Source: a virus | Direction: 5' to 3' (one strand) | DNA length: 64,000 nt | Virus record (IMG/VR): IMGVR_UViG_3300009509_000009 | Location: 1-64,000 of that record | Shown here: piece after piece, positions 1-64,000 of the stretch | Numbering within the stretch: position 1 is the first letter of the stretch | Layout: every line of letters begins with the position of its first letter | The notes under the pieces: generated by a model | Told to the model about the DNA's origin: nothing | Seen by the model: the letters and a program-made list of their open reading frames with translations, nothing else | Databases searched by the model: none | Made by a program: the position numbers and the translations under genes

Positions 1-642
1 CACCAGCACGTCGAGAGAGGTGCTCAGGAACTCAGTCACCTTGTCGATCTTGTTGGCGATCTTGGTGTTCTGGTTGATGATCTGGTCGAGCTTGTCTTCG
101 ATGGCGGACTTCCCGAGGTCCTCTTCCTCCTCTTCGCCACCGTCTTCGTCGTCATCCTCTCCGGACTCATCCTCGCTGTCGTCCTCGCCTCCGAGCTCGT
201 CATCCAGGAGCGCGTCGATGTCGTCGTCTTCTCCAGAGTCGTCGGAGTCGTCCGAGCCGTCGTCCTCTCCCTCGTCGTCGTCATCTCCGAGCTCGTCATC
301 GAGGATATCGTCGATGCTGTCGTCGTCTGGGTCTGTGGCCTTGCTCTTGGCCTTGCTCTTGCCGCCCTTGCCGCCCTTGGGAGCGAGGTCGTTGAGCGCG
401 ATCTCACCCTCGTCGAACTTGGTCAAGAGCTCATCGATCAGCTCAGAATCTTCAGCCTGCTTCACCTTCTTGAGAGACATGCCCATCTTCTGGTTCCACT
501 TGGCGCTTCCTTCGAGCTGCTCTCTGAAGGTAGCCCTCTCCGGGCTCTCCTTCTTCTTGCCGGGCTTCTTTGCCGCGTCCTTCTTCTTGTCGGGGTCCGC
601 TTTCTTGCCGGAGCCTTTCTTCTTCGCTGGCTTCATTGCCAT
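1..642 (-). CDS. Hypothetical protein, Lys-rich N-terminus and long Asp/Glu-rich middle (runs off window start)
   Basis: Not in the ORF track because there is no stop in the window. ATG at 642 follows AGGAGG. Reads MAMKPAKKKGSGKKADPDKKK...DDILDDELGDDDDEGEDD...; the listed + strand Ser-rich ORF is its antisense shadow. Confidence 0.8.
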   Translation of the reverse strand, partial: MAMKPAKKKGSGKKADPDKKKDAAKKPGKKKESPERATFREQLEGSAKWNQKMGMSLKKVKQAEDSELIDELLTKFDEGEIALNDLAPKGGKGGKSKAKSKATDPDDDSIDDILDDELGDDDDEGEDDGSDDSDDSGEDDDIDALLDDELGGEDDSEDESGEDDDEDGGEEEEEDLGKSAIEDKLDQIINQNTKIANKIDKVTEFLSTSLDVLV

Positions 643-660
643 GAGTTCCTCCTAGCCCTC

Positions 661-1053
661 CTAGGGCGATTCCTTCAGGTGATCCGCATTCGTCACGAAA
701 CATCCCAGCACGGTGATGTCGTGGCACTGATAGCAATCACCAGTGCAGTCCATTTCCAGTTGGTCTCTGATCTTGTCCCAATGATCTCTGATGAAATACC
801 TGAGACGTGATCTGTATTTGTTGACTTTGTTCTTCGGTGGATTGTCTGGAACGACACCTTGGAGTATCTCCTCCAACATTGACCGTTCCATGCCCATGTG
901 AGCCCCGCCATCTGGATTGAGCAGGCTGCAAAGCTGCACTAGCTCTGTGTGATTGCACTGACCTATATCCGAGAGATCGAATTTCGGCCCAGCATCAATG
1001 ATCTTGACAGCTTGTTGCTGCCAGTCAAAGAATGCTCTCTGCTTCTTCGCCAT
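661..1053 (-). CDS. Hypothetical protein with C-terminal Cys cluster
   Basis: Fits operon packing; C-terminal CTGDCYQC...C motif. Confidence 0.7.
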   Translation of the reverse strand: MAKKQRAFFDWQQQAVKIIDAGPKFDLSDIGQCNHTELVQLCSLLNPDGGAHMGMERSMLEEILQGVVPDNPPKNKVNKYRSRLRYFIRDHWDKIRDQLEMDCTGDCYQCHDITVLGCFVTNADHLKESP

Positions 1054-1543
1054 CTCGGGGCTCCTGTTCTCTGAGGATCATCTCTATTCGTGGGTTCTCT
1101 GGATCGCACTCCTTCTGTACGATGGTAAGGAAGTGATGCTTGTCGTCAACACCAATGATCTCCGCTACCGTATCCGTAGGTAACTTCGTTCTGTTCATGG
1201 TGTCAATCTTCTTATAGCGATACTTCGCCTGCTTGGGCCAACCCTTATTTTCGATCGCCTCGAAGAAGACTTTCACTACCAGGGTGTACCGGATATGCTC
1301 TCGGAAGGAGTACGGGTACTGGGCTGCGAGCTCTCCCACAATATCCTGAACTTCCTTCTTGTACGCCTTGCCCTTAGAGCTCAGGCGCCGGCCACCTACA
1401 ATGATGATCGTCTTGCCATCCTTGCCTGGTCTTGGTCTTCCGGGCATGTTCTCGTAGAGCTGGTTGTCGGACGGCGGCAAAGGCAGAGTGACCCACATGG
1501 TCAGCCTACCCTTGCCGTCGTATCCGATCTTGTTCTTCATCAC
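1025..1543 (-). CDS. rusA: RusA-like Holliday junction resolvase
   Basis: LPLPPSDN N-terminal motif, DTMNRTK (DxDNxxK-like), GVDD, C-terminal NPRIE. Confidence 0.75.
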   Translation of the reverse strand: MMKNKIGYDGKGRLTMWVTLPLPPSDNQLYENMPGRPRPGKDGKTIIIVGGRRLSSKGKAYKKEVQDIVGELAAQYPYSFREHIRYTLVVKVFFEAIENKGWPKQAKYRYKKIDTMNRTKLPTDTVAEIIGVDDKHHFLTIVQKECDPENPRIEMILREQEPRDGEEAESIL

Positions 1544-2121
1544 AGATCTCCGAGCTCTTCTGGTTCGCGCCGTCGCTTACCCTTCATCGAGCCGATGGCG
1601 TTGTCTCGTCGAGCGTCGTCGAGCTGTCTGATGCGGAACTCAACATCACGAGAGCAGGCGCCTCGCCCTCGCTCGAACTTGTCGACCTTGATCATGAGAA
1701 GCTGATAGGTCGCGTTGCATTCGGCTGCTCGCTTCTTGAGATGCTGTACCTTCTTGTGGATCTTGGCCTTGTCTTCACGGACGTTGACTGGACCCTCGAG
1801 AGTGAGCTTCACTTTCGTCTGGACGTTTCCAGCTTCGTGTTCGTACTCCTCTGCGAGGATCTTCTGGATGCGAGCCTGCTCTTCGGCGTAGGCCTTGATC
1901 TCTATGAACTCCCCGTGTAGATTTCTGATCTCCTTGTCCGACAGGGCCGCAATGCCCTGGGGTGGTATGGCAGGGATGTAGGCTCTCTTACCTCGCATCG
2001 GCGGCTCCTCAAGGTCGAAGCCCATCTGCTGCAGACGAGTGACGGCGCGATCCAGCACGCTCCTCTCTGACTGCGCAGCCGATCCGAGTTCCTTCAGGTA
2101 CTCTTTCAGCTTGGCTGGCAT
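1540..2121 (-). CDS. Coiled-coil protein, possibly UvsY-like recombination mediator
   Basis: Helical 193 aa between nuclease and resolvase in a RecA operon; function inferred from context only. Confidence 0.4.
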   Translation of the reverse strand: MPAKLKEYLKELGSAAQSERSVLDRAVTRLQQMGFDLEEPPMRGKRAYIPAIPPQGIAALSDKEIRNLHGEFIEIKAYAEEQARIQKILAEEYEHEAGNVQTKVKLTLEGPVNVREDKAKIHKKVQHLKKRAAECNATYQLLMIKVDKFERGRGACSRDVEFRIRQLDDARRDNAIGSMKGKRRREPEELGDL

Positions 2122-2122
2122 G

Positions 2123-2971
2123 TCACAACTCCGGTGCCCCGACGAGGGGCTCCCCCCGCTCTTTCGGCTGCTTCAGCGGAGGGTTGCAATCCTCGAGGTA
2201 GCCGCATTCCAGACAGTCATATCCGACCGCCTTGATGGGGTCCTCGAGGTTATCCGCCATCTCAGCGATTCGCACGAGGCGTTCCTCCAGCGGGTTCCAC
2301 GTTCTCACGTCGAACAAGTAGGGAAATGCCACCATGTTGCTGTCGTTCTTGTCGATGTAGATCACAACCGTGACAGGGACGTCTAGGCATCGCATGTACA
2401 TGTGGGTCTGCTGTATATGCGAGGCCAGCGGCTTACTGCCGAGCTTCTTGAACCCGCCGTCGGAGATCGTCTTGAACTCGAACACGATCTTCAATCTAAG
2501 CTGCTTGTCGCCCACAGTCACGATGCGAGTAGCTAGACCGTCAGCGCTGCCACATACGCGGAGCCTCTTGGCCTCTGGGCTGTTCTCCGGCTCGAAGGCG
2601 ACCTCGTCGATATACTCCCAGTCATGGTACATGGCATGGCTAGCGAGGTAGTACTGCATCATCTCATGGACGGCTGTGCCGAGGTCGAAGATACATTGTA
2701 GATGAGTGCCCGTCTTCTTCCGGGTGGTTGCGCCTATCAGATCGAGATAGAGCTTGAAGTCGCACTTGTGCGAGATCGAAGACGGGTGAAAGATGCGACT
2801 ACGCCTGGGCTTGTTCCACTGGAGGTCGCACTTCCAGTAGATGCCCTTTCGAGCGAGCTCCACAGCCCACTCTCTGATCTCGTGTATGATGTCCCATCCC
2901 TTGAGAAACTTCACGAGATCAGCTCGCTTGAAGTTCTCGAGGTCAGAAATCGTCAGCAGTTCCTTCGTCAT
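2123..2971 (-). CDS. Cas4/RecB-like PD-(D/E)XK exonuclease with probable Fe-S cluster
   Basis: HPSSISHKC, GTAVHE, GSADG, EFKT, QxxxY, C-terminal CLECGYLEDC. Confidence 0.85.
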   Translation of the reverse strand: MTKELLTISDLENFKRADLVKFLKGWDIIHEIREWAVELARKGIYWKCDLQWNKPRRSRIFHPSSISHKCDFKLYLDLIGATTRKKTGTHLQCIFDLGTAVHEMMQYYLASHAMYHDWEYIDEVAFEPENSPEAKRLRVCGSADGLATRIVTVGDKQLRLKIVFEFKTISDGGFKKLGSKPLASHIQQTHMYMRCLDVPVTVVIYIDKNDSNMVAFPYLFDVRTWNPLEERLVRIAEMADNLEDPIKAVGYDCLECGYLEDCNPPLKQPKERGEPLVGAPEL

Positions 2972-3290
2972 TGATCAACTCCATGAAGTCGTCCCATATC
3001 AGGACCGCTACCTCAACCTTCCGGTAGCCAATCTTGATGACTGGGTTTCGACCAGTTCGATGTGCTTCACCAAGGGCTTTCAGGATCGTGGACTCCTTGA
3101 GGGTGTACTGCTTACCAGAGACCGTGAACTTGTCCTCGCAACACCACTCCTCGTTTCGGAAGTCGCCCTTGACTATGCCACCGCCTGATTGGTAGCAACG
3201 ACGACCACTGACCTCCTCGGCTCCTCTCTCCTCCCTCTTGCGGGCTTTCTTTATGATCGCCCGCTTCTTGCTCCTCTTGCTCAGGCTCAT
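2943..3290 (-). CDS. Small PD-(D/E)XK nuclease, Hjc-like resolvase
   Basis: Start moved to MSLSKRS (ATGA overlap with recA stop); E...SGGG..KGD...EDK signature. Confidence 0.65.
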   Translation of the reverse strand: MSLSKRSKKRAIIKKARKREERGAEEVSGRRCYQSGGGIVKGDFRNEEWCCEDKFTVSGKQYTLKESTILKALGEAHRTGRNPVIKIGYRKVEVAVLIWDDFMELINDEGTADDF

Positions 3291-4501
3291 ATCTTGTGGA
3301 CGCAGGTGACCCCCGCCCTCCGCATAGTGAGCCAGTAGATCGCGTCGAAGATGCTGGAGTCGTTGCCGACCATCTCTACCAGCTCCTCCATTCCGCCATC
3401 GCCCTGGTTGATTACCTCGTCGTCTTGATCGTACATGAAGAACTTTGGATCCTTGATCTTCTTCGTCTTGCTGTCCTTCGTGCCCTTGATCTTGATGACT
3501 CCGTAAGAGCGTGCCGTGATGATGAGGTCGTAGTAGACGTTGAAGCCCCAGGAGAAGTAGTAGGGCACCTCTCCGGATGGGCCCTCGTGGCAGCCGGCTT
3601 TCCCCTTGGCGATCTGCCAACGCATCTGCTTGCCTATCTTGGTGTTCTTGCTGTCGCTCTTGGCTGTCTCGTTGCCGGCGGGCGTCATGTAGATGCCCTG
3701 ACCGTACTTCACCCACACGTCTACGAGCTTGCCGTGCTTGATGGCATAGGCGCCGGCGACCACCCAGTCGCTATCGAAGGGCGAGCGCTTGGCTCGGTTG
3801 GCCTTGACTTGGTTGATCGCCAAGACTGTGGTGAGGTTGATGTCACCGTTCTCTGGGTTGCAGTAGGCACTCCAGAGCTTCTTCTGGAACTCTGTGGCAA
3901 GGCGAGCTTCGGCGCTCTGTTGCGGCTCGTCATCGAGATCTGTCTCATCACGAGCCTTGGATACCAGAGCCGCCAATGAGTCGATGACTACGATCTGGCA
4001 ACGGTTGTCTTGGACGAGCTCGACAGCCGCCTGCAGTCGCTCAGCGGTGCTACCCTCGTCGCCGATGATGAACTCACCAATCTGATGCTGCTTGCGCTTG
4101 ATCTCGGACTTGGTCAGTGGCCTGCGCCCCTGCTTCTTGCGGCTGAGGTTCTCGAGCTTCAGCTCGTACATGCTCATGGCCACCTTCACGTCGTTCAGGT
4201 GCGCGTGGTTCTTGTCCAGACCAGTGAGCTCGAGGGTGAGCCAGGCGATGGCTGCGTCATCACCGTAGATACGCTGGCACCACCTGAGAGTCTGTAGACA
4301 CAGAGCGTTCTTCCCAGCTCCTGGTGGTCCAGCGATCTCTGACACCCCACCAGCGGGCCAGCCTCCTCCCATAGCTATGTCTAGGGATATGATGCCGGTC
4401 GGCCTGCGGAGCAGAAATGGGCTCGAGGAGTCCCCAGCCCTCTTCAGAATTGGCCTCTTGTAGTGCTTCTCCACTCGAGCGAGGACGTCATCAACCCCCA
4501 T
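3287..4501 (-). CDS. recA: RecA/UvsX-like recombinase
   Basis: TGIISLDIAMGGGWPAGGVSEIAGPPGAGKN, VVIDSLAAL, INQ; start moved to MGVDD (GAGGG RBS). Confidence 0.92.
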   Translation of the reverse strand: MGVDDVLARVEKHYKRPILKRAGDSSSPFLLRRPTGIISLDIAMGGGWPAGGVSEIAGPPGAGKNALCLQTLRWCQRIYGDDAAIAWLTLELTGLDKNHAHLNDVKVAMSMYELKLENLSRKKQGRRPLTKSEIKRKQHQIGEFIIGDEGSTAERLQAAVELVQDNRCQIVVIDSLAALVSKARDETDLDDEPQQSAEARLATEFQKKLWSAYCNPENGDINLTTVLAINQVKANRAKRSPFDSDWVVAGAYAIKHGKLVDVWVKYGQGIYMTPAGNETAKSDSKNTKIGKQMRWQIAKGKAGCHEGPSGEVPYYFSWGFNVYYDLIITARSYGVIKIKGTKDSKTKKIKDPKFFMYDQDDEVINQGDGGMEELVEMVGNDSSIFDAIYWLTMRRAGVTCVHKI

Positions 4502-4658
4502 CGGTTTCCCTCTTCTTCTCGAATGGTTCAGATCCACACTTGGGGCAGACCGGGGGCTGGCCCTCGACCTTCGACCCGCATTTTGGACAGACTCCCTTGT
4601 CCGCCGCAGTCTTCACGGTGGGGTCGTCGTCCTTCTTCTCGTAGCCATACTTCTCCAT
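4491..4658 (-). CDS. Small zinc-ribbon protein (55 aa)
   Basis: GGAGG RBS before MEKYGY; CPKCG...CPKCGSEPFE; contains KTAA. Confidence 0.75.
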   Translation of the reverse strand: MEKYGYEKKDDDPTVKTAADKGVCPKCGSKVEGQPPVCPKCGSEPFEKKRETDGG

Positions 4659-4669
4659 CGATCCTCCAT

Positions 4670-4978
4670 TCATTCGCCTCTGATCATCTTCTTTGCTTTG
4701 TCTCTCCACTTCCGTGAGAGGCGCACACGGATGGAGAGGTAGGGTTTGATCTTCCTTCTCTGCTTAGTGTCCTTGTCAACGAGTACCTTCCCTCTCACCA
4801 GCTTTGGATCGAGAGTGAAGTATCCTCGCAATTGAACCGGCTCCCCGATCAGTAGCTGCTCGATGATGATATCCATCAGGAGACCCATCACCATCTTGAG
4901 CACCGACTTGGGCAGCTTGAGCTTGAAGTACGGAGGCAGTCTCCTGAACAACTCCTCCGTCAGCTCTGATCTCGTCAC
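4670..4978 (-). CDS. HU/IHF-like DNA-binding protein
   Basis: MTRSEL start, helix-helix then GEPVQLRGYFTL beta-arm pattern, basic, 102 aa. Confidence 0.8.
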   Translation of the reverse strand: MTRSELTEELFRRLPPYFKLKLPKSVLKMVMGLLMDIIIEQLLIGEPVQLRGYFTLDPKLVRGKVLVDKDTKQRRKIKPYLSIRVRLSRKWRDKAKKMIRGE

Positions 4979-4986
4979 TGTCCACC

Positions 4987-7017
4987 TCAGACCTTTGCCT
5001 CTACCCAGTCATTTCCTGAGCCGGGCGCAGCTTTGAACGGAACCCTGAGCACTATCCCAGGGTTCTCGAGGTTCTCCTGGATGATTGGGAGGGCGTCATT
5101 GACGCAGTCGTTAGGGACCTCCCACATGGCCTCGTCGTGTACCTGGAGCAGCATCTCAGTGGAGAGCTCCTTCAGGCGCGGGTCGAAGTGACTTCTGATC
5201 ATCGCGCACTGCATGACGTCTGCCGCAGTTCCCTGGATGATCGTGTTGACGGACTTCCTCTCTCCGTCTCTCGAGGTCTTACACTTGTCGCACCAGCATA
5301 GATCACGGTGCTGAGCGTGAGCTCTGGCGAGGTGGCGCTCCTTGTCCTCCCAATCCATGATCTCGTGGAGCCAGCGGCGCCTACCAAGGAAGGTCTCAAC
5401 GTACTTGGTGCGTGCCGCCTCGTAGTAGGTACGCTGGATGAACTTGTAGGCGCCGGGGATACGGGCAAAGTACCTATCAATAAGGCTCTGTGCTTCATCC
5501 TTGGCGGCCCACTTCACCTGCTTCTCTGTCATCTCGGGGTGCTCTGCGGCGATGCGGTCGACGATGCCGATCTCACGGGCGATTGAGTTCGCTGCCTTGC
5601 CGTAGTTCATTCCGAAGCCGATCACCTTCACATAGTTCCTAAGCTCCCTGAGGTAATCGGCGCGCTCATCCTGCCAATCCTTGTCCTTCTTCGCTCGAGC
5701 TACATCATCATAAGGCTCGCCCCACACCAGCTCGACGTTTCCCGTATGGATATCCTTACCGTCTCGGATGTTCTTGATGAGGCCCTTGTCCTTCGAGAAG
5801 TGAGCCAGTATGAACATCTCGAGCTGATCATAGTCAGCTACGATCAACTTCTTTCCAGGAGGAGCTATGAACGCCTTGCGGATGTCGAAGTTCTTGCGGG
5901 GCCTGGGCTGGTTCTGGAGGTTTGGGTCTGAGCTGGACAATCGAGCGGTCTCAGCTACGTGCTGGTTGAAGGTGGTGTGAATGCGGCCGTCTGAGTCAGC
6001 GCGCTTCATCAGGCCTCGTACATAGGTACCGAGGATCTTGCCGAGCTCCCTGTACCTAAGAACAAGACCAGCGGCCTCAACTCCATTGGCCTCAAACTGC
6101 TGAAGCACCTTCACATTCACTGATGGCTTCCGCTCTCCGCTTTGACCTCCAGCAGTGTAGAGGAGCGGCTTGAGCCCCATCTTGTCGAAGAGGAGCTTGC
6201 TGACCTGTGGCGTAGAGTTTGGATTGATCACCTCGCCGCACACCTTGTTGAGCTGTTTGTTGATGTCCTCCATCTCTTGCTCGAGCAGCGGTTCCATCTC
6301 CGAGAGATAGGTCATATCGAGCTGGCACCCGCGCCTCTCCATGTCTAAGAGAACGCGCGTGAAGGGCATCTCGTAGGTCAGGAAGAGATACCACAACGAG
6401 TAGCCCCTCCATGTTACGACCTGATCCAGTTCCTTCTTGTGGTGCTCATAGAGGCGATAGACTGACCAGGCGTCAAGACTTGCGTAGTCGATCACATCCT
6501 GCGGTCTCTGGTCCCACGCCTCGAGTAGAATCTGGTGCAGGTCCTTCTTCGGCGGCTTGCGTGGCTTGCCCGCTGAGTTCCTCGGATAGAACGTCTGGGC
6601 AAAGGTGGCCATGCGCTCGTTGAACACCCGCTCATAGGTCTGCTTGAGGCCGTGCTCTTGATCTGGGTTCAGCAGGCGGTCCATCGTCAACGTACAGATG
6701 AACTCGCCGCCCATAGGGAACCCAGAGTTGGCGAGGATGTTCGCGTCGTATTTGATCTGCGAACCAATCCACGTCTTACGCGGATCAGCCAGCACCTTCT
6801 TGAAGGTTGGAAGATGTTTGGCTTCTAGGAAGTACCTGTCGTTACCTGTGGAGAGGGACCAGAAGACCACCACATCTCGAGAGATGTCGAGACCGGTGGT
6901 CTCTGTGTCCAATGCGACCAGGTCCACGTTCAGGAGCTTGTCCCTGAGCTTTCTTGCTTGCGCCTCGGTTTCAATGTGAATCGGATCAGGCCGACTCAGT
7001 CCCCATCTCAGTTTCAT
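4987..7017 (-). CDS. polA: Family A DNA polymerase (3'-5' exonuclease + polymerase, no 5'-3' exo)
   Basis: ExoI DTETTG, RLSSSDPNLQN, motif A ADYDQLE, motif B KVIGFGMNYG, motif C VHDE; start moved to MKLRWG (AGGAGG RBS). Confidence 0.95.
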   Translation of the reverse strand: MKLRWGLSRPDPIHIETEAQARKLRDKLLNVDLVALDTETTGLDISRDVVVFWSLSTGNDRYFLEAKHLPTFKKVLADPRKTWIGSQIKYDANILANSGFPMGGEFICTLTMDRLLNPDQEHGLKQTYERVFNERMATFAQTFYPRNSAGKPRKPPKKDLHQILLEAWDQRPQDVIDYASLDAWSVYRLYEHHKKELDQVVTWRGYSLWYLFLTYEMPFTRVLLDMERRGCQLDMTYLSEMEPLLEQEMEDINKQLNKVCGEVINPNSTPQVSKLLFDKMGLKPLLYTAGGQSGERKPSVNVKVLQQFEANGVEAAGLVLRYRELGKILGTYVRGLMKRADSDGRIHTTFNQHVAETARLSSSDPNLQNQPRPRKNFDIRKAFIAPPGKKLIVADYDQLEMFILAHFSKDKGLIKNIRDGKDIHTGNVELVWGEPYDDVARAKKDKDWQDERADYLRELRNYVKVIGFGMNYGKAANSIAREIGIVDRIAAEHPEMTEKQVKWAAKDEAQSLIDRYFARIPGAYKFIQRTYYEAARTKYVETFLGRRRWLHEIMDWEDKERHLARAHAQHRDLCWCDKCKTSRDGERKSVNTIIQGTAADVMQCAMIRSHFDPRLKELSTEMLLQVHDEAMWEVPNDCVNDALPIIQENLENPGIVLRVPFKAAPGSGNDWVEAKV

Positions 7018-7025
7018 TATCCCTC

Positions 7026-7313
7026 CTAAAACGTGTAGTGGTCCGGTCCCTCCTCGAGAAGCTCTTGGATGAGTGGACTTAGGTCTTTCTGTACGTAGCC
7101 GCTCGTTACTCCGAGCTCTGCCTTGAGCGTTCCGTCCCTGCGCCCGTACGCCAGGGCTGAGCAAAGGGACTCGTGCTCCCGAAGGAGATTGACTGCTCGA
7201 GTGCGCGCCTTCGGCCCGCTGAGCATTCCCACGAGATCCCTGAGCTCAGACCTGACTTCTACGAGCCGGTGGCGGAGCGTTAGGATCGCGCTCGGATCCT
7301 TCGTCCACCCCAC
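7026..7313 (-). CDS. Hypothetical protein
   Basis: Fills the gap between SSB and polA in the operon. Confidence 0.6.
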   Translation of the reverse strand: MGWTKDPSAILTLRHRLVEVRSELRDLVGMLSGPKARTRAVNLLREHESLCSALAYGRRDGTLKAELGVTSGYVQKDLSPLIQELLEEGPDHYTF

Positions 7314-7320
7314 GGCCTAC

Positions 7321-8520
7321 CTACACGTCGATATCGAGCTCGTCGTCGTCGTCATCGTCATCCTCGACTTCATCGACGTCTTCGCGCTCTCCATCCTCGT
7401 CGTCATCGTCGTCGTCTCCCCAGCCTGAGCTGCCGGAGTCGTCGTCCTTGTCGTCGTCGTACGTGCCATATGGATTGTCGATCCCCATGAGCTTGCTCTG
7501 CTCTTCGGGATCCAGCGGCTTGTAGTCCCACACCTTCTCGAGGTTGAACGGGATCATAGCCTCCTTGATCTTGGCCTTCAGCTCAACACTGAGGGGCTCG
7601 TAGTCGGGAACCTGCAGGGAGGACTGAGTCCCCTTGCCGGCCATGTAGACTTCGAGCTTGGTATTGAACAGACCCAGCGGAGTGGGCTTCCTGCAGCTGT
7701 TGCAGTGAGGAACCTCGATGAAGGGGCCCTTGTAACTGCAGTTCTCACAGTTGTGGGGCTCCGCGCGGAACTTGGCGAGCTCCTTCTTCGTGTCGAAGGG
7801 CTCGTCCTCGAGGTCCCTGAGCGTGGCTTCGCAGCTCGGGCACACGAACGCGATGGGTCTGATCTTCCCACCACAGACGCAGTTGCGACCGAGCTGCTTC
7901 TTGGCGATGTCACCGAGCTGACGAGCGTGCATCGGGCCGAGAGGCCAGTACATCCTCTTACCGAAGACTTTCTTCACGCCCTTCTTACAGAGCTTGCAGC
8001 GCTTACCGTCACACTCCTCGTAGTCTTGATAGGGCTTGCCCTCGTTGTCGGTCTTGTCGGAGTCGACCAGGTGGAAGTGGTCGAGCAGGACCAGACTGAA
8101 GACGTGGAGCTTCTTGGTCTGGAGCCACGCCGCCCCGTCGTCGATGTGCTTGCAGGACGGACACTTGTTGTGCCCCGGGACGATGAGGTACTGCGAGCCT
8201 GCGCGGTCTCTCCTGAGGCCGGCGGTGCAGCGACAGTACTTCTTCTTGGTGGCGTTGTAGTGGCGGTGAACGATGCCGTACCGCCGTTTGATCTTGAGCG
8301 TCTTGCCCTTCAGTCCCTTGGGATCCTGAAGAGCCATCTCGTACTCGCCGGGAACGAGGACGATCTGAACGGGGTCTTCGTCCCCGCTGGGAGGAGTGAA
8401 CCGCTGCGTCCAGCTACCTCCACTCCCTTTCCCCTTTCGGGGAGTCGCCGAGGAGGCGCGCAGCTGTGCTGCCTCCTCCATGTTCGCTAGCGCGTCTTCG
8501 TAGAACTCATCCATACCCAT
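7321..8520 (-). CDS. Putative gp32-like single-stranded DNA-binding protein with multiple Zn-binding motifs
   Basis: Lies between primase and polymerase; many Cys pairs; very acidic C-terminal tail ending DELDIDV; strong AGGAGGAGG RBS before MGMDEF. Confidence 0.65.
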   Translation of the reverse strand: MGMDEFYEDALANMEEAAQLRASSATPRKGKGSGGSWTQRFTPPSGDEDPVQIVLVPGEYEMALQDPKGLKGKTLKIKRRYGIVHRHYNATKKKYCRCTAGLRRDRAGSQYLIVPGHNKCPSCKHIDDGAAWLQTKKLHVFSLVLLDHFHLVDSDKTDNEGKPYQDYEECDGKRCKLCKKGVKKVFGKRMYWPLGPMHARQLGDIAKKQLGRNCVCGGKIRPIAFVCPSCEATLRDLEDEPFDTKKELAKFRAEPHNCENCSYKGPFIEVPHCNSCRKPTPLGLFNTKLEVYMAGKGTQSSLQVPDYEPLSVELKAKIKEAMIPFNLEKVWDYKPLDPEEQSKLMGIDNPYGTYDDDKDDDSGSSGWGDDDDDDEDGEREDVDEVEDDDDDDDELDIDV

Positions 8521-9542
8521 TGTTGAAACCTCCTCCTGTTGGCTACTGTCTTTGCGAGCCCTTTGAGGTTTAGATCGTCGGGTTGCCGATGAAAGCTGCC
8601 CAACGTGCACACACTTACATCAAGTGACTTTGCCAGCCACTTCCCAAGTCGTCCAGTCGCTTTTCTCCCGGCTTCATCGTTATCTAAGAACAGCACGATC
8701 TCACTGCTCAATCGGCGCAGAAGATCGGCCTGAGTCTTTGTCATGCTGGACCCCATCACCGCAACCGTGTCACGGAAGCCATGCTGAATCATCCAGATGC
8801 AGGCCTTGTAACCCTCAACGATTATGATCGGCTTCTGCTCTGCGCTCTTGGAGCGTACGAGCGCCGGATACACTCTGTGTGCGTTCCACAGATGTTCACG
8901 GCTGTCTATCTTGTAGCCTGGGAAATTCTCGTCGAAGAGCTCCCCGAAGTCTCCAGGTCTCCACTGTCCCTGGCTATCGTAGGACCCTCCGCTATAGACC
9001 TTATACCGAGGCTCGACCCCCGGCTTCGTGGCCCTACCGGAGACGCCAACGAGGTTCCCGTAGACGTCTCTGATGGGGAACGTGATACGATCCTGTTTTT
9101 GGTCGTATCCTATGTCCATCGACCGAAGAAGACTGGTGTCGAAGCCCTTCTTCACCAGGCCGAGTGGCTTGTAATCGAAGACCCCAAGCAGGGACTCCGG
9201 CAGGATGCGGTCAGCCAGGAATGGGTTGCCAGTCTTGAAGCGATATCGAGCTTCCTGAATGACCCTGGCGCGATGCTTCTCGAGGTCTTCCCTCAGGGGG
9301 TCTACCAGGGCGTCGATCTTGTCTCGCCCCATGCCAACGCCCTTTAGGAAGTCTACCAGTCCGCCACGCAGACCACACGATCCAGAGTGACACACCCACA
9401 CTCCCGTCTCCGAGTTCATAGCAAAGCTGGGAGTGTGATCGTCATGGAATGGGCAGCGAGCCATGATCCACCTTGGTCCGCTGGACTTCAACTTCCTGAG
9501 GTAGGGCGAGACAATCTCGACGATGGGTCCCTGATCAAACAT
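8487..9542 (-). CDS. dnaG: DnaG-type primase
   Basis: CHC2 zinc finger CPFHDDHTPSF...CHSGSC; TOPRIM IIVEGY, FLDNDEAG, PDD. Confidence 0.92.
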   Translation of the reverse strand: MFDQGPIVEIVSPYLRKLKSSGPRWIMARCPFHDDHTPSFAMNSETGVWVCHSGSCGLRGGLVDFLKGVGMGRDKIDALVDPLREDLEKHRARVIQEARYRFKTGNPFLADRILPESLLGVFDYKPLGLVKKGFDTSLLRSMDIGYDQKQDRITFPIRDVYGNLVGVSGRATKPGVEPRYKVYSGGSYDSQGQWRPGDFGELFDENFPGYKIDSREHLWNAHRVYPALVRSKSAEQKPIIIVEGYKACIWMIQHGFRDTVAVMGSSMTKTQADLLRRLSSEIVLFLDNDEAGRKATGRLGKWLAKSLDVSVCTLGSFHRQPDDLNLKGLAKTVANRRRFQQWVWMSSTKTR

Positions 9543-10962
9543 CTATGTCGAGCTCCTCGTCCAGCTCAGTGAGGAGCCTGTCGCTTATGCCAGCTGATTC
9601 TCTCGCCGGCTTCTTCTTGCTCTTCTTCTTGGTGGGCTGCTGAGTTTCTCCGAGAGCGGTTTGATCTCCGACGTTTCCTTCAGAGCCGCTGTCGTCGAAC
9701 TGCTGAATCCACCCATCCCATTCCCACATGATGCTGGGGATCACTCTTAGCCTGAAGCCCTCAGCCTTGATCTCACGAGCACCAGCTATGTAAACTGAGA
9801 GCTTGGTGTACCCACCTGGGTCCTCCCCGTGGTTCACCATACGCAGACCTAGATCTGTTTCTTGTCCGCTGGCATCTGTGTACGAGACGTCGCCCATGTC
9901 CGTCTCATCCTTCTCTCGATTGCGCTGCGTGATTCCGATCAGTGGTATCTTGCATTGCTGTGCGGCGTGCTTGAGGTCCTGGGTGATGGCGGCTTGGTCC
10001 TGCCACTTCATGGACCTCTGTCCGTTGCGATCGTTGCGCATACGATAGTAGGAGTCGACGAATACGATGTGGGGCTTGAACTGTTCTATCTTGGCCAGCA
10101 GATGATTCACACCTCCGCCAGAAGGGTCGTCCTTATCAGACGTGATCATGAATGATCTATGATGAGTGGATTCTCTATCATGCAACTCTTCCTTCTTCAG
10201 GTTGCGCATGCGCTTGACGAAGGGTTGCAGGACTTCCTTGGGTAGCTTAGCTCTACGCAGTAGATCGTAGTCGAGGCTGCACAGGGTCGCTACGACCCTA
10301 CGTCTGACCTGCTCTGGTGGCATCTCACAGCTGTAGAAGAGCACTCTCCGGTTGCCTACCTCATAGGCATGCGTGGCCATCTTGATCGCAAGCCACGACT
10401 TCATGCTCTTCATCCTGGCATAGATGAGGATGAACTCCTCAGGCAGCATGCCTTGTGTGACCGTATTCATCTGATCCCACGGCCATGGAACGCCGAGTAG
10501 TCCTCTGGCTTTCCGAGTTCGCTTGTAGTCCGCCAGGACTTCGTTGGTTGATTCAGCAAGGATGACATCCCTGCTGTGAGCCATGAACGATTGCGACTCT
10601 ATGAGATGCGTCCGCAGGGTATTGAGCGCTTCGTACGGCCCATCACCCTGCAGGACGCGAGAGGTCTCCTCGAGGCCCTCAGCTAGGACGCGCGACATCG
10701 CTTTCTGTCGGAGCGACTCGCAGAGCTCTGGAATAGTCTCCCTGCTCTTGAGGTACTCGAAGCTGGGGAAGTGTTCTCTCATCCACCTGCTGGTGGGAAC
10801 ACGTCCGAAGTGGGCGGGGTTCTTGTAGTACTCCCCGAGCGCTTTGAACATCTGCCTTGCGTCGGCAGACTTGAACATCCGGGGTTCGATTCGCTGGCGG
10901 ATGATCTCTGCGTAGTCACCCGAGCGAATGATCTTAGCTATGAGTCGATGCTCCAGATTCAT
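9535..10962 (-). CDS. dnaB: DnaB-like replicative helicase
   Basis: Variant Walker A YARMKSMKSW, YSCEMP, Walker B VFVDS, TQRNR; adjacent to primase. Confidence 0.85.
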   Translation of the reverse strand: MNLEHRLIAKIIRSGDYAEIIRQRIEPRMFKSADARQMFKALGEYYKNPAHFGRVPTSRWMREHFPSFEYLKSRETIPELCESLRQKAMSRVLAEGLEETSRVLQGDGPYEALNTLRTHLIESQSFMAHSRDVILAESTNEVLADYKRTRKARGLLGVPWPWDQMNTVTQGMLPEEFILIYARMKSMKSWLAIKMATHAYEVGNRRVLFYSCEMPPEQVRRRVVATLCSLDYDLLRRAKLPKEVLQPFVKRMRNLKKEELHDRESTHHRSFMITSDKDDPSGGGVNHLLAKIEQFKPHIVFVDSYYRMRNDRNGQRSMKWQDQAAITQDLKHAAQQCKIPLIGITQRNREKDETDMGDVSYTDASGQETDLGLRMVNHGEDPGGYTKLSVYIAGAREIKAEGFRLRVIPSIMWEWDGWIQQFDDSGSEGNVGDQTALGETQQPTKKKSKKKPARESAGISDRLLTELDEELDIDV

Positions 10963-11276
10963 GACTCACCGCCAACATAGGGACTGACCATGATGATGTT
11001 GCCCTTGTTGACGGAGGAGACTGGACCACCTTCTTTCCACTCGACTCCGTAGCTGTACTTGTCGATCCAACGAAGTGTACCCACATGGGGTTTGTCGTTG
11101 ACGTCGATCAGCTCTATCTTCTTGTCGAGAAGGGAAGTAAGCAGCGTCGTGCTATTGTCTTTGAGCCTGAGCAGTTCTTTGAGCCCGCGTACCTCCTGGC
11201 GGAGCTCCTTGATTTGATTTTCGAGTGGGCGCATCTTGCCCACACGTCGTTCCCCACGACGACCCTCGTCACCCAT
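10959..11276 (-). CDS. Hfq/Sm-like RNA-binding protein with N-terminal coiled coil
   Basis: VNDKPHVGTLRWIDKYSYGV resembles Hfq Sm1 ([20 protein letters not shown]); VNKGNIIMVSP resembles Sm2 (VYKHAISTVVP); GGAGGT RBS. Confidence 0.65.
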   Translation of the reverse strand: MGDEGRRGERRVGKMRPLENQIKELRQEVRGLKELLRLKDNSTTLLTSLLDKKIELIDVNDKPHVGTLRWIDKYSYGVEWKEGGPVSSVNKGNIIMVSPYVGGES

Positions 11277-11297
11277 GCGTCACCTCCAGGACCTTCA

Positions 11298-11326
11298 ACC
11301 ATATCGCACTGTGAAAGATCAATCAA
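11298..11326 (-). promoter_or_regulatory. Possible sigma70-type promoter upstream of the Hfq-like gene
   Basis: TTGATT-N17-TATGGT in an AT-rich intergenic gap. Confidence 0.4.
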
Positions 11327-11373
11327 TCCCAACATATAGGGTGTGCTGAGACTGACCAGCACAAGATATGGTG

Positions 11374-12660
11374 TCAGCCGATCCTCTTGATGACGTGCTG
11401 CATGTAGCGACCAGCGAGCTGCTCGATGTCGAGCTGTTTGTCCATGTCCCTCCTCCACGCCATGGCAGTGCGCGCGATGGCCTGCATCACACCGTAGGCA
11501 GTAGGGATCGGCTCCTCGTTGTAGGCTTTGACCACGGCGAGTCTGAGAGTCTTTGGCTCCCTACGCAGGAAGTTGTTGATCTCCTCCTCGACATCCTCGA
11601 GGGTCTCGTTGTGGAGCTTCTTCGTGTTGTCGATGATGGACTTGGTTCTCTCCGGCAGCGTCTGGTACATACGCCCAACGAGCCTATCGAGCTCTGCATC
11701 GGAGATGCCCCTGTGCTGCCGGTAGAGAAGAGGCTCCTCCTTCACGCCAACGATCACACCGTTGGTGCAGACGAACCTGACGAAGTACGGGTGCGCGCTG
11801 AGGGCGTACGCTCCTACCTCGCTGTTGCGGATACGGATGCCGAAGTAGGCTGCATCTCCGACGTTGCCGCTTCCCATTCCCATGCCGGAAGAGAGCTTGC
11901 CGATCTTGCCTGCGGTGAGAAGGTCCACCGGCTCCCTGTCGACGAGCATGAAGTGGCTACCATTGTCACGGAAGCTGTAGATAGCGATGCCCTGGTCCTC
12001 GAGCTCCTTCGGATCGGCGACCTCCTTGATGCGATCGAAGACGCGGACGTCTTTGATCTCGGAGTATGTCGGGCTGACGAATCCCCTGAGCACGCCGTCG
12101 GTAGCGATATCCTCTCCGAACAGTTGCTTCTGCTTCGGGATCTTCACTCCGTCGAGCTCGGCGATGATGTTCGACTCGCCATGAGTCCTGGAGATGATGC
12201 GACGGTACAGCGGCTTGGGCTGGGCCTTCAAGTGGTAGCTGATGGCCTTGTTGATCTGCTCTGGGTGCATGCCGCCGAAGAACTTGCCCATCTTCACGCC
12301 CATCAGACTTCCGAGCTGTCGGATGGCGTGGTTCGAGGCTCGCAGGTTTCCCTGGCCTCTGACGTTGATGATGAACTGCCCGTTCTCAACAGCCATCACC
12401 TGCATGCCTCGGTTGAGATTGATCGTGTCCCATCCCGGATCGTCATCTCCAGGAAGGATACCTCGGCCTCTGGCAGAGACCTTCTCGATGCCTCCGTTCT
12501 CGATGGTCTTTCGGAGAGCCTCCCTCTCGTGGAGAGACTCGTGAAGATCGTCAAAGTTGTGGAGGCTCATCTGTGGAACGTTCCACTGGAGGTTCGACAA
12601 TGCCCTGCTTTCTGGGCTTTCCCGTTCCTCCGTGGACTGCGCTTGCTCTTGCTCTGTCAT
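11374..12660 (-). CDS. DUF932-family phage/plasmid protein
   Basis: IRNSEVGAYAL...RFVCTNG motif; start uncertain (12660 has a GAGGTG RBS; 12570 is an alternative). Confidence 0.75.
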   Translation of the reverse strand: MTEQEQAQSTEERESPESRALSNLQWNVPQMSLHNFDDLHESLHEREALRKTIENGGIEKVSARGRGILPGDDDPGWDTINLNRGMQVMAVENGQFIINVRGQGNLRASNHAIRQLGSLMGVKMGKFFGGMHPEQINKAISYHLKAQPKPLYRRIISRTHGESNIIAELDGVKIPKQKQLFGEDIATDGVLRGFVSPTYSEIKDVRVFDRIKEVADPKELEDQGIAIYSFRDNGSHFMLVDREPVDLLTAGKIGKLSSGMGMGSGNVGDAAYFGIRIRNSEVGAYALSAHPYFVRFVCTNGVIVGVKEEPLLYRQHRGISDAELDRLVGRMYQTLPERTKSIIDNTKKLHNETLEDVEEEINNFLRREPKTLRLAVVKAYNEEPIPTAYGVMQAIARTAMAWRRDMDKQLDIEQLAGRYMQHVIKRIG

Positions 12661-12907
12661 CACCCACCTCAAAGTAGACCTGCAGGAGATGCTCCTCAAT
12701 CGCTGATCGTAATTGACCAGCGGCTTCGGTGACCTCCTCAGGCCACGGTCCCCTATAGCTACTCTTCCCCAGGGAACCGGGTTGTTTGTCGTTCATCAGG
12801 GCCGATGTTGCCTCTATGGCAAGTTCGCCGGACGACCCTTCCAGCGTCATGTTGATCTTTACGGCTGCGACCGCATTGATGCGGCTGGGGGCTTCTGTCT
12901 TCTTCAT
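12551..12907 (-). CDS. Hypothetical protein
   Basis: ATGA overlap with the upstream gene; 3' end overlaps the DUF932 gene. Confidence 0.55.
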   Translation of the reverse strand: MKKTEAPSRINAVAAVKINMTLEGSSGELAIEATSALMNDKQPGSLGKSSYRGPWPEEVTEAAGQLRSAIEEHLLQVYFEVGDDRARASAVHGGTGKPRKQGIVEPPVERSTDEPPQL

Positions 12908-13272
12908 GACTTCCTCGTCCTGGGCGCCGCCTTCATGAGCTTCTTCATCAGCTTACCCGACTCCTTGAAGTCCTCCAGGAGAAACTCATCCCTGAACTGG
13001 CGGCAGACTTTGTTGGCGAGCCTGATCCTCTTCTGGGTCTGCTCGCATCGAACGCTCACGGTGGCTGTGTCCTGGATGCTGATCTTGTACTCGCCGAACT
13101 CGAGCGATGAGCCTTGTTGGATACTTCGAGAGCGCCCAACCGTAGCTCCGCCTTCGTCGCCGAGCTTGTCGACGTAGACGGTGTAGTCCTTCTCCGTTCG
13201 TTTGGATTTTGGTTCTTTGCTCTTCTGCTCCACCGTAACCTCCTTGACGCGGCGAACTCTGACCTCAGCCAT
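12904..13272 (-). CDS. Hypothetical basic protein
   Basis: Translationally coupled on both sides. Confidence 0.7.
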   Translation of the reverse strand: MAEVRVRRVKEVTVEQKSKEPKSKRTEKDYTVYVDKLGDEGGATVGRSRSIQQGSSLEFGEYKISIQDTATVSVRCEQTQKRIRLANKVCRQFRDEFLLEDFKESGKLMKKLMKAAPRTRKS

Positions 13273-13703
13273 CAGTCCACCACGATCTCATTGGGCGCGT
13301 GCAACACACGGTTGGTCTCCTTGATCTCGAGCACAGCTCTCTGTGCGGTTCCGGCGTCGATCTCTCCAGCCTGAACCAGATGATCGAAGCCCTTGCTGTC
13401 CACCTTGAACTCGAGGGATACCACCGCCTGGCGGAGGTCCTTCCGATTCTTGAACCGCTTGTAGAGGTATTCACCGTCGAAGACCCGCTTCCGGCTGATG
13501 CTGACCTCCATCATGCCGACCTCGATACCAGTTTCACGTACGGCCCTCTTGACCTGATCGAGTGCGACGTTTCGTTCGTTGACGAACTGCACGAATTTCT
13601 CGAACACCTCCTCATGTTCGTTGCGGAACATGTCCAGCTTCTGCTGGGCCTTGTCGTACACCCCGTAGAGACGCTTGACTCTCTTCGCAGAGGGATCGCT
13701 CAT
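13272..13703 (-). CDS. Hypothetical protein (N-terminal coiled coil)
   Basis: Start moved to MSDPSAK, ATGA overlap with the UDG stop. Confidence 0.7.
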   Translation of the reverse strand: MSDPSAKRVKRLYGVYDKAQQKLDMFRNEHEEVFEKFVQFVNERNVALDQVKRAVRETGIEVGMMEVSISRKRVFDGEYLYKRFKNRKDLRQAVVSLEFKVDSKGFDHLVQAGEIDAGTAQRAVLEIKETNRVLHAPNEIVVD

Positions 13704-14407
13704 TTCTTCTTCCTTCCGTAGCACTTCTCCGCCAGCCGCAACACACGTATGGCGAACTTGAAGTCTTCCTTGAACCACCATTTCCTCGAGTACACCGTCT
13801 CGGTTTCGTCCCTGAGAACGTAGGCCGGGTGCTGCATAGCGATCATCGGATACTCGATCATCTTGTAGATTCCTGGGACGCGAATGGTGAACACGTCTCC
13901 ACGGACCTTCACGATGGACAGTTGGTTATCCATCGTGAGCCCCTTCAGGGCAGTCCCACCCAGAGCTACGATCAGCCATGGGTCTACCAGTCGTATGGTC
14001 TCCCAGATGAAGTTTCTACAGTTGGTGACCTCCTTCGATGTTGGAGGCCTGTTGGCTGAGCGACCACCGTCAAGCTCCTTCAGCGGCTGGCACTTGACCA
14101 TGTTGTCTACCCACACCTCACTCCTATTCATTCCGGCCGCCATGATGAAGGCGTTGAGTAGATCGCCAGCGCGACCCACGAACGGAACACCGTCCATGTC
14201 CTCGTTCACTCCAGGTCCCTCACCTATGAACATGAGCTTGGCGTTTGGGTTGCCGGAGCCGAACACTAGGCGGCTCCTGCTATCCACCAAATTCTCGCAT
14301 TTCTCACAATCCTGCCAGAGCTTGGACAACGCGAGCGTCGCCAGCACTAGAGGTTCTGGGAACTGGAGAAACTTGTAGCGGAAGGTGTTGAACTCTACGC
14401 TGCTCAC
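13700..14407 (-). CDS. Family 4 uracil-DNA glycosylase (Fe-S type)
   Basis: CEKCENL, FIGEGPG, PFVGRAG, NMVKCQP, NRPPT, HPAY. Confidence 0.92.
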
Positions 14408-14829
14408 CTCGGCAGCCTCCCTGACTGCGCGAGTTGTTGTAGCTTCTGCATCTCGCCGGGCTTGGGCGCCACGATGCCGGATGACTTCGCTCGAGCTACT
14501 TGGCGACGATCATCGTCCATGAGCTTGAGCATGGTGAAGTAGGCGTCCTTGAACGCCCTCTTCGTGTTCTCTTCCTGTTCGTGTGGCCAATAGAGCCAGT
14601 AGTCCCCGTGGATCTCTAGGCCCATGATCGAGTACATGCAGTAGTCCATAGAAGCAAGCGCTGGAGCCATACCTCCGTTGGGCAGTGGCTTGATCGTCAG
14701 TCCTACTGCGTAGTCGAGGATCAAGCCGGCATCTGTGAGCGTATCTCGCTTGAGTCCGATGACCCTCGTCTTGTGCTGCTCGACGACTACCAGCCGCTCG
14801 AAGTCCTTTTCTGGATCGATGTCTTTCAT
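14404..14829 (-). CDS. Hypothetical protein
   Basis: Coupled overlaps with both neighbours. Confidence 0.7.
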   Translation of the reverse strand: MKDIDPEKDFERLVVVEQHKTRVIGLKRDTLTDAGLILDYAVGLTIKPLPNGGMAPALASMDYCMYSIMGLEIHGDYWLYWPHEQEENTKRAFKDAYFTMLKLMDDDRRQVARAKSSGIVAPKPGEMQKLQQLAQSGRLPR

Positions 14830-16178
14830 TTCACCACCTTGTATCCCATCTCTCGGAAGAGGCGCATCATCTCCTCGCCACGCTTCCGAAGCCTCGGCAC
14901 GTTCACGTGCCAGATCATAATGACTCTGATCTTCTTCTTGCCTTCCAGCAACCTCTGGATTCTACCGACCGCCTGTTCCATCCAGATCTCAGAGGTGAAC
15001 TCCATGAGCAGGAGTAGTGAGTCCAACGACTGCTTGTTGATAGCCTCAGAGAGGATGTGGATCGTTCCAAAGGTCACCTTGTGGTTGTCCAGAACCTCTC
15101 CCCTGAGGTCTGGGTCGACGTCGGCGTCGATGACACCAGAGTCTGGCACGAGTTCGTGTAGCCGTCGAGAGTGTTCCTTCGACGTGCTGACAGCCACAAG
15201 ATCACGTCCCTTCTTCTTGGCCTCGTTCACGTACTTCAGACCTAGCTTCAGCTCTTCTGGTTGCCTGCCTACGTGAATACCCAGCTTGGCTGCGTGTACG
15301 TTGCCTGACTTGTCCAGGCAATCCTCGTGCCTCTCGTCAACCATGGTCTTCGATCTGATCACCTTCACTGTTGGGATCAAATCTTGCGTCTTATTGACGT
15401 GAACCTCTCGGCCCACGTGCCAGTAGTAGACGACTTGGTTACCGTCCGGTCTCTTCGAGGTGGCCGTGGCGCCGTACCTGTTCCCGATGAACAAGTGCGC
15501 CGTCTTTGAATAGTCAGGAGCAGCTAAGTGATGAATCTCATCCCACACCACGACACCGAATCGGTGACTCATGCCGAACGGTAGCCTGTCGTGGTGGGTG
15601 GTGAGCGTCTTGAAACTAGCGAGCACGATCGGGTGTCCTTCCCAGTCCCACTTGCTGGGGTTCCCCTGTATCCAGCCTATGCTGGGTACCTCCAGGAACC
15701 TATCGATCTCCTTCTTCCACTGCTTCAGGATGTGAACCTTGTCGTTTATGACCAGGGTCGGCTTCCCCCACTTAGCCAGGCAGTGGAGCATGATCACCGT
15801 CTTGCCCTTACCACAGCTAAGATTGAGGATGCCGCCGGTGGCGGACACGACATCATCGTAGGCTCGAGTCTGTTCGTCCCTCTCTGGCATGAGGGAATCT
15901 AGCTCGATGCTACTACGGATATCTGCCCGCTCGTATTCTGTCGGTCTAAGGTCCACCACGTCATACGGCAGCTTAGCAGGATCGATCCTGCAGCGTGGTA
16001 TTCCAAGGTGGTGTCTACTTTCTCTCCAGCACTCTATGTACTCCAGCCTGTCCCCCTTCACGTAGGGAATGCGGAGTGAGCGACGGAGCGTCTCGACGGC
16101 AATCCTTTTCTTCGGTAGCCAGAGCCATGTGTCTATGTACCCGAGCTCTGGGTCCCTGTCTGGTATGGTGTAGATCAT
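14826..16178 (-). CDS. Superfamily 2 helicase (UvsW/XPB-like)
   Basis: LSCGKGKT, DEIHH, TAT, QAVGRIQR. Confidence 0.9.
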   Translation of the reverse strand: MIYTIPDRDPELGYIDTWLWLPKKRIAVETLRRSLRIPYVKGDRLEYIECWRESRHHLGIPRCRIDPAKLPYDVVDLRPTEYERADIRSSIELDSLMPERDEQTRAYDDVVSATGGILNLSCGKGKTVIMLHCLAKWGKPTLVINDKVHILKQWKKEIDRFLEVPSIGWIQGNPSKWDWEGHPIVLASFKTLTTHHDRLPFGMSHRFGVVVWDEIHHLAAPDYSKTAHLFIGNRYGATATSKRPDGNQVVYYWHVGREVHVNKTQDLIPTVKVIRSKTMVDERHEDCLDKSGNVHAAKLGIHVGRQPEELKLGLKYVNEAKKKGRDLVAVSTSKEHSRRLHELVPDSGVIDADVDPDLRGEVLDNHKVTFGTIHILSEAINKQSLDSLLLLMEFTSEIWMEQAVGRIQRLLEGKKKIRVIMIWHVNVPRLRKRGEEMMRLFREMGYKVVK

Positions 16179-16193
16179 ACTACTCCAGTAGCA

Positions 16194-16643
16194 TCAATCG
16201 AGATCGACGTCTATCAAGTCGTCGTCATCATCGATCTTCACTTTCTTGGCCACCTTCTTCTTGGGCGGCTCTGTTTTGGGTGGCGGATCGGGGTCCTGAT
16301 CCACTGGGGCTGGCACCCCTCTTGACGAGAACGGGAATCTCCACTCCTGGAAGAACACGCATACCTCGCCGCCCATGGCGCTGATTGCGCCAGAGGCCAT
16401 GTTCTTGGCTATGCGAGCAGCTGGGTGCTCACCGTCAGCCGGTAGGATGTAGTTCTTGTTGGTGCGGTACCCATAGTCCGCCTGGTTGGCGTTGGGGCTG
16501 AACTCTCCCTTCGAGCCGACAGCTGCACCCTTCTGTCGTCTTCGCCTAAGAAAGACGTCCTTGCATGCGTACTCGTCTATGCACTCGTCGCACACAGGAT
16601 CGTCTGTCTCCCACTCCTTCCCAAAGCATGGCTTTCTTCCCAC
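16194..16643 (-). CDS. Hypothetical protein with N-terminal 4-Cys motif; first gene of the replication operon
   Basis: GTG start with GAGGT RBS; CFG...CDEC...C; acidic C-terminus. Confidence 0.7.
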   Translation of the reverse strand: MGRKPCFGKEWETDDPVCDECIDEYACKDVFLRRRRQKGAAVGSKGEFSPNANQADYGYRTNKNYILPADGEHPAARIAKNMASGAISAMGGEVCVFFQEWRFPFSSRGVPAPVDQDPDPPPKTEPPKKKVAKKVKIDDDDDLIDVDLD

Positions 16644-16675
16644 GTTACCTCCTTTGGCTAAGTGTCTAGCCTCTC

Positions 16676-16710
16676 CAGTGTTCTTATGACGAGGTGGCTG
16701 GGTGCTTTGC
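16676..16710 (-). promoter_or_regulatory. Putative phage promoter, copy A
   Basis: GCA-N17-GTCATAAGAACACTG upstream of the 16-kb leftward operon. Confidence 0.75.
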
Positions 16711-16789
16711 CAAGCGGTTTCGGGGTGGTAGACTGGAGCGAGCTATTGTAAAAATCGTCGACGACTGAGTCGATGCCTATGGAGGAACG

Positions 16790-18010
16790 ATGATCAAGGT
16801 AGCCGGGGCTGTAGTGGACCCCTATGATGACGACTTCGCTTCCTTGAAGGACATGGCTGGAGGGCGGGGGCTCCCAGAGTTCATCAAGCAGGCAGGGATC
16901 ATGGAGCCTACGGCACTCAAGAACCTGCCTGATCATGCCTTCGCCGTCGTCATTCTTGGAGACGGTGAGCCCATGAGGAAGTTCGCGTGTGTGGATAAGG
17001 CACACACCGCAGTCAACGTGATGTACTTCACAGAGTACGGCGCTGATCTCCCCGCCCCCGTCAAGGAGAAGGTAGCCACCAATCTCTGCAAAGCCTGCGA
17101 ACATTTTGGGCTTGAGGCCCCTCCTCACATCAGGAAGGAGGCGGCTGGAGCCAAGAGACTCCTCAAGCATGACGGCGCAGAGATGATCGTGCCGGCGCGT
17201 GAGGGAGAGAAGACTTCAGAGCTCACCGGCACGATGACCATGCCGAACACGAAGCCGGTGCGCGTCAAGAAGGCGTCAGTACTCGACGAGCCATACGTGC
17301 ATGTCTCGAGCTTCATTCCCAAGACAGCTTCGACGACTCCCATGGACCCGGGTGTGTACGCTCTGGACAACGGGCAGCTCCCGCTGCTTGGATTCGACCA
17401 GGTCCTCGAGGCTGTGGACTACTTCGACAAGTATGCCATGAAGATGCACCCGAGAAAGCGCCATGATTTCGCAGTGAAGGTGGCCGCTCGGGCGGAGCAG
17501 CTCGGCATTCCCGTGTCTGAAGATCTCGAGAAGTATGGGTCGCGCAAGTACGCGCAGGCCGGCTCGATCAAGGTGGCTGTCGAGACGCGAAAGCGCATGT
17601 GGCATAGCCTTGGAGACGGGGAGCGGCACGGAATCGGTGGAGAGATGCTCGACCGTCTCTTCGAGAAAAGAGCGAGCGTCAATCCCGAGGTGTTTGCCGA
17701 ATCCCTAGCTGAGCTTGACGCGCAGCTCGGCCTGTCCCACTACTGGGATAGCGGCATTCCCGATCCCTGGTACAGCACGTTCGGGATCGAGAAGAAGGCA
17801 GCGTGGTCCTGGAATCAGGGCGGCGAGTACGTCACCGAGGATGAGCTCACGCGGCTGGCACGGGAAGAGACTGATCTCTTGGAGGATAGATTCGGGAACG
17901 ACGTGGCTAAGGGGTTGGCAAACAACCCCACGACCGTGTTCGACTCGCTTCCTCTGGATAAGAAGCGTATCATCGCTCGGATGGCCCAACAGAGGGGCTC
18001 TGGTTTGTGA
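16790..18010 (+). CDS. Putative head-associated protein with two LPDxAFA/RKF-DxAH-type repeats and many KxA motifs
   Basis: GGAGG RBS; KNLPDHAFAV...RKFACVDKAH and a weaker second copy; KQAG, KEAA, KKAS, KTAS, KRAS, KKAA. Confidence 0.6.
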   Translation: MIKVAGAVVDPYDDDFASLKDMAGGRGLPEFIKQAGIMEPTALKNLPDHAFAVVILGDGEPMRKFACVDKAHTAVNVMYFTEYGADLPAPVKEKVATNLCKACEHFGLEAPPHIRKEAAGAKRLLKHDGAEMIVPAREGEKTSELTGTMTMPNTKPVRVKKASVLDEPYVHVSSFIPKTASTTPMDPGVYALDNGQLPLLGFDQVLEAVDYFDKYAMKMHPRKRHDFAVKVAARAEQLGIPVSEDLEKYGSRKYAQAGSIKVAVETRKRMWHSLGDGERHGIGGEMLDRLFEKRASVNPEVFAESLAELDAQLGLSHYWDSGIPDPWYSTFGIEKKAAWSWNQGGEYVTEDELTRLAREETDLLEDRFGNDVAKGLANNPTTVFDSLPLDKKRIIARMAQQRGSGL

Positions 18011-18048
18011 TCACCCCGGTCAGGGAGATCGGGTAGGAGGAAAGCAAA

Positions 18049-18771
18049 ATGGCAAGTAAGGCAATGGCGCAACAGCGTGCAGCGAAGCCCCACCTGACCT
18101 CGGGGAAGGGTGGCGTGGCTGGTGAGGTGGACGATCTTCGAGGGGATGTCGACAGCGCCCTCGAGACCTTCGAGTCCCGCTCGGGCTATCCAGAGCTCGA
18201 CTACATCGACGGGGCAGGTCCGGCAGCAGCCGGCGGTGATATGGTCATGGTCGGCAGGCTTCTCCTGCAAGGTCAGGCCTTCGCCAGCCTGACGCTCGGC
18301 GCATCGCTCGACATCATCGCCAGGGTCCCCGGCAGGGCCGGCAACGACTACAGCGTGGAGGTCATCGACTCCGGCGGCGTGGGTGGACTGGCAGTGTCGT
18401 GGGCAGCAGACAAGCTCACGATCGACCTCGATGGTGCAACCCCCAACGAGGATGCCATCGCCACGGCCATCAACGACGCCGGCGTTGGGTCCCCGCTGCG
18501 AGCGAACTCAGGTGGTGGAGCGGCCTTCGGTACGGTCGCCGAGACCTCGCTGGCCGGCGGAGCTGGCGACGGCTGGAGCTGTACGGTTGGTGGCTTCGAC
18601 GCCCCGATCAAGTTCGACACGGGTGCTGCGACGTCCAACGCCAACCTCACCGAGACTCAGGTCACCGTTACTGTCCCGGCTTTGGCCCCGATCGTCGCCA
18701 CCGACAAGGCGCACGTCTCGGTCACGACGGATGGGATCCGGTCCGACCTCGGTGCGGTGGCAGTCGAGTAG
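18049..18771 (+). CDS. Putative virion structural protein (sheath-like beta-rich domain)
   Basis: AGGAGG RBS; ARVPGRAGNDYSVEV...LAGG pattern typical of sheath-associated domains. Confidence 0.5.
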   Translation: MASKAMAQQRAAKPHLTSGKGGVAGEVDDLRGDVDSALETFESRSGYPELDYIDGAGPAAAGGDMVMVGRLLLQGQAFASLTLGASLDIIARVPGRAGNDYSVEVIDSGGVGGLAVSWAADKLTIDLDGATPNEDAIATAINDAGVGSPLRANSGGGAAFGTVAETSLAGGAGDGWSCTVGGFDAPIKFDTGAATSNANLTETQVTVTVPALAPIVATDKAHVSVTTDGIRSDLGAVAVE

Positions 18772-18776
18772 TAGAG

Positions 18777-19790
18777 GTGGCTGAACGTCAGCATGAGGAT
18801 GATCTGTATCAGTTGCTTCGAGGCGTGAACAAGAATGAAGTCGCGCCTCGGGGCACTGATGCGGTTCAGCCTGCCGTCGCCTCTTATGACACCCTCATCG
18901 AGCCTCCCATAAAGGATGCTACGCCCGAGGAGGATGAGCCGACCAACGAGCCGACGGATAAAGTGCCAGAAGAGGACGGTCAGCCGCAGTCCCCAGAGGG
19001 TGGAGCCGATTACAAGCCGTTCACCCTTCGATCAGTATTCGCTCATCACGACTCTCACCCACTCCTGATGGACATGCTTCTCCTAGAGAAGTATGGACTC
19101 GACTGGTTGACGTGGGAGCCGGAGACGCTCTGGGATGCGATCTCGGAGGACTTCAAGACCACGGTAAGCACCAACAATGCCAGCATGATCCAAGCGGCGA
19201 AGACGTGCCACCTGGTCGAGACGCCTTGGGTAGCGTGGGAGATCTTCGTACCAGTCTGCCAGGCGTTCAACAACAACATTCCAAACTTCAGGACGTTCTT
19301 CAAACCTACGATTCCGCAGACGATGTTTGCGGTCGAGGTGATGAACTCTATCGACGACCGCAAGTTCAGCGAGGAGCTGGAGCGGTTCGTTGCTGCAGTC
19401 TTCCTGGACGCCAGCGTCTTCTACCTGCCGCCTCCAGTCGACTTCGCCCAGAAGATGGCGATGCAGATCGAGTATCGCTGTTCCAGATGTGGTAGAGTTG
19501 ATCTGGATGACGACAACCTCATGTGCGATTCCTGCGGCGCTCCTCAATCGGCGCTCAAGACGATTCCGAAGTGGGACCCCGAGCCTACGAAGAAGCGTTA
19601 TGAGCACATACTGTCGCAAGGAGAGGAGCATGATGTGCTGCAGGAGAAGGGGGTTGACGTCCAGGTTGCCAAGCTGCTGGTCGCCAGGAACTACCTGGAT
19701 TACAGGAAGAAGCAGCTGGCGGATCAACTAAAGGCGGTCGAGGATGAGCGACTACAACTACGATCTGGCTCTCGTAGACGGCCAGCTTGA
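18777..19790 (+). CDS. Hypothetical protein with zinc ribbon
   Basis: Start moved to the GTG after the previous stop; CSRCG...CDSCG. Confidence 0.65.
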   Translation: MAERQHEDDLYQLLRGVNKNEVAPRGTDAVQPAVASYDTLIEPPIKDATPEEDEPTNEPTDKVPEEDGQPQSPEGGADYKPFTLRSVFAHHDSHPLLMDMLLLEKYGLDWLTWEPETLWDAISEDFKTTVSTNNASMIQAAKTCHLVETPWVAWEIFVPVCQAFNNNIPNFRTFFKPTIPQTMFAVEVMNSIDDRKFSEELERFVAAVFLDASVFYLPPPVDFAQKMAMQIEYRCSRCGRVDLDDDNLMCDSCGAPQSALKTIPKWDPEPTKKRYEHILSQGEEHDVLQEKGVDVQVAKLLVARNYLDYRKKQLADQLKAVEDERLQLRSGSRRRPA

Positions 19791-20715
19791 CGAGTTTCAA
19801 AAGATCGCCTTCGTCGGTAGGGTGGCTCGAGCTCTTGGCCGTGGCACGGCTATGAGAGGTGCTGCCATAGGCGGAGGCATCGGTGCGTTGAGTGGCGGCG
19901 CTCTCGGAGCAGCTTCAGCTGACCCTTCACAGGGAACAATGGGCAGGGTTCAGGGAGCTATATCAGGAGCTCTGTCTGGCGGCATCCTTGGTGCTGGCAC
20001 CGGTACCGTAGCGACGAAGGCTGGTAGGCAGTGGATAGGACGTGCTGGTAAGGCGCAGGTGCACGGGCTGACTGGCTGGGTGCCCGGTTCAAGGAAAGCT
20101 GGCAAGGGATTCTTCGGACAGCACATGAATCCAGCAGAGAGGGCCAAGGCCCTCGAGGGCCTTGGCATCACCGCTCCGAAGGGACGACTGTCTCACGGTC
20201 AGGCGCTCGGAAAGATTCAGCAGGGCAGGCTTACTGGGAAGCTCCCATCGGGGATGCAGCAGCAGCTCGCCGATCTCTCCGTGGCACGTCACATGGCTCA
20301 GCAACAGCAGGTGAGCAAAGGACTCACGTCCGTACCAGGATTCGTCAAAGGAATGGTGAAGGACCCGACTGGCACAGCAAAGACTGGCCTCCTCGCCGCC
20401 GGCGGACTTGGTACAGCGATGACTCTTGGCTTCAGTGCTCCTGAGGCTATCCAGGCGGCCAAGGAAAGGGACATCAAGAGGCTCGGAGGATCTCTGGCGG
20501 AGACTGGATTCTACGCAATGGGCGGTGGTATCCCCATGCTTGGGTCCATGGCACTCGGAAGTGGTGTCAGACGTCTGGGGCAGGCTCCTGGCGCTCTGGT
20601 GGAGAAGGTGATGGGCCAAGGACCTCAGCCGGGTCAGCCGCAACGAACGATGGGTAGCGGCGCCCAGAGGGCTGCGGCTCAGAGGGCTGTTCACCACATG
20701 ACTAGGGAGGGCTGA
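19744..20715 (+). CDS. Glycine-zipper protein with DEFQKIA leader (putative internal/ejected virion protein)
   Basis: QLDEFQKIA followed by GAAIGGGIGALSGGALG and further GxxxG arrays. Confidence 0.65.
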   Translation: MSDYNYDLALVDGQLDEFQKIAFVGRVARALGRGTAMRGAAIGGGIGALSGGALGAASADPSQGTMGRVQGAISGALSGGILGAGTGTVATKAGRQWIGRAGKAQVHGLTGWVPGSRKAGKGFFGQHMNPAERAKALEGLGITAPKGRLSHGQALGKIQQGRLTGKLPSGMQQQLADLSVARHMAQQQQVSKGLTSVPGFVKGMVKDPTGTAKTGLLAAGGLGTAMTLGFSAPEAIQAAKERDIKRLGGSLAETGFYAMGGGIPMLGSMALGSGVRRLGQAPGALVEKVMGQGPQPGQPQRTMGSGAQRAAAQRAVHHMTREG

Positions 20716-20720
20716 GTCTG

Positions 20721-22604
20721 ATGTTTGATTTCAACAGAGCACCAGCTACTCGCCCAACCATGGCCCCCGGCCGTATTCAGGGTGGCCAACGGCTCCAAGG
20801 TGTGAACTACCCGAGCCCGTTCTTCGATGTCGCTCATACGTACCTGCCAACAACCATCAAGCAGATGTTTCGGTGGTGCAGGTATTACTACCTCACCAAT
20901 CCGTTGATCGCCGCAACCGTCAACAAGATGGCGGAGTACCCGATCACTGACATCTTGGTGGACGAGGACAACAAGGGGCTGAAGCAGAAGTGGGAGGACT
21001 TCTTCGAGGACACTCTTCAGCTACGCCCATTCCTGATCGAGGCTGGTCTGTTCTACATGACCTACGGCAATGCCATGATCTCGATCAGCCATCCGTTCAT
21101 CAAGTGGCTCACATGCAAGCATTGTGGCCACAAAGTCCAGGCCAGGAAAGCTCGGTTCCAGTTCAGAGAAACGAAGTTCTTCCTGCACTGTGATCACTGC
21201 GGCACGAGCGGTGACGCCGTAGCCTTTGACCAGTACCTCAGGACTCCTCATAAGCTGAAGCTCATCCTGTGGAATCCCGAGGACATCGAGATCAGATACA
21301 ACGAGCTGACTGGGGAGACCACGTACTACTACACAGTCCCCCAGAAAACCAAGAACGAGATCACTCTGGGCAAGCGAGATGTGGTAACCACAGTCCCGCA
21401 GGTGTTCATCGACTCGGTGAAGTCCCGCAAGGCTGTAATCATTTCGCCTGACAACATCTTCCATCTCAGACGCCCGTCCATACTGACTGGCAAGAGAGAT
21501 AGAGGATGGGGTATCCCGATCATCCTTCCTGTTCTGAAGGACGTCTTCTACCTGCAGCTGATGAAGAAGGCCCAGGAGGCTATCCTACTCGAGCGCATCG
21601 TTCCTCTCACAGTGCTGTTCCCACAGCCTGGATCTGGTACATCAGACCCATTCCAGATGGTGAATCTGCAGGACTGGAAGAACCAGGTCGTCAAGGAGAT
21701 CCAGCGTTGGAGGATTGATAGGAACTACATTCCGGTCATGCCGCTGCCACTGGGCAACCAGGTTGTCGGTGGGGACGGTAGAGCTCTGCTACTCAGCCAA
21801 GAGATCAAGATCTGGAGTGATCACATCATCTCTGGAATGGGAGTGCCCAACGAGTTTGTCTTTGGTGGTCTGCAGTGGTCTGGGTCGAACGTGTCTCTCC
21901 GGATGCTCGAGAACCAGTTCATGCGGTACGTGCAGGACCTTGGAAGATTCCTCCGTATCTTCCTGGTGCCCAAGATCGCTGCGTACCTCGACTGGCCCAA
22001 GGTCAACGTCAGGTTCAAGCCGTTCAAGATGGCTGATGATCTACAGCGCAAGGCTCTGTACATGCAGCTCAACCAAGCTGGTAAGCTCAGCGATACGACA
22101 CTGCTCAACGACTGCGACTTCAATCCCGAGGATGAGGACGAGCTCATGGCCACTGAGACGGAGCGTCGTCTCGAGGCTGTCAAGAAGCAACAGCTCGCTG
22201 AGGCTGAGATCCAGGGAGAGATGGGTGTCATCCAAGCCAGGTACCAAGCCAAGGCTCAGCAAGTCATTGCTGAGGAGCAGGAGCAGATGGCCCGAGGCAC
22301 GCAGGGCACAGCTCAGGGTGAGCCTGGTGCGGAGATGGGAGGAGGCCCGGCTACAGCTCCGGAGCAGCAACCCGCTCCTCCTTCAGGAGCTCCACCTCCT
22401 CAGATGATGCCTCAGATCATTCAGAGGATGAGAGCCATGAGCCCGGACGCCCAGGTAGGTCTTCTGAAACAGATCGCTCAGAGGAATCCGGAGATGGCTA
22501 TGCAGATCGCCGAGGCACTCCAGCCAGGCGAAGAGATGACGCGCGGTGAGCCGCTGCCCGAGACTCTTCCTCCGAGGAGAGACGCGGCCAGCGCTCTGAT
22601 ATAG
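20721..22604 (+). CDS. Portal protein with Zn-ribbon insertion
   Basis: RYYYLTNPLIAATVNKMAEYP, IFHLRRP...GWGIP, MGVP..F; Gln/Pro-rich tail; 627 aa. Confidence 0.75.
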   Translation: MFDFNRAPATRPTMAPGRIQGGQRLQGVNYPSPFFDVAHTYLPTTIKQMFRWCRYYYLTNPLIAATVNKMAEYPITDILVDEDNKGLKQKWEDFFEDTLQLRPFLIEAGLFYMTYGNAMISISHPFIKWLTCKHCGHKVQARKARFQFRETKFFLHCDHCGTSGDAVAFDQYLRTPHKLKLILWNPEDIEIRYNELTGETTYYYTVPQKTKNEITLGKRDVVTTVPQVFIDSVKSRKAVIISPDNIFHLRRPSILTGKRDRGWGIPIILPVLKDVFYLQLMKKAQEAILLERIVPLTVLFPQPGSGTSDPFQMVNLQDWKNQVVKEIQRWRIDRNYIPVMPLPLGNQVVGGDGRALLLSQEIKIWSDHIISGMGVPNEFVFGGLQWSGSNVSLRMLENQFMRYVQDLGRFLRIFLVPKIAAYLDWPKVNVRFKPFKMADDLQRKALYMQLNQAGKLSDTTLLNDCDFNPEDEDELMATETERRLEAVKKQQLAEAEIQGEMGVIQARYQAKAQQVIAEEQEQMARGTQGTAQGEPGAEMGGGPATAPEQQPAPPSGAPPPQMMPQIIQRMRAMSPDAQVGLLKQIAQRNPEMAMQIAEALQPGEEMTRGEPLPETLPPRRDAASALI

Positions 22605-22605
22605 G

Positions 22606-22646
22606 ACTAAAAGAAATCGCCGGACCCGTTGGAACGAGCCCGGCGA
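22606..22646 (-). terminator. Leftward intrinsic terminator
   Basis: Long stem with two G-U pairs only on the minus strand, followed by TTTCTTTTAG. Confidence 0.75.
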
Positions 22647-22673
22647 CGTGGGGTTTCCTTGGCTACTCTTTAC

Positions 22674-22769
22674 CTACCGTTGTCGACTGGCCGTCTCTTT
22701 GACGACGAGGTAGTGGGTCACCCGGGCAAGGTAGGTGCCCACTGCAGCCAGGATGAAAAGCTCAACCAT
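22674..22769 (-). CDS. 31-aa hydrophobic peptide (not in ORF track)
   Basis: GAGGAGG RBS; MVELFILAAVGTYLARVTHYLVVKETASRQR. Confidence 0.55.
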   Translation of the reverse strand: MVELFILAAVGTYLARVTHYLVVKETASRQR

Positions 22770-22899
22770 CGTCGTCCTCCTCTTCATCGTCGTCTTGGCG
22801 ATCGTCCTGTTGTTCTTGAGCTGGTTGGCTCTGAGAACTCATGGCTAGAAGATCGTTCTCGAGGGCTGCGAAGAAATCCGGCTTGTTCCACTCTCCCAT
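22762..22899 (-). CDS. 45-aa acidic peptide (not in ORF track)
   Basis: GAAGGGG RBS; MGEWNKPDFFAALENDLLAM...DDDEEEDDDG; directly downstream of promoter copy B. Confidence 0.55.
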   Translation of the reverse strand: MGEWNKPDFFAALENDLLAMSSQSQPAQEQQDDRQDDDEEEDDDG

Positions 22900-22951
22900 A
22901 TCCAATCCCCTTCTTTTCCCTGCGAGAGTTGGAATCTAAGCTGGTGCTCTT

Positions 22952-22986
22952 CAAAGCTCTTATAACCACTAGATTGACCACCCTGC
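22952..22986 (-). promoter_or_regulatory. Putative phage promoter, copy B
   Basis: GCA-N17-GTTATAAGAGCTTTG. Confidence 0.75.
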
Positions 22987-23003
22987 GGCGAGGCTGCTAA
23001 GGT
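22974..23003 (+). promoter_or_regulatory. Possible sigma70-type promoter of the RNAP gene
   Basis: TTGACC-N18-TAAGGT with TGn extended -10; overlaps copy B on the other strand. Confidence 0.4.
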
Positions 23004-23030
23004 GAGTAGGCTGGAAACATAGGAGAAAAT

Positions 23031-26000
23031 ATGGCCCGGCTAGACCCTAGAGAGGGGTTCGAGCTCCTCAAAGACAGGGTGACTACCGAGGTGAAGGCTG
23101 CGTTCCCCCAGGAGGGGAACGATCACATTCTCGACATCGAGAATGTGGAGATCCAGGACGAGCTGGACCCCGAGGATATTGAGGGTCAGAAGAAAGCGAA
23201 GCTCGGTGGATCAACCTGGGGAGTCCCCGTGAAAGCAGAGTTCGTCTTGAAGGACAAGGCGAGCGGCAAGGTCATCAACCGAAGTAAGATCAAGGTGGCG
23301 ACGATCCCGAAGCATACTCGTCGTCATTCCTTCATAGTCGGTGGATCTGAGTACCAGGTGGACAACCAGTGGCGGTTGAAGCCCGGTATCTACACACGTG
23401 TCGCGCAGAACGGTCAGCTCGAGTCACGGTTCAACTTCCAGGGCAAGATGAACCTCGATATGATCTTCGACCCCAAGAGCAGGAAGTTTCAGCTCAAGCA
23501 CGGTGGGTCGAAGCCGCCGCTCTATCCAATACTCAAGGCGGTTGGCGTTGACGACGACGCGCTACAGCAGGCGTGGGGCAAAGAGATCCTCAACGCCAAC
23601 AAGACAACGCCGAATGGAAAGGCGCTGAACGTAGAGAAGCTAGCGATCGGTTTCGCCAAGAGACTCGATCCAAACAAAGACGTCAAGAACTTCGACGACG
23701 CTGGAGATGTCATTCGTGAATACATGGGTACGGCGGAGCTCAGACCCGACGTGACCAAGCTCACGCTAGGCAAGGAGTTCAATACCATCACGCCTGAAGC
23801 ACTCACGAGGACGTCGGGTAGACTTCTTGGTGTAGCTAGAGGCGACAAGCCAGACGTGCGGGATGCTCTGCAGTTCAAAGATCTTCTCAGCACGGAGGAC
23901 TTCATCGCTGAGCGTCTTCAGCAAAGCGCCAAGATCATCAAGCGCAGGATACAGAACAACATAGATCGAAGGACCACCGTTCGTGAGATCGTGGGGCCAG
24001 ACATTTTCGATCGACCCGTCAAAGAGTTCTTCTCGAAGACGTCGCTGGCGAATACACCTCAGCAGGTCAATCCACTCGAGATGTTGTCCGGCCAGCAGCG
24101 TACCACTATCACTGGAGAGGGTGGAGTCAAGAGCGCACACAAGATCCAAGAGGACGCAAAGCTAGTAGATCCGTCACACTTCGGTGTGCTCGACCCACTA
24201 CACACTCCGGAGTCCGACAAGACAGGAGTGACACTACACCTTGCCATGAGCGCCGTGAAGAAGGGCAACAAGGCCTTCGTCCCACTGCACAATGTCAAGA
24301 CTGGAAAGGTAGAGTATCTCGATCCAGAGACGGTCAATGAGAAGATCGTGGCAATGCCGGATGAGGGTAGGTGGGACAAGGGTAAGTGGGTGCCCAACGC
24401 GAAGAAGGTCAAGGCGAGTACGCTGGGCAATGAGATTCGAGACGTCGACTCCTCCAAGGTCCAGTACGTCATGAAGAATCCTGGTCAGATGTTCTCTCTC
24501 GCCACCAACATGGTTCCGTTCCTCTCCTGCGACTCCCCGAATAGATCATCCATGGCTGGGAAGCAGATGGAGCAGGCGATCTCGCTGAAGTATAGAGAGC
24601 CGCCTCTAGTTCAGGTAGCGCGAGGAGACGGGACCAAGAAGACCTTCGACGAGTTCGTCGGGCGATATGCCTCTCATGAATCCCCAGTTGATGGGAAGGT
24701 GACCAACATCACTGACACGTTCATGGAGGTCAAGTCGGGGCGCAAGACACACAAGGTCCAGCTGTACAAGGACTATCCCCTCAATGACAAGAAGGGTCTT
24801 CTCCAGAGTACCCCTACGGTGAAGGTAGGGGACAAGGTGATGAAAGGGCAGACTGTAGCCGATACCAACTTCACAAAGGGCGGAGTCTACGCGCCTGGAG
24901 TGAACCTCAACATCGGGTACACGCCGTGGAAGGGCTACAACTTCGAGGACGGTGTGGTGATCTCTGAGTCTGCTGCGAAGAAGCTGACTTCAGAGCACAT
25001 GCACAAGAAGACCCTGTCCACAAAGGAGGCGAAAGCTCCCGGCAAGGAAGTCTTCATGTCCCACTTTGCCAGCAGTCTGGACAAGGAGCAGGCAGAGAAG
25101 CTGGACAGAGACGGCATCATCAAGCCGGGCATGAGGATCAGAAAGGGCGACACTCTCATCGCTGCAGTGGCCGACGCCCCGCCCACTACTGAGAATCAGA
25201 TGTTCAAGAATCTCCACCGATCATTGGTGCAGCCATTCGACAACCGATCTATCACCTGGGAAGAAGACCAGGAGGGTGAAGTCGTCAATGTCACCAAGAA
25301 GGGGAAGAAGATCCAGGTTCACGTCAAGACTGAAGAGCCGATGACTGTTGGCGACAAGATGGTTGGGCGCCACGGCAATAAGGGAATCGTCACCAAGATC
25401 TTGCCAGACAACGAGATGCCGTCGACCAAAGATGGCAAGCCCCTCGAGGTGCTGATGAATCCAATCGGTATTGCTGGTCGGATGAACATCGGTCAGGTGC
25501 TTGAGACAGCAGCCTCTAAGGTAGCTGAGAAGCGCGGACGCCCGCTCAAGATCACAAACTTTGGAGTCAGTGATAGCCGCACGGAGATCGAGAATCTGCT
25601 GAAGCGGCATGGAGTATCAGATCGAGAGACCATTGTAGATCCAAAAGACGGGACGGAGATAGAGGGCATCCAGGTTGGAAAGCAGTACATCCTCAAGCTC
25701 CAACACCAAGTAGATAAGAAGATGTCTGCTCGAGACAGAGCTGGCTACGATCGTAACTTGATCCCAAAGGGCGGCGGGAAGCACGGTGCTCAGGCGCTAG
25801 GAGCTCTCGGCATGTACGCCATGTTAGCTCACGGGGCTAAGCACAACATCCGTGAGATGCAGACCTACAAGTCTGATAAGGCGCAGAACGACGATCTTTG
25901 GAGCGCCATTCAGACTGGTGAGCCACTGCCTCCTCCGAAGACTACCTTCGGGTATCAGAAGTTCGAGTCCTACCTCAAGGGAATGGGCGTCGACACGCAG

Positions 26001-29000
26001 AAGGATGGGAACTCCCTGAATCTCATACCACTGACTGACAAGCAGGTGGAGGAGATGTCTTCTGGGGAACTCAAGGATGCGGGGCGGGCTGTTCGAGGGT
26101 ACAAGATTGGATCGAAGCGCAGAGGCTCAATAGATCCTGAGAAGTCTGGTCTATTCGATCCGCAGATCACCGGGGGCTTGGATGGCACCAGGTGGTCTCA
26201 CATCAACCTAGCAGAGCCAGTGCCAAATCCACTCTTCGAGAAAGCAGTCCGTAGTCTCACCGGGATTCGTGGACCTCAGTTCAATCGTCTGATCGAAGGC
26301 AAGGACGGCGTCGATAAAGACGGAAAGATAGTTCCTCCGGGTACTCAGGGAGCTCTCTACGGTCCTCAGTCCATTGGTCTCATGCTGGATAAGGTAGACA
26401 TCAACAAGGACCTGCAGGCCGCGCAAGCGAAGCTCCCAACCATCAAGAATCGTCAGCCACTGAATGAGACACGCCGAAAGATCAAGTACCTGCAGGCCCT
26501 GCAGAAGGTTGGCCTGTCCCCTCGTGAAGCGTACATGACCTCGAAGGTTCCAGTTCTTCCTCCAGCGATGAGGCCTCTATCAATGCTCGAGGACGGAGCT
26601 CTGCAGTTCGATGATCTCAACCAGCTCTACAAGGACGTGGCCCTACTTGATCAGCAGATCAAGGAGATGCCCAGCTTCGCGCCAGACAGCGCGAAGGCAG
26701 AGGCTAGGGCTGACGTATACGATCGGATGAAGGCCCTAACTGGTCTTGGTGGCTCCCTCAAGGGAAGGTACAAGGGGATAGCCGACATCATAGCCGGAGA
26801 CAATCCGAAAAGTGGTTACGCCCAGGACAAGCTGATCAAGAGGAAGATGGACCTGTCCATGAGGTCCACTATCGTGCCCGAGCCTTCATTGTCCTTGGAC
26901 GAAGTAGCCATTCCTCGCAAGGCAGCTATGGAGATCTACAAGCCCTTCATCGTCAGGGAGCTCCGTATGTCCACGGGTTCCGGACCTCTCACTGCCAAGG
27001 AGATGGTGGAGGCCAATCACCCGGCTGCTCGGGAGGCCCTGAACCGAGTGGTTGAGGAGCGACCCCTCCTCATGAAGCGCGACCCAGTACTCCACAAGTA
27101 CGGCATTCAGGCCTTCAAGCCTAAGATCGTAGAGGGCAAGGCCATCAAGATACACCCCCTTGTGTGCTCCGGATTCAACGCAGACTTCGACGGGGACACC
27201 ATGAGCGCCACAGTACCCATCACCGAGGAGGCTGTGGATGAAGCCCGAAAGATGTTTCCGTCGAAGATGCTGTTCAATCCAGCCACCAAGGGAGTCATGT
27301 ACACGCCGGCCCATGAAGCTCAGGTTGGTCTCTACATGATGACGGACGTAAAGAAGAAAACGAACTACCAGTTCAAAGATCAAGCCGCCCTCGAGCGCGC
27401 AGTGAAAGAGAAGAAGCTGGGTCCTAATGATGCTGCCAAAGTAGGCGGGAACTTCACAACACTAGATCGGTTGAGGCTCAACGCCACCCTGCCAACACAA
27501 CTGCAGGGAGGAAAGCTGCTCACTGATCTAGACTACCGCTTTACCAAGAAGGACCAGGGTCAGTTCTTCAAGCAGATGGCAGAGACGGACGAGAAGGGTT
27601 TCCCGATCAACATAGATAAGATGAAGGACGTGGGAAACCTGAAGGTCACTCATGGAGGGTTCAGCTTCGGGCTCAGTGACTTCAAAGTACACAAGGACAT
27701 TCGAGATCCGATCATGCGTGAGGCGGATAGGAGAGCGTCAGCTCTGGATTTGTCCAAGAAGAACGACATGAACAAGTTCGTCGACATCTATGAAGGTGCG
27801 ATGACCAAGATGAAGGATCGGCTGGATGTCAGAGTCAAGGAGCTCAGCACAAAGAACTCTTTGGCAATGCTCGAGACGGCAGCTGGGATCAAGGGTAAAG
27901 GGTACGCCCAGCTCACCACAGCTCCAGGTCTGTTCGTTGACGCAAAGGGAGAGGTAGTCGCCAGTCCAGTGAGGAAGTCGTACTCTGAGGGTCTCTCCGC
28001 TTCTGACTACTGGGCGTCAGTGAGCGGTGGACGCAAAGGAATCATCCAGCGAACGCAGTCTACAGCCAAGCCAGGCTATCTCACCAAGCTCATGATGAAC
28101 TCGGTGATGGACACCTTGGTGCAGGAGGACGACTGCGGTACCGATCGTGGGGTCAGTCTCAACATAGATGAACCAGACCTTATCGGTAGGTACACTACGG
28201 CCCCAATAAAGATCGGAAGCACGACGTTCAAGCCAGGAACTCTGGTCACTGCTGACATCGTCAACAAGGCCAAGAATGCTAAGGTCACCAGGATCGTTAG
28301 CCGATCTCCGATGCGTTGCAATCACGCACACGGCGTATGCGCGAAGTGCATGGGGCTCAACGAGAGAGGAGAGCACCACGGGCTCGGAACCAACATCGGC
28401 GTGCTGGCTGCCCAGGCTATCGGAGAGCGCGGAACCCAGCTCGCTATGAAGGCGTTCCACTCAGGCGGGGTGTACGAGGGTAAAGCCGCGCAGGAGAGGT
28501 CGATCACTGGTGGTGGGTTCGAGCGCGCCGTCACTCTGCTCTCCATGCCGAAGCAAGTGAAGGGATCTGCCAAGCTGGCTATCGCTTCTGGTAAGGTAGA
28601 GGCGGTGAAGAAAGATCCAGCGGGTGGGTTCGATGTGAAGATAGGCGGCGTCAAGCACTACATTCCTGCTGATCGTACACCGCTACCCGATCTGAAGAAG
28701 GGTAAGGCTTTCCGAAAAGGTGATCCTCTGACTAAGGGTCCTATCAATCCGAGGGAGCTGCTTCCTCTTACCAACATGAACAAGGTCCAGGGATACCTGG
28801 CTTCGGAGCTACACAGTCTCTATGCCCCAGAAGGAATCAGACGTAGAAACTCCGAGGTCCTCGTCAGGTCACTATCCAACGTCACCAAGGTCGAGGACTC
28901 TGGAGATAGCTCGTCGTGGATCAGGGGAGACTTTGCTCCGACTGCTGTAGTCAACGAGTGGAATCGTAAGAACGCCAAGCGCGGGCTGAAACCTGTACAG

Positions 29001-29213
29001 CACACGCCAGTTCTTCGTGGGGTCAAGACTATCCCCGAAGATGTGCAGACAGATTGGCTAGCCCGATTGAATCATGAGAACATCAGGTCTACCCTAGTAG
29101 AAGCGGCACAACAGGGTTGGGCGAGTAATCTTCACGGTGATCACCCAATCCCGCCGATGATCGTGGGTAAGGAGTTCGGCAAGGGAACAAAGGATAAGCC
29201 CTGGTCGTACTAA
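23031..29213 (+). CDS. rpoBC: Single-chain DNA-directed RNA polymerase, fused bacterial-type beta and beta' subunits
   Basis: Beta motifs GYNFEDG, GDKMVGRHGNKG, NPIGIAGRMNIGQ, KLQHQV; beta' motifs RSTIVP, RDPVLH, GFNADFDGD, GGRKG...AKPGYLT, DCGT/CNHAHGVCAKC, AAQAIGERGTQLAMKAFHSGG. Confidence 0.97.
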   Translation: MARLDPREGFELLKDRVTTEVKAAFPQEGNDHILDIENVEIQDELDPEDIEGQKKAKLGGSTWGVPVKAEFVLKDKASGKVINRSKIKVATIPKHTRRHSFIVGGSEYQVDNQWRLKPGIYTRVAQNGQLESRFNFQGKMNLDMIFDPKSRKFQLKHGGSKPPLYPILKAVGVDDDALQQAWGKEILNANKTTPNGKALNVEKLAIGFAKRLDPNKDVKNFDDAGDVIREYMGTAELRPDVTKLTLGKEFNTITPEALTRTSGRLLGVARGDKPDVRDALQFKDLLSTEDFIAERLQQSAKIIKRRIQNNIDRRTTVREIVGPDIFDRPVKEFFSKTSLANTPQQVNPLEMLSGQQRTTITGEGGVKSAHKIQEDAKLVDPSHFGVLDPLHTPESDKTGVTLHLAMSAVKKGNKAFVPLHNVKTGKVEYLDPETVNEKIVAMPDEGRWDKGKWVPNAKKVKASTLGNEIRDVDSSKVQYVMKNPGQMFSLATNMVPFLSCDSPNRSSMAGKQMEQAISLKYREPPLVQVARGDGTKKTFDEFVGRYASHESPVDGKVTNITDTFMEVKSGRKTHKVQLYKDYPLNDKKGLLQSTPTVKVGDKVMKGQTVADTNFTKGGVYAPGVNLNIGYTPWKGYNFEDGVVISESAAKKLTSEHMHKKTLSTKEAKAPGKEVFMSHFASSLDKEQAEKLDRDGIIKPGMRIRKGDTLIAAVADAPPTTENQMFKNLHRSLVQPFDNRSITWEEDQEGEVVNVTKKGKKIQVHVKTEEPMTVGDKMVGRHGNKGIVTKILPDNEMPSTKDGKPLEVLMNPIGIAGRMNIGQVLETAASKVAEKRGRPLKITNFGVSDSRTEIENLLKRHGVSDRETIVDPKDGTEIEGIQVGKQYILKLQHQVDKKMSARDRAGYDRNLIPKGGGKHGAQALGALGMYAMLAHGAKHNIREMQTYKSDKAQNDDLWSAIQTGEPLPPPKTTFGYQKFESYLKGMGVDTQKDGNSLNLIPLTDKQVEEMSSGELKDAGRAVRGYKIGSKRRGSIDPEKSGLFDPQITGGLDGTRWSHINLAEPVPNPLFEKAVRSLTGIRGPQFNRLIEGKDGVDKDGKIVPPGTQGALYGPQSIGLMLDKVDINKDLQAAQAKLPTIKNRQPLNETRRKIKYLQALQKVGLSPREAYMTSKVPVLPPAMRPLSMLEDGALQFDDLNQLYKDVALLDQQIKEMPSFAPDSAKAEARADVYDRMKALTGLGGSLKGRYKGIADIIAGDNPKSGYAQDKLIKRKMDLSMRSTIVPEPSLSLDEVAIPRKAAMEIYKPFIVRELRMSTGSGPLTAKEMVEANHPAAREALNRVVEERPLLMKRDPVLHKYGIQAFKPKIVEGKAIKIHPLVCSGFNADFDGDTMSATVPITEEAVDEARKMFPSKMLFNPATKGVMYTPAHEAQVGLYMMTDVKKKTNYQFKDQAALERAVKEKKLGPNDAAKVGGNFTTLDRLRLNATLPTQLQGGKLLTDLDYRFTKKDQGQFFKQMAETDEKGFPINIDKMKDVGNLKVTHGGFSFGLSDFKVHKDIRDPIMREADRRASALDLSKKNDMNKFVDIYEGAMTKMKDRLDVRVKELSTKNSLAMLETAAGIKGKGYAQLTTAPGLFVDAKGEVVASPVRKSYSEGLSASDYWASVSGGRKGIIQRTQSTAKPGYLTKLMMNSVMDTLVQEDDCGTDRGVSLNIDEPDLIGRYTTAPIKIGSTTFKPGTLVTADIVNKAKNAKVTRIVSRSPMRCNHAHGVCAKCMGLNERGEHHGLGTNIGVLAAQAIGERGTQLAMKAFHSGGVYEGKAAQERSITGGGFERAVTLLSMPKQVKGSAKLAIASGKVEAVKKDPAGGFDVKIGGVKHYIPADRTPLPDLKKGKAFRKGDPLTKGPINPRELLPLTNMNKVQGYLASELHSLYAPEGIRRRNSEVLVRSLSNVTKVEDSGDSSSWIRGDFAPTAVVNEWNRKNAKRGLKPVQHTPVLRGVKTIPEDVQTDWLARLNHENIRSTLVEAAQQGWASNLHGDHPIPPMIVGKEFGKGTKDKPWSY

Positions 29214-29223
29214 GGAGACTGTC

Positions 29224-29616
29224 ATGGATGATCAACTGTACAAGGAAGCCATGTACTCTGGATTCTTCGACGAGCTCGGACTGCTCGAGAAGCAACAGAT
29301 GTTCGAGAAGCAGGCTGCGGGTCTTGGTACCTTAGTCAAGGGCTTCCGTCAGCTGGGCAAGGATCCGACGAAGGCCCTCGGTGGTGTTCGTAGAGCCTGG
29401 GAGGTCGGTGTTCGTAGAGGAGCTGGTCTGGGTAGAGGACAGGCTGGGCCTCTCCAGGGAGGCGTGGCGAACAGACTCCGCCAGGCGTGGGGTGGCGTGA
29501 AGAACGTCGCCAAGACACCGGCGGGCCAAGCTATTGGAGCTACGGCGCTGGGCGCCGGAGCGCTGGGCGCCGGGGCCGTGGGAACTGGGTACGCTGCTGG
29601 CCGTGCTCAGGGTTAG
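29224..29616 (+). CDS. Small Gly-rich protein with FFDEL...EKQAA leader
   Basis: AAGGAG RBS; amphipathic basic segment, C-terminal GAGALGAGAVG zipper. Confidence 0.65.
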   Translation: MDDQLYKEAMYSGFFDELGLLEKQQMFEKQAAGLGTLVKGFRQLGKDPTKALGGVRRAWEVGVRRGAGLGRGQAGPLQGGVANRLRQAWGGVKNVAKTPAGQAIGATALGAGALGAGAVGTGYAAGRAQG

Positions 29617-29626
29617 TGAGTCCTGA

Positions 29627-30799
29627 GTGCCACGAGCTCAAGCAAACTCGATCGCTCAGAGCGGTCTGAATACTCCCAGCATTGAGGAGGGCCGTATCGT
29701 CAACGTCGACATGGCCAACTTTACTGCTGACGTGAAAACAAAGACCAGCCAGAGACAGTTGATCGACGTACAGTGGTCCAGCCCTTACATGCACTTCGCC
29801 AAGGGTGAGGGGATCAACTTCATGCCAGAGGTGGGGGCGATCTGTAAGGTCTGTATGCCGAGTGACGGTACCCCGTTCATCATGTGCTTTGTCACTACCT
29901 TCGAGCGCGAGCGACCAGCCGATGGTCAGGACTCTGAAACGACTCTGCATCCTGACAGCACCGAGAGTCAGGAGTCTCCTGCTGAGGTTACGTTCCGATC
30001 TGGCAGAGCCAAGATGGAACAGGGTGACATACACCTCAGTACCAGAGACGGCAACGCTCTGTGGCTGCACAGGGGAGGTGTAGTCGAGCTCGGAGCGAAC
30101 GGTATAACGAAACGGTTCTACATCCCACTACTCAACACGATCCGTGATGTCTGCGAGAACTATGATATGGTCTCGCTGGCAGGAGAGATGAGCTGGACAG
30201 TCTCCAGGGATGACAGGAACGCTTCTGGTGATGCTGAGGCCGCGTTCACGCTTGCTTCGAGGAACTTTGCTCAGGATGAATTCGCCACGGTCTTCCTCCG
30301 AGTTGGGCACGTTGACGATACCAAGAGGTTCCAGCTCCTCATCGCTCCGAACCGCATCAACCCCAGGACTGGAGAGGTCGACGGGGATGTAGTCTACTCA
30401 GTGGAGATCGATGAAGAGGGAAACCTCGACGTCACCGTCAAGAAGAAGGCTACGATCAATATTCAAGACGAGCTGGCTCTCACTGTGAGCGGGGACGCCA
30501 ACCTCACGTTCAGCTCAAATCTCAACGAGACGATCAGCGGTGACAGGGATACCCAGATCTCAGGGAACCACTCTATGCAGGCTACCGGCAGCACAGAGAG
30601 GCTGTCAGCGGACAAGACAATCGACGCTCCAAGGATCAAGCTCGGTGGTAGCGCCATGTATCCGGTGTTGATCATGAGCCCAGCTACCGTCTCATTCCTG
30701 ATGGGGCATACCCATCCGGTCACTGGTGCTGCTACTGGCCCGCCTGTTGCGACGACCAGCCCCAACATGATGACCGCTAGAAAGACGGTGGCTGAGTAA
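29627..30799 (+). CDS. Baseplate central spike (gpV/gp5/VgrG-like)
   Basis: OB-fold motif GINFMPEVGA, beta-helix-like repeats, C-terminal HTHP iron-binding tip motif. Confidence 0.75.
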   Translation: MPRAQANSIAQSGLNTPSIEEGRIVNVDMANFTADVKTKTSQRQLIDVQWSSPYMHFAKGEGINFMPEVGAICKVCMPSDGTPFIMCFVTTFERERPADGQDSETTLHPDSTESQESPAEVTFRSGRAKMEQGDIHLSTRDGNALWLHRGGVVELGANGITKRFYIPLLNTIRDVCENYDMVSLAGEMSWTVSRDDRNASGDAEAAFTLASRNFAQDEFATVFLRVGHVDDTKRFQLLIAPNRINPRTGEVDGDVVYSVEIDEEGNLDVTVKKKATINIQDELALTVSGDANLTFSSNLNETISGDRDTQISGNHSMQATGSTERLSADKTIDAPRIKLGGSAMYPVLIMSPATVSFLMGHTHPVTGAATGPPVATTSPNMMTARKTVAE

Positions 30800-31089
30800 T
30801 GGCCATGGACATCGACAGTCTGACCGAGGCGATCGTCACCAACTACAGTGCGGAAATGAAAGCCTCCTTCCCAGAGGTGGTGAAGAGCGTTACTGTAGAA
30901 CAGATACCGAAGGAAGATGGTAGCTTTGAGTACGAAACCACGCCTCAGATGGGCCCAGTAGAGGTGGACGAGGCGAAGTTCAGGCCGATGGCGAAGGCAA
31001 TAGCCAAGGCTGTGATAGAGCACATACAGTCGAGCGCCTACGCCGACGATAACGACGGCACTGCGGGCGGTGATTGGAGGATCAAATGA
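30799..31089 (+). CDS. Small baseplate-associated hypothetical protein
   Basis: Coupled to the spike gene; AIAKAVIEHI helix. Confidence 0.55.
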   Translation: MAMDIDSLTEAIVTNYSAEMKASFPEVVKSVTVEQIPKEDGSFEYETTPQMGPVEVDEAKFRPMAKAIAKAVIEHIQSSAYADDNDGTAGGDWRIK

Positions 31090-33089
31090 ACCCGGGACTT
31101 TTCCTAGAAACTGATCTGGATTTCACGAAGGTGGCGGTGTCGGAGGTGCGAATCTCTGACAACGCCGACACCTGGCCACAGGAGCTTCTGCAGGAGCTGC
31201 TCAAGCAGCATCCGTACCTCGGCCAGTACGACACCAGCCCAGTGATGAGCGAGGTTGATGGAGAGCGCGGGTTCGGTCTCGGCTACTTCACGGTCTCGAG
31301 CAGGTCAGCCAGGATGGCGGTTGGGCCTGGTGGTCAGGCGATGCAGCAGATGGAGGGGGTGAAGTCCATCCGCATTCCGATCATCGTGGCGGAGAACTCA
31401 GCGAAGCCATTCGACGTGTTCATCGGATCTGACGGCACGGCCCAGCCGCTAACCGATGAGCGCACGCGCGAGGCTCTGTATCGCCCAAACATGTTCGACA
31501 CGACCGGGAAGTCACCCTCCACCGACTGGATCTCAGACAGCCTCTATCCTCCGAGCTCGAGCGGACGAACTCTTCATGGCGGTCAGGTCATGGAGATGCC
31601 CAAGACGAGTGCGGCCAGGTTTGTCATGCCGACTATCGTCCCCACGATCCTCAAGGACGATCTTCTGGCTGTGGAGGACGAGATCAATAAGACGGCAAAC
31701 CTCGGACCAGCACTTGTCCAGAACGATGCTGTCTTCCCCTTCATCGATCTCCTCTCCAAGGTGCAGCCAACCACCGCTCACGATGTGGCCAAGGTAGCCT
31801 CAAGGCACATCCCCTATGACCTCGTCCAGGTGGTGCGCGAAGGAGAGCGGTACGTCCTCAAGGTGGCGAACAGTCAGATGTTCGCACCAGAGGAGCTCGA
31901 GGCGGATAGACCTACCATGGTGCAAGAGGCTGGTGAGGATCTCGTTCAAGAGGCTGATGAGAGCGGAGCTGTGGTGCTCAGCACCAATCCGGTCGTCCAC
32001 AACAACGTTGAGGACGACGAGGTCGGGGTAGCCACCAAGTTTGGTGAGTACCGCGTGAAGGATGCTACCACTGGGAAGGAGTACCTGGGGTGGGTCTTCC
32101 CCAAGGTACTGGACTACGATGGGACAGAGCTCCCCATGAGCGTCTTCTCCAATGGAGCTGTGTCAGCTATCCAATCAGAGATCGCTGGTAGCTTCGTAGG
32201 AAAGAGCGCGAACATCATCAGGGGTAACCCTGAGGGGCATGGATTCTTCTACCGAGTCACCGCCAGTGGGAGCGTCGTCGCGTTCATTCCATCTGAGTGC
32301 AAAGGATCGTTTGCCGATCCGAAGGGGCAGGGGTACATGATCGAGAGCCTCGGCGGAGCTCAGGTTGTGGTGCGTCCGACTCAAGGATTCACAGGACTGC
32401 AGGCACTCGGTCCCAACGAGTATGCCATTCCAGGCGATGTGAAGTGGGCCCCTCTCGGCGAAGAGGCCATCGCTCTTCTTGAGAGCCCCGAAGACTTCGC
32501 CAAGACGGCTTCGCTCAAGCACCACGCCACTACTGTGCGGATCATCTCCGATGGGTCCTGCTGGTCATTCAAGGATGGTCCTGGACTCGGTAAGCTGGCC
32601 AGTCATCAGCGTGAAGGACTCGATGGAGCAGACGCTCACTTCTTGGCCTGTGCCTTTGGTATGGAGCCCAACTTCGCTGTAGGTCAGCTCATCAAGGCTG
32701 CGAAGTACGGTGAGGTCAACGTCCGAGGATGTAGGCCAATCGGCGTTCCGTCCGATAGGATCGAGGAGATGAGGAAGATCGCTCGTAAGGAGTGGGAGCA
32801 GCTTCCTCCCCGCTACCTTCTGTTGAAGGAGGCCGCCTCGCTCACTGACGTGAGCACTGTGGACAAGGTCCTGTCGATCGGATTCATCAACCCTGAAAAC
32901 GTTGGCGTGTTCATCGACTACCTCCCAGACTTCCAGCACTGTGTCAGCAAGCTGGCGGAGATGCTCATCGCTATCCGCATGGGGATGAAGGATGTTCCGG
33001 AGTCTGCGGTGAAGAACGCTATGGAGAGAATGGATGAGGTAGTCAGCGGTCTGCGTAAGCTGGTGTACAGACAGAGCACTCTCGATTAG
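31086..33089 (+). CDS. Putative head-associated protein with KxA motifs
   Basis: GGAGG RBS before MNPGLF; KVA, KTSAA, KTAN, KVAS, KTAS, KLAS, KEAAS. Confidence 0.65.
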   Translation: MNPGLFLETDLDFTKVAVSEVRISDNADTWPQELLQELLKQHPYLGQYDTSPVMSEVDGERGFGLGYFTVSSRSARMAVGPGGQAMQQMEGVKSIRIPIIVAENSAKPFDVFIGSDGTAQPLTDERTREALYRPNMFDTTGKSPSTDWISDSLYPPSSSGRTLHGGQVMEMPKTSAARFVMPTIVPTILKDDLLAVEDEINKTANLGPALVQNDAVFPFIDLLSKVQPTTAHDVAKVASRHIPYDLVQVVREGERYVLKVANSQMFAPEELEADRPTMVQEAGEDLVQEADESGAVVLSTNPVVHNNVEDDEVGVATKFGEYRVKDATTGKEYLGWVFPKVLDYDGTELPMSVFSNGAVSAIQSEIAGSFVGKSANIIRGNPEGHGFFYRVTASGSVVAFIPSECKGSFADPKGQGYMIESLGGAQVVVRPTQGFTGLQALGPNEYAIPGDVKWAPLGEEAIALLESPEDFAKTASLKHHATTVRIISDGSCWSFKDGPGLGKLASHQREGLDGADAHFLACAFGMEPNFAVGQLIKAAKYGEVNVRGCRPIGVPSDRIEEMRKIARKEWEQLPPRYLLLKEAASLTDVSTVDKVLSIGFINPENVGVFIDYLPDFQHCVSKLAEMLIAIRMGMKDVPESAVKNAMERMDEVVSGLRKLVYRQSTLD

Positions 33090-33958
33090 TGATGGATCAT
33101 CCCTCCCGATACTGGATCAAGTTTCTCTGCTCGAGGGGGAAGCATACCCACGAGGCAATCGAGGCTATGCTGACTGCTATCGAGCTCGGAGGAGCTGATG
33201 CAGACTTCATCAAGAGTGTGGATGATGATCTAGACCTTCCAGAACCGTTCATGCCAAGGGATCTTCGGCACAGACCGAGCCAAGCGTTTCTGAGGCGTGA
33301 GGGAATCTACGAAGCCTGGCACGACACCAAGGCCTTCAACGAAGCGTTCGACATTCTATCCACGACAGAGCTTCGTCACATGGTGGAGACCTTCGCGCTG
33401 TCTCCACTACGTTCAGATCAAGCAGTCAAGAAGATCAAGCAGAAGACAGGCATCTCGCTCTCCGTGCAGGCCTATGAGCTGTACCAGCACTACTTCTGGA
33501 ATAGGTCACTGCTCAGTGGCGCGGCGTGGGGAGAATTCATCCTCCAGCGTGACCAGGCCCACATGGAGTGGCTGCAGCTTGCAGTTCACGCCAAGGGAGC
33601 TCAGGGCGCGCAGATGCTGATGTGGAAGATGGGCGCGGCCGGTAGACTTCACGTTGAGTCTGGCCGGATGTTCCGTGATATCCGTGACATCAACTACATG
33701 TGCATCAAACAGATCGAGCATAGGTTCCCTACAGTTGAGCACTCGAAGATGATGCTCAACTACGCTCGAGTCTGTGACATCTCTCAGCGTCAGGTTGACG
33801 CCAGTGAGAGCGCAACTGAAGATATCGTCAAGACCTTCAACTCGTTCAGGATGAAGCGGGAGGAGGTCCAACGTACGCCGATCCAGCAGCTGACGGGGGG
33901 CAACTTCTCAGAAGCTGAGGATGTGGCGGCTGGCAAGGAAGGCATAGGTGACTACTGA
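33089..33958 (+). CDS. Hypothetical protein
   Basis: Long coupled ORF with phage-like codon usage. Confidence 0.7.
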   Translation: MMDHPSRYWIKFLCSRGKHTHEAIEAMLTAIELGGADADFIKSVDDDLDLPEPFMPRDLRHRPSQAFLRREGIYEAWHDTKAFNEAFDILSTTELRHMVETFALSPLRSDQAVKKIKQKTGISLSVQAYELYQHYFWNRSLLSGAAWGEFILQRDQAHMEWLQLAVHAKGAQGAQMLMWKMGAAGRLHVESGRMFRDIRDINYMCIKQIEHRFPTVEHSKMMLNYARVCDISQRQVDASESATEDIVKTFNSFRMKREEVQRTPIQQLTGGNFSEAEDVAAGKEGIGDY

Positions 33959-34395
33959 TGGCATACCTCAGTCAGGAGCAAGGGGAGAGGATCAAGGAGC
34001 TCGATATCCCACACGGTGGCGTTCAGGTTGTTCCTCGGAAAGAAGTCAAGAGTGGCGACCTCCGGATGGAGTATCTGGCGAAGGACGGTGATCTGATCAT
34101 TCATTTCTTCTGGGAGAGGCCGCACCCCACCCAGACGGGTACGAGGTCGCTGGGTGACGGATTCCCGGAACAACCCATCTTCGCTCCTTGGCCCGACAAG
34201 TTCAGGGAGACGGCCTGGAGAAAGCTCGTTGAGCACTTCAGGATGGAGGGCAGGGAGACCAATGTCGACGTGGTGTGGGTTCCGGAGCTGTTCAGCTTCG
34301 ACGCCACCATCAAGGGCATCGCAATGATCACCAACCCACCCAACTCCTCCATGATCCGGTTCATCAACGATCTCGTTGAGCATCTCCATAGCTAG
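33958..34395 (+). CDS. Hypothetical protein
   Basis: TGATG coupling to the upstream gene. Confidence 0.65.
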   Translation: MAYLSQEQGERIKELDIPHGGVQVVPRKEVKSGDLRMEYLAKDGDLIIHFFWERPHPTQTGTRSLGDGFPEQPIFAPWPDKFRETAWRKLVEHFRMEGRETNVDVVWVPELFSFDATIKGIAMITNPPNSSMIRFINDLVEHLHS

Positions 34396-34421
34396 CTAAA
34401 AGGAGGGGCCGCTGCCCCTCC
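34393..34421 (-). terminator. Leftward intrinsic terminator
   Basis: GGAGGGGC-AGCG-GCCCCTCC followed by TTTTAGCT. Confidence 0.75.
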
Positions 34422-34444
34422 CGAGTCAACCACTACGGGTGACT

Positions 34445-34852
34445 CTATTTATCTGACCCCTGGTCAGCTGGCTTCTTCCGCTTCCACTTCTTCCGCTTCT
34501 TGTACGGAGCGAGTGATAGTAGGAATCCGTCTCGATCCATCATCATGTGTACTACTCGCTGCTGGCCGGAGCTTCGAGCTTCCGCCACGATGACGTTGTA
34601 GATGAGTTTGGCTGACTCTTTGTCTGATCCCAGAGGGAGGGGCATGCTCACCCTGACGAGGTCAAGTTCCACCGGTCCGAACTCGATTTCGTGTGCAAGG
34701 CAGCAATACCCTCGATCGGTATCGGCCACACCGATCTCTCCCTCCATAACGAAGCTGAGCCGTTTGAGCGCTACCTTGAGCCACTCAGGGCTGGCTGGTT
34801 TGCTCTGCTGGTTCAACGGCTTCCTGGTCTGCTTCCTTCTCGATGGAGCCAC
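34445..34852 (-). CDS. Hypothetical protein, basic C-terminus
   Basis: Second gene of a leftward island; start uncertain. Confidence 0.5.
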   Translation of the reverse strand: MAPSRRKQTRKPLNQQSKPASPEWLKVALKRLSFVMEGEIGVADTDRGYCCLAHEIEFGPVELDLVRVSMPLPLGSDKESAKLIYNVIVAEARSSGQQRVVHMMMDRDGFLLSLAPYKKRKKWKRKKPADQGSDK

Positions 34853-35504
34853 ACTCGTGAAGGATCATGCGGTCTCGGGTAGCCTTGTCGAGATGATTGA
34901 CGATCGGGATATCATCCTCGTTCTTCCTCACCTCTATCCACCCGAGAGAGGGCGCCAGAACGCTCTTGACCGCGCTGTCTACTGCAGCGCGTAGATCGTT
35001 GATGGTAACGCTGACTGCCGTGGCGACACCCTTGATGGGGGTGTGACCCTCGAACTTGCCGTCGTCGCCCTCGAACCTGATGAAGCGACTGCCGAAGTCA
35101 CCGGGGTTCTCGGTGAGGTCGAAGTCTGCCTCTTTCTTGTTCGGGCCAATGATCAGGCCGTTGCGATTGTCACCGTCCAACCACACAGTGATGTCTACCA
35201 GCTCGCCAGCCTTCTTGCGAGCTGACTTCAGGATGGTAAGTTTTGGCAGCACACCGGTGAACTCCTGCGCCGCGCCCAACCTCGCCTGCAGCATGGTGCT
35301 CTCCATGCTGTTCAGACGCCTCTTACGTCCGACCACTCCTCCCTTCGCGCGCTTCTCCGGCGGTACCCCCGCCATCAAGCTGTCTCCAAGCACATCCCGT
35401 GGGAGGTACTTGTCCATTTCCCTCAGCTCATCCTTGGTGTATCCCATGGATGTTGCGAGGGGCTCCAATTGAGCCAATGTGTACTTGACCTTCTTCTTGC
35501 CCAT
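34785..35504 (-). CDS. Hypothetical protein
   Basis: AGGAGG RBS, downstream of promoter copy C. Confidence 0.75.
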   Translation of the reverse strand: MGKKKVKYTLAQLEPLATSMGYTKDELREMDKYLPRDVLGDSLMAGVPPEKRAKGGVVGRKRRLNSMESTMLQARLGAAQEFTGVLPKLTILKSARKKAGELVDITVWLDGDNRNGLIIGPNKKEADFDLTENPGDFGSRFIRFEGDDGKFEGHTPIKGVATAVSVTINDLRAAVDSAVKSVLAPSLGWIEVRKNEDDIPIVNHLDKATRDRMILHECGSIEKEADQEAVEPAEQTSQP

Positions 35505-35542
35505 CTGGTCCTCCTGGCTATTGGCTAAAGGCTCTTCGTCTA

Positions 35543-35577
35543 CAAAGAGCTTATAACCAGGAAGTGTGGTAAGATCA
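35543..35577 (-). promoter_or_regulatory. Putative phage promoter, copy C
   Basis: GTTATAAGCTCTTTG; the upstream GCA is replaced by TGA. Confidence 0.65.
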
Positions 35578-35582
35578 GTTCG

Positions 35583-37376
35583 ATGTCAGCCATTCTAGAA
35601 GATGTTAGGACTCCCAGGATCGAGCCACGGTTCGACTTGGACCTTGAAGACGAGCTCATTGATAGCTTCATTGATCCTGATGAAGAAGCTGAGATGGCCG
35701 AGCTTGACGCTATCATAGATGGCGTTGCTTACAAGCCTCCTGAGAGTCAGCTACCAGAGATCACTCCCTCTGAATTTACAGAGTTCGCCATCAGGATACC
35801 GGTGAAGGGTGACCTCGAGAGGTTCAGCTTCGAGGGCCGTGAGTACCTGCGTGAGATCTATGACACACCAGCTCGCCGCATACTCATGAAGTGTGGGCGT
35901 CAGACAGAGAAGTCTACCACTCTGGGGAACAAGTGCCTGGCGTACTGTGGGATCAACGGCAACTTCAATGTGCTGTACGTCAGCGCAACTGCCCAGCAAG
36001 CTCAGGTCTTTTCGGTAGACCGGATCAAGAACGTGATCGAGACCTCACCAGAGTTCGCTCATCTGGTCGACAGGAAGCTCCAGCAGAACGTTCTCTTCAA
36101 GCAGTTCAAAAACAGATCCAACATCAGAATCAGGTACGCCTTCCTGTCTGCAGACCGCGTTCGTGGTATTCCAGCAGACAAGATCTTGATCGATGAGATC
36201 CAGGACATCATCACCGATAACATACCAGTCATTGAGGCATGCGCCTTCCACTCTGACTGGAAGATCTTCTGCTACTCAGGCACTCCAAAGAGTCTGGATA
36301 ATACGATCGAGGTATACTGGGCGGACTTCAGCACGCAGAACGAGTGGGTAGTTCCGTGCGAGGCCTGTGGCGGTACCAGCCGTCGTAAGGACACCTGGCA
36401 CTGGAACATTCTCGGATCAAGGAACATCGGTAAGAAAGGTCTGGTGTGCGCCAAGTGCAAGAGATCGATCAACCCGAGACACCCAGACGCGCAGTGGTCA
36501 TCCAGGCAGCCAATAACGAAGGAAAATAGGAACCGAGTATCATTCGAGGGCTATCGAATTCCTCAGCTGATGGTACCGTGGGTAGACTGGGAAGAGGTAC
36601 TGTCTGCTCGTGAGCGATTCTCCACAGCTCAGTTCAACAACGAGGTCCTCGGACTGTCATACGATTCTGGCGTACGACCGCTCACAAGGGCACAGATCAA
36701 GTCGTGTTGCAAGGAAGAGATACACTTCACTGACCTAGAAGAGAATGCCCGCAAGTGCCACGGTGGAGTGTTCGCTGGTATCGACTGGGGTACTGGGGAG
36801 AATACCTACACAGTCATCTCACTTGGCGGTTACATGGGAGGATCGTTCCAGATATTCTTCTGCCACCGCTTCACTGGTGACGATCTTGAACCCAGAATGC
36901 AGCTGGATAAGATCGCCAAGCTGCTTCACGCAGTGAGGTTCAGGTGCTGTGGTGCTGACTACGGCGGAGGCTTCGACAAGAACGATTGGCTGATGAGAAA
37001 CTTCGGCCCAACAAAGTTCGTCAAGTTTCAGTACGCTCCGAACCCGAGTAAGAAGATCTACTGGCAGCCGAAGCTCGGCCGCTACATCGCCCACCGCACC
37101 GAGATCATGAGCGACATTTTCAACGCTCTCAAGCGTAAGCAGATCTGGCTGCCCAACTGGGAGGAGTTTGTCACTCCGCATGGAGAGGACATCCTCAACA
37201 TCTTCAGTGAGTGGAACGCCCAGCTCAGAATGCTGCAGTACAAGGTTAGCCCAGGGAAGACAGACGACACCTTCCACTCGATTCTATACTGCATGCTTGC
37301 CTCTATGATCGGCGGGAAGATGAGACCAGATATTCTGGTTCCAGTTCGTGAGGGCGACGTCCTGTTTCATGGTTAG
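35583..37376 (+). CDS. terL: Terminase large subunit (lambda gpA-like features)
   Basis: Walker A CGRQTEKST, Walker B ILIDE, SGTP, CEAC/CAKC, FNNEVLG, nuclease GIDWG and DD.FH. Confidence 0.9.
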   Translation: MSAILEDVRTPRIEPRFDLDLEDELIDSFIDPDEEAEMAELDAIIDGVAYKPPESQLPEITPSEFTEFAIRIPVKGDLERFSFEGREYLREIYDTPARRILMKCGRQTEKSTTLGNKCLAYCGINGNFNVLYVSATAQQAQVFSVDRIKNVIETSPEFAHLVDRKLQQNVLFKQFKNRSNIRIRYAFLSADRVRGIPADKILIDEIQDIITDNIPVIEACAFHSDWKIFCYSGTPKSLDNTIEVYWADFSTQNEWVVPCEACGGTSRRKDTWHWNILGSRNIGKKGLVCAKCKRSINPRHPDAQWSSRQPITKENRNRVSFEGYRIPQLMVPWVDWEEVLSARERFSTAQFNNEVLGLSYDSGVRPLTRAQIKSCCKEEIHFTDLEENARKCHGGVFAGIDWGTGENTYTVISLGGYMGGSFQIFFCHRFTGDDLEPRMQLDKIAKLLHAVRFRCCGADYGGGFDKNDWLMRNFGPTKFVKFQYAPNPSKKIYWQPKLGRYIAHRTEIMSDIFNALKRKQIWLPNWEEFVTPHGEDILNIFSEWNAQLRMLQYKVSPGKTDDTFHSILYCMLASMIGGKMRPDILVPVREGDVLFHG

Positions 37377-37520
37377 CTAAGAGGAACGGACGGGTGTAGA
37401 ACTGGGACGCTGTAAAGCCATCCCTGTTCTACGATCCCGTCCCTTCAACCAGGTCCGTCGACGATCCCTCTCGGTTTCCTCTTTTCAGATCGCTGCCGAT
37501 CCTAGCCGTAGAACCTGGTT
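37376..37520 (-). ncRNA. Structured RNA or 3' UTR (two long stems) between convergent genes
   Basis: Stem 37447-37520 and stem 37384-37446; both gain G-U pairs on the minus strand; ends CTCTTAGCT. Confidence 0.45.
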
Positions 37521-37540
37521 GGTACTGCTCGGTGCCGAAC

Positions 37541-38116
37541 TCAAGCGGCTTTGCGTCCGCGCTTCTTTGCGGCCGGCTGCTTGGTCGTGGACTGCTTGGT
37601 TTTTCTGGCTGCACGCTTCTTGGGGGTGGGGGTGGGGACGTCGGTGATCTGGGTGCCGAGCGCTTCGACGTCTTCCTTCACGGACTCGAGCTCTGCGTTC
37701 AGCTCCTTCTTGAGCGCCTCCTTCAGGCCGCTTCGGAGAGTGTTGATCTCTCCTTGGAGCTGGGTCTCCTGCGCCTTCATCACCTTCTCGGCCTCGAGGG
37801 CGAAGCTGTTGATGGCGCTCACGGTGTTCTTGTCGAGCTGTCGGGTAACGCCGGCTGCGGCGCCAAAGCCCATGACGGCGCCCGACGTCGAACCGATCGT
37901 GATTCCGAGCCAGTCAGCCAACTCCAAGAGGCGCCCGGTGCTCCAGCCCAACAGCGCGCCGAGTCCCGCACCGCCGATCGTTCCCAGCAGATACACGAAC
38001 CAGTATCTGCCCAACGAACTCCCAAAGGTCAGCTCCTTGGCCGTCTTCTCGGCGATCTTGCTGATCTCCTTCTCGGTCTTCTCCTCTTTCTTCTCTGTCT
38101 TCGTCTCGTCTGACAT
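37541..38116 (-). CDS. Membrane protein (Gly-rich TM hairpin, coiled coil, basic tail)
   Basis: YWFVYLLGTIGGAGLGALLGW...; AGGAGG RBS; downstream of promoter copy D. Confidence 0.75.
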   Translation of the reverse strand: MSDETKTEKKEEKTEKEISKIAEKTAKELTFGSSLGRYWFVYLLGTIGGAGLGALLGWSTGRLLELADWLGITIGSTSGAVMGFGAAAGVTRQLDKNTVSAINSFALEAEKVMKAQETQLQGEINTLRSGLKEALKKELNAELESVKEDVEALGTQITDVPTPTPKKRAARKTKQSTTKQPAAKKRGRKAA

Positions 38117-38158
38117 TGTCTTCCTCCTGACCTAATAGGTTAGGTCGCAATCTGGGTT

Positions 38159-38193
38159 CAATGATCTTATGACTGGAGGAAGGTCGGTTTTGC
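38159..38193 (-). promoter_or_regulatory. Putative phage promoter, copy D
   Basis: GCA-N17-GTCATAAGATCATTG. Confidence 0.75.
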
Positions 38194-38196
38194 AGG

Positions 38197-38940
38197 TTAG
38201 AGGGCTGCCAGACGGCCCCTACTGCCTGTCTTCTTCATCTGGCGGGCCAGGTCATCGAAGGCGTCGATATCATTCGAGGCGAGGTGCTGAAGGAGCTTCT
38301 GGCTTGGCCCGAGCTCTGCGGCTCGCTCTACGAACAGTACTGCGATAGTGGACAGGTTCTTTCTGGCGACGACCAGGAGGTCACGAATGCGTTGAAGCTC
38401 GAGATTTGTTTTTAGGTCTTGGTGGGTAGCCACGAACTTGGTGGCCCTCATGCACAGCTGGTAGAAAGTCTGCCAAGAGTGATCTACTTTTAGCATATCA
38501 TTCAGCCGATCGATCTCTAGCTCTGTGATCTTGATAAAGATCTCGCAGAAACTGAGAAGCCTGTCTGTAGGCCAGGAATCTTCCCCGAGCTCCATCTCTA
38601 CCACCTGGTAAAGTTGGATGAGCTGGTCGTCCTCCATCTTAGTGAACCTCGATGCCACGAGACCGTTGACCTCGAAGAGCATGTTCAGGGCCTCTTTGAG
38701 GCGTTCGACTTCTCGCTCGAGGAATAGTAGGCGACGTATCATATCGCCAGGAGCAATCTCTCCTGCTATGTTCAGTCGATGGATCTCTGCGACGTCAGCA
38801 GTGCGTACATAGCAGCTGTCGCCCTCGTACTTCCTGCGAATGAGGCCTTGGTCGCATAGGTCATGGACCTTCTTCTGGGGGCAGTTGAGGATCCCCGCTG
38901 CCTTTGAAACTGGAATGAACTCTTTAGGGTTGCTTCCCAT
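38197..38940 (-). CDS. DNA-binding protein with N-terminal MerR/excisionase-like HTH
   Basis: FIPVSKAAGILNCPQKKVHDLCDQGLI followed by a coiled coil. Confidence 0.7.
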   Translation of the reverse strand: MGSNPKEFIPVSKAAGILNCPQKKVHDLCDQGLIRRKYEGDSCYVRTADVAEIHRLNIAGEIAPGDMIRRLLFLEREVERLKEALNMLFEVNGLVASRFTKMEDDQLIQLYQVVEMELGEDSWPTDRLLSFCEIFIKITELEIDRLNDMLKVDHSWQTFYQLCMRATKFVATHQDLKTNLELQRIRDLLVVARKNLSTIAVLFVERAAELGPSQKLLQHLASNDIDAFDDLARQMKKTGSRGRLAAL

Positions 38941-38985
38941 GCGATCCTCTATATGCTAGTTTTTATAGTAGCAGTAGTGGGAGTA

Positions 38986-39005
38986 GACACCAAGTACTCG
39001 GTGTC
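38986..39005. promoter_or_regulatory. Imperfect palindrome (possible operator) between the HTH gene and the head operon
   Basis: GACACC-A-AGTACT-C-GGTGTC. Confidence 0.4.
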
Positions 39006-39027
39006 ACGCCCGTAAGGGGCGCCAGCT

Positions 39028-39939
39028 ATGAGGAACAGGCGCATGATCGGAACTGAGACAGCACCCTTCACGATGGGTGACCATTCTCATCGTGAGGTGG
39101 CACCTGATCGGCTGCGTCTTCTTGGAAAGCAAGCTAGCGCTTTGTATTCCCAGAGGAACATGCCGTTGACTGAGGCGGTGGTCCAGGTTCTGGGTTCGGA
39201 ACAGAATCTGGGTCCGGAGCACGTGCGGAGGGTCGTTGAGTTCGCCAACACCTACGCCTTCGACAGCGACTTCGACAAGCAGGCTGGAGATCACAGGGTC
39301 GTGAACTTCAACGACGGCCCGGCGGATCCATCAAGTGTCATGAAGGAGCTGCGTGATGGCTCGACCCCCTCGGTCTATGGTGCCCCTGCTCCTGTGAGCG
39401 AGCCTTCGGGTTACGTTCCAGGGGCTGAAGGCGCTCTGGCTGAGGCGTTCGGTCAAAACGTGAAGACGGCTGCGGCGAACGGAGGCTATCCGTTTGAGAA
39501 CCCACACGGAGACATGTTCGCTCTCTACGATACGGTGAGGGCTGCTCGAGATCAGATCCACGCGGAACTGTCTGAGCTGGAAGTGGCGTATGACAGCGCC
39601 GCTGACTCCCTCTTCAAGGAGGCTCGCCAGGTGATCCTGGATGGGAACTCCCCGGCCGACGTGTCTTCTGTCGTCGCTTCCGCTGCTCCCAGTGTGGACT
39701 TCGTGAAGCTGGCGCTGAAGCTCATCTCGAACCGGATGGAGTACGAGCGCATCCCTGTGAGGGAGGGTCTGAACAAGACGGCTTCTGTGCGCCTGGCCAA
39801 TCCACAGCACCCGCTGTACAGGGCCACGGTCGAGTTCGTCAAGGTGGCTGGTGCTCGCTTCCATCGTGTTGCTGCGCTCGAGCACCTCAACGAGCAGATC
39901 GCTGAGGTCAGGCGAGAGATGAAGAAGGTGATGCAATGA
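39028..39939 (+). CDS. Putative head-associated protein with KxA motifs
   Basis: LGPEHVRRVVEFAN; KQAS, KQAG, KTAA, KTAS; start may be 39043 or 39073. Confidence 0.65.
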   Translation: MRNRRMIGTETAPFTMGDHSHREVAPDRLRLLGKQASALYSQRNMPLTEAVVQVLGSEQNLGPEHVRRVVEFANTYAFDSDFDKQAGDHRVVNFNDGPADPSSVMKELRDGSTPSVYGAPAPVSEPSGYVPGAEGALAEAFGQNVKTAAANGGYPFENPHGDMFALYDTVRAARDQIHAELSELEVAYDSAADSLFKEARQVILDGNSPADVSSVVASAAPSVDFVKLALKLISNRMEYERIPVREGLNKTASVRLANPQHPLYRATVEFVKVAGARFHRVAALEHLNEQIAEVRREMKKVMQ

Positions 39940-40292
39940 GTCTGATCGCTGCTGACCACCTGGTTCGTCAGGAACTCCAGAAGGCTGCCACGGCCGCTGA
40001 TGTCGGCCGTGGCATCATTGGTGCCGTCAAAGGTACTGGTCGTGTGATCCAGAAGGGATTCTCAGAGGCTGGTCGTCAGGCCGCCCAAGAGCTTGGTGGT
40101 GGAGCGGGCGGCAAGCTGGTTGGTGGAGCTATCACTGCAGCTCCGGCTCTCGCCGCTGGTGGAGCGGCTGCTTACGGAATCAATGAGATGGCCGGCGATC
40201 CGCTTGGTCGTTACGTGGCTCGGAAGCGTCAGCAGCTCGCCAACAGAATCCAGGGCTCTCAGGTCTACCAGCAGGGAGGAGTGTACTACTGA
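39936..40292 (+). CDS. Small Gly-rich protein with QELQKAA leader
   Basis: Amphipathic helix then hydrophobic ALAAGGAAAYG. Confidence 0.65.
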   Translation: MSLIAADHLVRQELQKAATAADVGRGIIGAVKGTGRVIQKGFSEAGRQAAQELGGGAGGKLVGGAITAAPALAAGGAAAYGINEMAGDPLGRYVARKRQQLANRIQGSQVYQQGGVYY

Positions 40293-40744
40293 TGGGCGCA
40301 ATCAGAGACTTCCTCGAGCACGAGGGTATGATCGAAAAAACAGCTGCGGCTCCTCTGTCCTGGAGAGAAGCCGCACACAAAGCTGGGGTCATGGCTGCTG
40401 GTACAGCTCTCACCTACGGAGTCATGGAGGCTATCAGCGCCGCCAAGAATGCTGTCAACAGGACTCGTGGCTACCGAGCCATGATCGACACCAACCCAGA
40501 GCTCAAGGAGATGGATGCCGAGGGCGTCAAGGCCATGTACAACATGATGCACAAGACCGCCCCGACTCTTGCTCAGAACCCCTACATAGCTGGGGGCTTC
40601 GTCAAGCGAATCGAGCACGGCAAGAAGTGGATGGATCCGCGCATTGTGTCCGACTTGGCTGAGACCGAGGCGAAGATGCAGCGCACTGGCTACGGACCAC
40701 TGACCGGCTTCCCATTCGAGGTCGGCAAGGCCATGGCTGGCTGA
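40292..40744 (+). CDS. Small protein with EKTAAA leader and hydrophobic segment
   Basis: Coupled start; AGVMAAGTALTYGV. Confidence 0.65.
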   Translation: MGAIRDFLEHEGMIEKTAAAPLSWREAAHKAGVMAAGTALTYGVMEAISAAKNAVNRTRGYRAMIDTNPELKEMDAEGVKAMYNMMHKTAPTLAQNPYIAGGFVKRIEHGKKWMDPRIVSDLAETEAKMQRTGYGPLTGFPFEVGKAMAG

Positions 40745-40754
40745 TTCCTCTATC

Positions 40755-42764
40755 ATGATCATAAAGCAGTGCCAGTTTAGTGGGCGGGATGATAGTGGAG
40801 TGCACGTGCACCTCCTCCATCCTGGCTACGACAACGAGCACCTGGTCAAGGTAGCTGCGGCGTCGCCTCCCCAGCTTGAGCGAGTCCTCAAGCTGGTGCG
40901 GTCAATGCCCAAGACAAACAGTTCTCTTCCAGTTCTGGTAAGCGCCATGGGGGCTGGAGAGTACTGGGGGTCGAACTCCAACGGAGACTACTTCCCAGAG
41001 TCCTCATTGATCCACACTCCACCAAACTGGTTGGGTCTGTCTCTGGACCTGCAACGGCAATTGGGAGCTAGGTGGGAGTGGGGATACCCGACGTTCTACA
41101 ACGCCCACGCCTTCCAGCACCACGTGAACAAGGATCCAGCTCGAGCATTCGGCGATGTCGTCTACGCGATGTGGGATCCACAGATGAAGCGAGTGCTTCT
41201 GGTCATCAACATCGACCGGGAGAAGGCGCGAGTCATGGGTGCCATCAGCGTGGTGGACAAGATCGAGAACGGGGAGTTCCCTGATGTCTCGATGGGCTGC
41301 AAGGTGCCCTACGATGTCTGCACCATTTGCGCCGACTGGTCGCGCATCACACAGAACCCAAAGAAGGACCTCGCTGAGCACAGGAAGCGTCCCATTCGTG
41401 GGCTCTCCACCACGCGCCACGAGTACTGTCAGCATCTGCAGGCAGAGCTGAACAAGATCTATCCTGACGGCCGTAAGGTCGCCATGATCAATCTGCACCC
41501 CAAGTTCTTTGATCTTAGCTTCGTATTCATCGGAGCCGACAAGACCTCGAAGGTGATGGCGAAGCTGGCTGGCGCTCAGATGTGTCCCATCCGCTCTAAC
41601 GCCAGGATGTGCAAGAAGGGATGTTTCGACTGTGCTATTCCCTCGAGCCATGTGTACGAGGTATGGTCAAGAGAGAAGACAGCCGAAAGGGCTGAGAGAT
41701 CTGGTGCTGTGGCAGTCTCTATGAGTAAAGAGGAACCAACTGCATATGATCGTATGCGCGCTGAAGCTACCTCCAGAGGTCTAACTCCTCATCAGCACGC
41801 TATGAAGATGGGCCGTAAGGAGTGGCTGACGCGCATAAATAAGGCGCGGAAAGAGGATGCAGCTTCGGGGAGACCCTGGCTCGGTGATAAAAAGATCGAG
41901 AAGAAGGCGGTCACCTTTCCAGGTATGGAAAGGGAGCTCCGAGACGAGAGGGATGAGATGGGCCCACTCGAGGAGCTGTTTGGGATCGATAAGCAATCTG
42001 CTGCAGAGATCGCTAAGAAAGCGGAGATCATCAAGCAGATAAGATCTAACTTCTCGAAGAGCCTGCCAGGAATGACAGCTGAAGAACCCAACATTCCTAA
42101 CGACGTTCTCAACGCCATGTCTCAATGTCCCAGAGAAGCTCTCGGTACGGCTGGCAGTATGGGAATCGTTCTCAAGCCCAGAGAGTTTCAGAGGACCATA
42201 ATCATAGCTCGAGGCAGGCCTGACTTGGCTGACCAGCTCGACGATGCTGGAGCTTGCTTCAGTCCAGGAGCTCCTCCATCGAGGGACTTCAGCATCTCAG
42301 ATAAGATCATTCCGCGCCTACTACAGGCGCTGGCACCATTGATAGGAGAACGGAGCTGTTTCGGCCCGCCCGTTCACCGAAGAGTCATACGGATGACGAT
42401 CATCAAGAGGCCGGAGTCACCGCTTGAGCTTGAGGGTAATCCGCTTCTAGACAAGCTGAGCGCAGATTATTCTGCGTACCGACAGCAGCTTCTGTACAAG
42501 CAGGCAGCTCTAGTTGACCAGCTCATCCACGAGCACCCTTGGGTAACGTCCGCTATCCTCGGACCCCAAATTGAAGGATCGTTTGGAGGGGGTCTTGTCA
42601 AGGCGGGGGGTAGTGTGGTGGAATCAATGCTTGGAATGCTCTCGATCGACTATCTAAACCAGGCACACCTTCCGAAACCGATCTCGGAGTTCGTTTCGGA
42701 TCATTGTGACCTGGCCGGATTGAAGTCGGCAGGGGAGCTCGCTTCGTGCGGTAGGGTAGCGTAG
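40755..42764 (+). CDS. Prohead (capsid maturation) serine protease, HK97/assemblin-like fold, with C-terminal extension
   Basis: NSNGDYF, candidate catalytic His (QHHVNK), candidate catalytic Ser (VSMGC), FFDLSFVFIGAD resembling the (E)xSxVxxPA motif; upstream of the capsid gene. Confidence 0.75.
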   Translation: MIIKQCQFSGRDDSGVHVHLLHPGYDNEHLVKVAAASPPQLERVLKLVRSMPKTNSSLPVLVSAMGAGEYWGSNSNGDYFPESSLIHTPPNWLGLSLDLQRQLGARWEWGYPTFYNAHAFQHHVNKDPARAFGDVVYAMWDPQMKRVLLVINIDREKARVMGAISVVDKIENGEFPDVSMGCKVPYDVCTICADWSRITQNPKKDLAEHRKRPIRGLSTTRHEYCQHLQAELNKIYPDGRKVAMINLHPKFFDLSFVFIGADKTSKVMAKLAGAQMCPIRSNARMCKKGCFDCAIPSSHVYEVWSREKTAERAERSGAVAVSMSKEEPTAYDRMRAEATSRGLTPHQHAMKMGRKEWLTRINKARKEDAASGRPWLGDKKIEKKAVTFPGMERELRDERDEMGPLEELFGIDKQSAAEIAKKAEIIKQIRSNFSKSLPGMTAEEPNIPNDVLNAMSQCPREALGTAGSMGIVLKPREFQRTIIIARGRPDLADQLDDAGACFSPGAPPSRDFSISDKIIPRLLQALAPLIGERSCFGPPVHRRVIRMTIIKRPESPLELEGNPLLDKLSADYSAYRQQLLYKQAALVDQLIHEHPWVTSAILGPQIEGSFGGGLVKAGGSVVESMLGMLSIDYLNQAHLPKPISEFVSDHCDLAGLKSAGELASCGRVA

Positions 42765-42845
42765 GGGCGTCATGGACTCTCGAAGATCGCTTCTCACCGT
42801 CAATAGGCCTTTTGAAGGGTAAATGACAACGAGGAGAAAAGAACA

Positions 42846-43730
42846 ATGGATCCTAACAACATGCCCGATCCTTTCCTGAGCCAGTACTACGGTACCAACG
42901 TGCCCGAGCCGATCGAAGGCGACAGCCTCGAGAAGATGGCCCAGCTTCATCTCCTGGAGAAGCTGGCAGAGGACGAGCAGATCGACCTCACCCAGTACTC
43001 CGACGAGGAGATTCTCGCCATGACCGATCAGGTCTTTGGTGAAGGCAATGGGGGCTACGAGCCCCAGTACGGTGACGGCGACTACGAGAAGATCGCCGCC
43101 GCCCGATTCGAGGAGGCCGACTATCTCGGTCGCGTGATGGCCCACTCCATGTGGAACGAGCTCGAAGCCATCCAGAAGGCAGCCGCTCGAGGCGGTCAGA
43201 TGTGGGAGGGTGGAGAAGCAGCAGGCGAGAAGGCTTGGCAGGAGCAAACGAAGAAGGTCAAGGATCTGAAGAGCGAGGCCGTCAGCGCCGCCAAGGAGCG
43301 ACACTGGGCCAACAAGCCCTCCGCCGCTGGCAAGGGCTACAGCGGTGCCCGTTCCGTCGGCAAAGCTGAGGGAGCAGCTCGAGGCGCTCTCCACAAGCTG
43401 AAGAGGCCAGGCGCCAAGGGCAAGGCCGCTCTCGTCGCCGGCGGAGCCGCTGCTCTCACCGGCGGAGCTATCCTCGGAGCCCGCGCGCTGAAGAAGAGGC
43501 AGGAGCAGCAGAAGACGGCCTCGGCTCTCGACACTCTCGCCGACTCCCGCGCCTTCGACATCCTGGCCGAGTATGGCTACGTCACCGAGCGGGGAGATGT
43601 CATCCCTCCCGACGGCGAGCCCGGAACTCCCTGGGATGTGCCGTTCCAGAAGACGGCCTCGGTGGAGCTGGACAACGCGGTCGAGGACCTGGCGTGGGGC
43701 AAGCTCTACGACCTGGGATACCTCGGGTAG
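42846..43730 (+). CDS. Putative internal head protein, KxA-segmented
   Basis: EKMA, EKLA, EKIAA, QKAAA, QKTAS twice; FEEADYLGRVMAHS motif; Gly/Ala hydrophobic stretch. Confidence 0.7.
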   Translation: MDPNNMPDPFLSQYYGTNVPEPIEGDSLEKMAQLHLLEKLAEDEQIDLTQYSDEEILAMTDQVFGEGNGGYEPQYGDGDYEKIAAARFEEADYLGRVMAHSMWNELEAIQKAAARGGQMWEGGEAAGEKAWQEQTKKVKDLKSEAVSAAKERHWANKPSAAGKGYSGARSVGKAEGAARGALHKLKRPGAKGKAALVAGGAAALTGGAILGARALKKRQEQQKTASALDTLADSRAFDILAEYGYVTERGDVIPPDGEPGTPWDVPFQKTASVELDNAVEDLAWGKLYDLGYLG

Positions 43731-43739
43731 CATGAGCTC

Positions 43740-44036
43740 ATGTCGGGCCTGGGTGTGAGAACGGTGGAAGCTATGATGGACGAGCTACAGAAGATCGCTA
43801 AGTTTTCTGTTTCAGCTCCGTCCATCAAGGCTCCACCTGCACCTGGAGGAGATGGATCGGTGCTGAAGGCAACTCCAGCGTCGCCTGTCTCCCCGAAAGC
43901 GATCTCTGCCAAGGCTCTGAAGTCCACGAACCTAACGAAGACGAACTACACCAACGTCTCCACTGAGGTGCCAGCACCACAGATCGGTCAGACGATGGAA
44001 CAGAAGGCTTTGCAGCCTCCTGTAGTTCGGTCATAG
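43740..44036 (+). CDS. Small protein with MMDELQKIA leader
   Basis: Leader followed by Pro/Ser/Lys-rich low-complexity body. Confidence 0.6.
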   Translation: MSGLGVRTVEAMMDELQKIAKFSVSAPSIKAPPAPGGDGSVLKATPASPVSPKAISAKALKSTNLTKTNYTNVSTEVPAPQIGQTMEQKALQPPVVRS

Positions 44037-44046
44037 GAGGTAGCCG

Positions 44047-45198
44047 ATGAGGTTTACGCTACAGCAGATGGTAAAGGCTGCAATGCGTGGGTCTCAGGCC
44101 GATGCCATGCAGAAGATCGCCGAGGAGGCAAACGACTCGGGAGCATGTGAGGCCTGTGGAGAATCCGCGCCCCCCGGCAGCAAGCTGTGCCGGGAGTGTG
44201 CCGCCAAAGCTGCCAAAGCGGAGGCCGTGCGCGGCGGCGACAGCGAAGAGGAGGGGGAGGAGAAAACTTCGGCCCTCCGAGTTGAGAAGCTGGCGTCTGC
44301 AGTCGAAGAGGTCCTGTACAACTTCGACAACATGGACTGGAGTCTGTGGCACCAGTTCAAGCTCGCCGCAAGCGTGCCGACCGCTTCGCCTGGCACCGGC
44401 CCCGGGGCCGGACCTACGGCGACACCAACAACGGACAAGACTCCGACTCCTGGAGTTCAGGCGACGGAGTTTGGGGAGGCCAAGAAGGACAAGCCTCCCA
44501 TGAATCCGCCGATGGAGACACCTGTGGGTGGGGGCAAAGGCGCCCCGAATGCCATGGCGGACAACGTCGACGATCTTCGGGCGGCCTACCCGGAGCAAGG
44601 TGTGATGAAGCAGGGCGGCATGCGCTCCCTGTATCAGAACATCATGCTCCGAAAGGTTGGAGCTGACTCGGAGAGCCCGGCGTCCGTTTCAGGACCCAAG
44701 TTCACCACGCTTCCTGAGGATCAGCCTTCTCAGATGAAGCGCCCACCGGAGGTCACCTCTCAGGAGGCGATGGTCGCAAGCAACCAAGCTGCGATCGACG
44801 CCACCAAGCGGCAAGCGGCAGAGGTACCGAAGAGGCGGATGGGTGAGGTGATCGAGGAGCCAGCCCAGAGTGCGGCGTCCGACAAGGCGCTTGATGCGAA
44901 TCTGGGTTCGGCTACGGTGGACCAAGCAGGGGCGAAGATCGCTGCTGCTCGTGTCCTCCTGCAGAAGGTAGCGTCCCAGGGATGCTCCTGCGGAGCAGAT
45001 CATCCCAGCAACGGAAGCTGCAACTTCTGCAAGCTCGCCGCACGCATCGAACAACGAAAGGGAGCTCGTATGGGCAAGGCCTCGCAGATGGCAGGAGCGG
45101 CACCGATGCCGACCCCGCCGACTGCACCTGGCTCATCGGCTGGCGCAGCTCCTCCGCCACCGGTACCAGGCAGTCCAATGCCTGGGACGGGGATGTAG
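44047..45198 (+). CDS. Low-complexity putative scaffold/internal protein with two Cys clusters and KxA motifs
   Basis: AGGAGG RBS; CEAC...CREC, CSC...CNFC; KIA, KTSA, KLAS, KLAA, KVAS. Confidence 0.65.
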   Translation: MRFTLQQMVKAAMRGSQADAMQKIAEEANDSGACEACGESAPPGSKLCRECAAKAAKAEAVRGGDSEEEGEEKTSALRVEKLASAVEEVLYNFDNMDWSLWHQFKLAASVPTASPGTGPGAGPTATPTTDKTPTPGVQATEFGEAKKDKPPMNPPMETPVGGGKGAPNAMADNVDDLRAAYPEQGVMKQGGMRSLYQNIMLRKVGADSESPASVSGPKFTTLPEDQPSQMKRPPEVTSQEAMVASNQAAIDATKRQAAEVPKRRMGEVIEEPAQSAASDKALDANLGSATVDQAGAKIAAARVLLQKVASQGCSCGADHPSNGSCNFCKLAARIEQRKGARMGKASQMAGAAPMPTPPTAPGSSAGAAPPPPVPGSPMPGTGM

Positions 45199-45208
45199 AA
45201 AGGAGAGC

Positions 45209-45577
45209 ATGATGGATAAGATCGCAGCACACGATGCGTTCGCCGCGCTCTCCGAAGTGCCTGGCACTCTCAGGGCACAGCAGACCCGCATCCGGGAGCT
45301 CACGAGTGAGAACCATGAGCTTCGGGAGAAGGTCGCCAGCTACGAGGTTCGTGACCGAGTCGAGAAGATCGCCTCTGAGATGGAGGAGAAGGGAATCGAC
45401 GCTGGTCTGAGCCACGAGGAGAAGCTGGAGATGCTCCAGAAGAAGGCGTCCGAGGGAACCCTCGACGTCGTGGAGCACGCGGTGAAGCTGGCGGCTTCGG
45501 GAAGCCCCTTCGGAGAGTTGGGCGACCGTCCCAGCGCAGGAGGTAGTTTGGTGGGCTACCTTCTCGAGGATGAGTAG
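45209..45577 (+). CDS. Putative scaffolding protein (coiled coil)
   Basis: Upstream of decoration and capsid genes; five KxA sites in 122 aa. Confidence 0.6.
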   Translation: MMDKIAAHDAFAALSEVPGTLRAQQTRIRELTSENHELREKVASYEVRDRVEKIASEMEEKGIDAGLSHEEKLEMLQKKASEGTLDVVEHAVKLAASGSPFGELGDRPSAGGSLVGYLLEDE

Positions 45578-45610
45578 GACTGCCACCATCAACCAAGAGG
45601 AGACTGAAAG

Positions 45611-46069
45611 ATGGCTGAGAGGATTCAGACCTTCAAGCTGGTGACGGCAGTTCAAGGCCTCATCACCAGGGATTTCGAGGTGAACGATCCCAACTATGTC
45701 GTGCCGGGTCACGCCGACGCGATCGTGATGGGTGAGTTCGTCGAGCTGAACGCAGCGTACAAGATCATCCCGAGCTCGGGCGCTGGGCTTCAGTTCGCAG
45801 TGTGGGTCGAGGAAGGGCGATCCGACGTTCAGGCGATTCGTCAGATGACGACGCTGTTCGGCGGCACCTACGAGGCCGACACCCTCATCTTCGACTCGGG
45901 CGCCGCTCCCGCACTGGGCGCGAAGCTCGAGGTCAACAACGCGCTGACCTACAACGGACGGACGGTCTCTGGCCTCCGGACCCTCGTCGGCGCCGAGCAG
46001 GTCGGGTGGGTCACCCGTACCGAAGACGTCAACAACGGCTACCTGAGGTTCCTCCAGACCCTCGTGTAG
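45611..46069 (+). CDS. Putative capsid decoration/cement protein
   Basis: 152-aa beta-rich protein immediately upstream of the major capsid gene; strongly biased codons. Confidence 0.6.
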   Translation: MAERIQTFKLVTAVQGLITRDFEVNDPNYVVPGHADAIVMGEFVELNAAYKIIPSSGAGLQFAVWVEEGRSDVQAIRQMTTLFGGTYEADTLIFDSGAAPALGAKLEVNNALTYNGRTVSGLRTLVGAEQVGWVTRTEDVNNGYLRFLQTLV

Positions 46070-46093
46070 TGGAGACAAAGGAAGGAGAGATCA

Positions 46094-47218
46094 ATGAGTG
46101 TTCCCGCAAGAGTGTTGAACGAGCTCTTCTCCCAGAAACTCTCCACAGGAGAGGGCAAGGAGAAGATCGCTGAGTACGGTGGCGCTTACATCCGAGACAG
46201 GCTGCGTGAGGTTTCGTACGCTCGCCAGATCCTGCCGCCGGAGAACGTCACCAGAACCGACTGCCAACGGTCAGTCAACCACGACACCCTCGTGAAGGTC
46301 ATCGACGTGGAGCCGGAGAGCCGGGCCATGGCGATCACCTTCCGTGGTCAGCCCACCGCGCGGTTCATCCGTGCGCCCCGTGCCGAGGTTCCCTTCTTCA
46401 CGATCTCCTCGGAGAAATTCGAGAAGACCGAGCAGGAGCTCCTCGCGTACGAGATGCCCATCACCAAGGTCATCGAGGACAACACGGTGAAGGACATCCA
46501 AGAGGTGGAGGACCGTGAGTTCACGATCCACATCGAGGCTGCCGTCCAGGCCCTTCAGGCCGAGGCGAACAGCGCCGCCACCTCTCCCGAGCTGTCCTCG
46601 AACACCATCGGGACCACCGTCGAGTTCTCGGTCACGAAGGGTGAGATCGCTCGCAACTTCACCGGGACCCCCGACGCCACGGTCCATCCGCTTCAGAGGC
46701 CGGACATCGTTCGTCTCTGCAAGCTCCTCGATGGGAATCGGCTCCGCTCGGAGCGGATCCTCATGACCGAGGTGGAGTTCGACGACATCAACCAGTGGAC
46801 CGTCGAAGACTTCGGCGACAAGATGCAGTCCGAGACCACCGTCGACGGGTACAAGTACTCGACGCTGTTGGGCAAGGCGTTCGTCCGCACGATCAAGACG
46901 GACATCCTCCGCCCCGGCAACGTGTACGTGTTCACTCGTCCCGAGTTCTTCGGGAAGTTCTACATCCTCAACCAGGTGAAGTTCTACATCGACAAGATTG
47001 CGAACCTGATCACCTGGCAGTCCTGGGAAGACATCGCCATGTCGGTGATCAACATCGCTTCGGTGCGGAAGCTCGAGCTCTACTCGGCCGACGCCTCGAA
47101 TGCCGACGCCCAGGGCCTCAGGGATGCGAACTTCATCCCGGTGATCGAGGAGGACCTCGGCGCGATCAACAACCGCGTCGATAAGGGATGGGTGTTCCCG
47201 CAGGTGCAGAGCTTCTAG
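46094..47218 (+). CDS. Major capsid protein (HK97 fold inferred)
   Basis: 374 aa; IRDRLREVSYARQILPP, KDIQEVEDREF; extreme G/C3 codon bias; follows protease/scaffold/decoration; followed by a terminator. Confidence 0.8.
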   Translation: MSVPARVLNELFSQKLSTGEGKEKIAEYGGAYIRDRLREVSYARQILPPENVTRTDCQRSVNHDTLVKVIDVEPESRAMAITFRGQPTARFIRAPRAEVPFFTISSEKFEKTEQELLAYEMPITKVIEDNTVKDIQEVEDREFTIHIEAAVQALQAEANSAATSPELSSNTIGTTVEFSVTKGEIARNFTGTPDATVHPLQRPDIVRLCKLLDGNRLRSERILMTEVEFDDINQWTVEDFGDKMQSETTVDGYKYSTLLGKAFVRTIKTDILRPGNVYVFTRPEFFGKFYILNQVKFYIDKIANLITWQSWEDIAMSVINIASVRKLELYSADASNADAQGLRDANFIPVIEEDLGAINNRVDKGWVFPQVQSF

Positions 47219-47254
47219 CCTACATCTGCTACGAGATGCCGATCACGAAGTGAC

Positions 47255-47295
47255 GGGGCGGCGGTGCTTGGCGGCGCCGTCGCCCCTTTTAGTTT
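47255..47295 (+). terminator. Intrinsic terminator after the capsid gene
   Basis: GGGGCGGCGGTGC-TTGGCG-GCGCCGTCGCCCC followed by TTTTAGTTT. Confidence 0.85.
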
Positions 47296-47305
47296 GGAGG
47301 TCGCC

Positions 47306-47797
47306 ATGAGTCTTTTCATCTGCAATACCGTCCGCCGGCAGCATACGCGCCAGAAGCGGATGGCGACCGGCTTCCGTCACCGGTTCAAGCAGATCATCTG
47401 CAACGGGAAGCTCCGACTCGTCCGCAATCGGCCTGTGCCGCTCAGCGAGGAGCTCCTGGAGAAGCACTACGAAGAGTTGCGCGGCCTCCAGGAAGCTGGC
47501 GTGCTCGAGATTCGTGTCGACGGGCACAACGGTCCCGTCTACGACTTTGGTTCACCCCCTCCCAAGGAGACGAAGGATGATGAGCCCAAAGACGCGGAAG
47601 AAGCTCCGGATGCTCCAGAGGAGGAGATGGACGCAGAACCCGAGCTCGAAGCCGAAGACGAGTCAGAAGAGGAAGAAGTAGACATCGATCGGCTCCGCAA
47701 GGCTGAGCTCGTTGAGTATGCGGCCGAGCGGCTTGACGAAGATCCCGCAGAGCTCGAGAAGCTCACCATGGCGGAGATCAAGGAGATGCTGCGATGA
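47306..47797 (+). CDS. Hypothetical protein with C-terminal Rho-N/HeH-like motif
   Basis: GGAGG RBS before MSLFIC; IDRLRKAELVEYAAERL...LTMAEIKEML. Confidence 0.65.
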   Translation: MSLFICNTVRRQHTRQKRMATGFRHRFKQIICNGKLRLVRNRPVPLSEELLEKHYEELRGLQEAGVLEIRVDGHNGPVYDFGSPPPKETKDDEPKDAEEAPDAPEEEMDAEPELEAEDESEEEEVDIDRLRKAELVEYAAERLDEDPAELEKLTMAEIKEMLR

Positions 47798-48156
47798 GGG
47801 TCTTCAACCTTTCAGATGCGACTCCTCCGTACAAGCCTGAGCGGAGAGCGCGCAATCTGAAGATCAAAGGCGTCGTGATCAAGCCAGGAGAATCCGGCGA
47901 CGTTCCCGACACCGTTCCCACTTCGGAATTCTCTGGGCTGATCGTGTCCAACATGGTCAGCGTGGATGTGGTTCCGGATTGGTACGCATTCGCCAAGAAG
48001 CAGGTCGAGCTCAAGAAGGTTGATGTCGAGGAAGAGCTGGTTGTCGAACTCCCTGACTCTGATGAAGAGGAAGCTATGGCTGAGGAAGACGACGAGCTCG
48101 AGCCCGAGCAACTGGAAGGACCGAAGAGGCCGAAGAAGCGGCGTAAGAGGAGCTGA
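47794..48156 (+). CDS. Hypothetical protein, acidic region and basic tail
   Basis: ATGA coupling. Confidence 0.65.
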   Translation: MRVFNLSDATPPYKPERRARNLKIKGVVIKPGESGDVPDTVPTSEFSGLIVSNMVSVDVVPDWYAFAKKQVELKKVDVEEELVVELPDSDEEEAMAEEDDELEPEQLEGPKRPKKRRKRS

Positions 48157-48677
48157 TGACACTGCAGGGCGTAGAGGATATCTCCAGGATCGCTGGTGCC
48201 AGCGACGAGTTCAACCAGTTCGTCGCTGACACTAGGCTATTCCTACGAGACTTTCCTGAGCTCAATCGCTTGGTGGCGGGAGTGGAGTCGTCCGACAGGA
48301 TGATCGCATTCTGTGCCATCGAAGCGATCTCGGACTTCAACTCCACTCCCCCTCACCTCGGCATGTACGGATTCTCCAGTTTCGTGAGCAACGGGTGGAT
48401 CCACATGTTGAGGCTCGGTACTCTTTGCAACCTGCTCACTTCGGTGGGCCTGTTACAGACCCGCAACCACCTTCCGTTCTCAGACGGAGGCCTCAATGTC
48501 TCCGTGTCTGACAAGACCCCTTTGCTGCAGAGCTGGATTCAGCTTATCTGCAACAAGTGGGAACGTCAGGTACAATTGGTAAAGGTGGCCAAGAACATCT
48601 CACAGCTCCTGGATGGTAGCGGCGGCATCGCCAGCGAGCTCTTCGATATCCACGGCTACTACGCCGAGGTTTACTAG
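48156..48677 (+). CDS. Putative head-tail adaptor/neck protein
   Basis: 173-aa helical protein; FSDGGLNVS motif; position after the capsid gene. Confidence 0.55.
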   Translation: MTLQGVEDISRIAGASDEFNQFVADTRLFLRDFPELNRLVAGVESSDRMIAFCAIEAISDFNSTPPHLGMYGFSSFVSNGWIHMLRLGTLCNLLTSVGLLQTRNHLPFSDGGLNVSVSDKTPLLQSWIQLICNKWERQVQLVKVAKNISQLLDGSGGIASELFDIHGYYAEVY

Positions 48678-48685
48678 GAGGGCAT

Positions 48686-49147
48686 ATGGCCTCTTGGGAA
48701 AAGCGTAAGTTCGGATCCTCGCAGGAGCTCGAGGAGTATCTCAATGGCGCCCTCATCAGCAGCCTCAATCTGCACGATGGCGCGTTCATGGACGGTCAGA
48801 CGTTCGTGTTTGAGGTAGACGGTGGTGGCGACACCACGGTCAACTTCCCTGCCAAGAGCAGGAAGTGGACTCTCCAGGAGATCATCGACCAGATCAACGC
48901 CTCTGAAGCCGGTCTTGCTCATATCAGGACTGAAGTAAGACCGGGCTCCAACAAACCGATCCGGAAGCTCAAGCTGCAGAAGGACCTGACTTCGTTCGTG
49001 GTCAAGAACACAGGTACTGCCAACGATGAACTTGGATTCCCCACCGGCTCCAACACACCAGCAGTGTATGTCGCTCCGGCTGATCTCGAGTTCATCAAGC
49101 AGGTCCCCGGAGAACAGGACAGCTGGATCGTCTGGAGGTACGCATAA
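48686..49147 (+). CDS. Putative structural protein
   Basis: GGAGG RBS; beta-rich with IIDQINA motif like sheath-associated domains. Confidence 0.55.
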   Translation: MASWEKRKFGSSQELEEYLNGALISSLNLHDGAFMDGQTFVFEVDGGGDTTVNFPAKSRKWTLQEIIDQINASEAGLAHIRTEVRPGSNKPIRKLKLQKDLTSFVVKNTGTANDELGFPTGSNTPAVYVAPADLEFIKQVPGEQDSWIVWRYA

Positions 49148-51636
49148 TGTCAGTCTTCGACAAGCTCGTTGAGGAGCGGTATGAGATTCCGTTCAGCACG
49201 CGAGCGGCATACTTCAATGCGATCATGCAGCCCTTCGGAGTTCCTCCAGAACCCGTGTTCACCAAAGAGGCTCAAGCGGGCATGTTGAAGATCGCTCTGG
49301 TCCTCAACAAAGCCAAGGACGAAGCCGAAGCTATCCAGGCCATGCAGAGAGAGGCCCTGAAGGACCCCAACGTTCAGCAGGCTATGGACTATCAGCAGGC
49401 TTTGGCCGAGCGCGAAGATGCCATGGCTCAGCTCGAGCAGATGAACCAACAGGTCATCGAGGCTGAGACGAGAGCTCAAGAGGCAGAGCAGCGAGCCATG
49501 CAGGCTGAGCAGGGGGCAGAAGAGACCGGCATGCAGGCTCAAGAACTTCAAGCTCAGCTCGAGCAGGAGCAGCAGGGCAGGCAAGAGGCCACTGCGATGG
49601 CCGTGCAGGCTCGTGATCAGAGTCTGCAGGAGCAGATCTCACTTCAGGAGCAGAAACAGACCATCGCGCAGCAGGCTGAAGCATTCCAGCAGCAAGCCAA
49701 TATGCTCAGCCAACAGCTTCGTCAAACAGCGGCTATGCCGACAGCACCGGCAGCTCCTCCCCCTGGTGGGGCTCCTGGTGCGGAGGAGATGCCTCCACCA
49801 GCCACTGCGGATGCTGCTCAAGAACAGCAGGAAGCTGCAAATGCGGAGCAGGAAGCCGCCGTCCAAGGTGAGCAAGCTCAGCAGGCTACTGCTGAAGATC
49901 AGGCGAAGCAAGAGCAGATGGCTGCCCAGGGTGGCGGTCCAAGCCCCGAAGAGGAGGCAGCGGCCCAAGAGGAGCAGGCTGCTGCTCAAGAGCAGGCCAT
50001 GGCGCAGGAACAGCAGATGGCCGAACAACAGGCCATGGCTGAACAGGCCATGCAGTCGGCAGCAATGCCTAAGCAAGGGATGGCTCTCTTCTTCCAGAAA
50101 GCGGCGATGTTGAAGAGGGCCCAAGGAGAAGATGTGGTTCCGCCGGCTCCGCCGGTTGCTTCAGCCCCCGCTCAAGAGAGTCCTCTAGAAGACGAGGACG
50201 ATGAGGAGGAATACGACGAGGTAGGAGAACTCCTGGATGAGATCGTCGACATCAGAGAAAGACTCATCCAGCTTGGTCTCACTCCAGAGGAGATCTCTGA
50301 GTACATAGACCTTGTTGATCAAGGGGATGAAGAAGCTGCCGATGAAGGACTCCAAGAGGCTATGCAGTCTGAGGGTCCTGTGAAAGCAGCGGCAGCCAGG
50401 ATCAGTCTCACGAGACTATTCCATCTCAACAAGACTGCGTCAGCTGCTATGTCCCCCCAAACTCGAGGAGCTATCATCGGCGCGGCCATCGGCGCCCTCG
50501 GTGGCGTAGCCTCTGGTCTCGTCCCTGGTGCTCTGGCTGGAAAGAGCGACTCTCCTGGAGCTCCTACAGGCGGTGCTCTTCGTGGAGGAGCCTCCGGAGC
50601 CATGGCTGGCGCCGTGAGCGGAGCCACGGGTGGAGCTCTCCTTGGACATGCTCTCGGGAGCGGGGAAGTTGGGAAGCAGATGGGCAAGGCCATTGGCGGT
50701 GGCGCTCTGGTTCTTGGTGCTCCGATCGCCGGGGCTCTCAGTGGTCTTCGCAGCGCAAGATCACAGGACTACCGAGTCAAGCAGGCCGCCATGGAGAAGG
50801 CCGCCGCCAATTTCGGGCTCGGCCCGAAGTCACTCAACCTGGCCAAGCCCGGCACCAGAGTGCAAGCCCGCATGACCAACGCTCGCAATGTTGGTAAGCC
50901 CACCGGCAAGCCGGGGAACATCGGCCAGCTCACTGAGTCGGCCTTCATGCCGAAGACCGGATCGGAGAAGTGCTCCGAGATGGGGAAGTGCTCTGGCTGT
51001 GGCAAGATGGCCAAGCTCTCTGAGATGGGGAAGTGTGGCATGTGCGGCGCCAAGCACGCAGCGATGAGCAAGAGCGCTGCGGGGGTCATGGTTTCCCCAA
51101 AAGGATCACGCCGCCTCACTGAACAAGAGGAGGCGGCACTCCTTATGAATGCAGAGCGACTCCCCAAAGAGATCATCGCTGATGTGAACCGTGGGCTCGC
51201 TGGGACCATGCAGGACATGATGCCAAAGACCGCCGGTGAGGTCACCAACAGGCTGCTTCGGTTGGCCAAGCGCAAGGCTGTTGGTGCGGGAGTTGGTGCA
51301 GTAGCTGGCGGCGGTGTTGGTGCTGCCGAGGTTGCGGGCCACGAGATCAAACATAAAGGCAAGGGCAAGGACGTTCCGTCTGATAAGGAGCTCAAGGTTG
51401 AGGGAAAGCTCCACGCAGCGAAGCTCAAGGCTCAGAGTGATCCGTCCTACGCCAATAAGATCAACGTCGCTCGGCTTCGGCTGAAGCGAGACATAGAGCA
51501 GACCTCGAGGGAGAATCCCAAGGGTCATATTGCTCGACGAGCTGCGGAAGGTGCAATCGTTGGTGCGATTGCCGAAGGACACGCACGCGGCCTTGGAAGA
51601 AAAGGACTTGAGGCTCTGAAAGGGGCTGGGCGTTAG
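49147..51636 (+). CDS. Large KxA-segmented protein (Gln-rich coiled coil, acidic block, glycine zipper, Cys peptide, basic block)
   Basis: Compositionally distinct blocks separated by KEA, KIA, KAA, KRA, KTAS, KQAA, KHAA, KSAA, KTAG. Confidence 0.7.
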   Translation: MSVFDKLVEERYEIPFSTRAAYFNAIMQPFGVPPEPVFTKEAQAGMLKIALVLNKAKDEAEAIQAMQREALKDPNVQQAMDYQQALAEREDAMAQLEQMNQQVIEAETRAQEAEQRAMQAEQGAEETGMQAQELQAQLEQEQQGRQEATAMAVQARDQSLQEQISLQEQKQTIAQQAEAFQQQANMLSQQLRQTAAMPTAPAAPPPGGAPGAEEMPPPATADAAQEQQEAANAEQEAAVQGEQAQQATAEDQAKQEQMAAQGGGPSPEEEAAAQEEQAAAQEQAMAQEQQMAEQQAMAEQAMQSAAMPKQGMALFFQKAAMLKRAQGEDVVPPAPPVASAPAQESPLEDEDDEEEYDEVGELLDEIVDIRERLIQLGLTPEEISEYIDLVDQGDEEAADEGLQEAMQSEGPVKAAAARISLTRLFHLNKTASAAMSPQTRGAIIGAAIGALGGVASGLVPGALAGKSDSPGAPTGGALRGGASGAMAGAVSGATGGALLGHALGSGEVGKQMGKAIGGGALVLGAPIAGALSGLRSARSQDYRVKQAAMEKAAANFGLGPKSLNLAKPGTRVQARMTNARNVGKPTGKPGNIGQLTESAFMPKTGSEKCSEMGKCSGCGKMAKLSEMGKCGMCGAKHAAMSKSAAGVMVSPKGSRRLTEQEEAALLMNAERLPKEIIADVNRGLAGTMQDMMPKTAGEVTNRLLRLAKRKAVGAGVGAVAGGGVGAAEVAGHEIKHKGKGKDVPSDKELKVEGKLHAAKLKAQSDPSYANKINVARLRLKRDIEQTSRENPKGHIARRAAEGAIVGAIAEGHARGLGRKGLEALKGAGR

Positions 51637-51658
51637 GCCAGGAAGATAGGAGATCAAG

Positions 51659-52969
51659 ATGCTCAACCAGTGGCTGAATGATCTGGCGCAGGAGGAACAC
51701 GAGAAGACGGCCTCCGCCCAGTTCGAGGAAGTTCTCAAGGACATGGACATCCCTGAGCTCAGGGCGTTCTTGGACATCGGCAAGGAGAAGACGGCGTTTG
51801 ATCCCCGCCTGGCGCTTGCCTCTGGAGCTCGAGGAGCTCTTGGCGGAGCCGTTGGTGGCGGCCTTCTCGGCGCTGCTGGGGGAGCTCTCGGTGCCGAACA
51901 GGGTCAGCGTGGAGAGGGCGCCATTGCTGGTCTCCGACGCGGGGCGGCCATTGGAGCCATTGGTGGTGGCCTCGCATCTGGCATAGCGGGCGGCGTAGCT
52001 GGTAAGGGTTCCGCCTACGATCCTGCCGCACAGCGTCAGATGCAGGAAGACTTGATCGACGAGCAGCTGAGCCGCATAAACGCGGGAAAGGAACCCATGG
52101 GCATTGGCGAGACCATGCGGAAGATGAGGAGTAGGATCAGCCCTCGAGACATGAAGATCCAACAAGCTGACATGGCCGCTCAACTCGCTTCTCGAGCTGG
52201 TGCTGCTGGCGCTGGATATCACGCTGGTGCTACCCTACCAGATCAAGAGGTAGCCAAAGAAGCATCGGCCATGTTCGCTGCCGCTGATGCCGCCGGACGG
52301 TCACTGGCCCACTCTATCGCCAAAGAGGCCAAGGTGGATCCAGAGGTGCAGGCAGCTGCGATCAGAGGCGGAGCTATCGGGGGTGGGCTCGAGGGCGCTG
52401 CCCGAGGAATCCTGCACGGCGGGGGTATTCCAGGGGCTGCCATTGGCGGTGGTTTTGGCGCTGGATTCGGAGCGCTTGGTGGCCGTATACATGAGTCTGA
52501 CTTTGCTGAGCGTCACCCGATTGCTGGTCGGTGGGTGGCTCCCGTTCTGGTAGGCGGCCTTGGTGGAACCGCTGGGGCTTACCTCGGAGCAGAGGGAGCC
52601 AGGGCCAAGCAACGAGGAGACCTTGAGGCCGTCGAGCAGGAGGCTGCGGCTGCAGCTCCTGGCGGAGGTATGGCCGGCACCCTCGGAGCAGGCGCTGGAT
52701 CTCTTGCCAGGAAGGCCAGAGAGGCTAAGAGAGAAGCAGAGGCAGCCTACGGCTCGGCCAAGACCGCCTCGTTCCGTGGTGCCATCCAGAAGCTGGCTGC
52801 AGAGGGCAGGCTCCGCACCTTCACTGAGAAGACGGCAGCCATGACTCCGAATGACGTCGCCAAGGTACAGGCTGTCAGCGACGCCATGAAGAAGACAAAG
52901 GGCATGTCCCTTCAGCAGCGCAAGCAGGTCATGAAGGGCGTCGGCAAGGCCATTCCTGGCGGCAAGTAG
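51659..52969 (+). CDS. Glycine-zipper protein, KxA-segmented
   Basis: EKTAS, EKTAF, KEAS, KTAS, KTAA; several GxxxG arrays; FAAADAAGRSLAHS. Confidence 0.7.
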   Translation: MLNQWLNDLAQEEHEKTASAQFEEVLKDMDIPELRAFLDIGKEKTAFDPRLALASGARGALGGAVGGGLLGAAGGALGAEQGQRGEGAIAGLRRGAAIGAIGGGLASGIAGGVAGKGSAYDPAAQRQMQEDLIDEQLSRINAGKEPMGIGETMRKMRSRISPRDMKIQQADMAAQLASRAGAAGAGYHAGATLPDQEVAKEASAMFAAADAAGRSLAHSIAKEAKVDPEVQAAAIRGGAIGGGLEGAARGILHGGGIPGAAIGGGFGAGFGALGGRIHESDFAERHPIAGRWVAPVLVGGLGGTAGAYLGAEGARAKQRGDLEAVEQEAAAAAPGGGMAGTLGAGAGSLARKAREAKREAEAAYGSAKTASFRGAIQKLAAEGRLRTFTEKTAAMTPNDVAKVQAVSDAMKKTKGMSLQQRKQVMKGVGKAIPGGK

Positions 52970-52972
52970 GGA

Positions 52973-53857
52973 TTGATGATCGAAGTCACCAACCTGAAAG
53001 TGTACTCCTTGAGTAAGGATCATCTGGACCTTACTTGGGAGATCGCTGATACCAACCTCGATCCCCACGATTTCACGTTCACGGTCGAGAGGAGTGAGGC
53101 TCAGTATGGCCCGTTTGATCAGATCAGTGAGCCGTTCAGCGACAAGTACAATTTTAGGGACGTGATCGTCAATCTCATGAGTCGGTGGAGGACATACTTC
53201 TACCGCATTCGTGTCACTCGCAAGCTCGACAGCAAAGAAGCGGTGTCGAGCTCGGCTAGCCTTGGAGCTAAGCCGGACTTGATCGCCTGGGAGGTTCGTC
53301 GACAAGAAACCATTCTGTTCCGTGAGCACATCGGGAGGAGATGTTGGACCTTCCCGGCGAAGACTTTTGGCCAGCGCTGTAGATGCTTCGATAAGGTTAC
53401 TGGACAGCGGTTGGTGTCTCAGTGTGAGACCTGTTACGACACCAGCTATGTCGGCGGCTACCTTGATCCTGTTGAGATGTACATCCAATTCGATCCAAGT
53501 CCAAAGCATATCGAGCCTGAGCAGCTTCAGGAAACTGAGCAGCAGAACACTACGGCTCGTACGCTGTACTTTCCAGTGCTGAAACCAAGGGATATAATCG
53601 TTGAGAGTGAGAACCGGAGGTGGAGAATTGAGCGCGTTTCTACCACCCGTAGGATGCAAGCAGTCCTCCACCAAGAGCTAGTTCTCCATGAGATTCCAGG
53701 GACTGACATTGAGTTCAAGATCCCGATCAACATCGACGATCTAAAGAACTTCGAGGCCAGTCCAGAACGCGAGTTCACCAATCCGCAGGACCTCGAGGTC
53801 CACGACGACGCGAACTGGTTGACCCGCACTTTGAGGTCGCACGGGTACGAGGGCTGA
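52973..53857 (+). CDS. Putative neck/head-closure protein with N-terminal FN3-like domain and Cys motif
   Basis: LDLTWEI...FTVERS...YFYRIRV; GQRCRC...CETCYDT; LKPRDIIVE. Confidence 0.6.
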   Translation: MMIEVTNLKVYSLSKDHLDLTWEIADTNLDPHDFTFTVERSEAQYGPFDQISEPFSDKYNFRDVIVNLMSRWRTYFYRIRVTRKLDSKEAVSSSASLGAKPDLIAWEVRRQETILFREHIGRRCWTFPAKTFGQRCRCFDKVTGQRLVSQCETCYDTSYVGGYLDPVEMYIQFDPSPKHIEPEQLQETEQQNTTARTLYFPVLKPRDIIVESENRRWRIERVSTTRRMQAVLHQELVLHEIPGTDIEFKIPINIDDLKNFEASPEREFTNPQDLEVHDDANWLTRTLRSHGYEG

Positions 53858-54330
53858 TGTACTACCTGTTCTCATCGTTCAGCGACGAGCTGATCAAGAT
53901 AGCCCAACAGGAGCCTGGGTTTCCTGATCCTCGTATGGTGGAGATCGCTCAGCGCCAGCAGAGTACCCCAAAGCAGAAGTACCTCAACAAAGAGGTTCTG
54001 AAACAGTTCGGAAAGAACACTCTGGCTATTGGAGCTGGTACTGCCGCTGGTGAGGGCCTGGCCACACTCACGAATATGGGTTTGGAGGCCGGGGCGAAGC
54101 GTCTCGGTCATAAGCTCCACCCCGCAGTACCTCACGTGGTTCGAGGAGTAACCATCCCAGTCATGGGTGCTGGTTCCCTGATGGCCTACAGGGCAATGAG
54201 GCAGAGAGCTGATGAGAAGCTGGAGGAGGCACGTCAGCGCTCCGCAGCTGAGAAGGGTGAGAAGCCCACAGACGTGAGCCTCGAAGACTGGGAGAAGATC
54301 AATCCTGGTTATGGTGGAGGTGCTTTGTGA
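53857..54330 (+). CDS. Small membrane-type protein with FSDELIKIA leader
   Basis: Leader then two Gly/Ala hydrophobic segments. Confidence 0.65.
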   Translation: MYYLFSSFSDELIKIAQQEPGFPDPRMVEIAQRQQSTPKQKYLNKEVLKQFGKNTLAIGAGTAAGEGLATLTNMGLEAGAKRLGHKLHPAVPHVVRGVTIPVMGAGSLMAYRAMRQRADEKLEEARQRSAAEKGEKPTDVSLEDWEKINPGYGGGAL

Positions 54331-55166
54331 CGACTGGTTCCGTCCAGACCTCGAGGTTCAGCTTCGAGAATATGATCAGTTGGGACGAGAATCCACTGTT
54401 TGTGGCGACACGCACCTGCATTGTGTTCCTGCAGTCCCTGTTCTCCTACGCTCCGAAAGGACAATTTCACTGGAGCGAGGATGACGAGCTCTCCGACATC
54501 ATCATCACCGACGATGCTCCCATCAAGCAGGAGGTCGTCGAGAAAAGACCTACGATTGTTACTGTCAGATCGGCAACGGCTTTCGCAGGCATCGGACTGG
54601 ATCAGCTTGCGTACCTCGATCTCAAGACGGGGGCTGAGGCACACACTGATCTGATCTCAGGAAATCTAACCTTCAACTGCATGTCTCGGGTAAAGGTTCA
54701 GGCCGAGTACCTTGGGTGGCAGGTAGCCAGGCACATCTGGTTGTTCAAGCACTACCTAATGAAGCAAGGCTTTCATAAGATCGGTGAACAGATTCAGATG
54801 CTGTCCCCATCTCCACCAAAGGCTCTCATTCAAGGAGATACGGAATCCGAGATTGTCAACGTAGCCATCATTGTTCCATTCCACTTTCAGTGGCAGGACA
54901 TCATCGCTGAAGAGGATCTCACAGTGATGCAGGCTGTGGAGACGAACATGCAGGTGTTCATGAAGGACGTTATCAGGCCCGATACTACCACCCGTCTTCC
55001 CTTACGGGGCACGGCCCCGTATGCTGTAAGAGACGTGTACAAGAGCGGTAAGATACAACCGCCCTCAATCAGGGGGCGTCGCATGGTCCCGGTTCAGTAT
55101 CCGGGCTCCCAGCCATCTGATCCGCCACTGTCGTTCACCGTGAAGACCGGTGAGGTTGGGGAATAG
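54327..55166 (+). CDS. Putative tail terminator/completion protein
   Basis: Immediately upstream of sheath; KRPTIVTVR motif. Confidence 0.5.
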   Translation: MTTGSVQTSRFSFENMISWDENPLFVATRTCIVFLQSLFSYAPKGQFHWSEDDELSDIIITDDAPIKQEVVEKRPTIVTVRSATAFAGIGLDQLAYLDLKTGAEAHTDLISGNLTFNCMSRVKVQAEYLGWQVARHIWLFKHYLMKQGFHKIGEQIQMLSPSPPKALIQGDTESEIVNVAIIVPFHFQWQDIIAEEDLTVMQAVETNMQVFMKDVIRPDTTTRLPLRGTAPYAVRDVYKSGKIQPPSIRGRRMVPVQYPGSQPSDPPLSFTVKTGEVGE

Positions 55167-55176
55167 GAGAGGACCA

Positions 55177-58100
55177 ATGTCGCAGATACCCGAACTTCCG
55201 CAGCCAGGCGTAGAGGTCATCCAGGAATTCCAGGCTGTGTCGCCGTCCGTCGTGGTGCCGACACTGGTGCCTTGCGTTGTCGGCGTGTGCAACGAGATCA
55301 GAGAGCTGTACGATTCAGACGGCAATCTGAACTCCGACATCCTGGTGAGCGGTGCTGCCGTTGCCACGGCTCCCAATGCGGAGCCGTACAACCTGGCCAA
55401 CAAGAGCATCGAGCTCCGGATCAATGGAGGGGTCATCCAGACCTTCAGCTTCGATGGCACTGCCACGGCGCTGTCGGCACAGGACCTCGCGTCTTTGATC
55501 ATTGCCGCTGTTCCAGCGCCTGTGAACTTCTCTGCCTACGTGTCCGAGGACAGCGTCGGAGACAAGTACATCCAGTTCAGGACCACAGGCAGTGGGGCCG
55601 ACAAGACGATCCAGATCATCGATGACGATGGCTCTGCCGTCCTTGGCTTCGGTCTCAACTACACCTACTACGGTCTGGGGAGCTACAAGCAGGATGGTGT
55701 CTTCCTGGCTCAGTCGAGCTTTCCAGATCCTCGTGGCAACCTCGAGGAGCTGAACATCGACGAGGACTCCATTCGGATCTTCGTGGACCTCAGCACCACG
55801 GTGGTTGAGCTGCTCAAGACCGAGAGCTTCCTCCGTAGAGGTTCCACCATCGCTCCTGTCGATGACAGCGATGGGGACCAGCTCACTCCGTACGTGGCGA
55901 TGAGCGGAGAAGACTTCAAGGCGCTTCCGAGCTCGGCCATCGTGACCGGCACGAGAGATCTCAATAGTCTTCGGCAAGAGATCAACCAGCAGGTGCTGGC
56001 GATTCAGCTCGATGGCGGAGACAAGCAGTTCATCAAGTTCTATGGCGCTGGGATCATCTCCGATGCCGCAGCCGGTTGGGTCTGGGGCAACATCACTGGC
56101 AACGACCTCGTCTTCACTGTCAACGGAGTTGCGGTGAGTGTGACGACAATCGTTGCCGGTACTCTCCAAGCCCTCGTCACCGAGATCAACGTTGCCTCTC
56201 AGGCTGCGGTAGGCGCCAACATCGCCTACGAGTCGGACGCTGCTGGAACCGAGCAGACTGCGGGCACGGGCACTCATCTCGGGATCATCTACGGCGCAGT
56301 TCCGACGTACAACATCGACAAGGACGCGGCGGTAGTGGTGCAGGACACCAGCACTGCAGCTCTGCTCGATGAGATCTTCGGCAGTCTGCGGCCCACTGGT
56401 ACTGGTGACAGCATCGCAGCTGACACGCCGGTGGCAGGAACGGCCACGCTCACAGACGCTGGAGCAACCTTCACCGCAGACATGATCGGAAAGAACGTCA
56501 TCCTAGCTGGAGCTCCGACGGGCGCCAACGATGGTACGTTCCCGATCACCGGGGTTCCCAGCCCAACCACACTCGAGTACACGAACGCCGCAGCTGTGTC
56601 TGAGGCTGCACCTGCAGTCACCTGGCAAATCTCAGGGGACATCGAGCAGCCTCTGTGGGGAGACCACACAACTGTCGCTGGTGGCGCTCTGGCTGGTGGT
56701 CCATACGAGAACATCGACATCGAGGCTCAGATCGATGCCATGTTCGGCACGAGCTTCGCTTCGATGGGCGTCTCAAACGTCCTGACTCTCACCAGCCCCA
56801 AGAGCGGGAGTGAATCGAAGATCGAGATCCTTGCAACGCCTGACAGCACGACAACGTGTCTCACGCAGCTTGGTATCTCGGCGGGCGTGACCGATGGCAA
56901 TCCATTTGCTGCTAGGGTAGGCGACTACGTCTACGCAGATGGAACCCTCATCGGTATGATCATCGAGGTCCACCCAGCAGCTACCAGCGGTCGGCTCAAG
57001 CTCGACAGAGAGGTGAGCACGAGCGCCAGCTGGGCGAGCTGGTACATCGTGGCCAAGAACCTCGATACCGTTCTCTCGAGCCAGTGGGGCGTGACAGTCC
57101 CGAATCCTGACTTCAGGCTCGACAACAACGGAGACGTGATCATCAAGCACGACTTCCTCAGGGACACGACCGGGGCTCCCATCGTCACAGCGTCTGTTCC
57201 CCTCTACGCGATGTACAGTGCTCTGAGGCTGGACGTCACCGCTGAGGCAGAGAGTCCGTCGCTTCTGGCCTTCGACACGACCACCGAGCTCGACGCTGCT
57301 CTCGATCCTGTCAGCCCCGATAACCCGCTGAGCTACGGTCTCTTCTGCGCCATCGGCAATGCCGGCTCTGTCCAGGTCACTGGACTTGGTGTCAGCGAGA
57401 CAACGGCCGACAAGCCCTACGGCACGGTGCTCGGCTACACGAAGGCCTTCGAGTTCCTCGAGAGTGAAGAGATCTACGCGCTGGCGTGCATGACGTCGGA
57501 CGCAGACATCGCCTCTCTCGGTCAGGTCCACGTCAACGCCATGAGTGAGCCTGAGATGAAGGGTGAGCGGGTGCTCATCATGCACCTCGGGAACCCAACT
57601 CGGAAGGTCGACGACATCGCCGTTTCGGGCAACGACGGTGACTCAGTCGCCGGAGGACCTCCGTACAAGTTCGACACCAAGATCGCCACTCTGTCCCAGG
57701 CTCTTCTGGCTCTGGGAATCGATCCGACGAGCGCGTTCACCGCAGACGAGGGAGTGTTCCTCGATCTGGCGAACGACGACAAGATGTACAACATCATCGG
57801 TCCGGTCGAGAGTGGTACGATCGTGAAGCTCAACTTCGCGTTCAATCCGACTCAGAACACAGACTCCTTCTACTCCGAGGATACGGGAGACTGGACCACC
57901 AACCTGCCGTTGGTGAGTGCGAGCTTCTCCGTCAAGCGGCGTGGTGCTTTGGTCGCCAGCAAGAATGAGGAGATCGAAGCTATCTACTACACCGGCAAGG
58001 CCTTCCAGGACAGGCGGGTGTGGATGATGCAGCTCGACAAGCTCAAGGCCACGATCAACGGCATCGAGCAGCTCATCGAGGGCTTCTTCCTGTGCGCTGC

Positions 58101-58602
58101 GAAGGCTGGACAGGTCGGAGGACTGAGTCCTTCCCAGCCCCTCACCAACTTCCCCATCGCCGTGTTCACCGGAGTCACAGGGACCAAGGACAGGTACAAC
58201 ACGGTGCAGCTCAATCAGGGCGCTGCAGGTGGAGCTGACTGGATCATCCAGCAGGCTGCCAACGCGCCGCTCGTCTCGAGGCACCAGGTCACAACCGACC
58301 TGACCAGCATCGAGAAGAGGGAGCAGTCGATCGTCAAGGCGGTCGACTACTGTGCCAAGTTCTACCGCGTCACCCTGACCCCATATGTGGGCCGGTACAA
58401 CATCACCCCGGTCTACCTCGACACGCTGTCGACGGTGGTGCAGGGCATCGGGCGCTGGCTGGTGGAGGAGGGCGCTGTCGTCGCTGACGCGGACCTCAAC
58501 AACCTGATTCAGAGCGAGGATAGCCCAGACACGGTGCTGATCGACGTCAGCCTCGAGGTCTGGTACCCGGGGAACTACCTCCGGCTCACTCTGATCGTGT
58601 AG
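55177..58602 (+). CDS. Contractile tail sheath protein with large insertions
   Basis: N-terminal QPGVEVIQE; C-terminal REQSIVKAVDY...YVGRYNIT...DTVLIDVSLEVWYPGNY; 1141 aa; start moved to MSQIP. Confidence 0.85.
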   Translation: MSQIPELPQPGVEVIQEFQAVSPSVVVPTLVPCVVGVCNEIRELYDSDGNLNSDILVSGAAVATAPNAEPYNLANKSIELRINGGVIQTFSFDGTATALSAQDLASLIIAAVPAPVNFSAYVSEDSVGDKYIQFRTTGSGADKTIQIIDDDGSAVLGFGLNYTYYGLGSYKQDGVFLAQSSFPDPRGNLEELNIDEDSIRIFVDLSTTVVELLKTESFLRRGSTIAPVDDSDGDQLTPYVAMSGEDFKALPSSAIVTGTRDLNSLRQEINQQVLAIQLDGGDKQFIKFYGAGIISDAAAGWVWGNITGNDLVFTVNGVAVSVTTIVAGTLQALVTEINVASQAAVGANIAYESDAAGTEQTAGTGTHLGIIYGAVPTYNIDKDAAVVVQDTSTAALLDEIFGSLRPTGTGDSIAADTPVAGTATLTDAGATFTADMIGKNVILAGAPTGANDGTFPITGVPSPTTLEYTNAAAVSEAAPAVTWQISGDIEQPLWGDHTTVAGGALAGGPYENIDIEAQIDAMFGTSFASMGVSNVLTLTSPKSGSESKIEILATPDSTTTCLTQLGISAGVTDGNPFAARVGDYVYADGTLIGMIIEVHPAATSGRLKLDREVSTSASWASWYIVAKNLDTVLSSQWGVTVPNPDFRLDNNGDVIIKHDFLRDTTGAPIVTASVPLYAMYSALRLDVTAEAESPSLLAFDTTTELDAALDPVSPDNPLSYGLFCAIGNAGSVQVTGLGVSETTADKPYGTVLGYTKAFEFLESEEIYALACMTSDADIASLGQVHVNAMSEPEMKGERVLIMHLGNPTRKVDDIAVSGNDGDSVAGGPPYKFDTKIATLSQALLALGIDPTSAFTADEGVFLDLANDDKMYNIIGPVESGTIVKLNFAFNPTQNTDSFYSEDTGDWTTNLPLVSASFSVKRRGALVASKNEEIEAIYYTGKAFQDRRVWMMQLDKLKATINGIEQLIEGFFLCAAKAGQVGGLSPSQPLTNFPIAVFTGVTGTKDRYNTVQLNQGAAGGADWIIQQAANAPLVSRHQVTTDLTSIEKREQSIVKAVDYCAKFYRVTLTPYVGRYNITPVYLDTLSTVVQGIGRWLVEEGAVVADADLNNLIQSEDSPDTVLIDVSLEVWYPGNYLRLTLIV

Positions 58603-58611
58603 GAGGGGCCC

Positions 58612-59760
58612 TTGGCGCGCAAGTATTCAGATTGGGCGATCAAGAAGCTAGCTGCTAGGCGTGAGCGCACTGGTGGCTACTTCACCAATCCCGTAGTGGA
58701 AGGCGACCCCGAGGCCATCTACAGCCCCGGCGTCGTCGGCCACGAAGCGGGTCACGCTAAGCTACACACCATTCCTGTGTTGGGGGACATGCTCACGTAC
58801 GCGCCGATCGTTGCTCCTATGATCGCTGGTGGTATTGCCGCCAGGGGAGCTGGTCCTAACGAAGCGGCTCAGCAAGCAGCAGCCCAGAAGGCGGTAGAAA
58901 AGCTATCCCCATATCTCACTGGAACTCGCCTCGCTGATGAAGCTGGATCATCTCTTATCAGCCTCAGCAACCTCAAGAAGGATGTTGAGGCCGGGAAGAT
59001 GTCCAAGGAAGACTATGCCGCTGCTCAACGCGGTCTTCTGTCAGCCTTTGGCACCTATGGCGTTGGGGCCGCCACGCAACACAAACTTATTGATCCGGGA
59101 GCCGCTGGTGCGTTAGGCATGGCTGCTACCGCAGGCACTCTCCTCTCTGAGAGAGGAGGCATGACCGCCGAACAGGCTGCGAAAAAGGTACACGAGATCG
59201 CTCCTGGAACTGACGTGTACGCGATCAACGCGCCAATCGGTGGCGGATCTATGTATATCCCTAAGGCAAGAACACCGCTGGGTGGCTTGGCACACAGGGC
59301 TCTGTTTGCTGCGGTACTCCCTCAGAAGGAGATCACCAGGCTGAGCGAGCGTGGTGGTATTGTCACGGCCCCTGTTCACCTTGGTACTGCTGGTGTAGGC
59401 ATTGCGCAGAGCATGGCCAACCAGATCAGTCCTCTCGGTCCACTAACTCCGATGCTCACCTATCCTGGTGAGATCAGAAAAGGCCGCAGAGTCATTGTTC
59501 CAGAGCTTGAAGAACAGAAGGGCGACGTTCTTGATCCAGAAAAGGCGTATCGTCTTGCAGAGGGAGGGGCTGGAGACAAGCTACGGGCGGCGGCGTACTC
59601 GTTCCGACATCCGCTGGCTATGGCTGGCCAGGTCCTCAAAGGCGGGCCGAAAGACAAGGGTAGGAAAGAGGCACCTCCGAAGGAGGAGCTTCCGAAAGAG
59701 AAAGCAGCTTCAGCCTCCCCGCACGTTCAGTATCTTCGCATGATGCTGACGGAGGCGTAG
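58612..59760 (+). CDS. YugP/Zn_peptidase_2-like membrane metallopeptidase flanked by KxA motifs
   Basis: GHEAGHA, hydrophobic segment, LADEAGSS (third ligand E), AQRGLLSAFGTY; KKLAA near the N-terminus and EKAASA near the C-terminus. Confidence 0.65.
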   Translation: MARKYSDWAIKKLAARRERTGGYFTNPVVEGDPEAIYSPGVVGHEAGHAKLHTIPVLGDMLTYAPIVAPMIAGGIAARGAGPNEAAQQAAAQKAVEKLSPYLTGTRLADEAGSSLISLSNLKKDVEAGKMSKEDYAAAQRGLLSAFGTYGVGAATQHKLIDPGAAGALGMAATAGTLLSERGGMTAEQAAKKVHEIAPGTDVYAINAPIGGGSMYIPKARTPLGGLAHRALFAAVLPQKEITRLSERGGIVTAPVHLGTAGVGIAQSMANQISPLGPLTPMLTYPGEIRKGRRVIVPELEEQKGDVLDPEKAYRLAEGGAGDKLRAAAYSFRHPLAMAGQVLKGGPKDKGRKEAPPKEELPKEKAASASPHVQYLRMMLTEA

Positions 59761-59791
59761 GCTACGTGATACAACAAGTGAGGAGGCTCTG

Positions 59792-60544
59792 ATGGCCGGT
59801 TTCGCACAATGGAATCCCCTGAACCACTTCGTTCAGGGTGGGATGCCCGACGGGCGCTTCGTCTCCGGAGCCTTGACTCTGGTCGCCGCTGGTCCACCTC
59901 GTCTGGCCCAGATGGGAGGTAGCGTTCAGAGCGCTGCCAATGCGATCAACGACGAGGCGGCGGATATCGTCTTCCCGATCGGGATCACCCAGAACATCAA
60001 CATGTCCCAGAACAAGACCTTCATGAGGATCTGGGAGCTGGGATCCGAACGCAGCTACTTCATCGGTGGCCGCACAGTCGGGCAGTTGGCTCTCTCGAGA
60101 GTCTACTACCACGGCCCATCACTTCTGCGAGTGCTCTACGCCTACTACAGGGACGAGCGCGGCAGGGTCCAGGTCCCGTGGGTCTTCCCGAATCTGGGCG
60201 CCACTCAGATGTTCAACGAGCACGATGTGATCGTGCCTCCTGGCTACGAGAACCTGTTCCTGAACCTGGCATCAGACCTGTTCAACCAGCCCATCGGGCT
60301 CTTGGTCTACGTCAGGGACTCGAACCTCAAGACCATGGGGGCCATCTACCTCGAGGCCTGCTACATCCCGAACCACACGTGGGCGACGGATGCACAGGGC
60401 ACCATCGTGCAAGAGACCGTGGCAGTTCAGTACGAGCGTGTCATGCCGGTCAACGTCTCGGCAGTCACTCTCGTTACGGGGCTAGCCAAGTCCACGGGTG
60501 GCGCTGAGTCGGGCGGCGGCTTCCACCTCACCCTCGGCTTCTAG
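59792..60544 (+). CDS. Putative tail tube protein
   Basis: IGITQNINMSQNK...IWELGSERSYFIGGRTVG; near sheath; GAGGAGG RBS. Confidence 0.7.
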   Translation: MAGFAQWNPLNHFVQGGMPDGRFVSGALTLVAAGPPRLAQMGGSVQSAANAINDEAADIVFPIGITQNINMSQNKTFMRIWELGSERSYFIGGRTVGQLALSRVYYHGPSLLRVLYAYYRDERGRVQVPWVFPNLGATQMFNEHDVIVPPGYENLFLNLASDLFNQPIGLLVYVRDSNLKTMGAIYLEACYIPNHTWATDAQGTIVQETVAVQYERVMPVNVSAVTLVTGLAKSTGGAESGGGFHLTLGF

Positions 60545-60556
60545 ACCCGGAGGTGG

Positions 60557-61444
60557 GTGATGCTGCAAGACCAGAGGTTGATGGCTGACGTCCTTGTGGA
60601 GATGTCCAATGGGCACTTTCGCAAGCTGGCGTCCCTGTCTGCCAGGACGAGGGGAGCCGTCGAGCTCGGCAAGGTCGCTGCAGCGCGCTTCTCTCCTCCT
60701 ACAGAGGATGAGTACCTCCAGAAGATGGCGGCTTCTCAGCTGGGAGAAGCGTACCTTGAGAAGTTGGCTCGAGCTGTCATCAACGAGGAGGTCTCCTGGG
60801 ACGACCTTTCTGACCTGGAGAAGACTGCCCTCGGCATTGGTGGTATCGGCAGAGCCCTCAAGGGCGTTGGCCAGTTCTTCACCAAGGGCAAGACTGTCAG
60901 GATGGCTGGTGGCCCAGGAAGCGCCTCGGGGGGCATAGGGGCTCGTCTCCGGAGCGCTTGGAACAGGGGCACAGGCCAGCAGTGGAAGAACCTGGCCGGC
61001 AGCAAGGGCGGAGGCCCTGGTATCTCAGGGCCAAGGACGCAGACCTTCAAGGGCGGCACGAGGCCCGCAGGGGCTGGAGCAGGCCCGTACAGAGGGGCTG
61101 CAGCTCAGGGACCAGCCACGGCGGTACGACCTCCTCCCCAGCAGGCCGGCGCTCAGATGCGCCAGAGGTTCCAGCAGCTCAACCAGGGAGCTCAGCCACT
61201 GCAGGGTAACAGAGCGGTCCAGAGGGCCTCTGCAGCGGCCGGAGGAACTCCAGGTGCCAGGAAGCCTCTTCTCTCCTGGAGGACGAAGGCGGGCCTGGGA
61301 GCCGCAGCTGTGGGCGCCGGAGGCCTCTACCTCGGAGGCAAGGCTCTGGACACGGCCAACACCTTCCTCCATCAGCAACAGCCGGGAGCCTACCAGTACG
61401 GTATGGGGGCTCCAACCCCCTTCATGCAGCCCCAAGGCATGTAG
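60557..61444 (+). CDS. Gly-rich basic protein with N-terminal tandem KxA helices
   Basis: RKLAS, GKVAA, QKMAA, EKLA, EKTAL, then GIGGIGRALKGVGQFF and a C-terminal hydrophobic helix. Confidence 0.7.
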   Translation: MMLQDQRLMADVLVEMSNGHFRKLASLSARTRGAVELGKVAAARFSPPTEDEYLQKMAASQLGEAYLEKLARAVINEEVSWDDLSDLEKTALGIGGIGRALKGVGQFFTKGKTVRMAGGPGSASGGIGARLRSAWNRGTGQQWKNLAGSKGGGPGISGPRTQTFKGGTRPAGAGAGPYRGAAAQGPATAVRPPPQQAGAQMRQRFQQLNQGAQPLQGNRAVQRASAAAGGTPGARKPLLSWRTKAGLGAAAVGAGGLYLGGKALDTANTFLHQQQPGAYQYGMGAPTPFMQPQGM

Positions 61445-61456
61445 CTCGGCGATTTA

Positions 61457-61549
61457 GTCATAGTGAACAGTTGTTCACGTATGACGCCGGCGTTTGACAT
61501 ACTGCGTCAAATACCCCTAACGCATCGAACTGACCCAAACGGGGTATTT
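61457..61549. repeat. Cluster of inverted repeats between convergent genes
   Basis: GTCATA-GTGAACA-GT-TGTTCAC-G-TATGAC; TTTGAC-N7-GTCAAA; AAATACCCC...GGGGTATTT. Confidence 0.7.
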
Positions 61550-61566
61550 CGTTCGTTGACATGACC

Positions 61567-61592
61567 AGCTAAGGTTGGAGCCCGAAGGCTCC
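61567..61592 (-). terminator. UUCG hairpin at the end of a leftward unit
   Basis: GGAGCC-TTCG-GGCTCC followed by AACCTTAGCT (no U tract). Confidence 0.55.
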
Positions 61593-61601
61593 TCGAGGGC
61601 C

Positions 61602-62018
61602 TCAGCCCTCCCGGTGGATGCGGTCGACGAACTCCTCGGCGGCGTTGACGTCGTCTCTGAGCCTCTTCCAGGTGATGGACAGCTCGTCCTTCCACGCCAT
61701 GTGAGCTCGGACAATGGCTGCGTGGAGCATCCGCTCGATGAACTTCCGCTCGGCCGGCGTAGTCATCTGCATGAGGTTGGGCGCCTCGTCGTCCTCGTAG
61801 AAGCGGAAGCACGGGCGCTTGTAGTGGGGGAGGGTGGAGCAGAGGAGCCAATCCATAATGGATCTGTATTGCTCCTCGGGGCTAGGCCTCTTGATCATCC
61901 GCAAGGCCTTCTGGTAGTCGCGCTCCTTCTCGAGGAGACGCTCGAGCTCGGGGAAACATTCGTTGCTGGCCGGCTCTTGTATCTGTAGTGGTTGACACGA
62001 CTGGCGGAACATCGACAT
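61602..62018 (-). CDS. Hypothetical protein
   Basis: GGAGGAGG RBS, downstream of promoter copy E. Confidence 0.75.
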   Translation of the reverse strand: MSMFRQSCQPLQIQEPASNECFPELERLLEKERDYQKALRMIKRPSPEEQYRSIMDWLLCSTLPHYKRPCFRFYEDDEAPNLMQMTTPAERKFIERMLHAAIVRAHMAWKDELSITWKRLRDDVNAAEEFVDRIHREG

Positions 62019-62072
62019 TGATACCTCCTCCCTCTACGGGATCAGTAGGAAAAAGAGTCCGTACTGCGACCT

Positions 62073-62107
62073 CAAAGATCTTATTACTAGGGACGATCTA
62101 CTTTTTC
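62073..62107 (-). promoter_or_regulatory. Putative phage promoter, copy E
   Basis: GAA-N17-GTAATAAGATCTTTG. Confidence 0.7.
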
Positions 62108-62649
62108 TTCCACCACTCGTCGACCTTAGAAAGATCCAGCGGCTCATCTACGAGCTTGAATCCATCGTCAGTGGCGAGCATGGCTACTGGGATAGCTTCG
62201 ACGTCTTCGTCGAACTCATCAACATGATCGTCGAATCCTTCTCCAGGGCCACCAAGGTCCTCTTCCTCGGGTGGTATGGCTGGTAGGGCGCCGGCAGCCA
62301 GGCGAGCTCTTTCCTCAGCTCTGCCACTGAGCCAATCTTCTGCGAGTCGTTCGAGGTCCTCGTTGATTTCAGCTCCCTCGAGAACATCTTGCAGATATTG
62401 ATGATCGAGACGATCCCACATCTCTGGATTCTCTAGAGCCTGTCTTGCGAATTCCTCTGGCTCGAGCTGATGCTCTCTTAGCAGACTGAATGGTCTCTCC
62501 TTGGGAGTCTTTGGAGTGGGACCCGCTGGCTTGAGTGAGTCGAACACTTCCTGGGCAAACTCTCCTGGCTCGAGCGGCCTCAGATAGGCGCGCGATTCAC
62601 TTAGATCAGCTTCAGGGTCTATTTGACCCTCCCAGAAATGACGTGCCAC
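62098..62649 (-). CDS. Hypothetical acidic protein
   Basis: GTG start directly after the upstream stop. Confidence 0.6.
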   Translation of the reverse strand: MARHFWEGQIDPEADLSESRAYLRPLEPGEFAQEVFDSLKPAGPTPKTPKERPFSLLREHQLEPEEFARQALENPEMWDRLDHQYLQDVLEGAEINEDLERLAEDWLSGRAEERARLAAGALPAIPPEEEDLGGPGEGFDDHVDEFDEDVEAIPVAMLATDDGFKLVDEPLDLSKVDEWWKKK

Positions 62650-62651
62650 AG

Positions 62652-62888
62652 TTAGAGCTTATCAGACGGGTGATCTGCTAGCCAGCGGTGCATCCAGCAG
62701 ATATTCTCCGGATCAGCTTCAGAGACCATCTGCATCTTCACCCGGTGCTGTTCAATGAGTACCTGAATCAGCTCTCCTACGGTGAAGCGCTTGCCTATCT
62801 TGTCCTCGAGGCGCTTGCACTCCTGCTCGAGGAACGAGGCTTGGTCTCTGGTGATGTTGAGAGCTACGCGGCGCACTCTGCCTCCCAT
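62652..62888 (-). CDS. Possible ribbon-helix-helix DNA-binding protein
   Basis: RRVALNIT strand, helix, then TVGELIQVLIE helix. Confidence 0.5.
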   Translation of the reverse strand: MGGRVRRVALNITRDQASFLEQECKRLEDKIGKRFTVGELIQVLIEQHRVKMQMVSEADPENICWMHRWLADHPSDKL

Positions 62889-63409
62889 GTGGTGAGGGCT
62901 GCCTTGACTCTGGCTGGTCTGTCTTGAGGTCGGCCCTCTTCAACCTCCTTCATGCGCGCATTGATCTGAGCCCTCACGATGTGCTCTGGGATTCCGTAAC
63001 CCCCGAACTGGACAACGCGACCCATCATCCACTCCTCGTCCCTCTTCCTGCCCGGGAAGCAGAGTATCTCGGCCTGGACACTCTCACTCTCGTAGTACAT
63101 CCGGAAGTTCTTGGAGAGCAGATACCAGATCGGCATATGCCACACTAAGAACTGAAGCCTGTGCGTGAGCTCGTGGCAAGACAGTGATGATGGCTCATCG
63201 TCTTCTGTCATGTGCCCGCTGTAGATTATTCCCCACAGCGTAGTGGTGTAGTCCTTCATGAACTTCTCCTTAGGGAAGTCCACGATCTTGAGCTTGGTGA
63301 GGAAGGCCAGGAGAGAGCCGATAGCTTGCATGAGCCACGACTCCTCCTTTGGCACCACCTTCACCTTGGCTACTGATCTGCTGAAGTACTTGATGAATGA
63401 CTCTGGCAT
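62864..63409 (-). CDS. HExxH zincin-like protein
   Basis: HELTHRLQ with downstream YESE; GAGGTG RBS. Confidence 0.6.
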   Translation of the reverse strand: MPESFIKYFSRSVAKVKVVPKEESWLMQAIGSLLAFLTKLKIVDFPKEKFMKDYTTTLWGIIYSGHMTEDDEPSSLSCHELTHRLQFLVWHMPIWYLLSKNFRMYYESESVQAEILCFPGRKRDEEWMMGRVVQFGGYGIPEHIVRAQINARMKEVEEGRPQDRPARVKAALTTWEAECAA

Positions 63410-63487
63410 GGTTCACCTCTAAAGAAGCGTCGGTGTCCTCTCACTCGTGGAGCGCCCCACTCGATTCCACCTGACTTCAGGTCCCTG

Positions 63488-63522
63488 CATAGTTCTTATG
63501 CCGTCTTGCGTCTCTTCTTTGC
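63488..63522 (-). promoter_or_regulatory. Putative phage promoter, copy F
   Basis: GCA-N17-GGCATAAGAACTATG, overlapping the stop codon of the upstream gene. Confidence 0.7.
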
Positions 63523-63732
63523 TGGCTCTTTCTTGGGCTTCTCATCTGCGGCAAGGATACGATCTATGCGTTTCTTTGTTCGCTTGTTGTCGATGAGCTG
63601 CCTGTAGGCAGAGATGGCCTCCTCGCAGAACTCCTGCATAGCCGTCTCCCCATGAAGCACTAGGCCCACCTTCTGCCCGCTCAGTAACGTGACAAAGCAT
63701 GTCTCCCCCTCCACGATGAATCTGTTTCCCAT
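63496..63732 (-). CDS. Hypothetical protein, basic C-terminus
   Basis: GAGGAGG RBS before MGNRF. Confidence 0.65.
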   Translation of the reverse strand: MGNRFIVEGETCFVTLLSGQKVGLVLHGETAMQEFCEEAISAYRQLIDNKRTKKRIDRILAADEKPKKEPAKKRRKTA

Positions 63733-63764
63733 CAGACCTCCTCTCAATGTGAGGAGAAGTCCGA

Positions 63765-64000
63765 TCATGCGTGCTCTTCGCCACCATCATCCTCCTCGTC
63801 TTCTTCGTCCTCCGTATCAAGGTCCGGATCTCCTCTGAATAGGTTTCCGTCCTTGACTTCTTGTATCAACATCTGCGAGATCGTCTGCTTGAACTTGTTG
63901 ATTCGATCGATGTCGAGCTTCTCTATGGCTGGTAGCTTCTCGACCTCGTCTGCAAATCGTTCAGCGAACGCAGCTCGCACGTCTTCGTCAGCGAAGTACC
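63765..64000 (-). CDS. Hypothetical protein, 3' part only (acidic tail)
   Basis: Frame is open to the window edge. Confidence 0.55.
   Translation of the reverse strand, partial: YFADEDVRAAFAERFADEVEKLPAIEKLDIDRINKFKQTISQMLIQEVKDGNLFRGDPDLDTEDEEDEEDDGGEEHA

What the first reader, a model, noticed from the sequence alone, without database searches (positions are those of the whole stretch)
23031..29213. Compact single-chain beta-beta' RNA polymerase of bacterial type inside the virion gene cluster
Seen: one 2060-aa ORF with all catalytic motifs in cellular order. The beta C-terminus (FESYLKGMGVD) runs into the beta' start (LNLIPLTDKQVEEMSSGELK) near nt 26000 with almost no linker. It is several hundred aa shorter than E. 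coli beta plus beta', and no alpha, omega or sigma gene is recognisable in the window. Known: phiKZ-like phage RNAPs are split and highly diverged, and natural rpoBC fusions occur in Helicobacter and Wolbachia. Inference: a minimised, possibly alpha-independent enzyme that may be packaged to drive early transcription.
Basis: partly seen in the sequence, partly recalled or inferred. Interest (0 to 1): 0.82.

Follow-up and report, generated by a model that had tools for sequence, protein, structure and literature searches.

The report
Single-chain bacterial-type phage RNA polymerase
An uncultured sediment phage encodes both large subunits of a bacterial-type RNA polymerase as one trimmed 2,060-residue protein among its particle genes; hundreds of related phages share this layout and carry their own sigma factor, and a cultured relative appears to pack the enzyme into the virus particle.

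Summary
Window 23031-29213 (+) is one 2,060-aa frame with a complete beta module (1-988), a 7-residue linker and a complete beta' module (996-2060). All catalytic elements are present. The fusion is not an artefact: independent assemblies bridge it, and 77 of 78 intein-free homologue clusters have the same 7-residue linker.

"Minimised" mostly means absence of the lineage-specific inserts SI1, SI2 and SI3. The beta' zinc ribbon is also missing, family-wide.

The window is part of a 79.7-kb contig estimated 43% complete, so "no sigma here" says little. In 14 of 15 near-complete relatives (167-195 kb) a ~255-aa sigma70-family gene lies elsewhere. None has alpha or omega, and each has one RNAP locus. 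The gene sits between the portal gene and a gp5-like tail gene across the family.

In the cultured relative Salmonella phage Arash, the homologous RNAP and sigma were among the most abundant proteins in particle mass spectrometry.

Best reading: a sigma-dependent, probably alpha-less, single-chain phage RNAP, probably virion-borne. No paper found in the library searched describes this fused family. The published phage RNAP clade (mReC) has separate genes and different capsid and terminase families. This scan found the same family earlier on other genomes.

The parts
23031..29213 (+). Whole gene for the single-chain beta-beta' RNA polymerase (2,060 aa plus stop); RBS AGGAG at 23021-23025
   Evidence: The N-terminus MARLxPxEGF and the C-terminus KPxxY match the family consensus.
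23031..25994 (+). Beta module (residues 1-988). It lacks the counterparts of E. coli beta 1-26, 227-347 (SI1), 934-1037 (SI2) and 1126-1179.
   Evidence: MAFFT map against E. coli rpoB and bacterial beta sequences; BLASTP; Pfam Rpb2_3, Rpb2_6, Rpb2_7.
24027..24116 (+). Counterpart of the rifampicin-pocket cluster I (residues 333-362). E. coli Q513, D516, H526 and S531 correspond to N341, Q344, G354 and T359.
   Evidence: BLASTP alignment. The roles of the E. coli residues come from established knowledge of rpoB resistance mutations. Rifampicin insensitivity is an inference.
25182..25223 (+). Flap-tip-helix counterpart (about residues 718-731, TENQMFKNLHRSL), the sigma region 4 docking element; SI2 is absent just after it.
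   Evidence: Alignment to E. coli beta 880-934. The function is taken from knowledge of bacterial RNAP.
25365..25385 (+). Beta active-site motif GRHGNKG (residues 779-785)
25995..26015 (+). Seven-residue linker TQKDGNS (residues 989-995) between the beta C-terminal strand (GMGVD) and the first beta' strand (LNLIPL)
   Evidence: Same length in 77 of 78 homologue clusters, with conserved K-x-G-N. Modelled as the turn of a beta-hairpin, pLDDT 77-93. Spanned without indels by contigs of three runs.
26016..29210 (+). Beta' module (residues 996-2060). It lacks the counterparts of E. coli beta' 68-99 (zinc ribbon), 125-140, 553-569, 706-719, 943-1124 (SI3) and 1386-1407.
   Evidence: MAFFT map; BLASTP 30% identity over 881 columns; best PDB sequence matches are bacterial beta' chains, E 2.5e-105; Foldseek E 1e-30.
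26151..26198 (+). Site of the missing beta' N-terminal zinc ribbon (residues 1041-1056, LFDPQITGGLDGTRWS; no cysteine)
   Evidence: 32-aa gap against E. coli beta' 68-99; 0 cysteines in this region in 78 of 78 family clusters.
26607..26738 (+). Clamp-helices (coiled-coil) counterpart, residues about 1193-1236, the sigma region 2 docking element
   Evidence: Alignment to E. coli beta' 255-315; two long helices in the model. The function is taken from knowledge of bacterial RNAP.
27177..27197 (+). Catalytic Mg-binding motif NADFDGD (residues 1383-1389)
   Evidence: invariant in the 40-sequence alignment.
27990..28100 (+). Bridge-helix counterpart (about residues 1654-1690)
   Evidence: Alignment to E. 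coli beta' about 769-805.
28302..28358 (+). Retained second zinc site, RSPMRCNHAHGVCAKCMG, together with the upstream EDDCG cysteine
   Evidence: Alignment to E. coli beta' C814, C888, C895 and C898; the cysteines are nearly invariant in the family.
28398..28520 (+). Trigger-loop counterpart (AAQAIGERGTQLAMKAFHSGG and onward), without an SI3 insert
20721..22604 (+). Portal gene upstream of the RNAP gene, about 430 nt away (context)
   Evidence: phrog_64, E 1.5e-6. Homologue directly upstream of the RNAP gene in 28 related loci, and likewise in Arash and Vibrio phage D69.
29627..30799 (+). gp5-like baseplate-hub / tail-spike gene about 400 nt downstream, after a 130-aa ORF (context)
   Evidence: PHROG baseplate families; Gp5_trimer_C, weak; homologue directly downstream in 57 of 67 related loci.

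Best explanation
The ORF encodes a catalytically competent phage RNA polymerase. The bacterial beta and beta' subunits are joined in the cellular order by a fixed 7-residue turn. The proposed mechanism has five steps.

1. The chain folds into the usual crab-claw core, with both double-psi beta-barrels, the bridge helix and the trigger loop. This follows from the sequence.
2. Promoter recognition is supplied by a phage-encoded ~255-aa sigma70-family factor (regions 2, 3 and 4). It docks on the retained clamp helices and flap-tip helix. The gene is seen in relatives; for this phage it must lie on the unassembled part of the genome. This step is inferred.
3. The covalent tether replaces the assembly-scaffold role of the alpha dimer, so no alpha or omega is needed. 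This is inferred from their absence in 15 relatives.
4. The enzyme is made with the particle proteins, packed into the head with sigma, and ejected with the DNA. It then starts host-independent, probably rifampicin-insensitive, early transcription. This is inferred from the Arash particle proteome, the gene position and the altered rifampicin-pocket residues.
5. Newly made enzyme continues transcription, since each related genome has only this one RNAP.
For: Intact ORF with all motifs and domain order. Length is tightly conserved at 2031-2078 aa in 78 clusters at 46-86% identity; 42 more clusters carry intein-sized inserts. The linker is 7 aa in 77 of 78 clusters. In a library of 50%-identity representatives, 218 clusters match a 180-aa junction-spanning query at E<=1e-30 and 884 at E<=1e-10, and nearly all of the best 150 run through the junction. 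Assemblies of three runs span the junction without indels. A sigma70-family protein occurs in 14 of 15 relatives: Sigma70_r3 in 14 of 14 members, r4 in 8 of 14, and profile hits to SigA/RpoD structures at E 8e-15. It is homologous to the Arash sigma and to Vibrio phage genes. No alpha or omega was found. Each of 15 relatives has one RNAP locus. Arash particle LC-MS: Gp206 had 3516 spectra (the top protein), Gp216 1210 and sigma Gp10 467 (PMC10585845). Portal-RNAP-gp5-like synteny is conserved. In a tree of the beta module the phage sequences form one group (100 SH-aLRT) apart from the sampled bacteria.
Against: Nothing has been measured for this phage. Its sigma is not on the contig. The Arash preparation was only sucrose-gradient purified and 116 proteins were called particle proteins, so abundant non-structural proteins may have carried over; the authors say so themselves. 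No extra N- or C-terminal domain that could serve as a packaging signal is visible. Host alpha and omega could still bind, and their contact surfaces were not tested. The phage sigma could instead redirect host RNAP, as in T4 or SPO1. A highly diverged alpha-like or omega-like protein would escape Pfam models.
Confidence: 0.6

Rival explanations
1. The enzyme is a functional single-chain phage RNAP but is not packaged. It is made after infection and transcribes middle and late genes, while host RNAP reads the early genes, as with a non-virion RNAP. Its place among particle genes only reflects late co-expression, and the Arash mass-spectrometry signal is carry-over of an abundant protein.
For: 116 of about 272 Arash proteins were scored as particle proteins after only a sucrose gradient, and the authors raise carry-over themselves. 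No packaging or targeting extension is seen. There is one RNAP per genome, whereas phiKZ-like phages use a separate virion enzyme.
Against: The RNAP was the single most abundant Arash protein by spectra, above the major capsid protein (3516 against 1333), and the sigma was found too. The position between the portal and a tail-spike-like gene is kept in 57 of 67 loci spanning 39-62% identity.
Confidence: 0.27
2. The single chain still needs host subunits. It assembles with the host alpha dimer, and perhaps omega, after ejection or synthesis. It would then be a replacement for the two large subunits only, not a self-sufficient core.
For: The beta and beta' modules are near-complete apart from lineage-specific inserts, so the alpha-contact regions may persist. 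Cellular rpoBC fusions (Helicobacter, Wolbachia) still use alpha; this is from established knowledge.
Against: The family spans many habitats and presumably hosts, at 25-30% identity to bacterial subunits, which makes conserved docking of diverse host alphas less likely. Other phage multisubunit-type RNAPs (phiKZ, AR9) work without alpha; this is from established knowledge and PMC7598289.
Confidence: 0.2
3. The fusion is an artefact (mis-assembly or frameshift), or the gene is a recently captured host rpoBC.
For: None found.
Against: Contigs of three runs span the junction with no indel. More than 150 clusters at 50% identity match through the junction. The linker length is fixed. Identity to bacterial enzymes is only 25-30% and the sequences form a separate tree group. 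G+C content matches the neighbouring DNA.
Confidence: 0.01

Closest known systems
RNAP of Salmonella phage Arash (Gp206 + Gp216, with sigma Gp10; PMC10585845) and of Vibrio phages D69, D148 and D181
   Same: The beta-beta' junction is fused (Gp206 covers query residues 15-1472 at 33% identity). Portal-adjacent position, a homologous sigma (30% identity, E 2e-20), ~180-187 kb myophage genomes and one RNAP per genome are all shared. These phages fall in the same tree group as the query.
   Different: In those phages the chain is broken at about query residue 1472 into a 1525-aa and a ~609-aa protein, sometimes with homing endonuclease genes nearby. The window's gene is continuous. The Arash paper annotates the two genes as 'beta' and 'beta-prime' and does not note the fusion; no biochemistry is reported.
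mReC, the multimeric-RNAP-encoding Caudovirales (Weinheimer & Aylward 2020, PMC7481178); a cultured phage that looks alike is Cobetia phage Carin-5
   Same: Tailed phages, many of 100-200 kb, with beta and beta' still recognisable by cellular HMMs; the phage RNAPs group apart from cellular ones; Carin-5 has a sigma gene next to the RNAP genes.
   Different: In the part of the paper's Supplementary Data 2 that was read (43 phage contigs in 47 rows), beta and beta' are separate genes of about 900-1400 aa. No phage protein of the six ~2,050-aa lengths searched for appears in its tables. mReC capsid and terminase match PF07068 and PF03237; here the MCP has no PF07068 match and TerL is PF05876. Carin-5 has the order sigma-beta'-beta, only 23-27% identity, and falls outside the fused-junction group on a long branch.
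Cellular rpoB-rpoC fusions (Helicobacter, Wolbachia) and the artificial E. coli beta-beta' tether
   Same: Beta is joined to beta' in the same order. This exploits the closeness of the beta C-terminus and beta' N-terminus (established knowledge). The junction is modelled here as a hairpin.
   Different: Those are full-size cellular enzymes of about 2,900 aa with alpha, omega and housekeeping sigma. Here the protein has 2,060 aa, no zinc ribbon, no SI inserts, a phage genome context and no alpha or omega in relatives.
phiKZ / AR9-type jumbo-phage virion and non-virion RNAPs (PMC7598289, PMC7824862)
   Same: Phage-encoded relatives of beta and beta' that work without alpha; one set is virion-packaged for early transcription.
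   Different: Those are split into 4-5 polypeptides, are highly diverged, have no sigma-family factor and come as two enzyme sets per genome. Here there is one chain with strong Pfam matches, a sigma70-family partner and one set per genome.
crAss-like phage gp66 and N4 vRNAP (virion-packaged single-chain RNAPs)
   Same: A large single polypeptide that is packaged and ejected to transcribe early genes. This is the working model proposed here.
   Different: gp66 has no HMM-detectable similarity to beta or beta', and N4 vRNAP is T7-like. The enzyme here is plainly bacterial-type and probably sigma-dependent.

Membership tests
Bacterial-type RNAP catalytic core (beta + beta' homologues) | Beta' NADFDGD Mg site, beta GRHGNKG and the double-psi barrels, bridge helix and trigger loop, in cellular domain order | tested here: met
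   best PDB sequence matches are bacterial beta' chains, E 2.5e-105.
Bacterial-type RNAP catalytic core (beta + beta' homologues) | Beta' N-terminal zinc ribbon (four cysteines) | tested here: not met
   A 32-aa gap lies opposite E. coli beta' 68-99; 0 cysteines in this region in 78 of 78 family clusters.
Bacterial-type RNAP catalytic core (beta + beta' homologues) | Partner alpha dimer and omega encoded in the same genome | tested here: not met
   No PF01000, PF01193 or PF01192 match above the cut-off in the contig or in 15 near-complete relatives. Use of host alpha is not testable with these tools.
Bacterial-type RNAP catalytic core (beta + beta' homologues) | Sigma70-family initiation factor and its docking elements (clamp helices, flap tip) | tested here: inconclusive
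   The docking elements are retained. A sigma is present in 14 of 15 relatives but not on this 43%-complete contig. Binding was not tested.
Fused-junction phage RNAP family (Arash / Vibrio D69 and uncultured 167-195 kb phages) | Covalent beta-beta' junction with a short conserved linker | tested here: met
Fused-junction phage RNAP family (Arash / Vibrio D69 and uncultured 167-195 kb phages) | Groups with family members in a tree, apart from bacteria | tested here: met
   Beta-module trees: the phage group has 100 and 99 SH-aLRT, and the full-length fused subgroup 99. Bacterial sampling was limited.
Fused-junction phage RNAP family (Arash / Vibrio D69 and uncultured 167-195 kb phages) | Gene lies between the portal gene and a gp5-like tail gene | tested here: met
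Fused-junction phage RNAP family (Arash / Vibrio D69 and uncultured 167-195 kb phages) | Presence of the enzyme in the virus particle | not testable with these tools
   The only evidence is the published Arash LC-MS.
mReC (Weinheimer & Aylward 2020) | Separate beta and beta' genes on a Caudovirales contig | tested here: not met
   Here there is one fused gene. All phage rows in the part of Supplementary Data 2 that was read list two genes.
mReC (Weinheimer & Aylward 2020) | Major capsid protein of the PF07068 / VOG11186 type and TerL of the PF03237 type | tested here: not met
   The MCP (46094-47218) has no Pfam match and hits phrog_2522. TerL matches PF05876 at 55 bits, and PF03237 at 16.6 bits is below its cut-off of 22.
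mReC (Weinheimer & Aylward 2020) | Placement inside the mReC clade of the RNAP tree | tested here: inconclusive
The stand-in Carin-5 falls outside the fused group, but on a very long branch.
phiKZ / AR9-type phage RNAPs | Beta and beta' each split into several polypeptides; no sigma; two sets per genome | tested here: not met
   the family description is.

The most novel reading that the evidence does not exclude
These phages carry a complete, self-sufficient bacterial-type holoenzyme inside the capsid: one 230-kDa beta-beta' chain plus its own sigma, with no alpha or omega. They eject it with the DNA. This would be the first sigma-dependent virion RNAP and the smallest natural bacterial-type core. 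It would show that the alpha scaffold can be replaced by a 7-residue tether.
Probability: 0.4. Interest if true: 0.8.

Novelty: new variant of a known kind. Interest (0 to 1): 0.62.

Why it matters
If the model holds, this is a naturally minimised bacterial-type RNA polymerase made of one chain plus one sigma. It would be easy to express and suited to structural work. It would allow a direct test of what alpha, omega and the beta' zinc ribbon contribute in cellular enzymes.

It would also add a third route to host-independent early transcription in phages, beside the T7/N4-type and the phiKZ/crAss-type enzymes. The lineage is very common in sediment, soil and water metagenomes.

Cultured relatives (Salmonella phage Arash; Vibrio phages D69, D148 and D181) make the key experiments feasible now.

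The family also shows unusual plasticity of chain breaks. The beta-beta' junction stays fused in nearly all relatives, while the chain is broken at about residues 470, 1100 or 1470 in different branches. Inteins sit in the most conserved motifs. This bears on how RNAP subunit boundaries evolve.

Tried and rejected
- Assembly artefact or frameshift: rejected.
- Recent capture of a host rpoBC: rejected; identity to bacterial enzymes is 25-30% and the sequences form a separate group.
- Membership of the published mReC clade: not supported. The gene layout, capsid family and terminase family all differ.
- Sigma, alpha or omega in the window or contig: none found. This is uninformative for sigma because the contig is 43% complete.
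- The 123-aa + strand ORF at 22629-23000 as a small RNAP partner: it has no homologue in 67 related loci and a low-complexity Arg-rich translation, so it is probably spurious.
- The 130-aa ORF at 29224-29616: conserved only in the closest relatives, and no family match.
- The 15-nt motif as a family-wide promoter: absent from four complete relatives.
- Host assignment: the genome-contig scan gave only a 2-kb contig binned into a Myxococcota MAG, which is not usable.
- RNA evidence: no RNA holder is listed among the sequencing runs.
- Foldseek on the junction model only returned ordinary bacterial beta' chains.
- Alpha-contact surfaces could not be evaluated without complex modelling.
- Literature searches for a description of a fused bacterial-type phage RNAP found none in the library searched.

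Full report
**Observation.** The window holds a single ATG-started ORF at 23031-29213 (+) of 2,060 codons. An AGGAG lies 5 nt upstream of the ATG. Pfam finds Rpb2_3, Rpb2_6 (E 9e-61) and Rpb2_7, followed by Rpb1_1, Rpb1_2 (E 2e-27) and Rpb1_5 (E 5e-21). That is beta and then beta' in cellular order. G+C content matches the neighbouring DNA.

**Context.** The window is the first 64 kb of a 79,665-bp IMG/VR viral contig that CheckV rates 43% complete. The gene lies among particle genes: portal 20721-22604, a gp5/baseplate-hub-like gene 29627-30799, TerL 35583-37376, major head protein 46094-47218 and sheath 55150-58602.

**The fusion is real and conserved.**
- The word-indexed protein search returned 120 listed clusters at 46-86% identity.
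- Of these, 78 are 2031-2078 aa long. The other 42 are longer and carry LAGLIDADG, Hint or intein domains.
- Across the 78 intein-free clusters the stretch between GV[DN] and L-x-L-x-P is 7 residues in 77 cases, with a conserved K-x-G-N.
- A 180-residue junction-spanning query was run against 1.84 billion 50%-identity representatives. It found 1037 clusters at E<=1e-3, 884 at E<=1e-10 and 218 at E<=1e-30. Nearly all of the best 150 align straight through the junction.
- Near-identical DNA occurs in runs of seven studies: marine sediment, soil, freshwater and others.
- Logan contigs of four runs from four studies were laid on the gene. Contigs of three of them span nt 25995-26015 with no indel, and only one of those three runs is not flagged as a possible source of this DNA.
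- An AlphaFold2 model of residues 761-1450, built with a 40-sequence alignment, reached pLDDT 74.5. It places the last beta strand and the first beta' strand in a hairpin whose turn is the linker, with pLDDT 77-93. Foldseek matches bacterial beta' chains at E 1e-30.

**What "compact" means.** The map below comes from MAFFT profile alignments with E. coli rpoB and rpoC (locus L078) and other bacterial sequences. The names of the E. coli regions come from established knowledge of that enzyme.
- The beta module lacks E. coli beta 1-26, 227-347 (SI1), 934-1037 (SI2) and 1126-1179.
- The beta' module lacks E. coli beta' 68-99 (the zinc ribbon), 125-140, 553-569, 706-719, 943-1124 (SI3) and the last 22 residues.
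- So 407 of the 689 missing residues are the three lineage-specific inserts SI1, SI2 and SI3.
- Against an 1123-aa Syntrophomonadaceae beta, only the N-terminal 26 residues and short segments are missing.
- The distinctive trim is the beta' zinc ribbon: no cysteine occurs there in any of the 78 family clusters.
- The second zinc site, the bridge helix and the trigger loop (with its histidine) are retained. So are the flap-tip helix and the clamp helices, which are the two sigma docking elements.
- In the rifampicin pocket, E. coli Q513, D516, H526 and S531 align with N341, Q344, G354 and T359. I infer from this that the enzyme is insensitive to rifampicin.

**Partners.**
- The contig has no Sigma70_r2, Sigma70_r4, alpha or omega match. 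It is, however, less than half a genome.
- Fifteen related IMG/VR records are 167-195 kb long. Fourteen are at least 90% complete and four have terminal repeats.
- A ~255-aa protein is present in 14 of the 15. All 14 copies match Sigma70_r3 and 8 match Sigma70_r4. Their profile hits SigA, RpoD and RpoS structures at E down to 8e-15.
- In the closest complete relative (G002, 61% RNAP identity) this gene lies about 55 kb from the RNAP gene. At that spacing the window's copy could lie beyond the contig's near end, only 23 kb from the gene, if the orientation is the same.
- The same protein is homologous to the annotated sigma of Salmonella phage Arash (30% identity, E 2e-20) and to genes of Vibrio phages D69, D148 and D181.
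- A few relatives have extra ECF-like sigmas of about 190 aa.
- No relative has an alpha (PF01000, PF01193) or omega (PF01192) match above the cut-off, although the control genomes all do.
- Every relative has exactly one RNAP locus.

**Relatives and the evolution of the layout.** The nearest cultured phages are Vibrio phages D69, D148 and D181 (187 kb) and Salmonella phage Arash (181 kb), at about 32-34% identity. Their first RNAP gene (1525-1527 aa) covers query residues 15-1472. The beta-beta' junction is therefore fused there too, and the remaining ~609 aa of beta' is a separate gene.

Shorter metagenomic relatives show other break points. One form breaks at about residue 1100: a 1095-1132-aa protein holding beta plus the first 100 residues of beta', partnered with a ~1011-aa protein. 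Another form breaks at about residues 470 and 1470. Only P0129 and P0132 (and P0123, on a 4.4-kb contig) look split at the canonical boundary.

In maximum-likelihood trees of the beta module, all these phage sequences form one group (100 and 99 SH-aLRT) separated from the sampled bacteria by a long branch. The full-length fused proteins form a subgroup (99) that includes the query. Arash and D69 group with the "beta+100" forms.

The simplest reading is that the junction fusion is ancestral to this phage lineage and that the chain was later broken elsewhere. Intein-sized inserts in relatives sit at the most conserved motifs: about residues 392, 630, 780-790, 940-948, 1056, 1390 (NADFDGD), 1772 and 1805-1820. 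The window's gene has none.

**Function.** Sucrose-gradient-purified Arash particles were analysed by LC-MS. Gp206 was the most abundant protein (3516 spectra; the major capsid protein had 1333). Gp216 had 1210 spectra and the sigma Gp10 had 467 (PMC10585845). The authors propose a role in early transcription but also note possible carry-over. Indeed, 116 proteins were scored as particle proteins.

Independent of that study, the gene's position is conserved. A portal homologue lies directly upstream in 28 related loci, and the gp5-like gene lies directly downstream in 57 of 67. Arash and D69 also have the portal close upstream.

I therefore favour a virion-borne, sigma-dependent, alpha-less enzyme that starts transcription on ejected DNA and, after new synthesis, carries on. 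My estimates are: functional phage RNAP about 0.9, packaged about 0.6, alpha-independent about 0.5. The main rival is a non-packaged middle/late enzyme. Dependence on host alpha is a second open point.

**Comparison with the literature.** The published clade of phage bacterial-like RNAPs is mReC (PMC7481178).
- In the part of its Supplementary Data 2 that I read (43 phage contigs in 47 rows), beta and beta' are separate genes.
- Its tables hold no phage protein of the six ~2,050-aa lengths I searched for.
- Its text mentions fusion only for crAss-like phages.
- mReC capsids and terminases belong to PF07068 and PF03237. Here the MCP has no PF07068 match and TerL is PF05876.
- Cobetia phage Carin-5 resembles mReC. 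Its genes run sigma, beta' (1083 aa), beta (927 aa); identity to the query is 23-27%, and it falls outside the fused group on a long branch.

Reviews of jumbo-phage RNAPs and a 2026 jumbo-phage review do not mention this layout. Targeted text searches found no description either.

I therefore rate the finding a new variant of a known kind: a phage-encoded multisubunit-type RNAP combined with an rpoBC-type fusion. It is visible in databases and partly annotated, but not described as such in the library searched. This scan has already reported the same family on other genomes, with the same conclusions.

Noticed in passing
window 16676-16690, 22952-22966, 35543-35557, 38159-38173, 62073-62087 (all on the - strand): The 15-nt motif GTNATAAGNNCNNTG occurs 5 times against 0.01 expected by chance. 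One copy lies 65 nt upstream of the RNAP ATG but points leftward. It is a candidate lineage-specific promoter of the leftward units. It is absent from four complete relatives (G001, G002, G003, G005).
   Followed up: partly
window 22605-23030: The 123-aa + strand ORF (22629-23000, TTG start) between the portal and the RNAP genes is Arg-rich and has no homologue in 67 related loci, so it is probably spurious. Two tiny - strand ORFs lie downstream of the motif copy: 22762-22905 (47 aa, acidic tail) and 22674-22787 (37 aa, hydrophobic). Neither has a homologue in the related loci.
   Followed up: partly
relatives P0006-P0120 (no locus in the window): About a third of the family's RNAP genes carry one to four intein-sized inserts (LAGLIDADG / Hint domains). 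They sit at the most conserved motifs, at query positions of about 392, 630, 780-790, 940-948, 1056, 1390 (NADFDGD), 1772 and 1805-1820. The window's gene has none.
   Followed up: partly
relatives P0127, P0133-P0159; L001 (Arash); L002 (Vibrio phage D69): The chain break points differ between branches (about residues 470, 1100 or 1470), while the canonical beta-beta' junction stays fused. P0129, P0132 and P0123 may be true splits at the canonical junction, but this could not be checked.
   Followed up: partly
L071-L074, L093, L094 (relatives G001, G005, G006, G009): Some relatives carry extra sigma70-family genes besides the core ~255-aa sigma: ECF-like genes of about 190 aa, and one of 397 aa. 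They may drive temporal switching of transcription.
   Followed up: no
PMC7481178, Supplementary Data 2: Two mReC contigs of 277 and 308 kb, and one of 149 kb, each list two different beta / beta' gene pairs. This recalls the virion plus non-virion RNAP pairs of phiKZ-like phages.
   Followed up: no
L096 (JBMOIG010000394.1, 2,007 bp): A 2-kb contig binned into a Myxococcota MAG encodes the first ~300 residues of a family member (39% identity). It is probably a mis-binned phage fragment and is not host evidence.
   Followed up: no
window 25500-26500: Near-identical DNA is held by runs from seven studies labelled marine sediment, soil, sediment and freshwater metagenomes, so this phage or very close kin is widespread.
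   Followed up: partly
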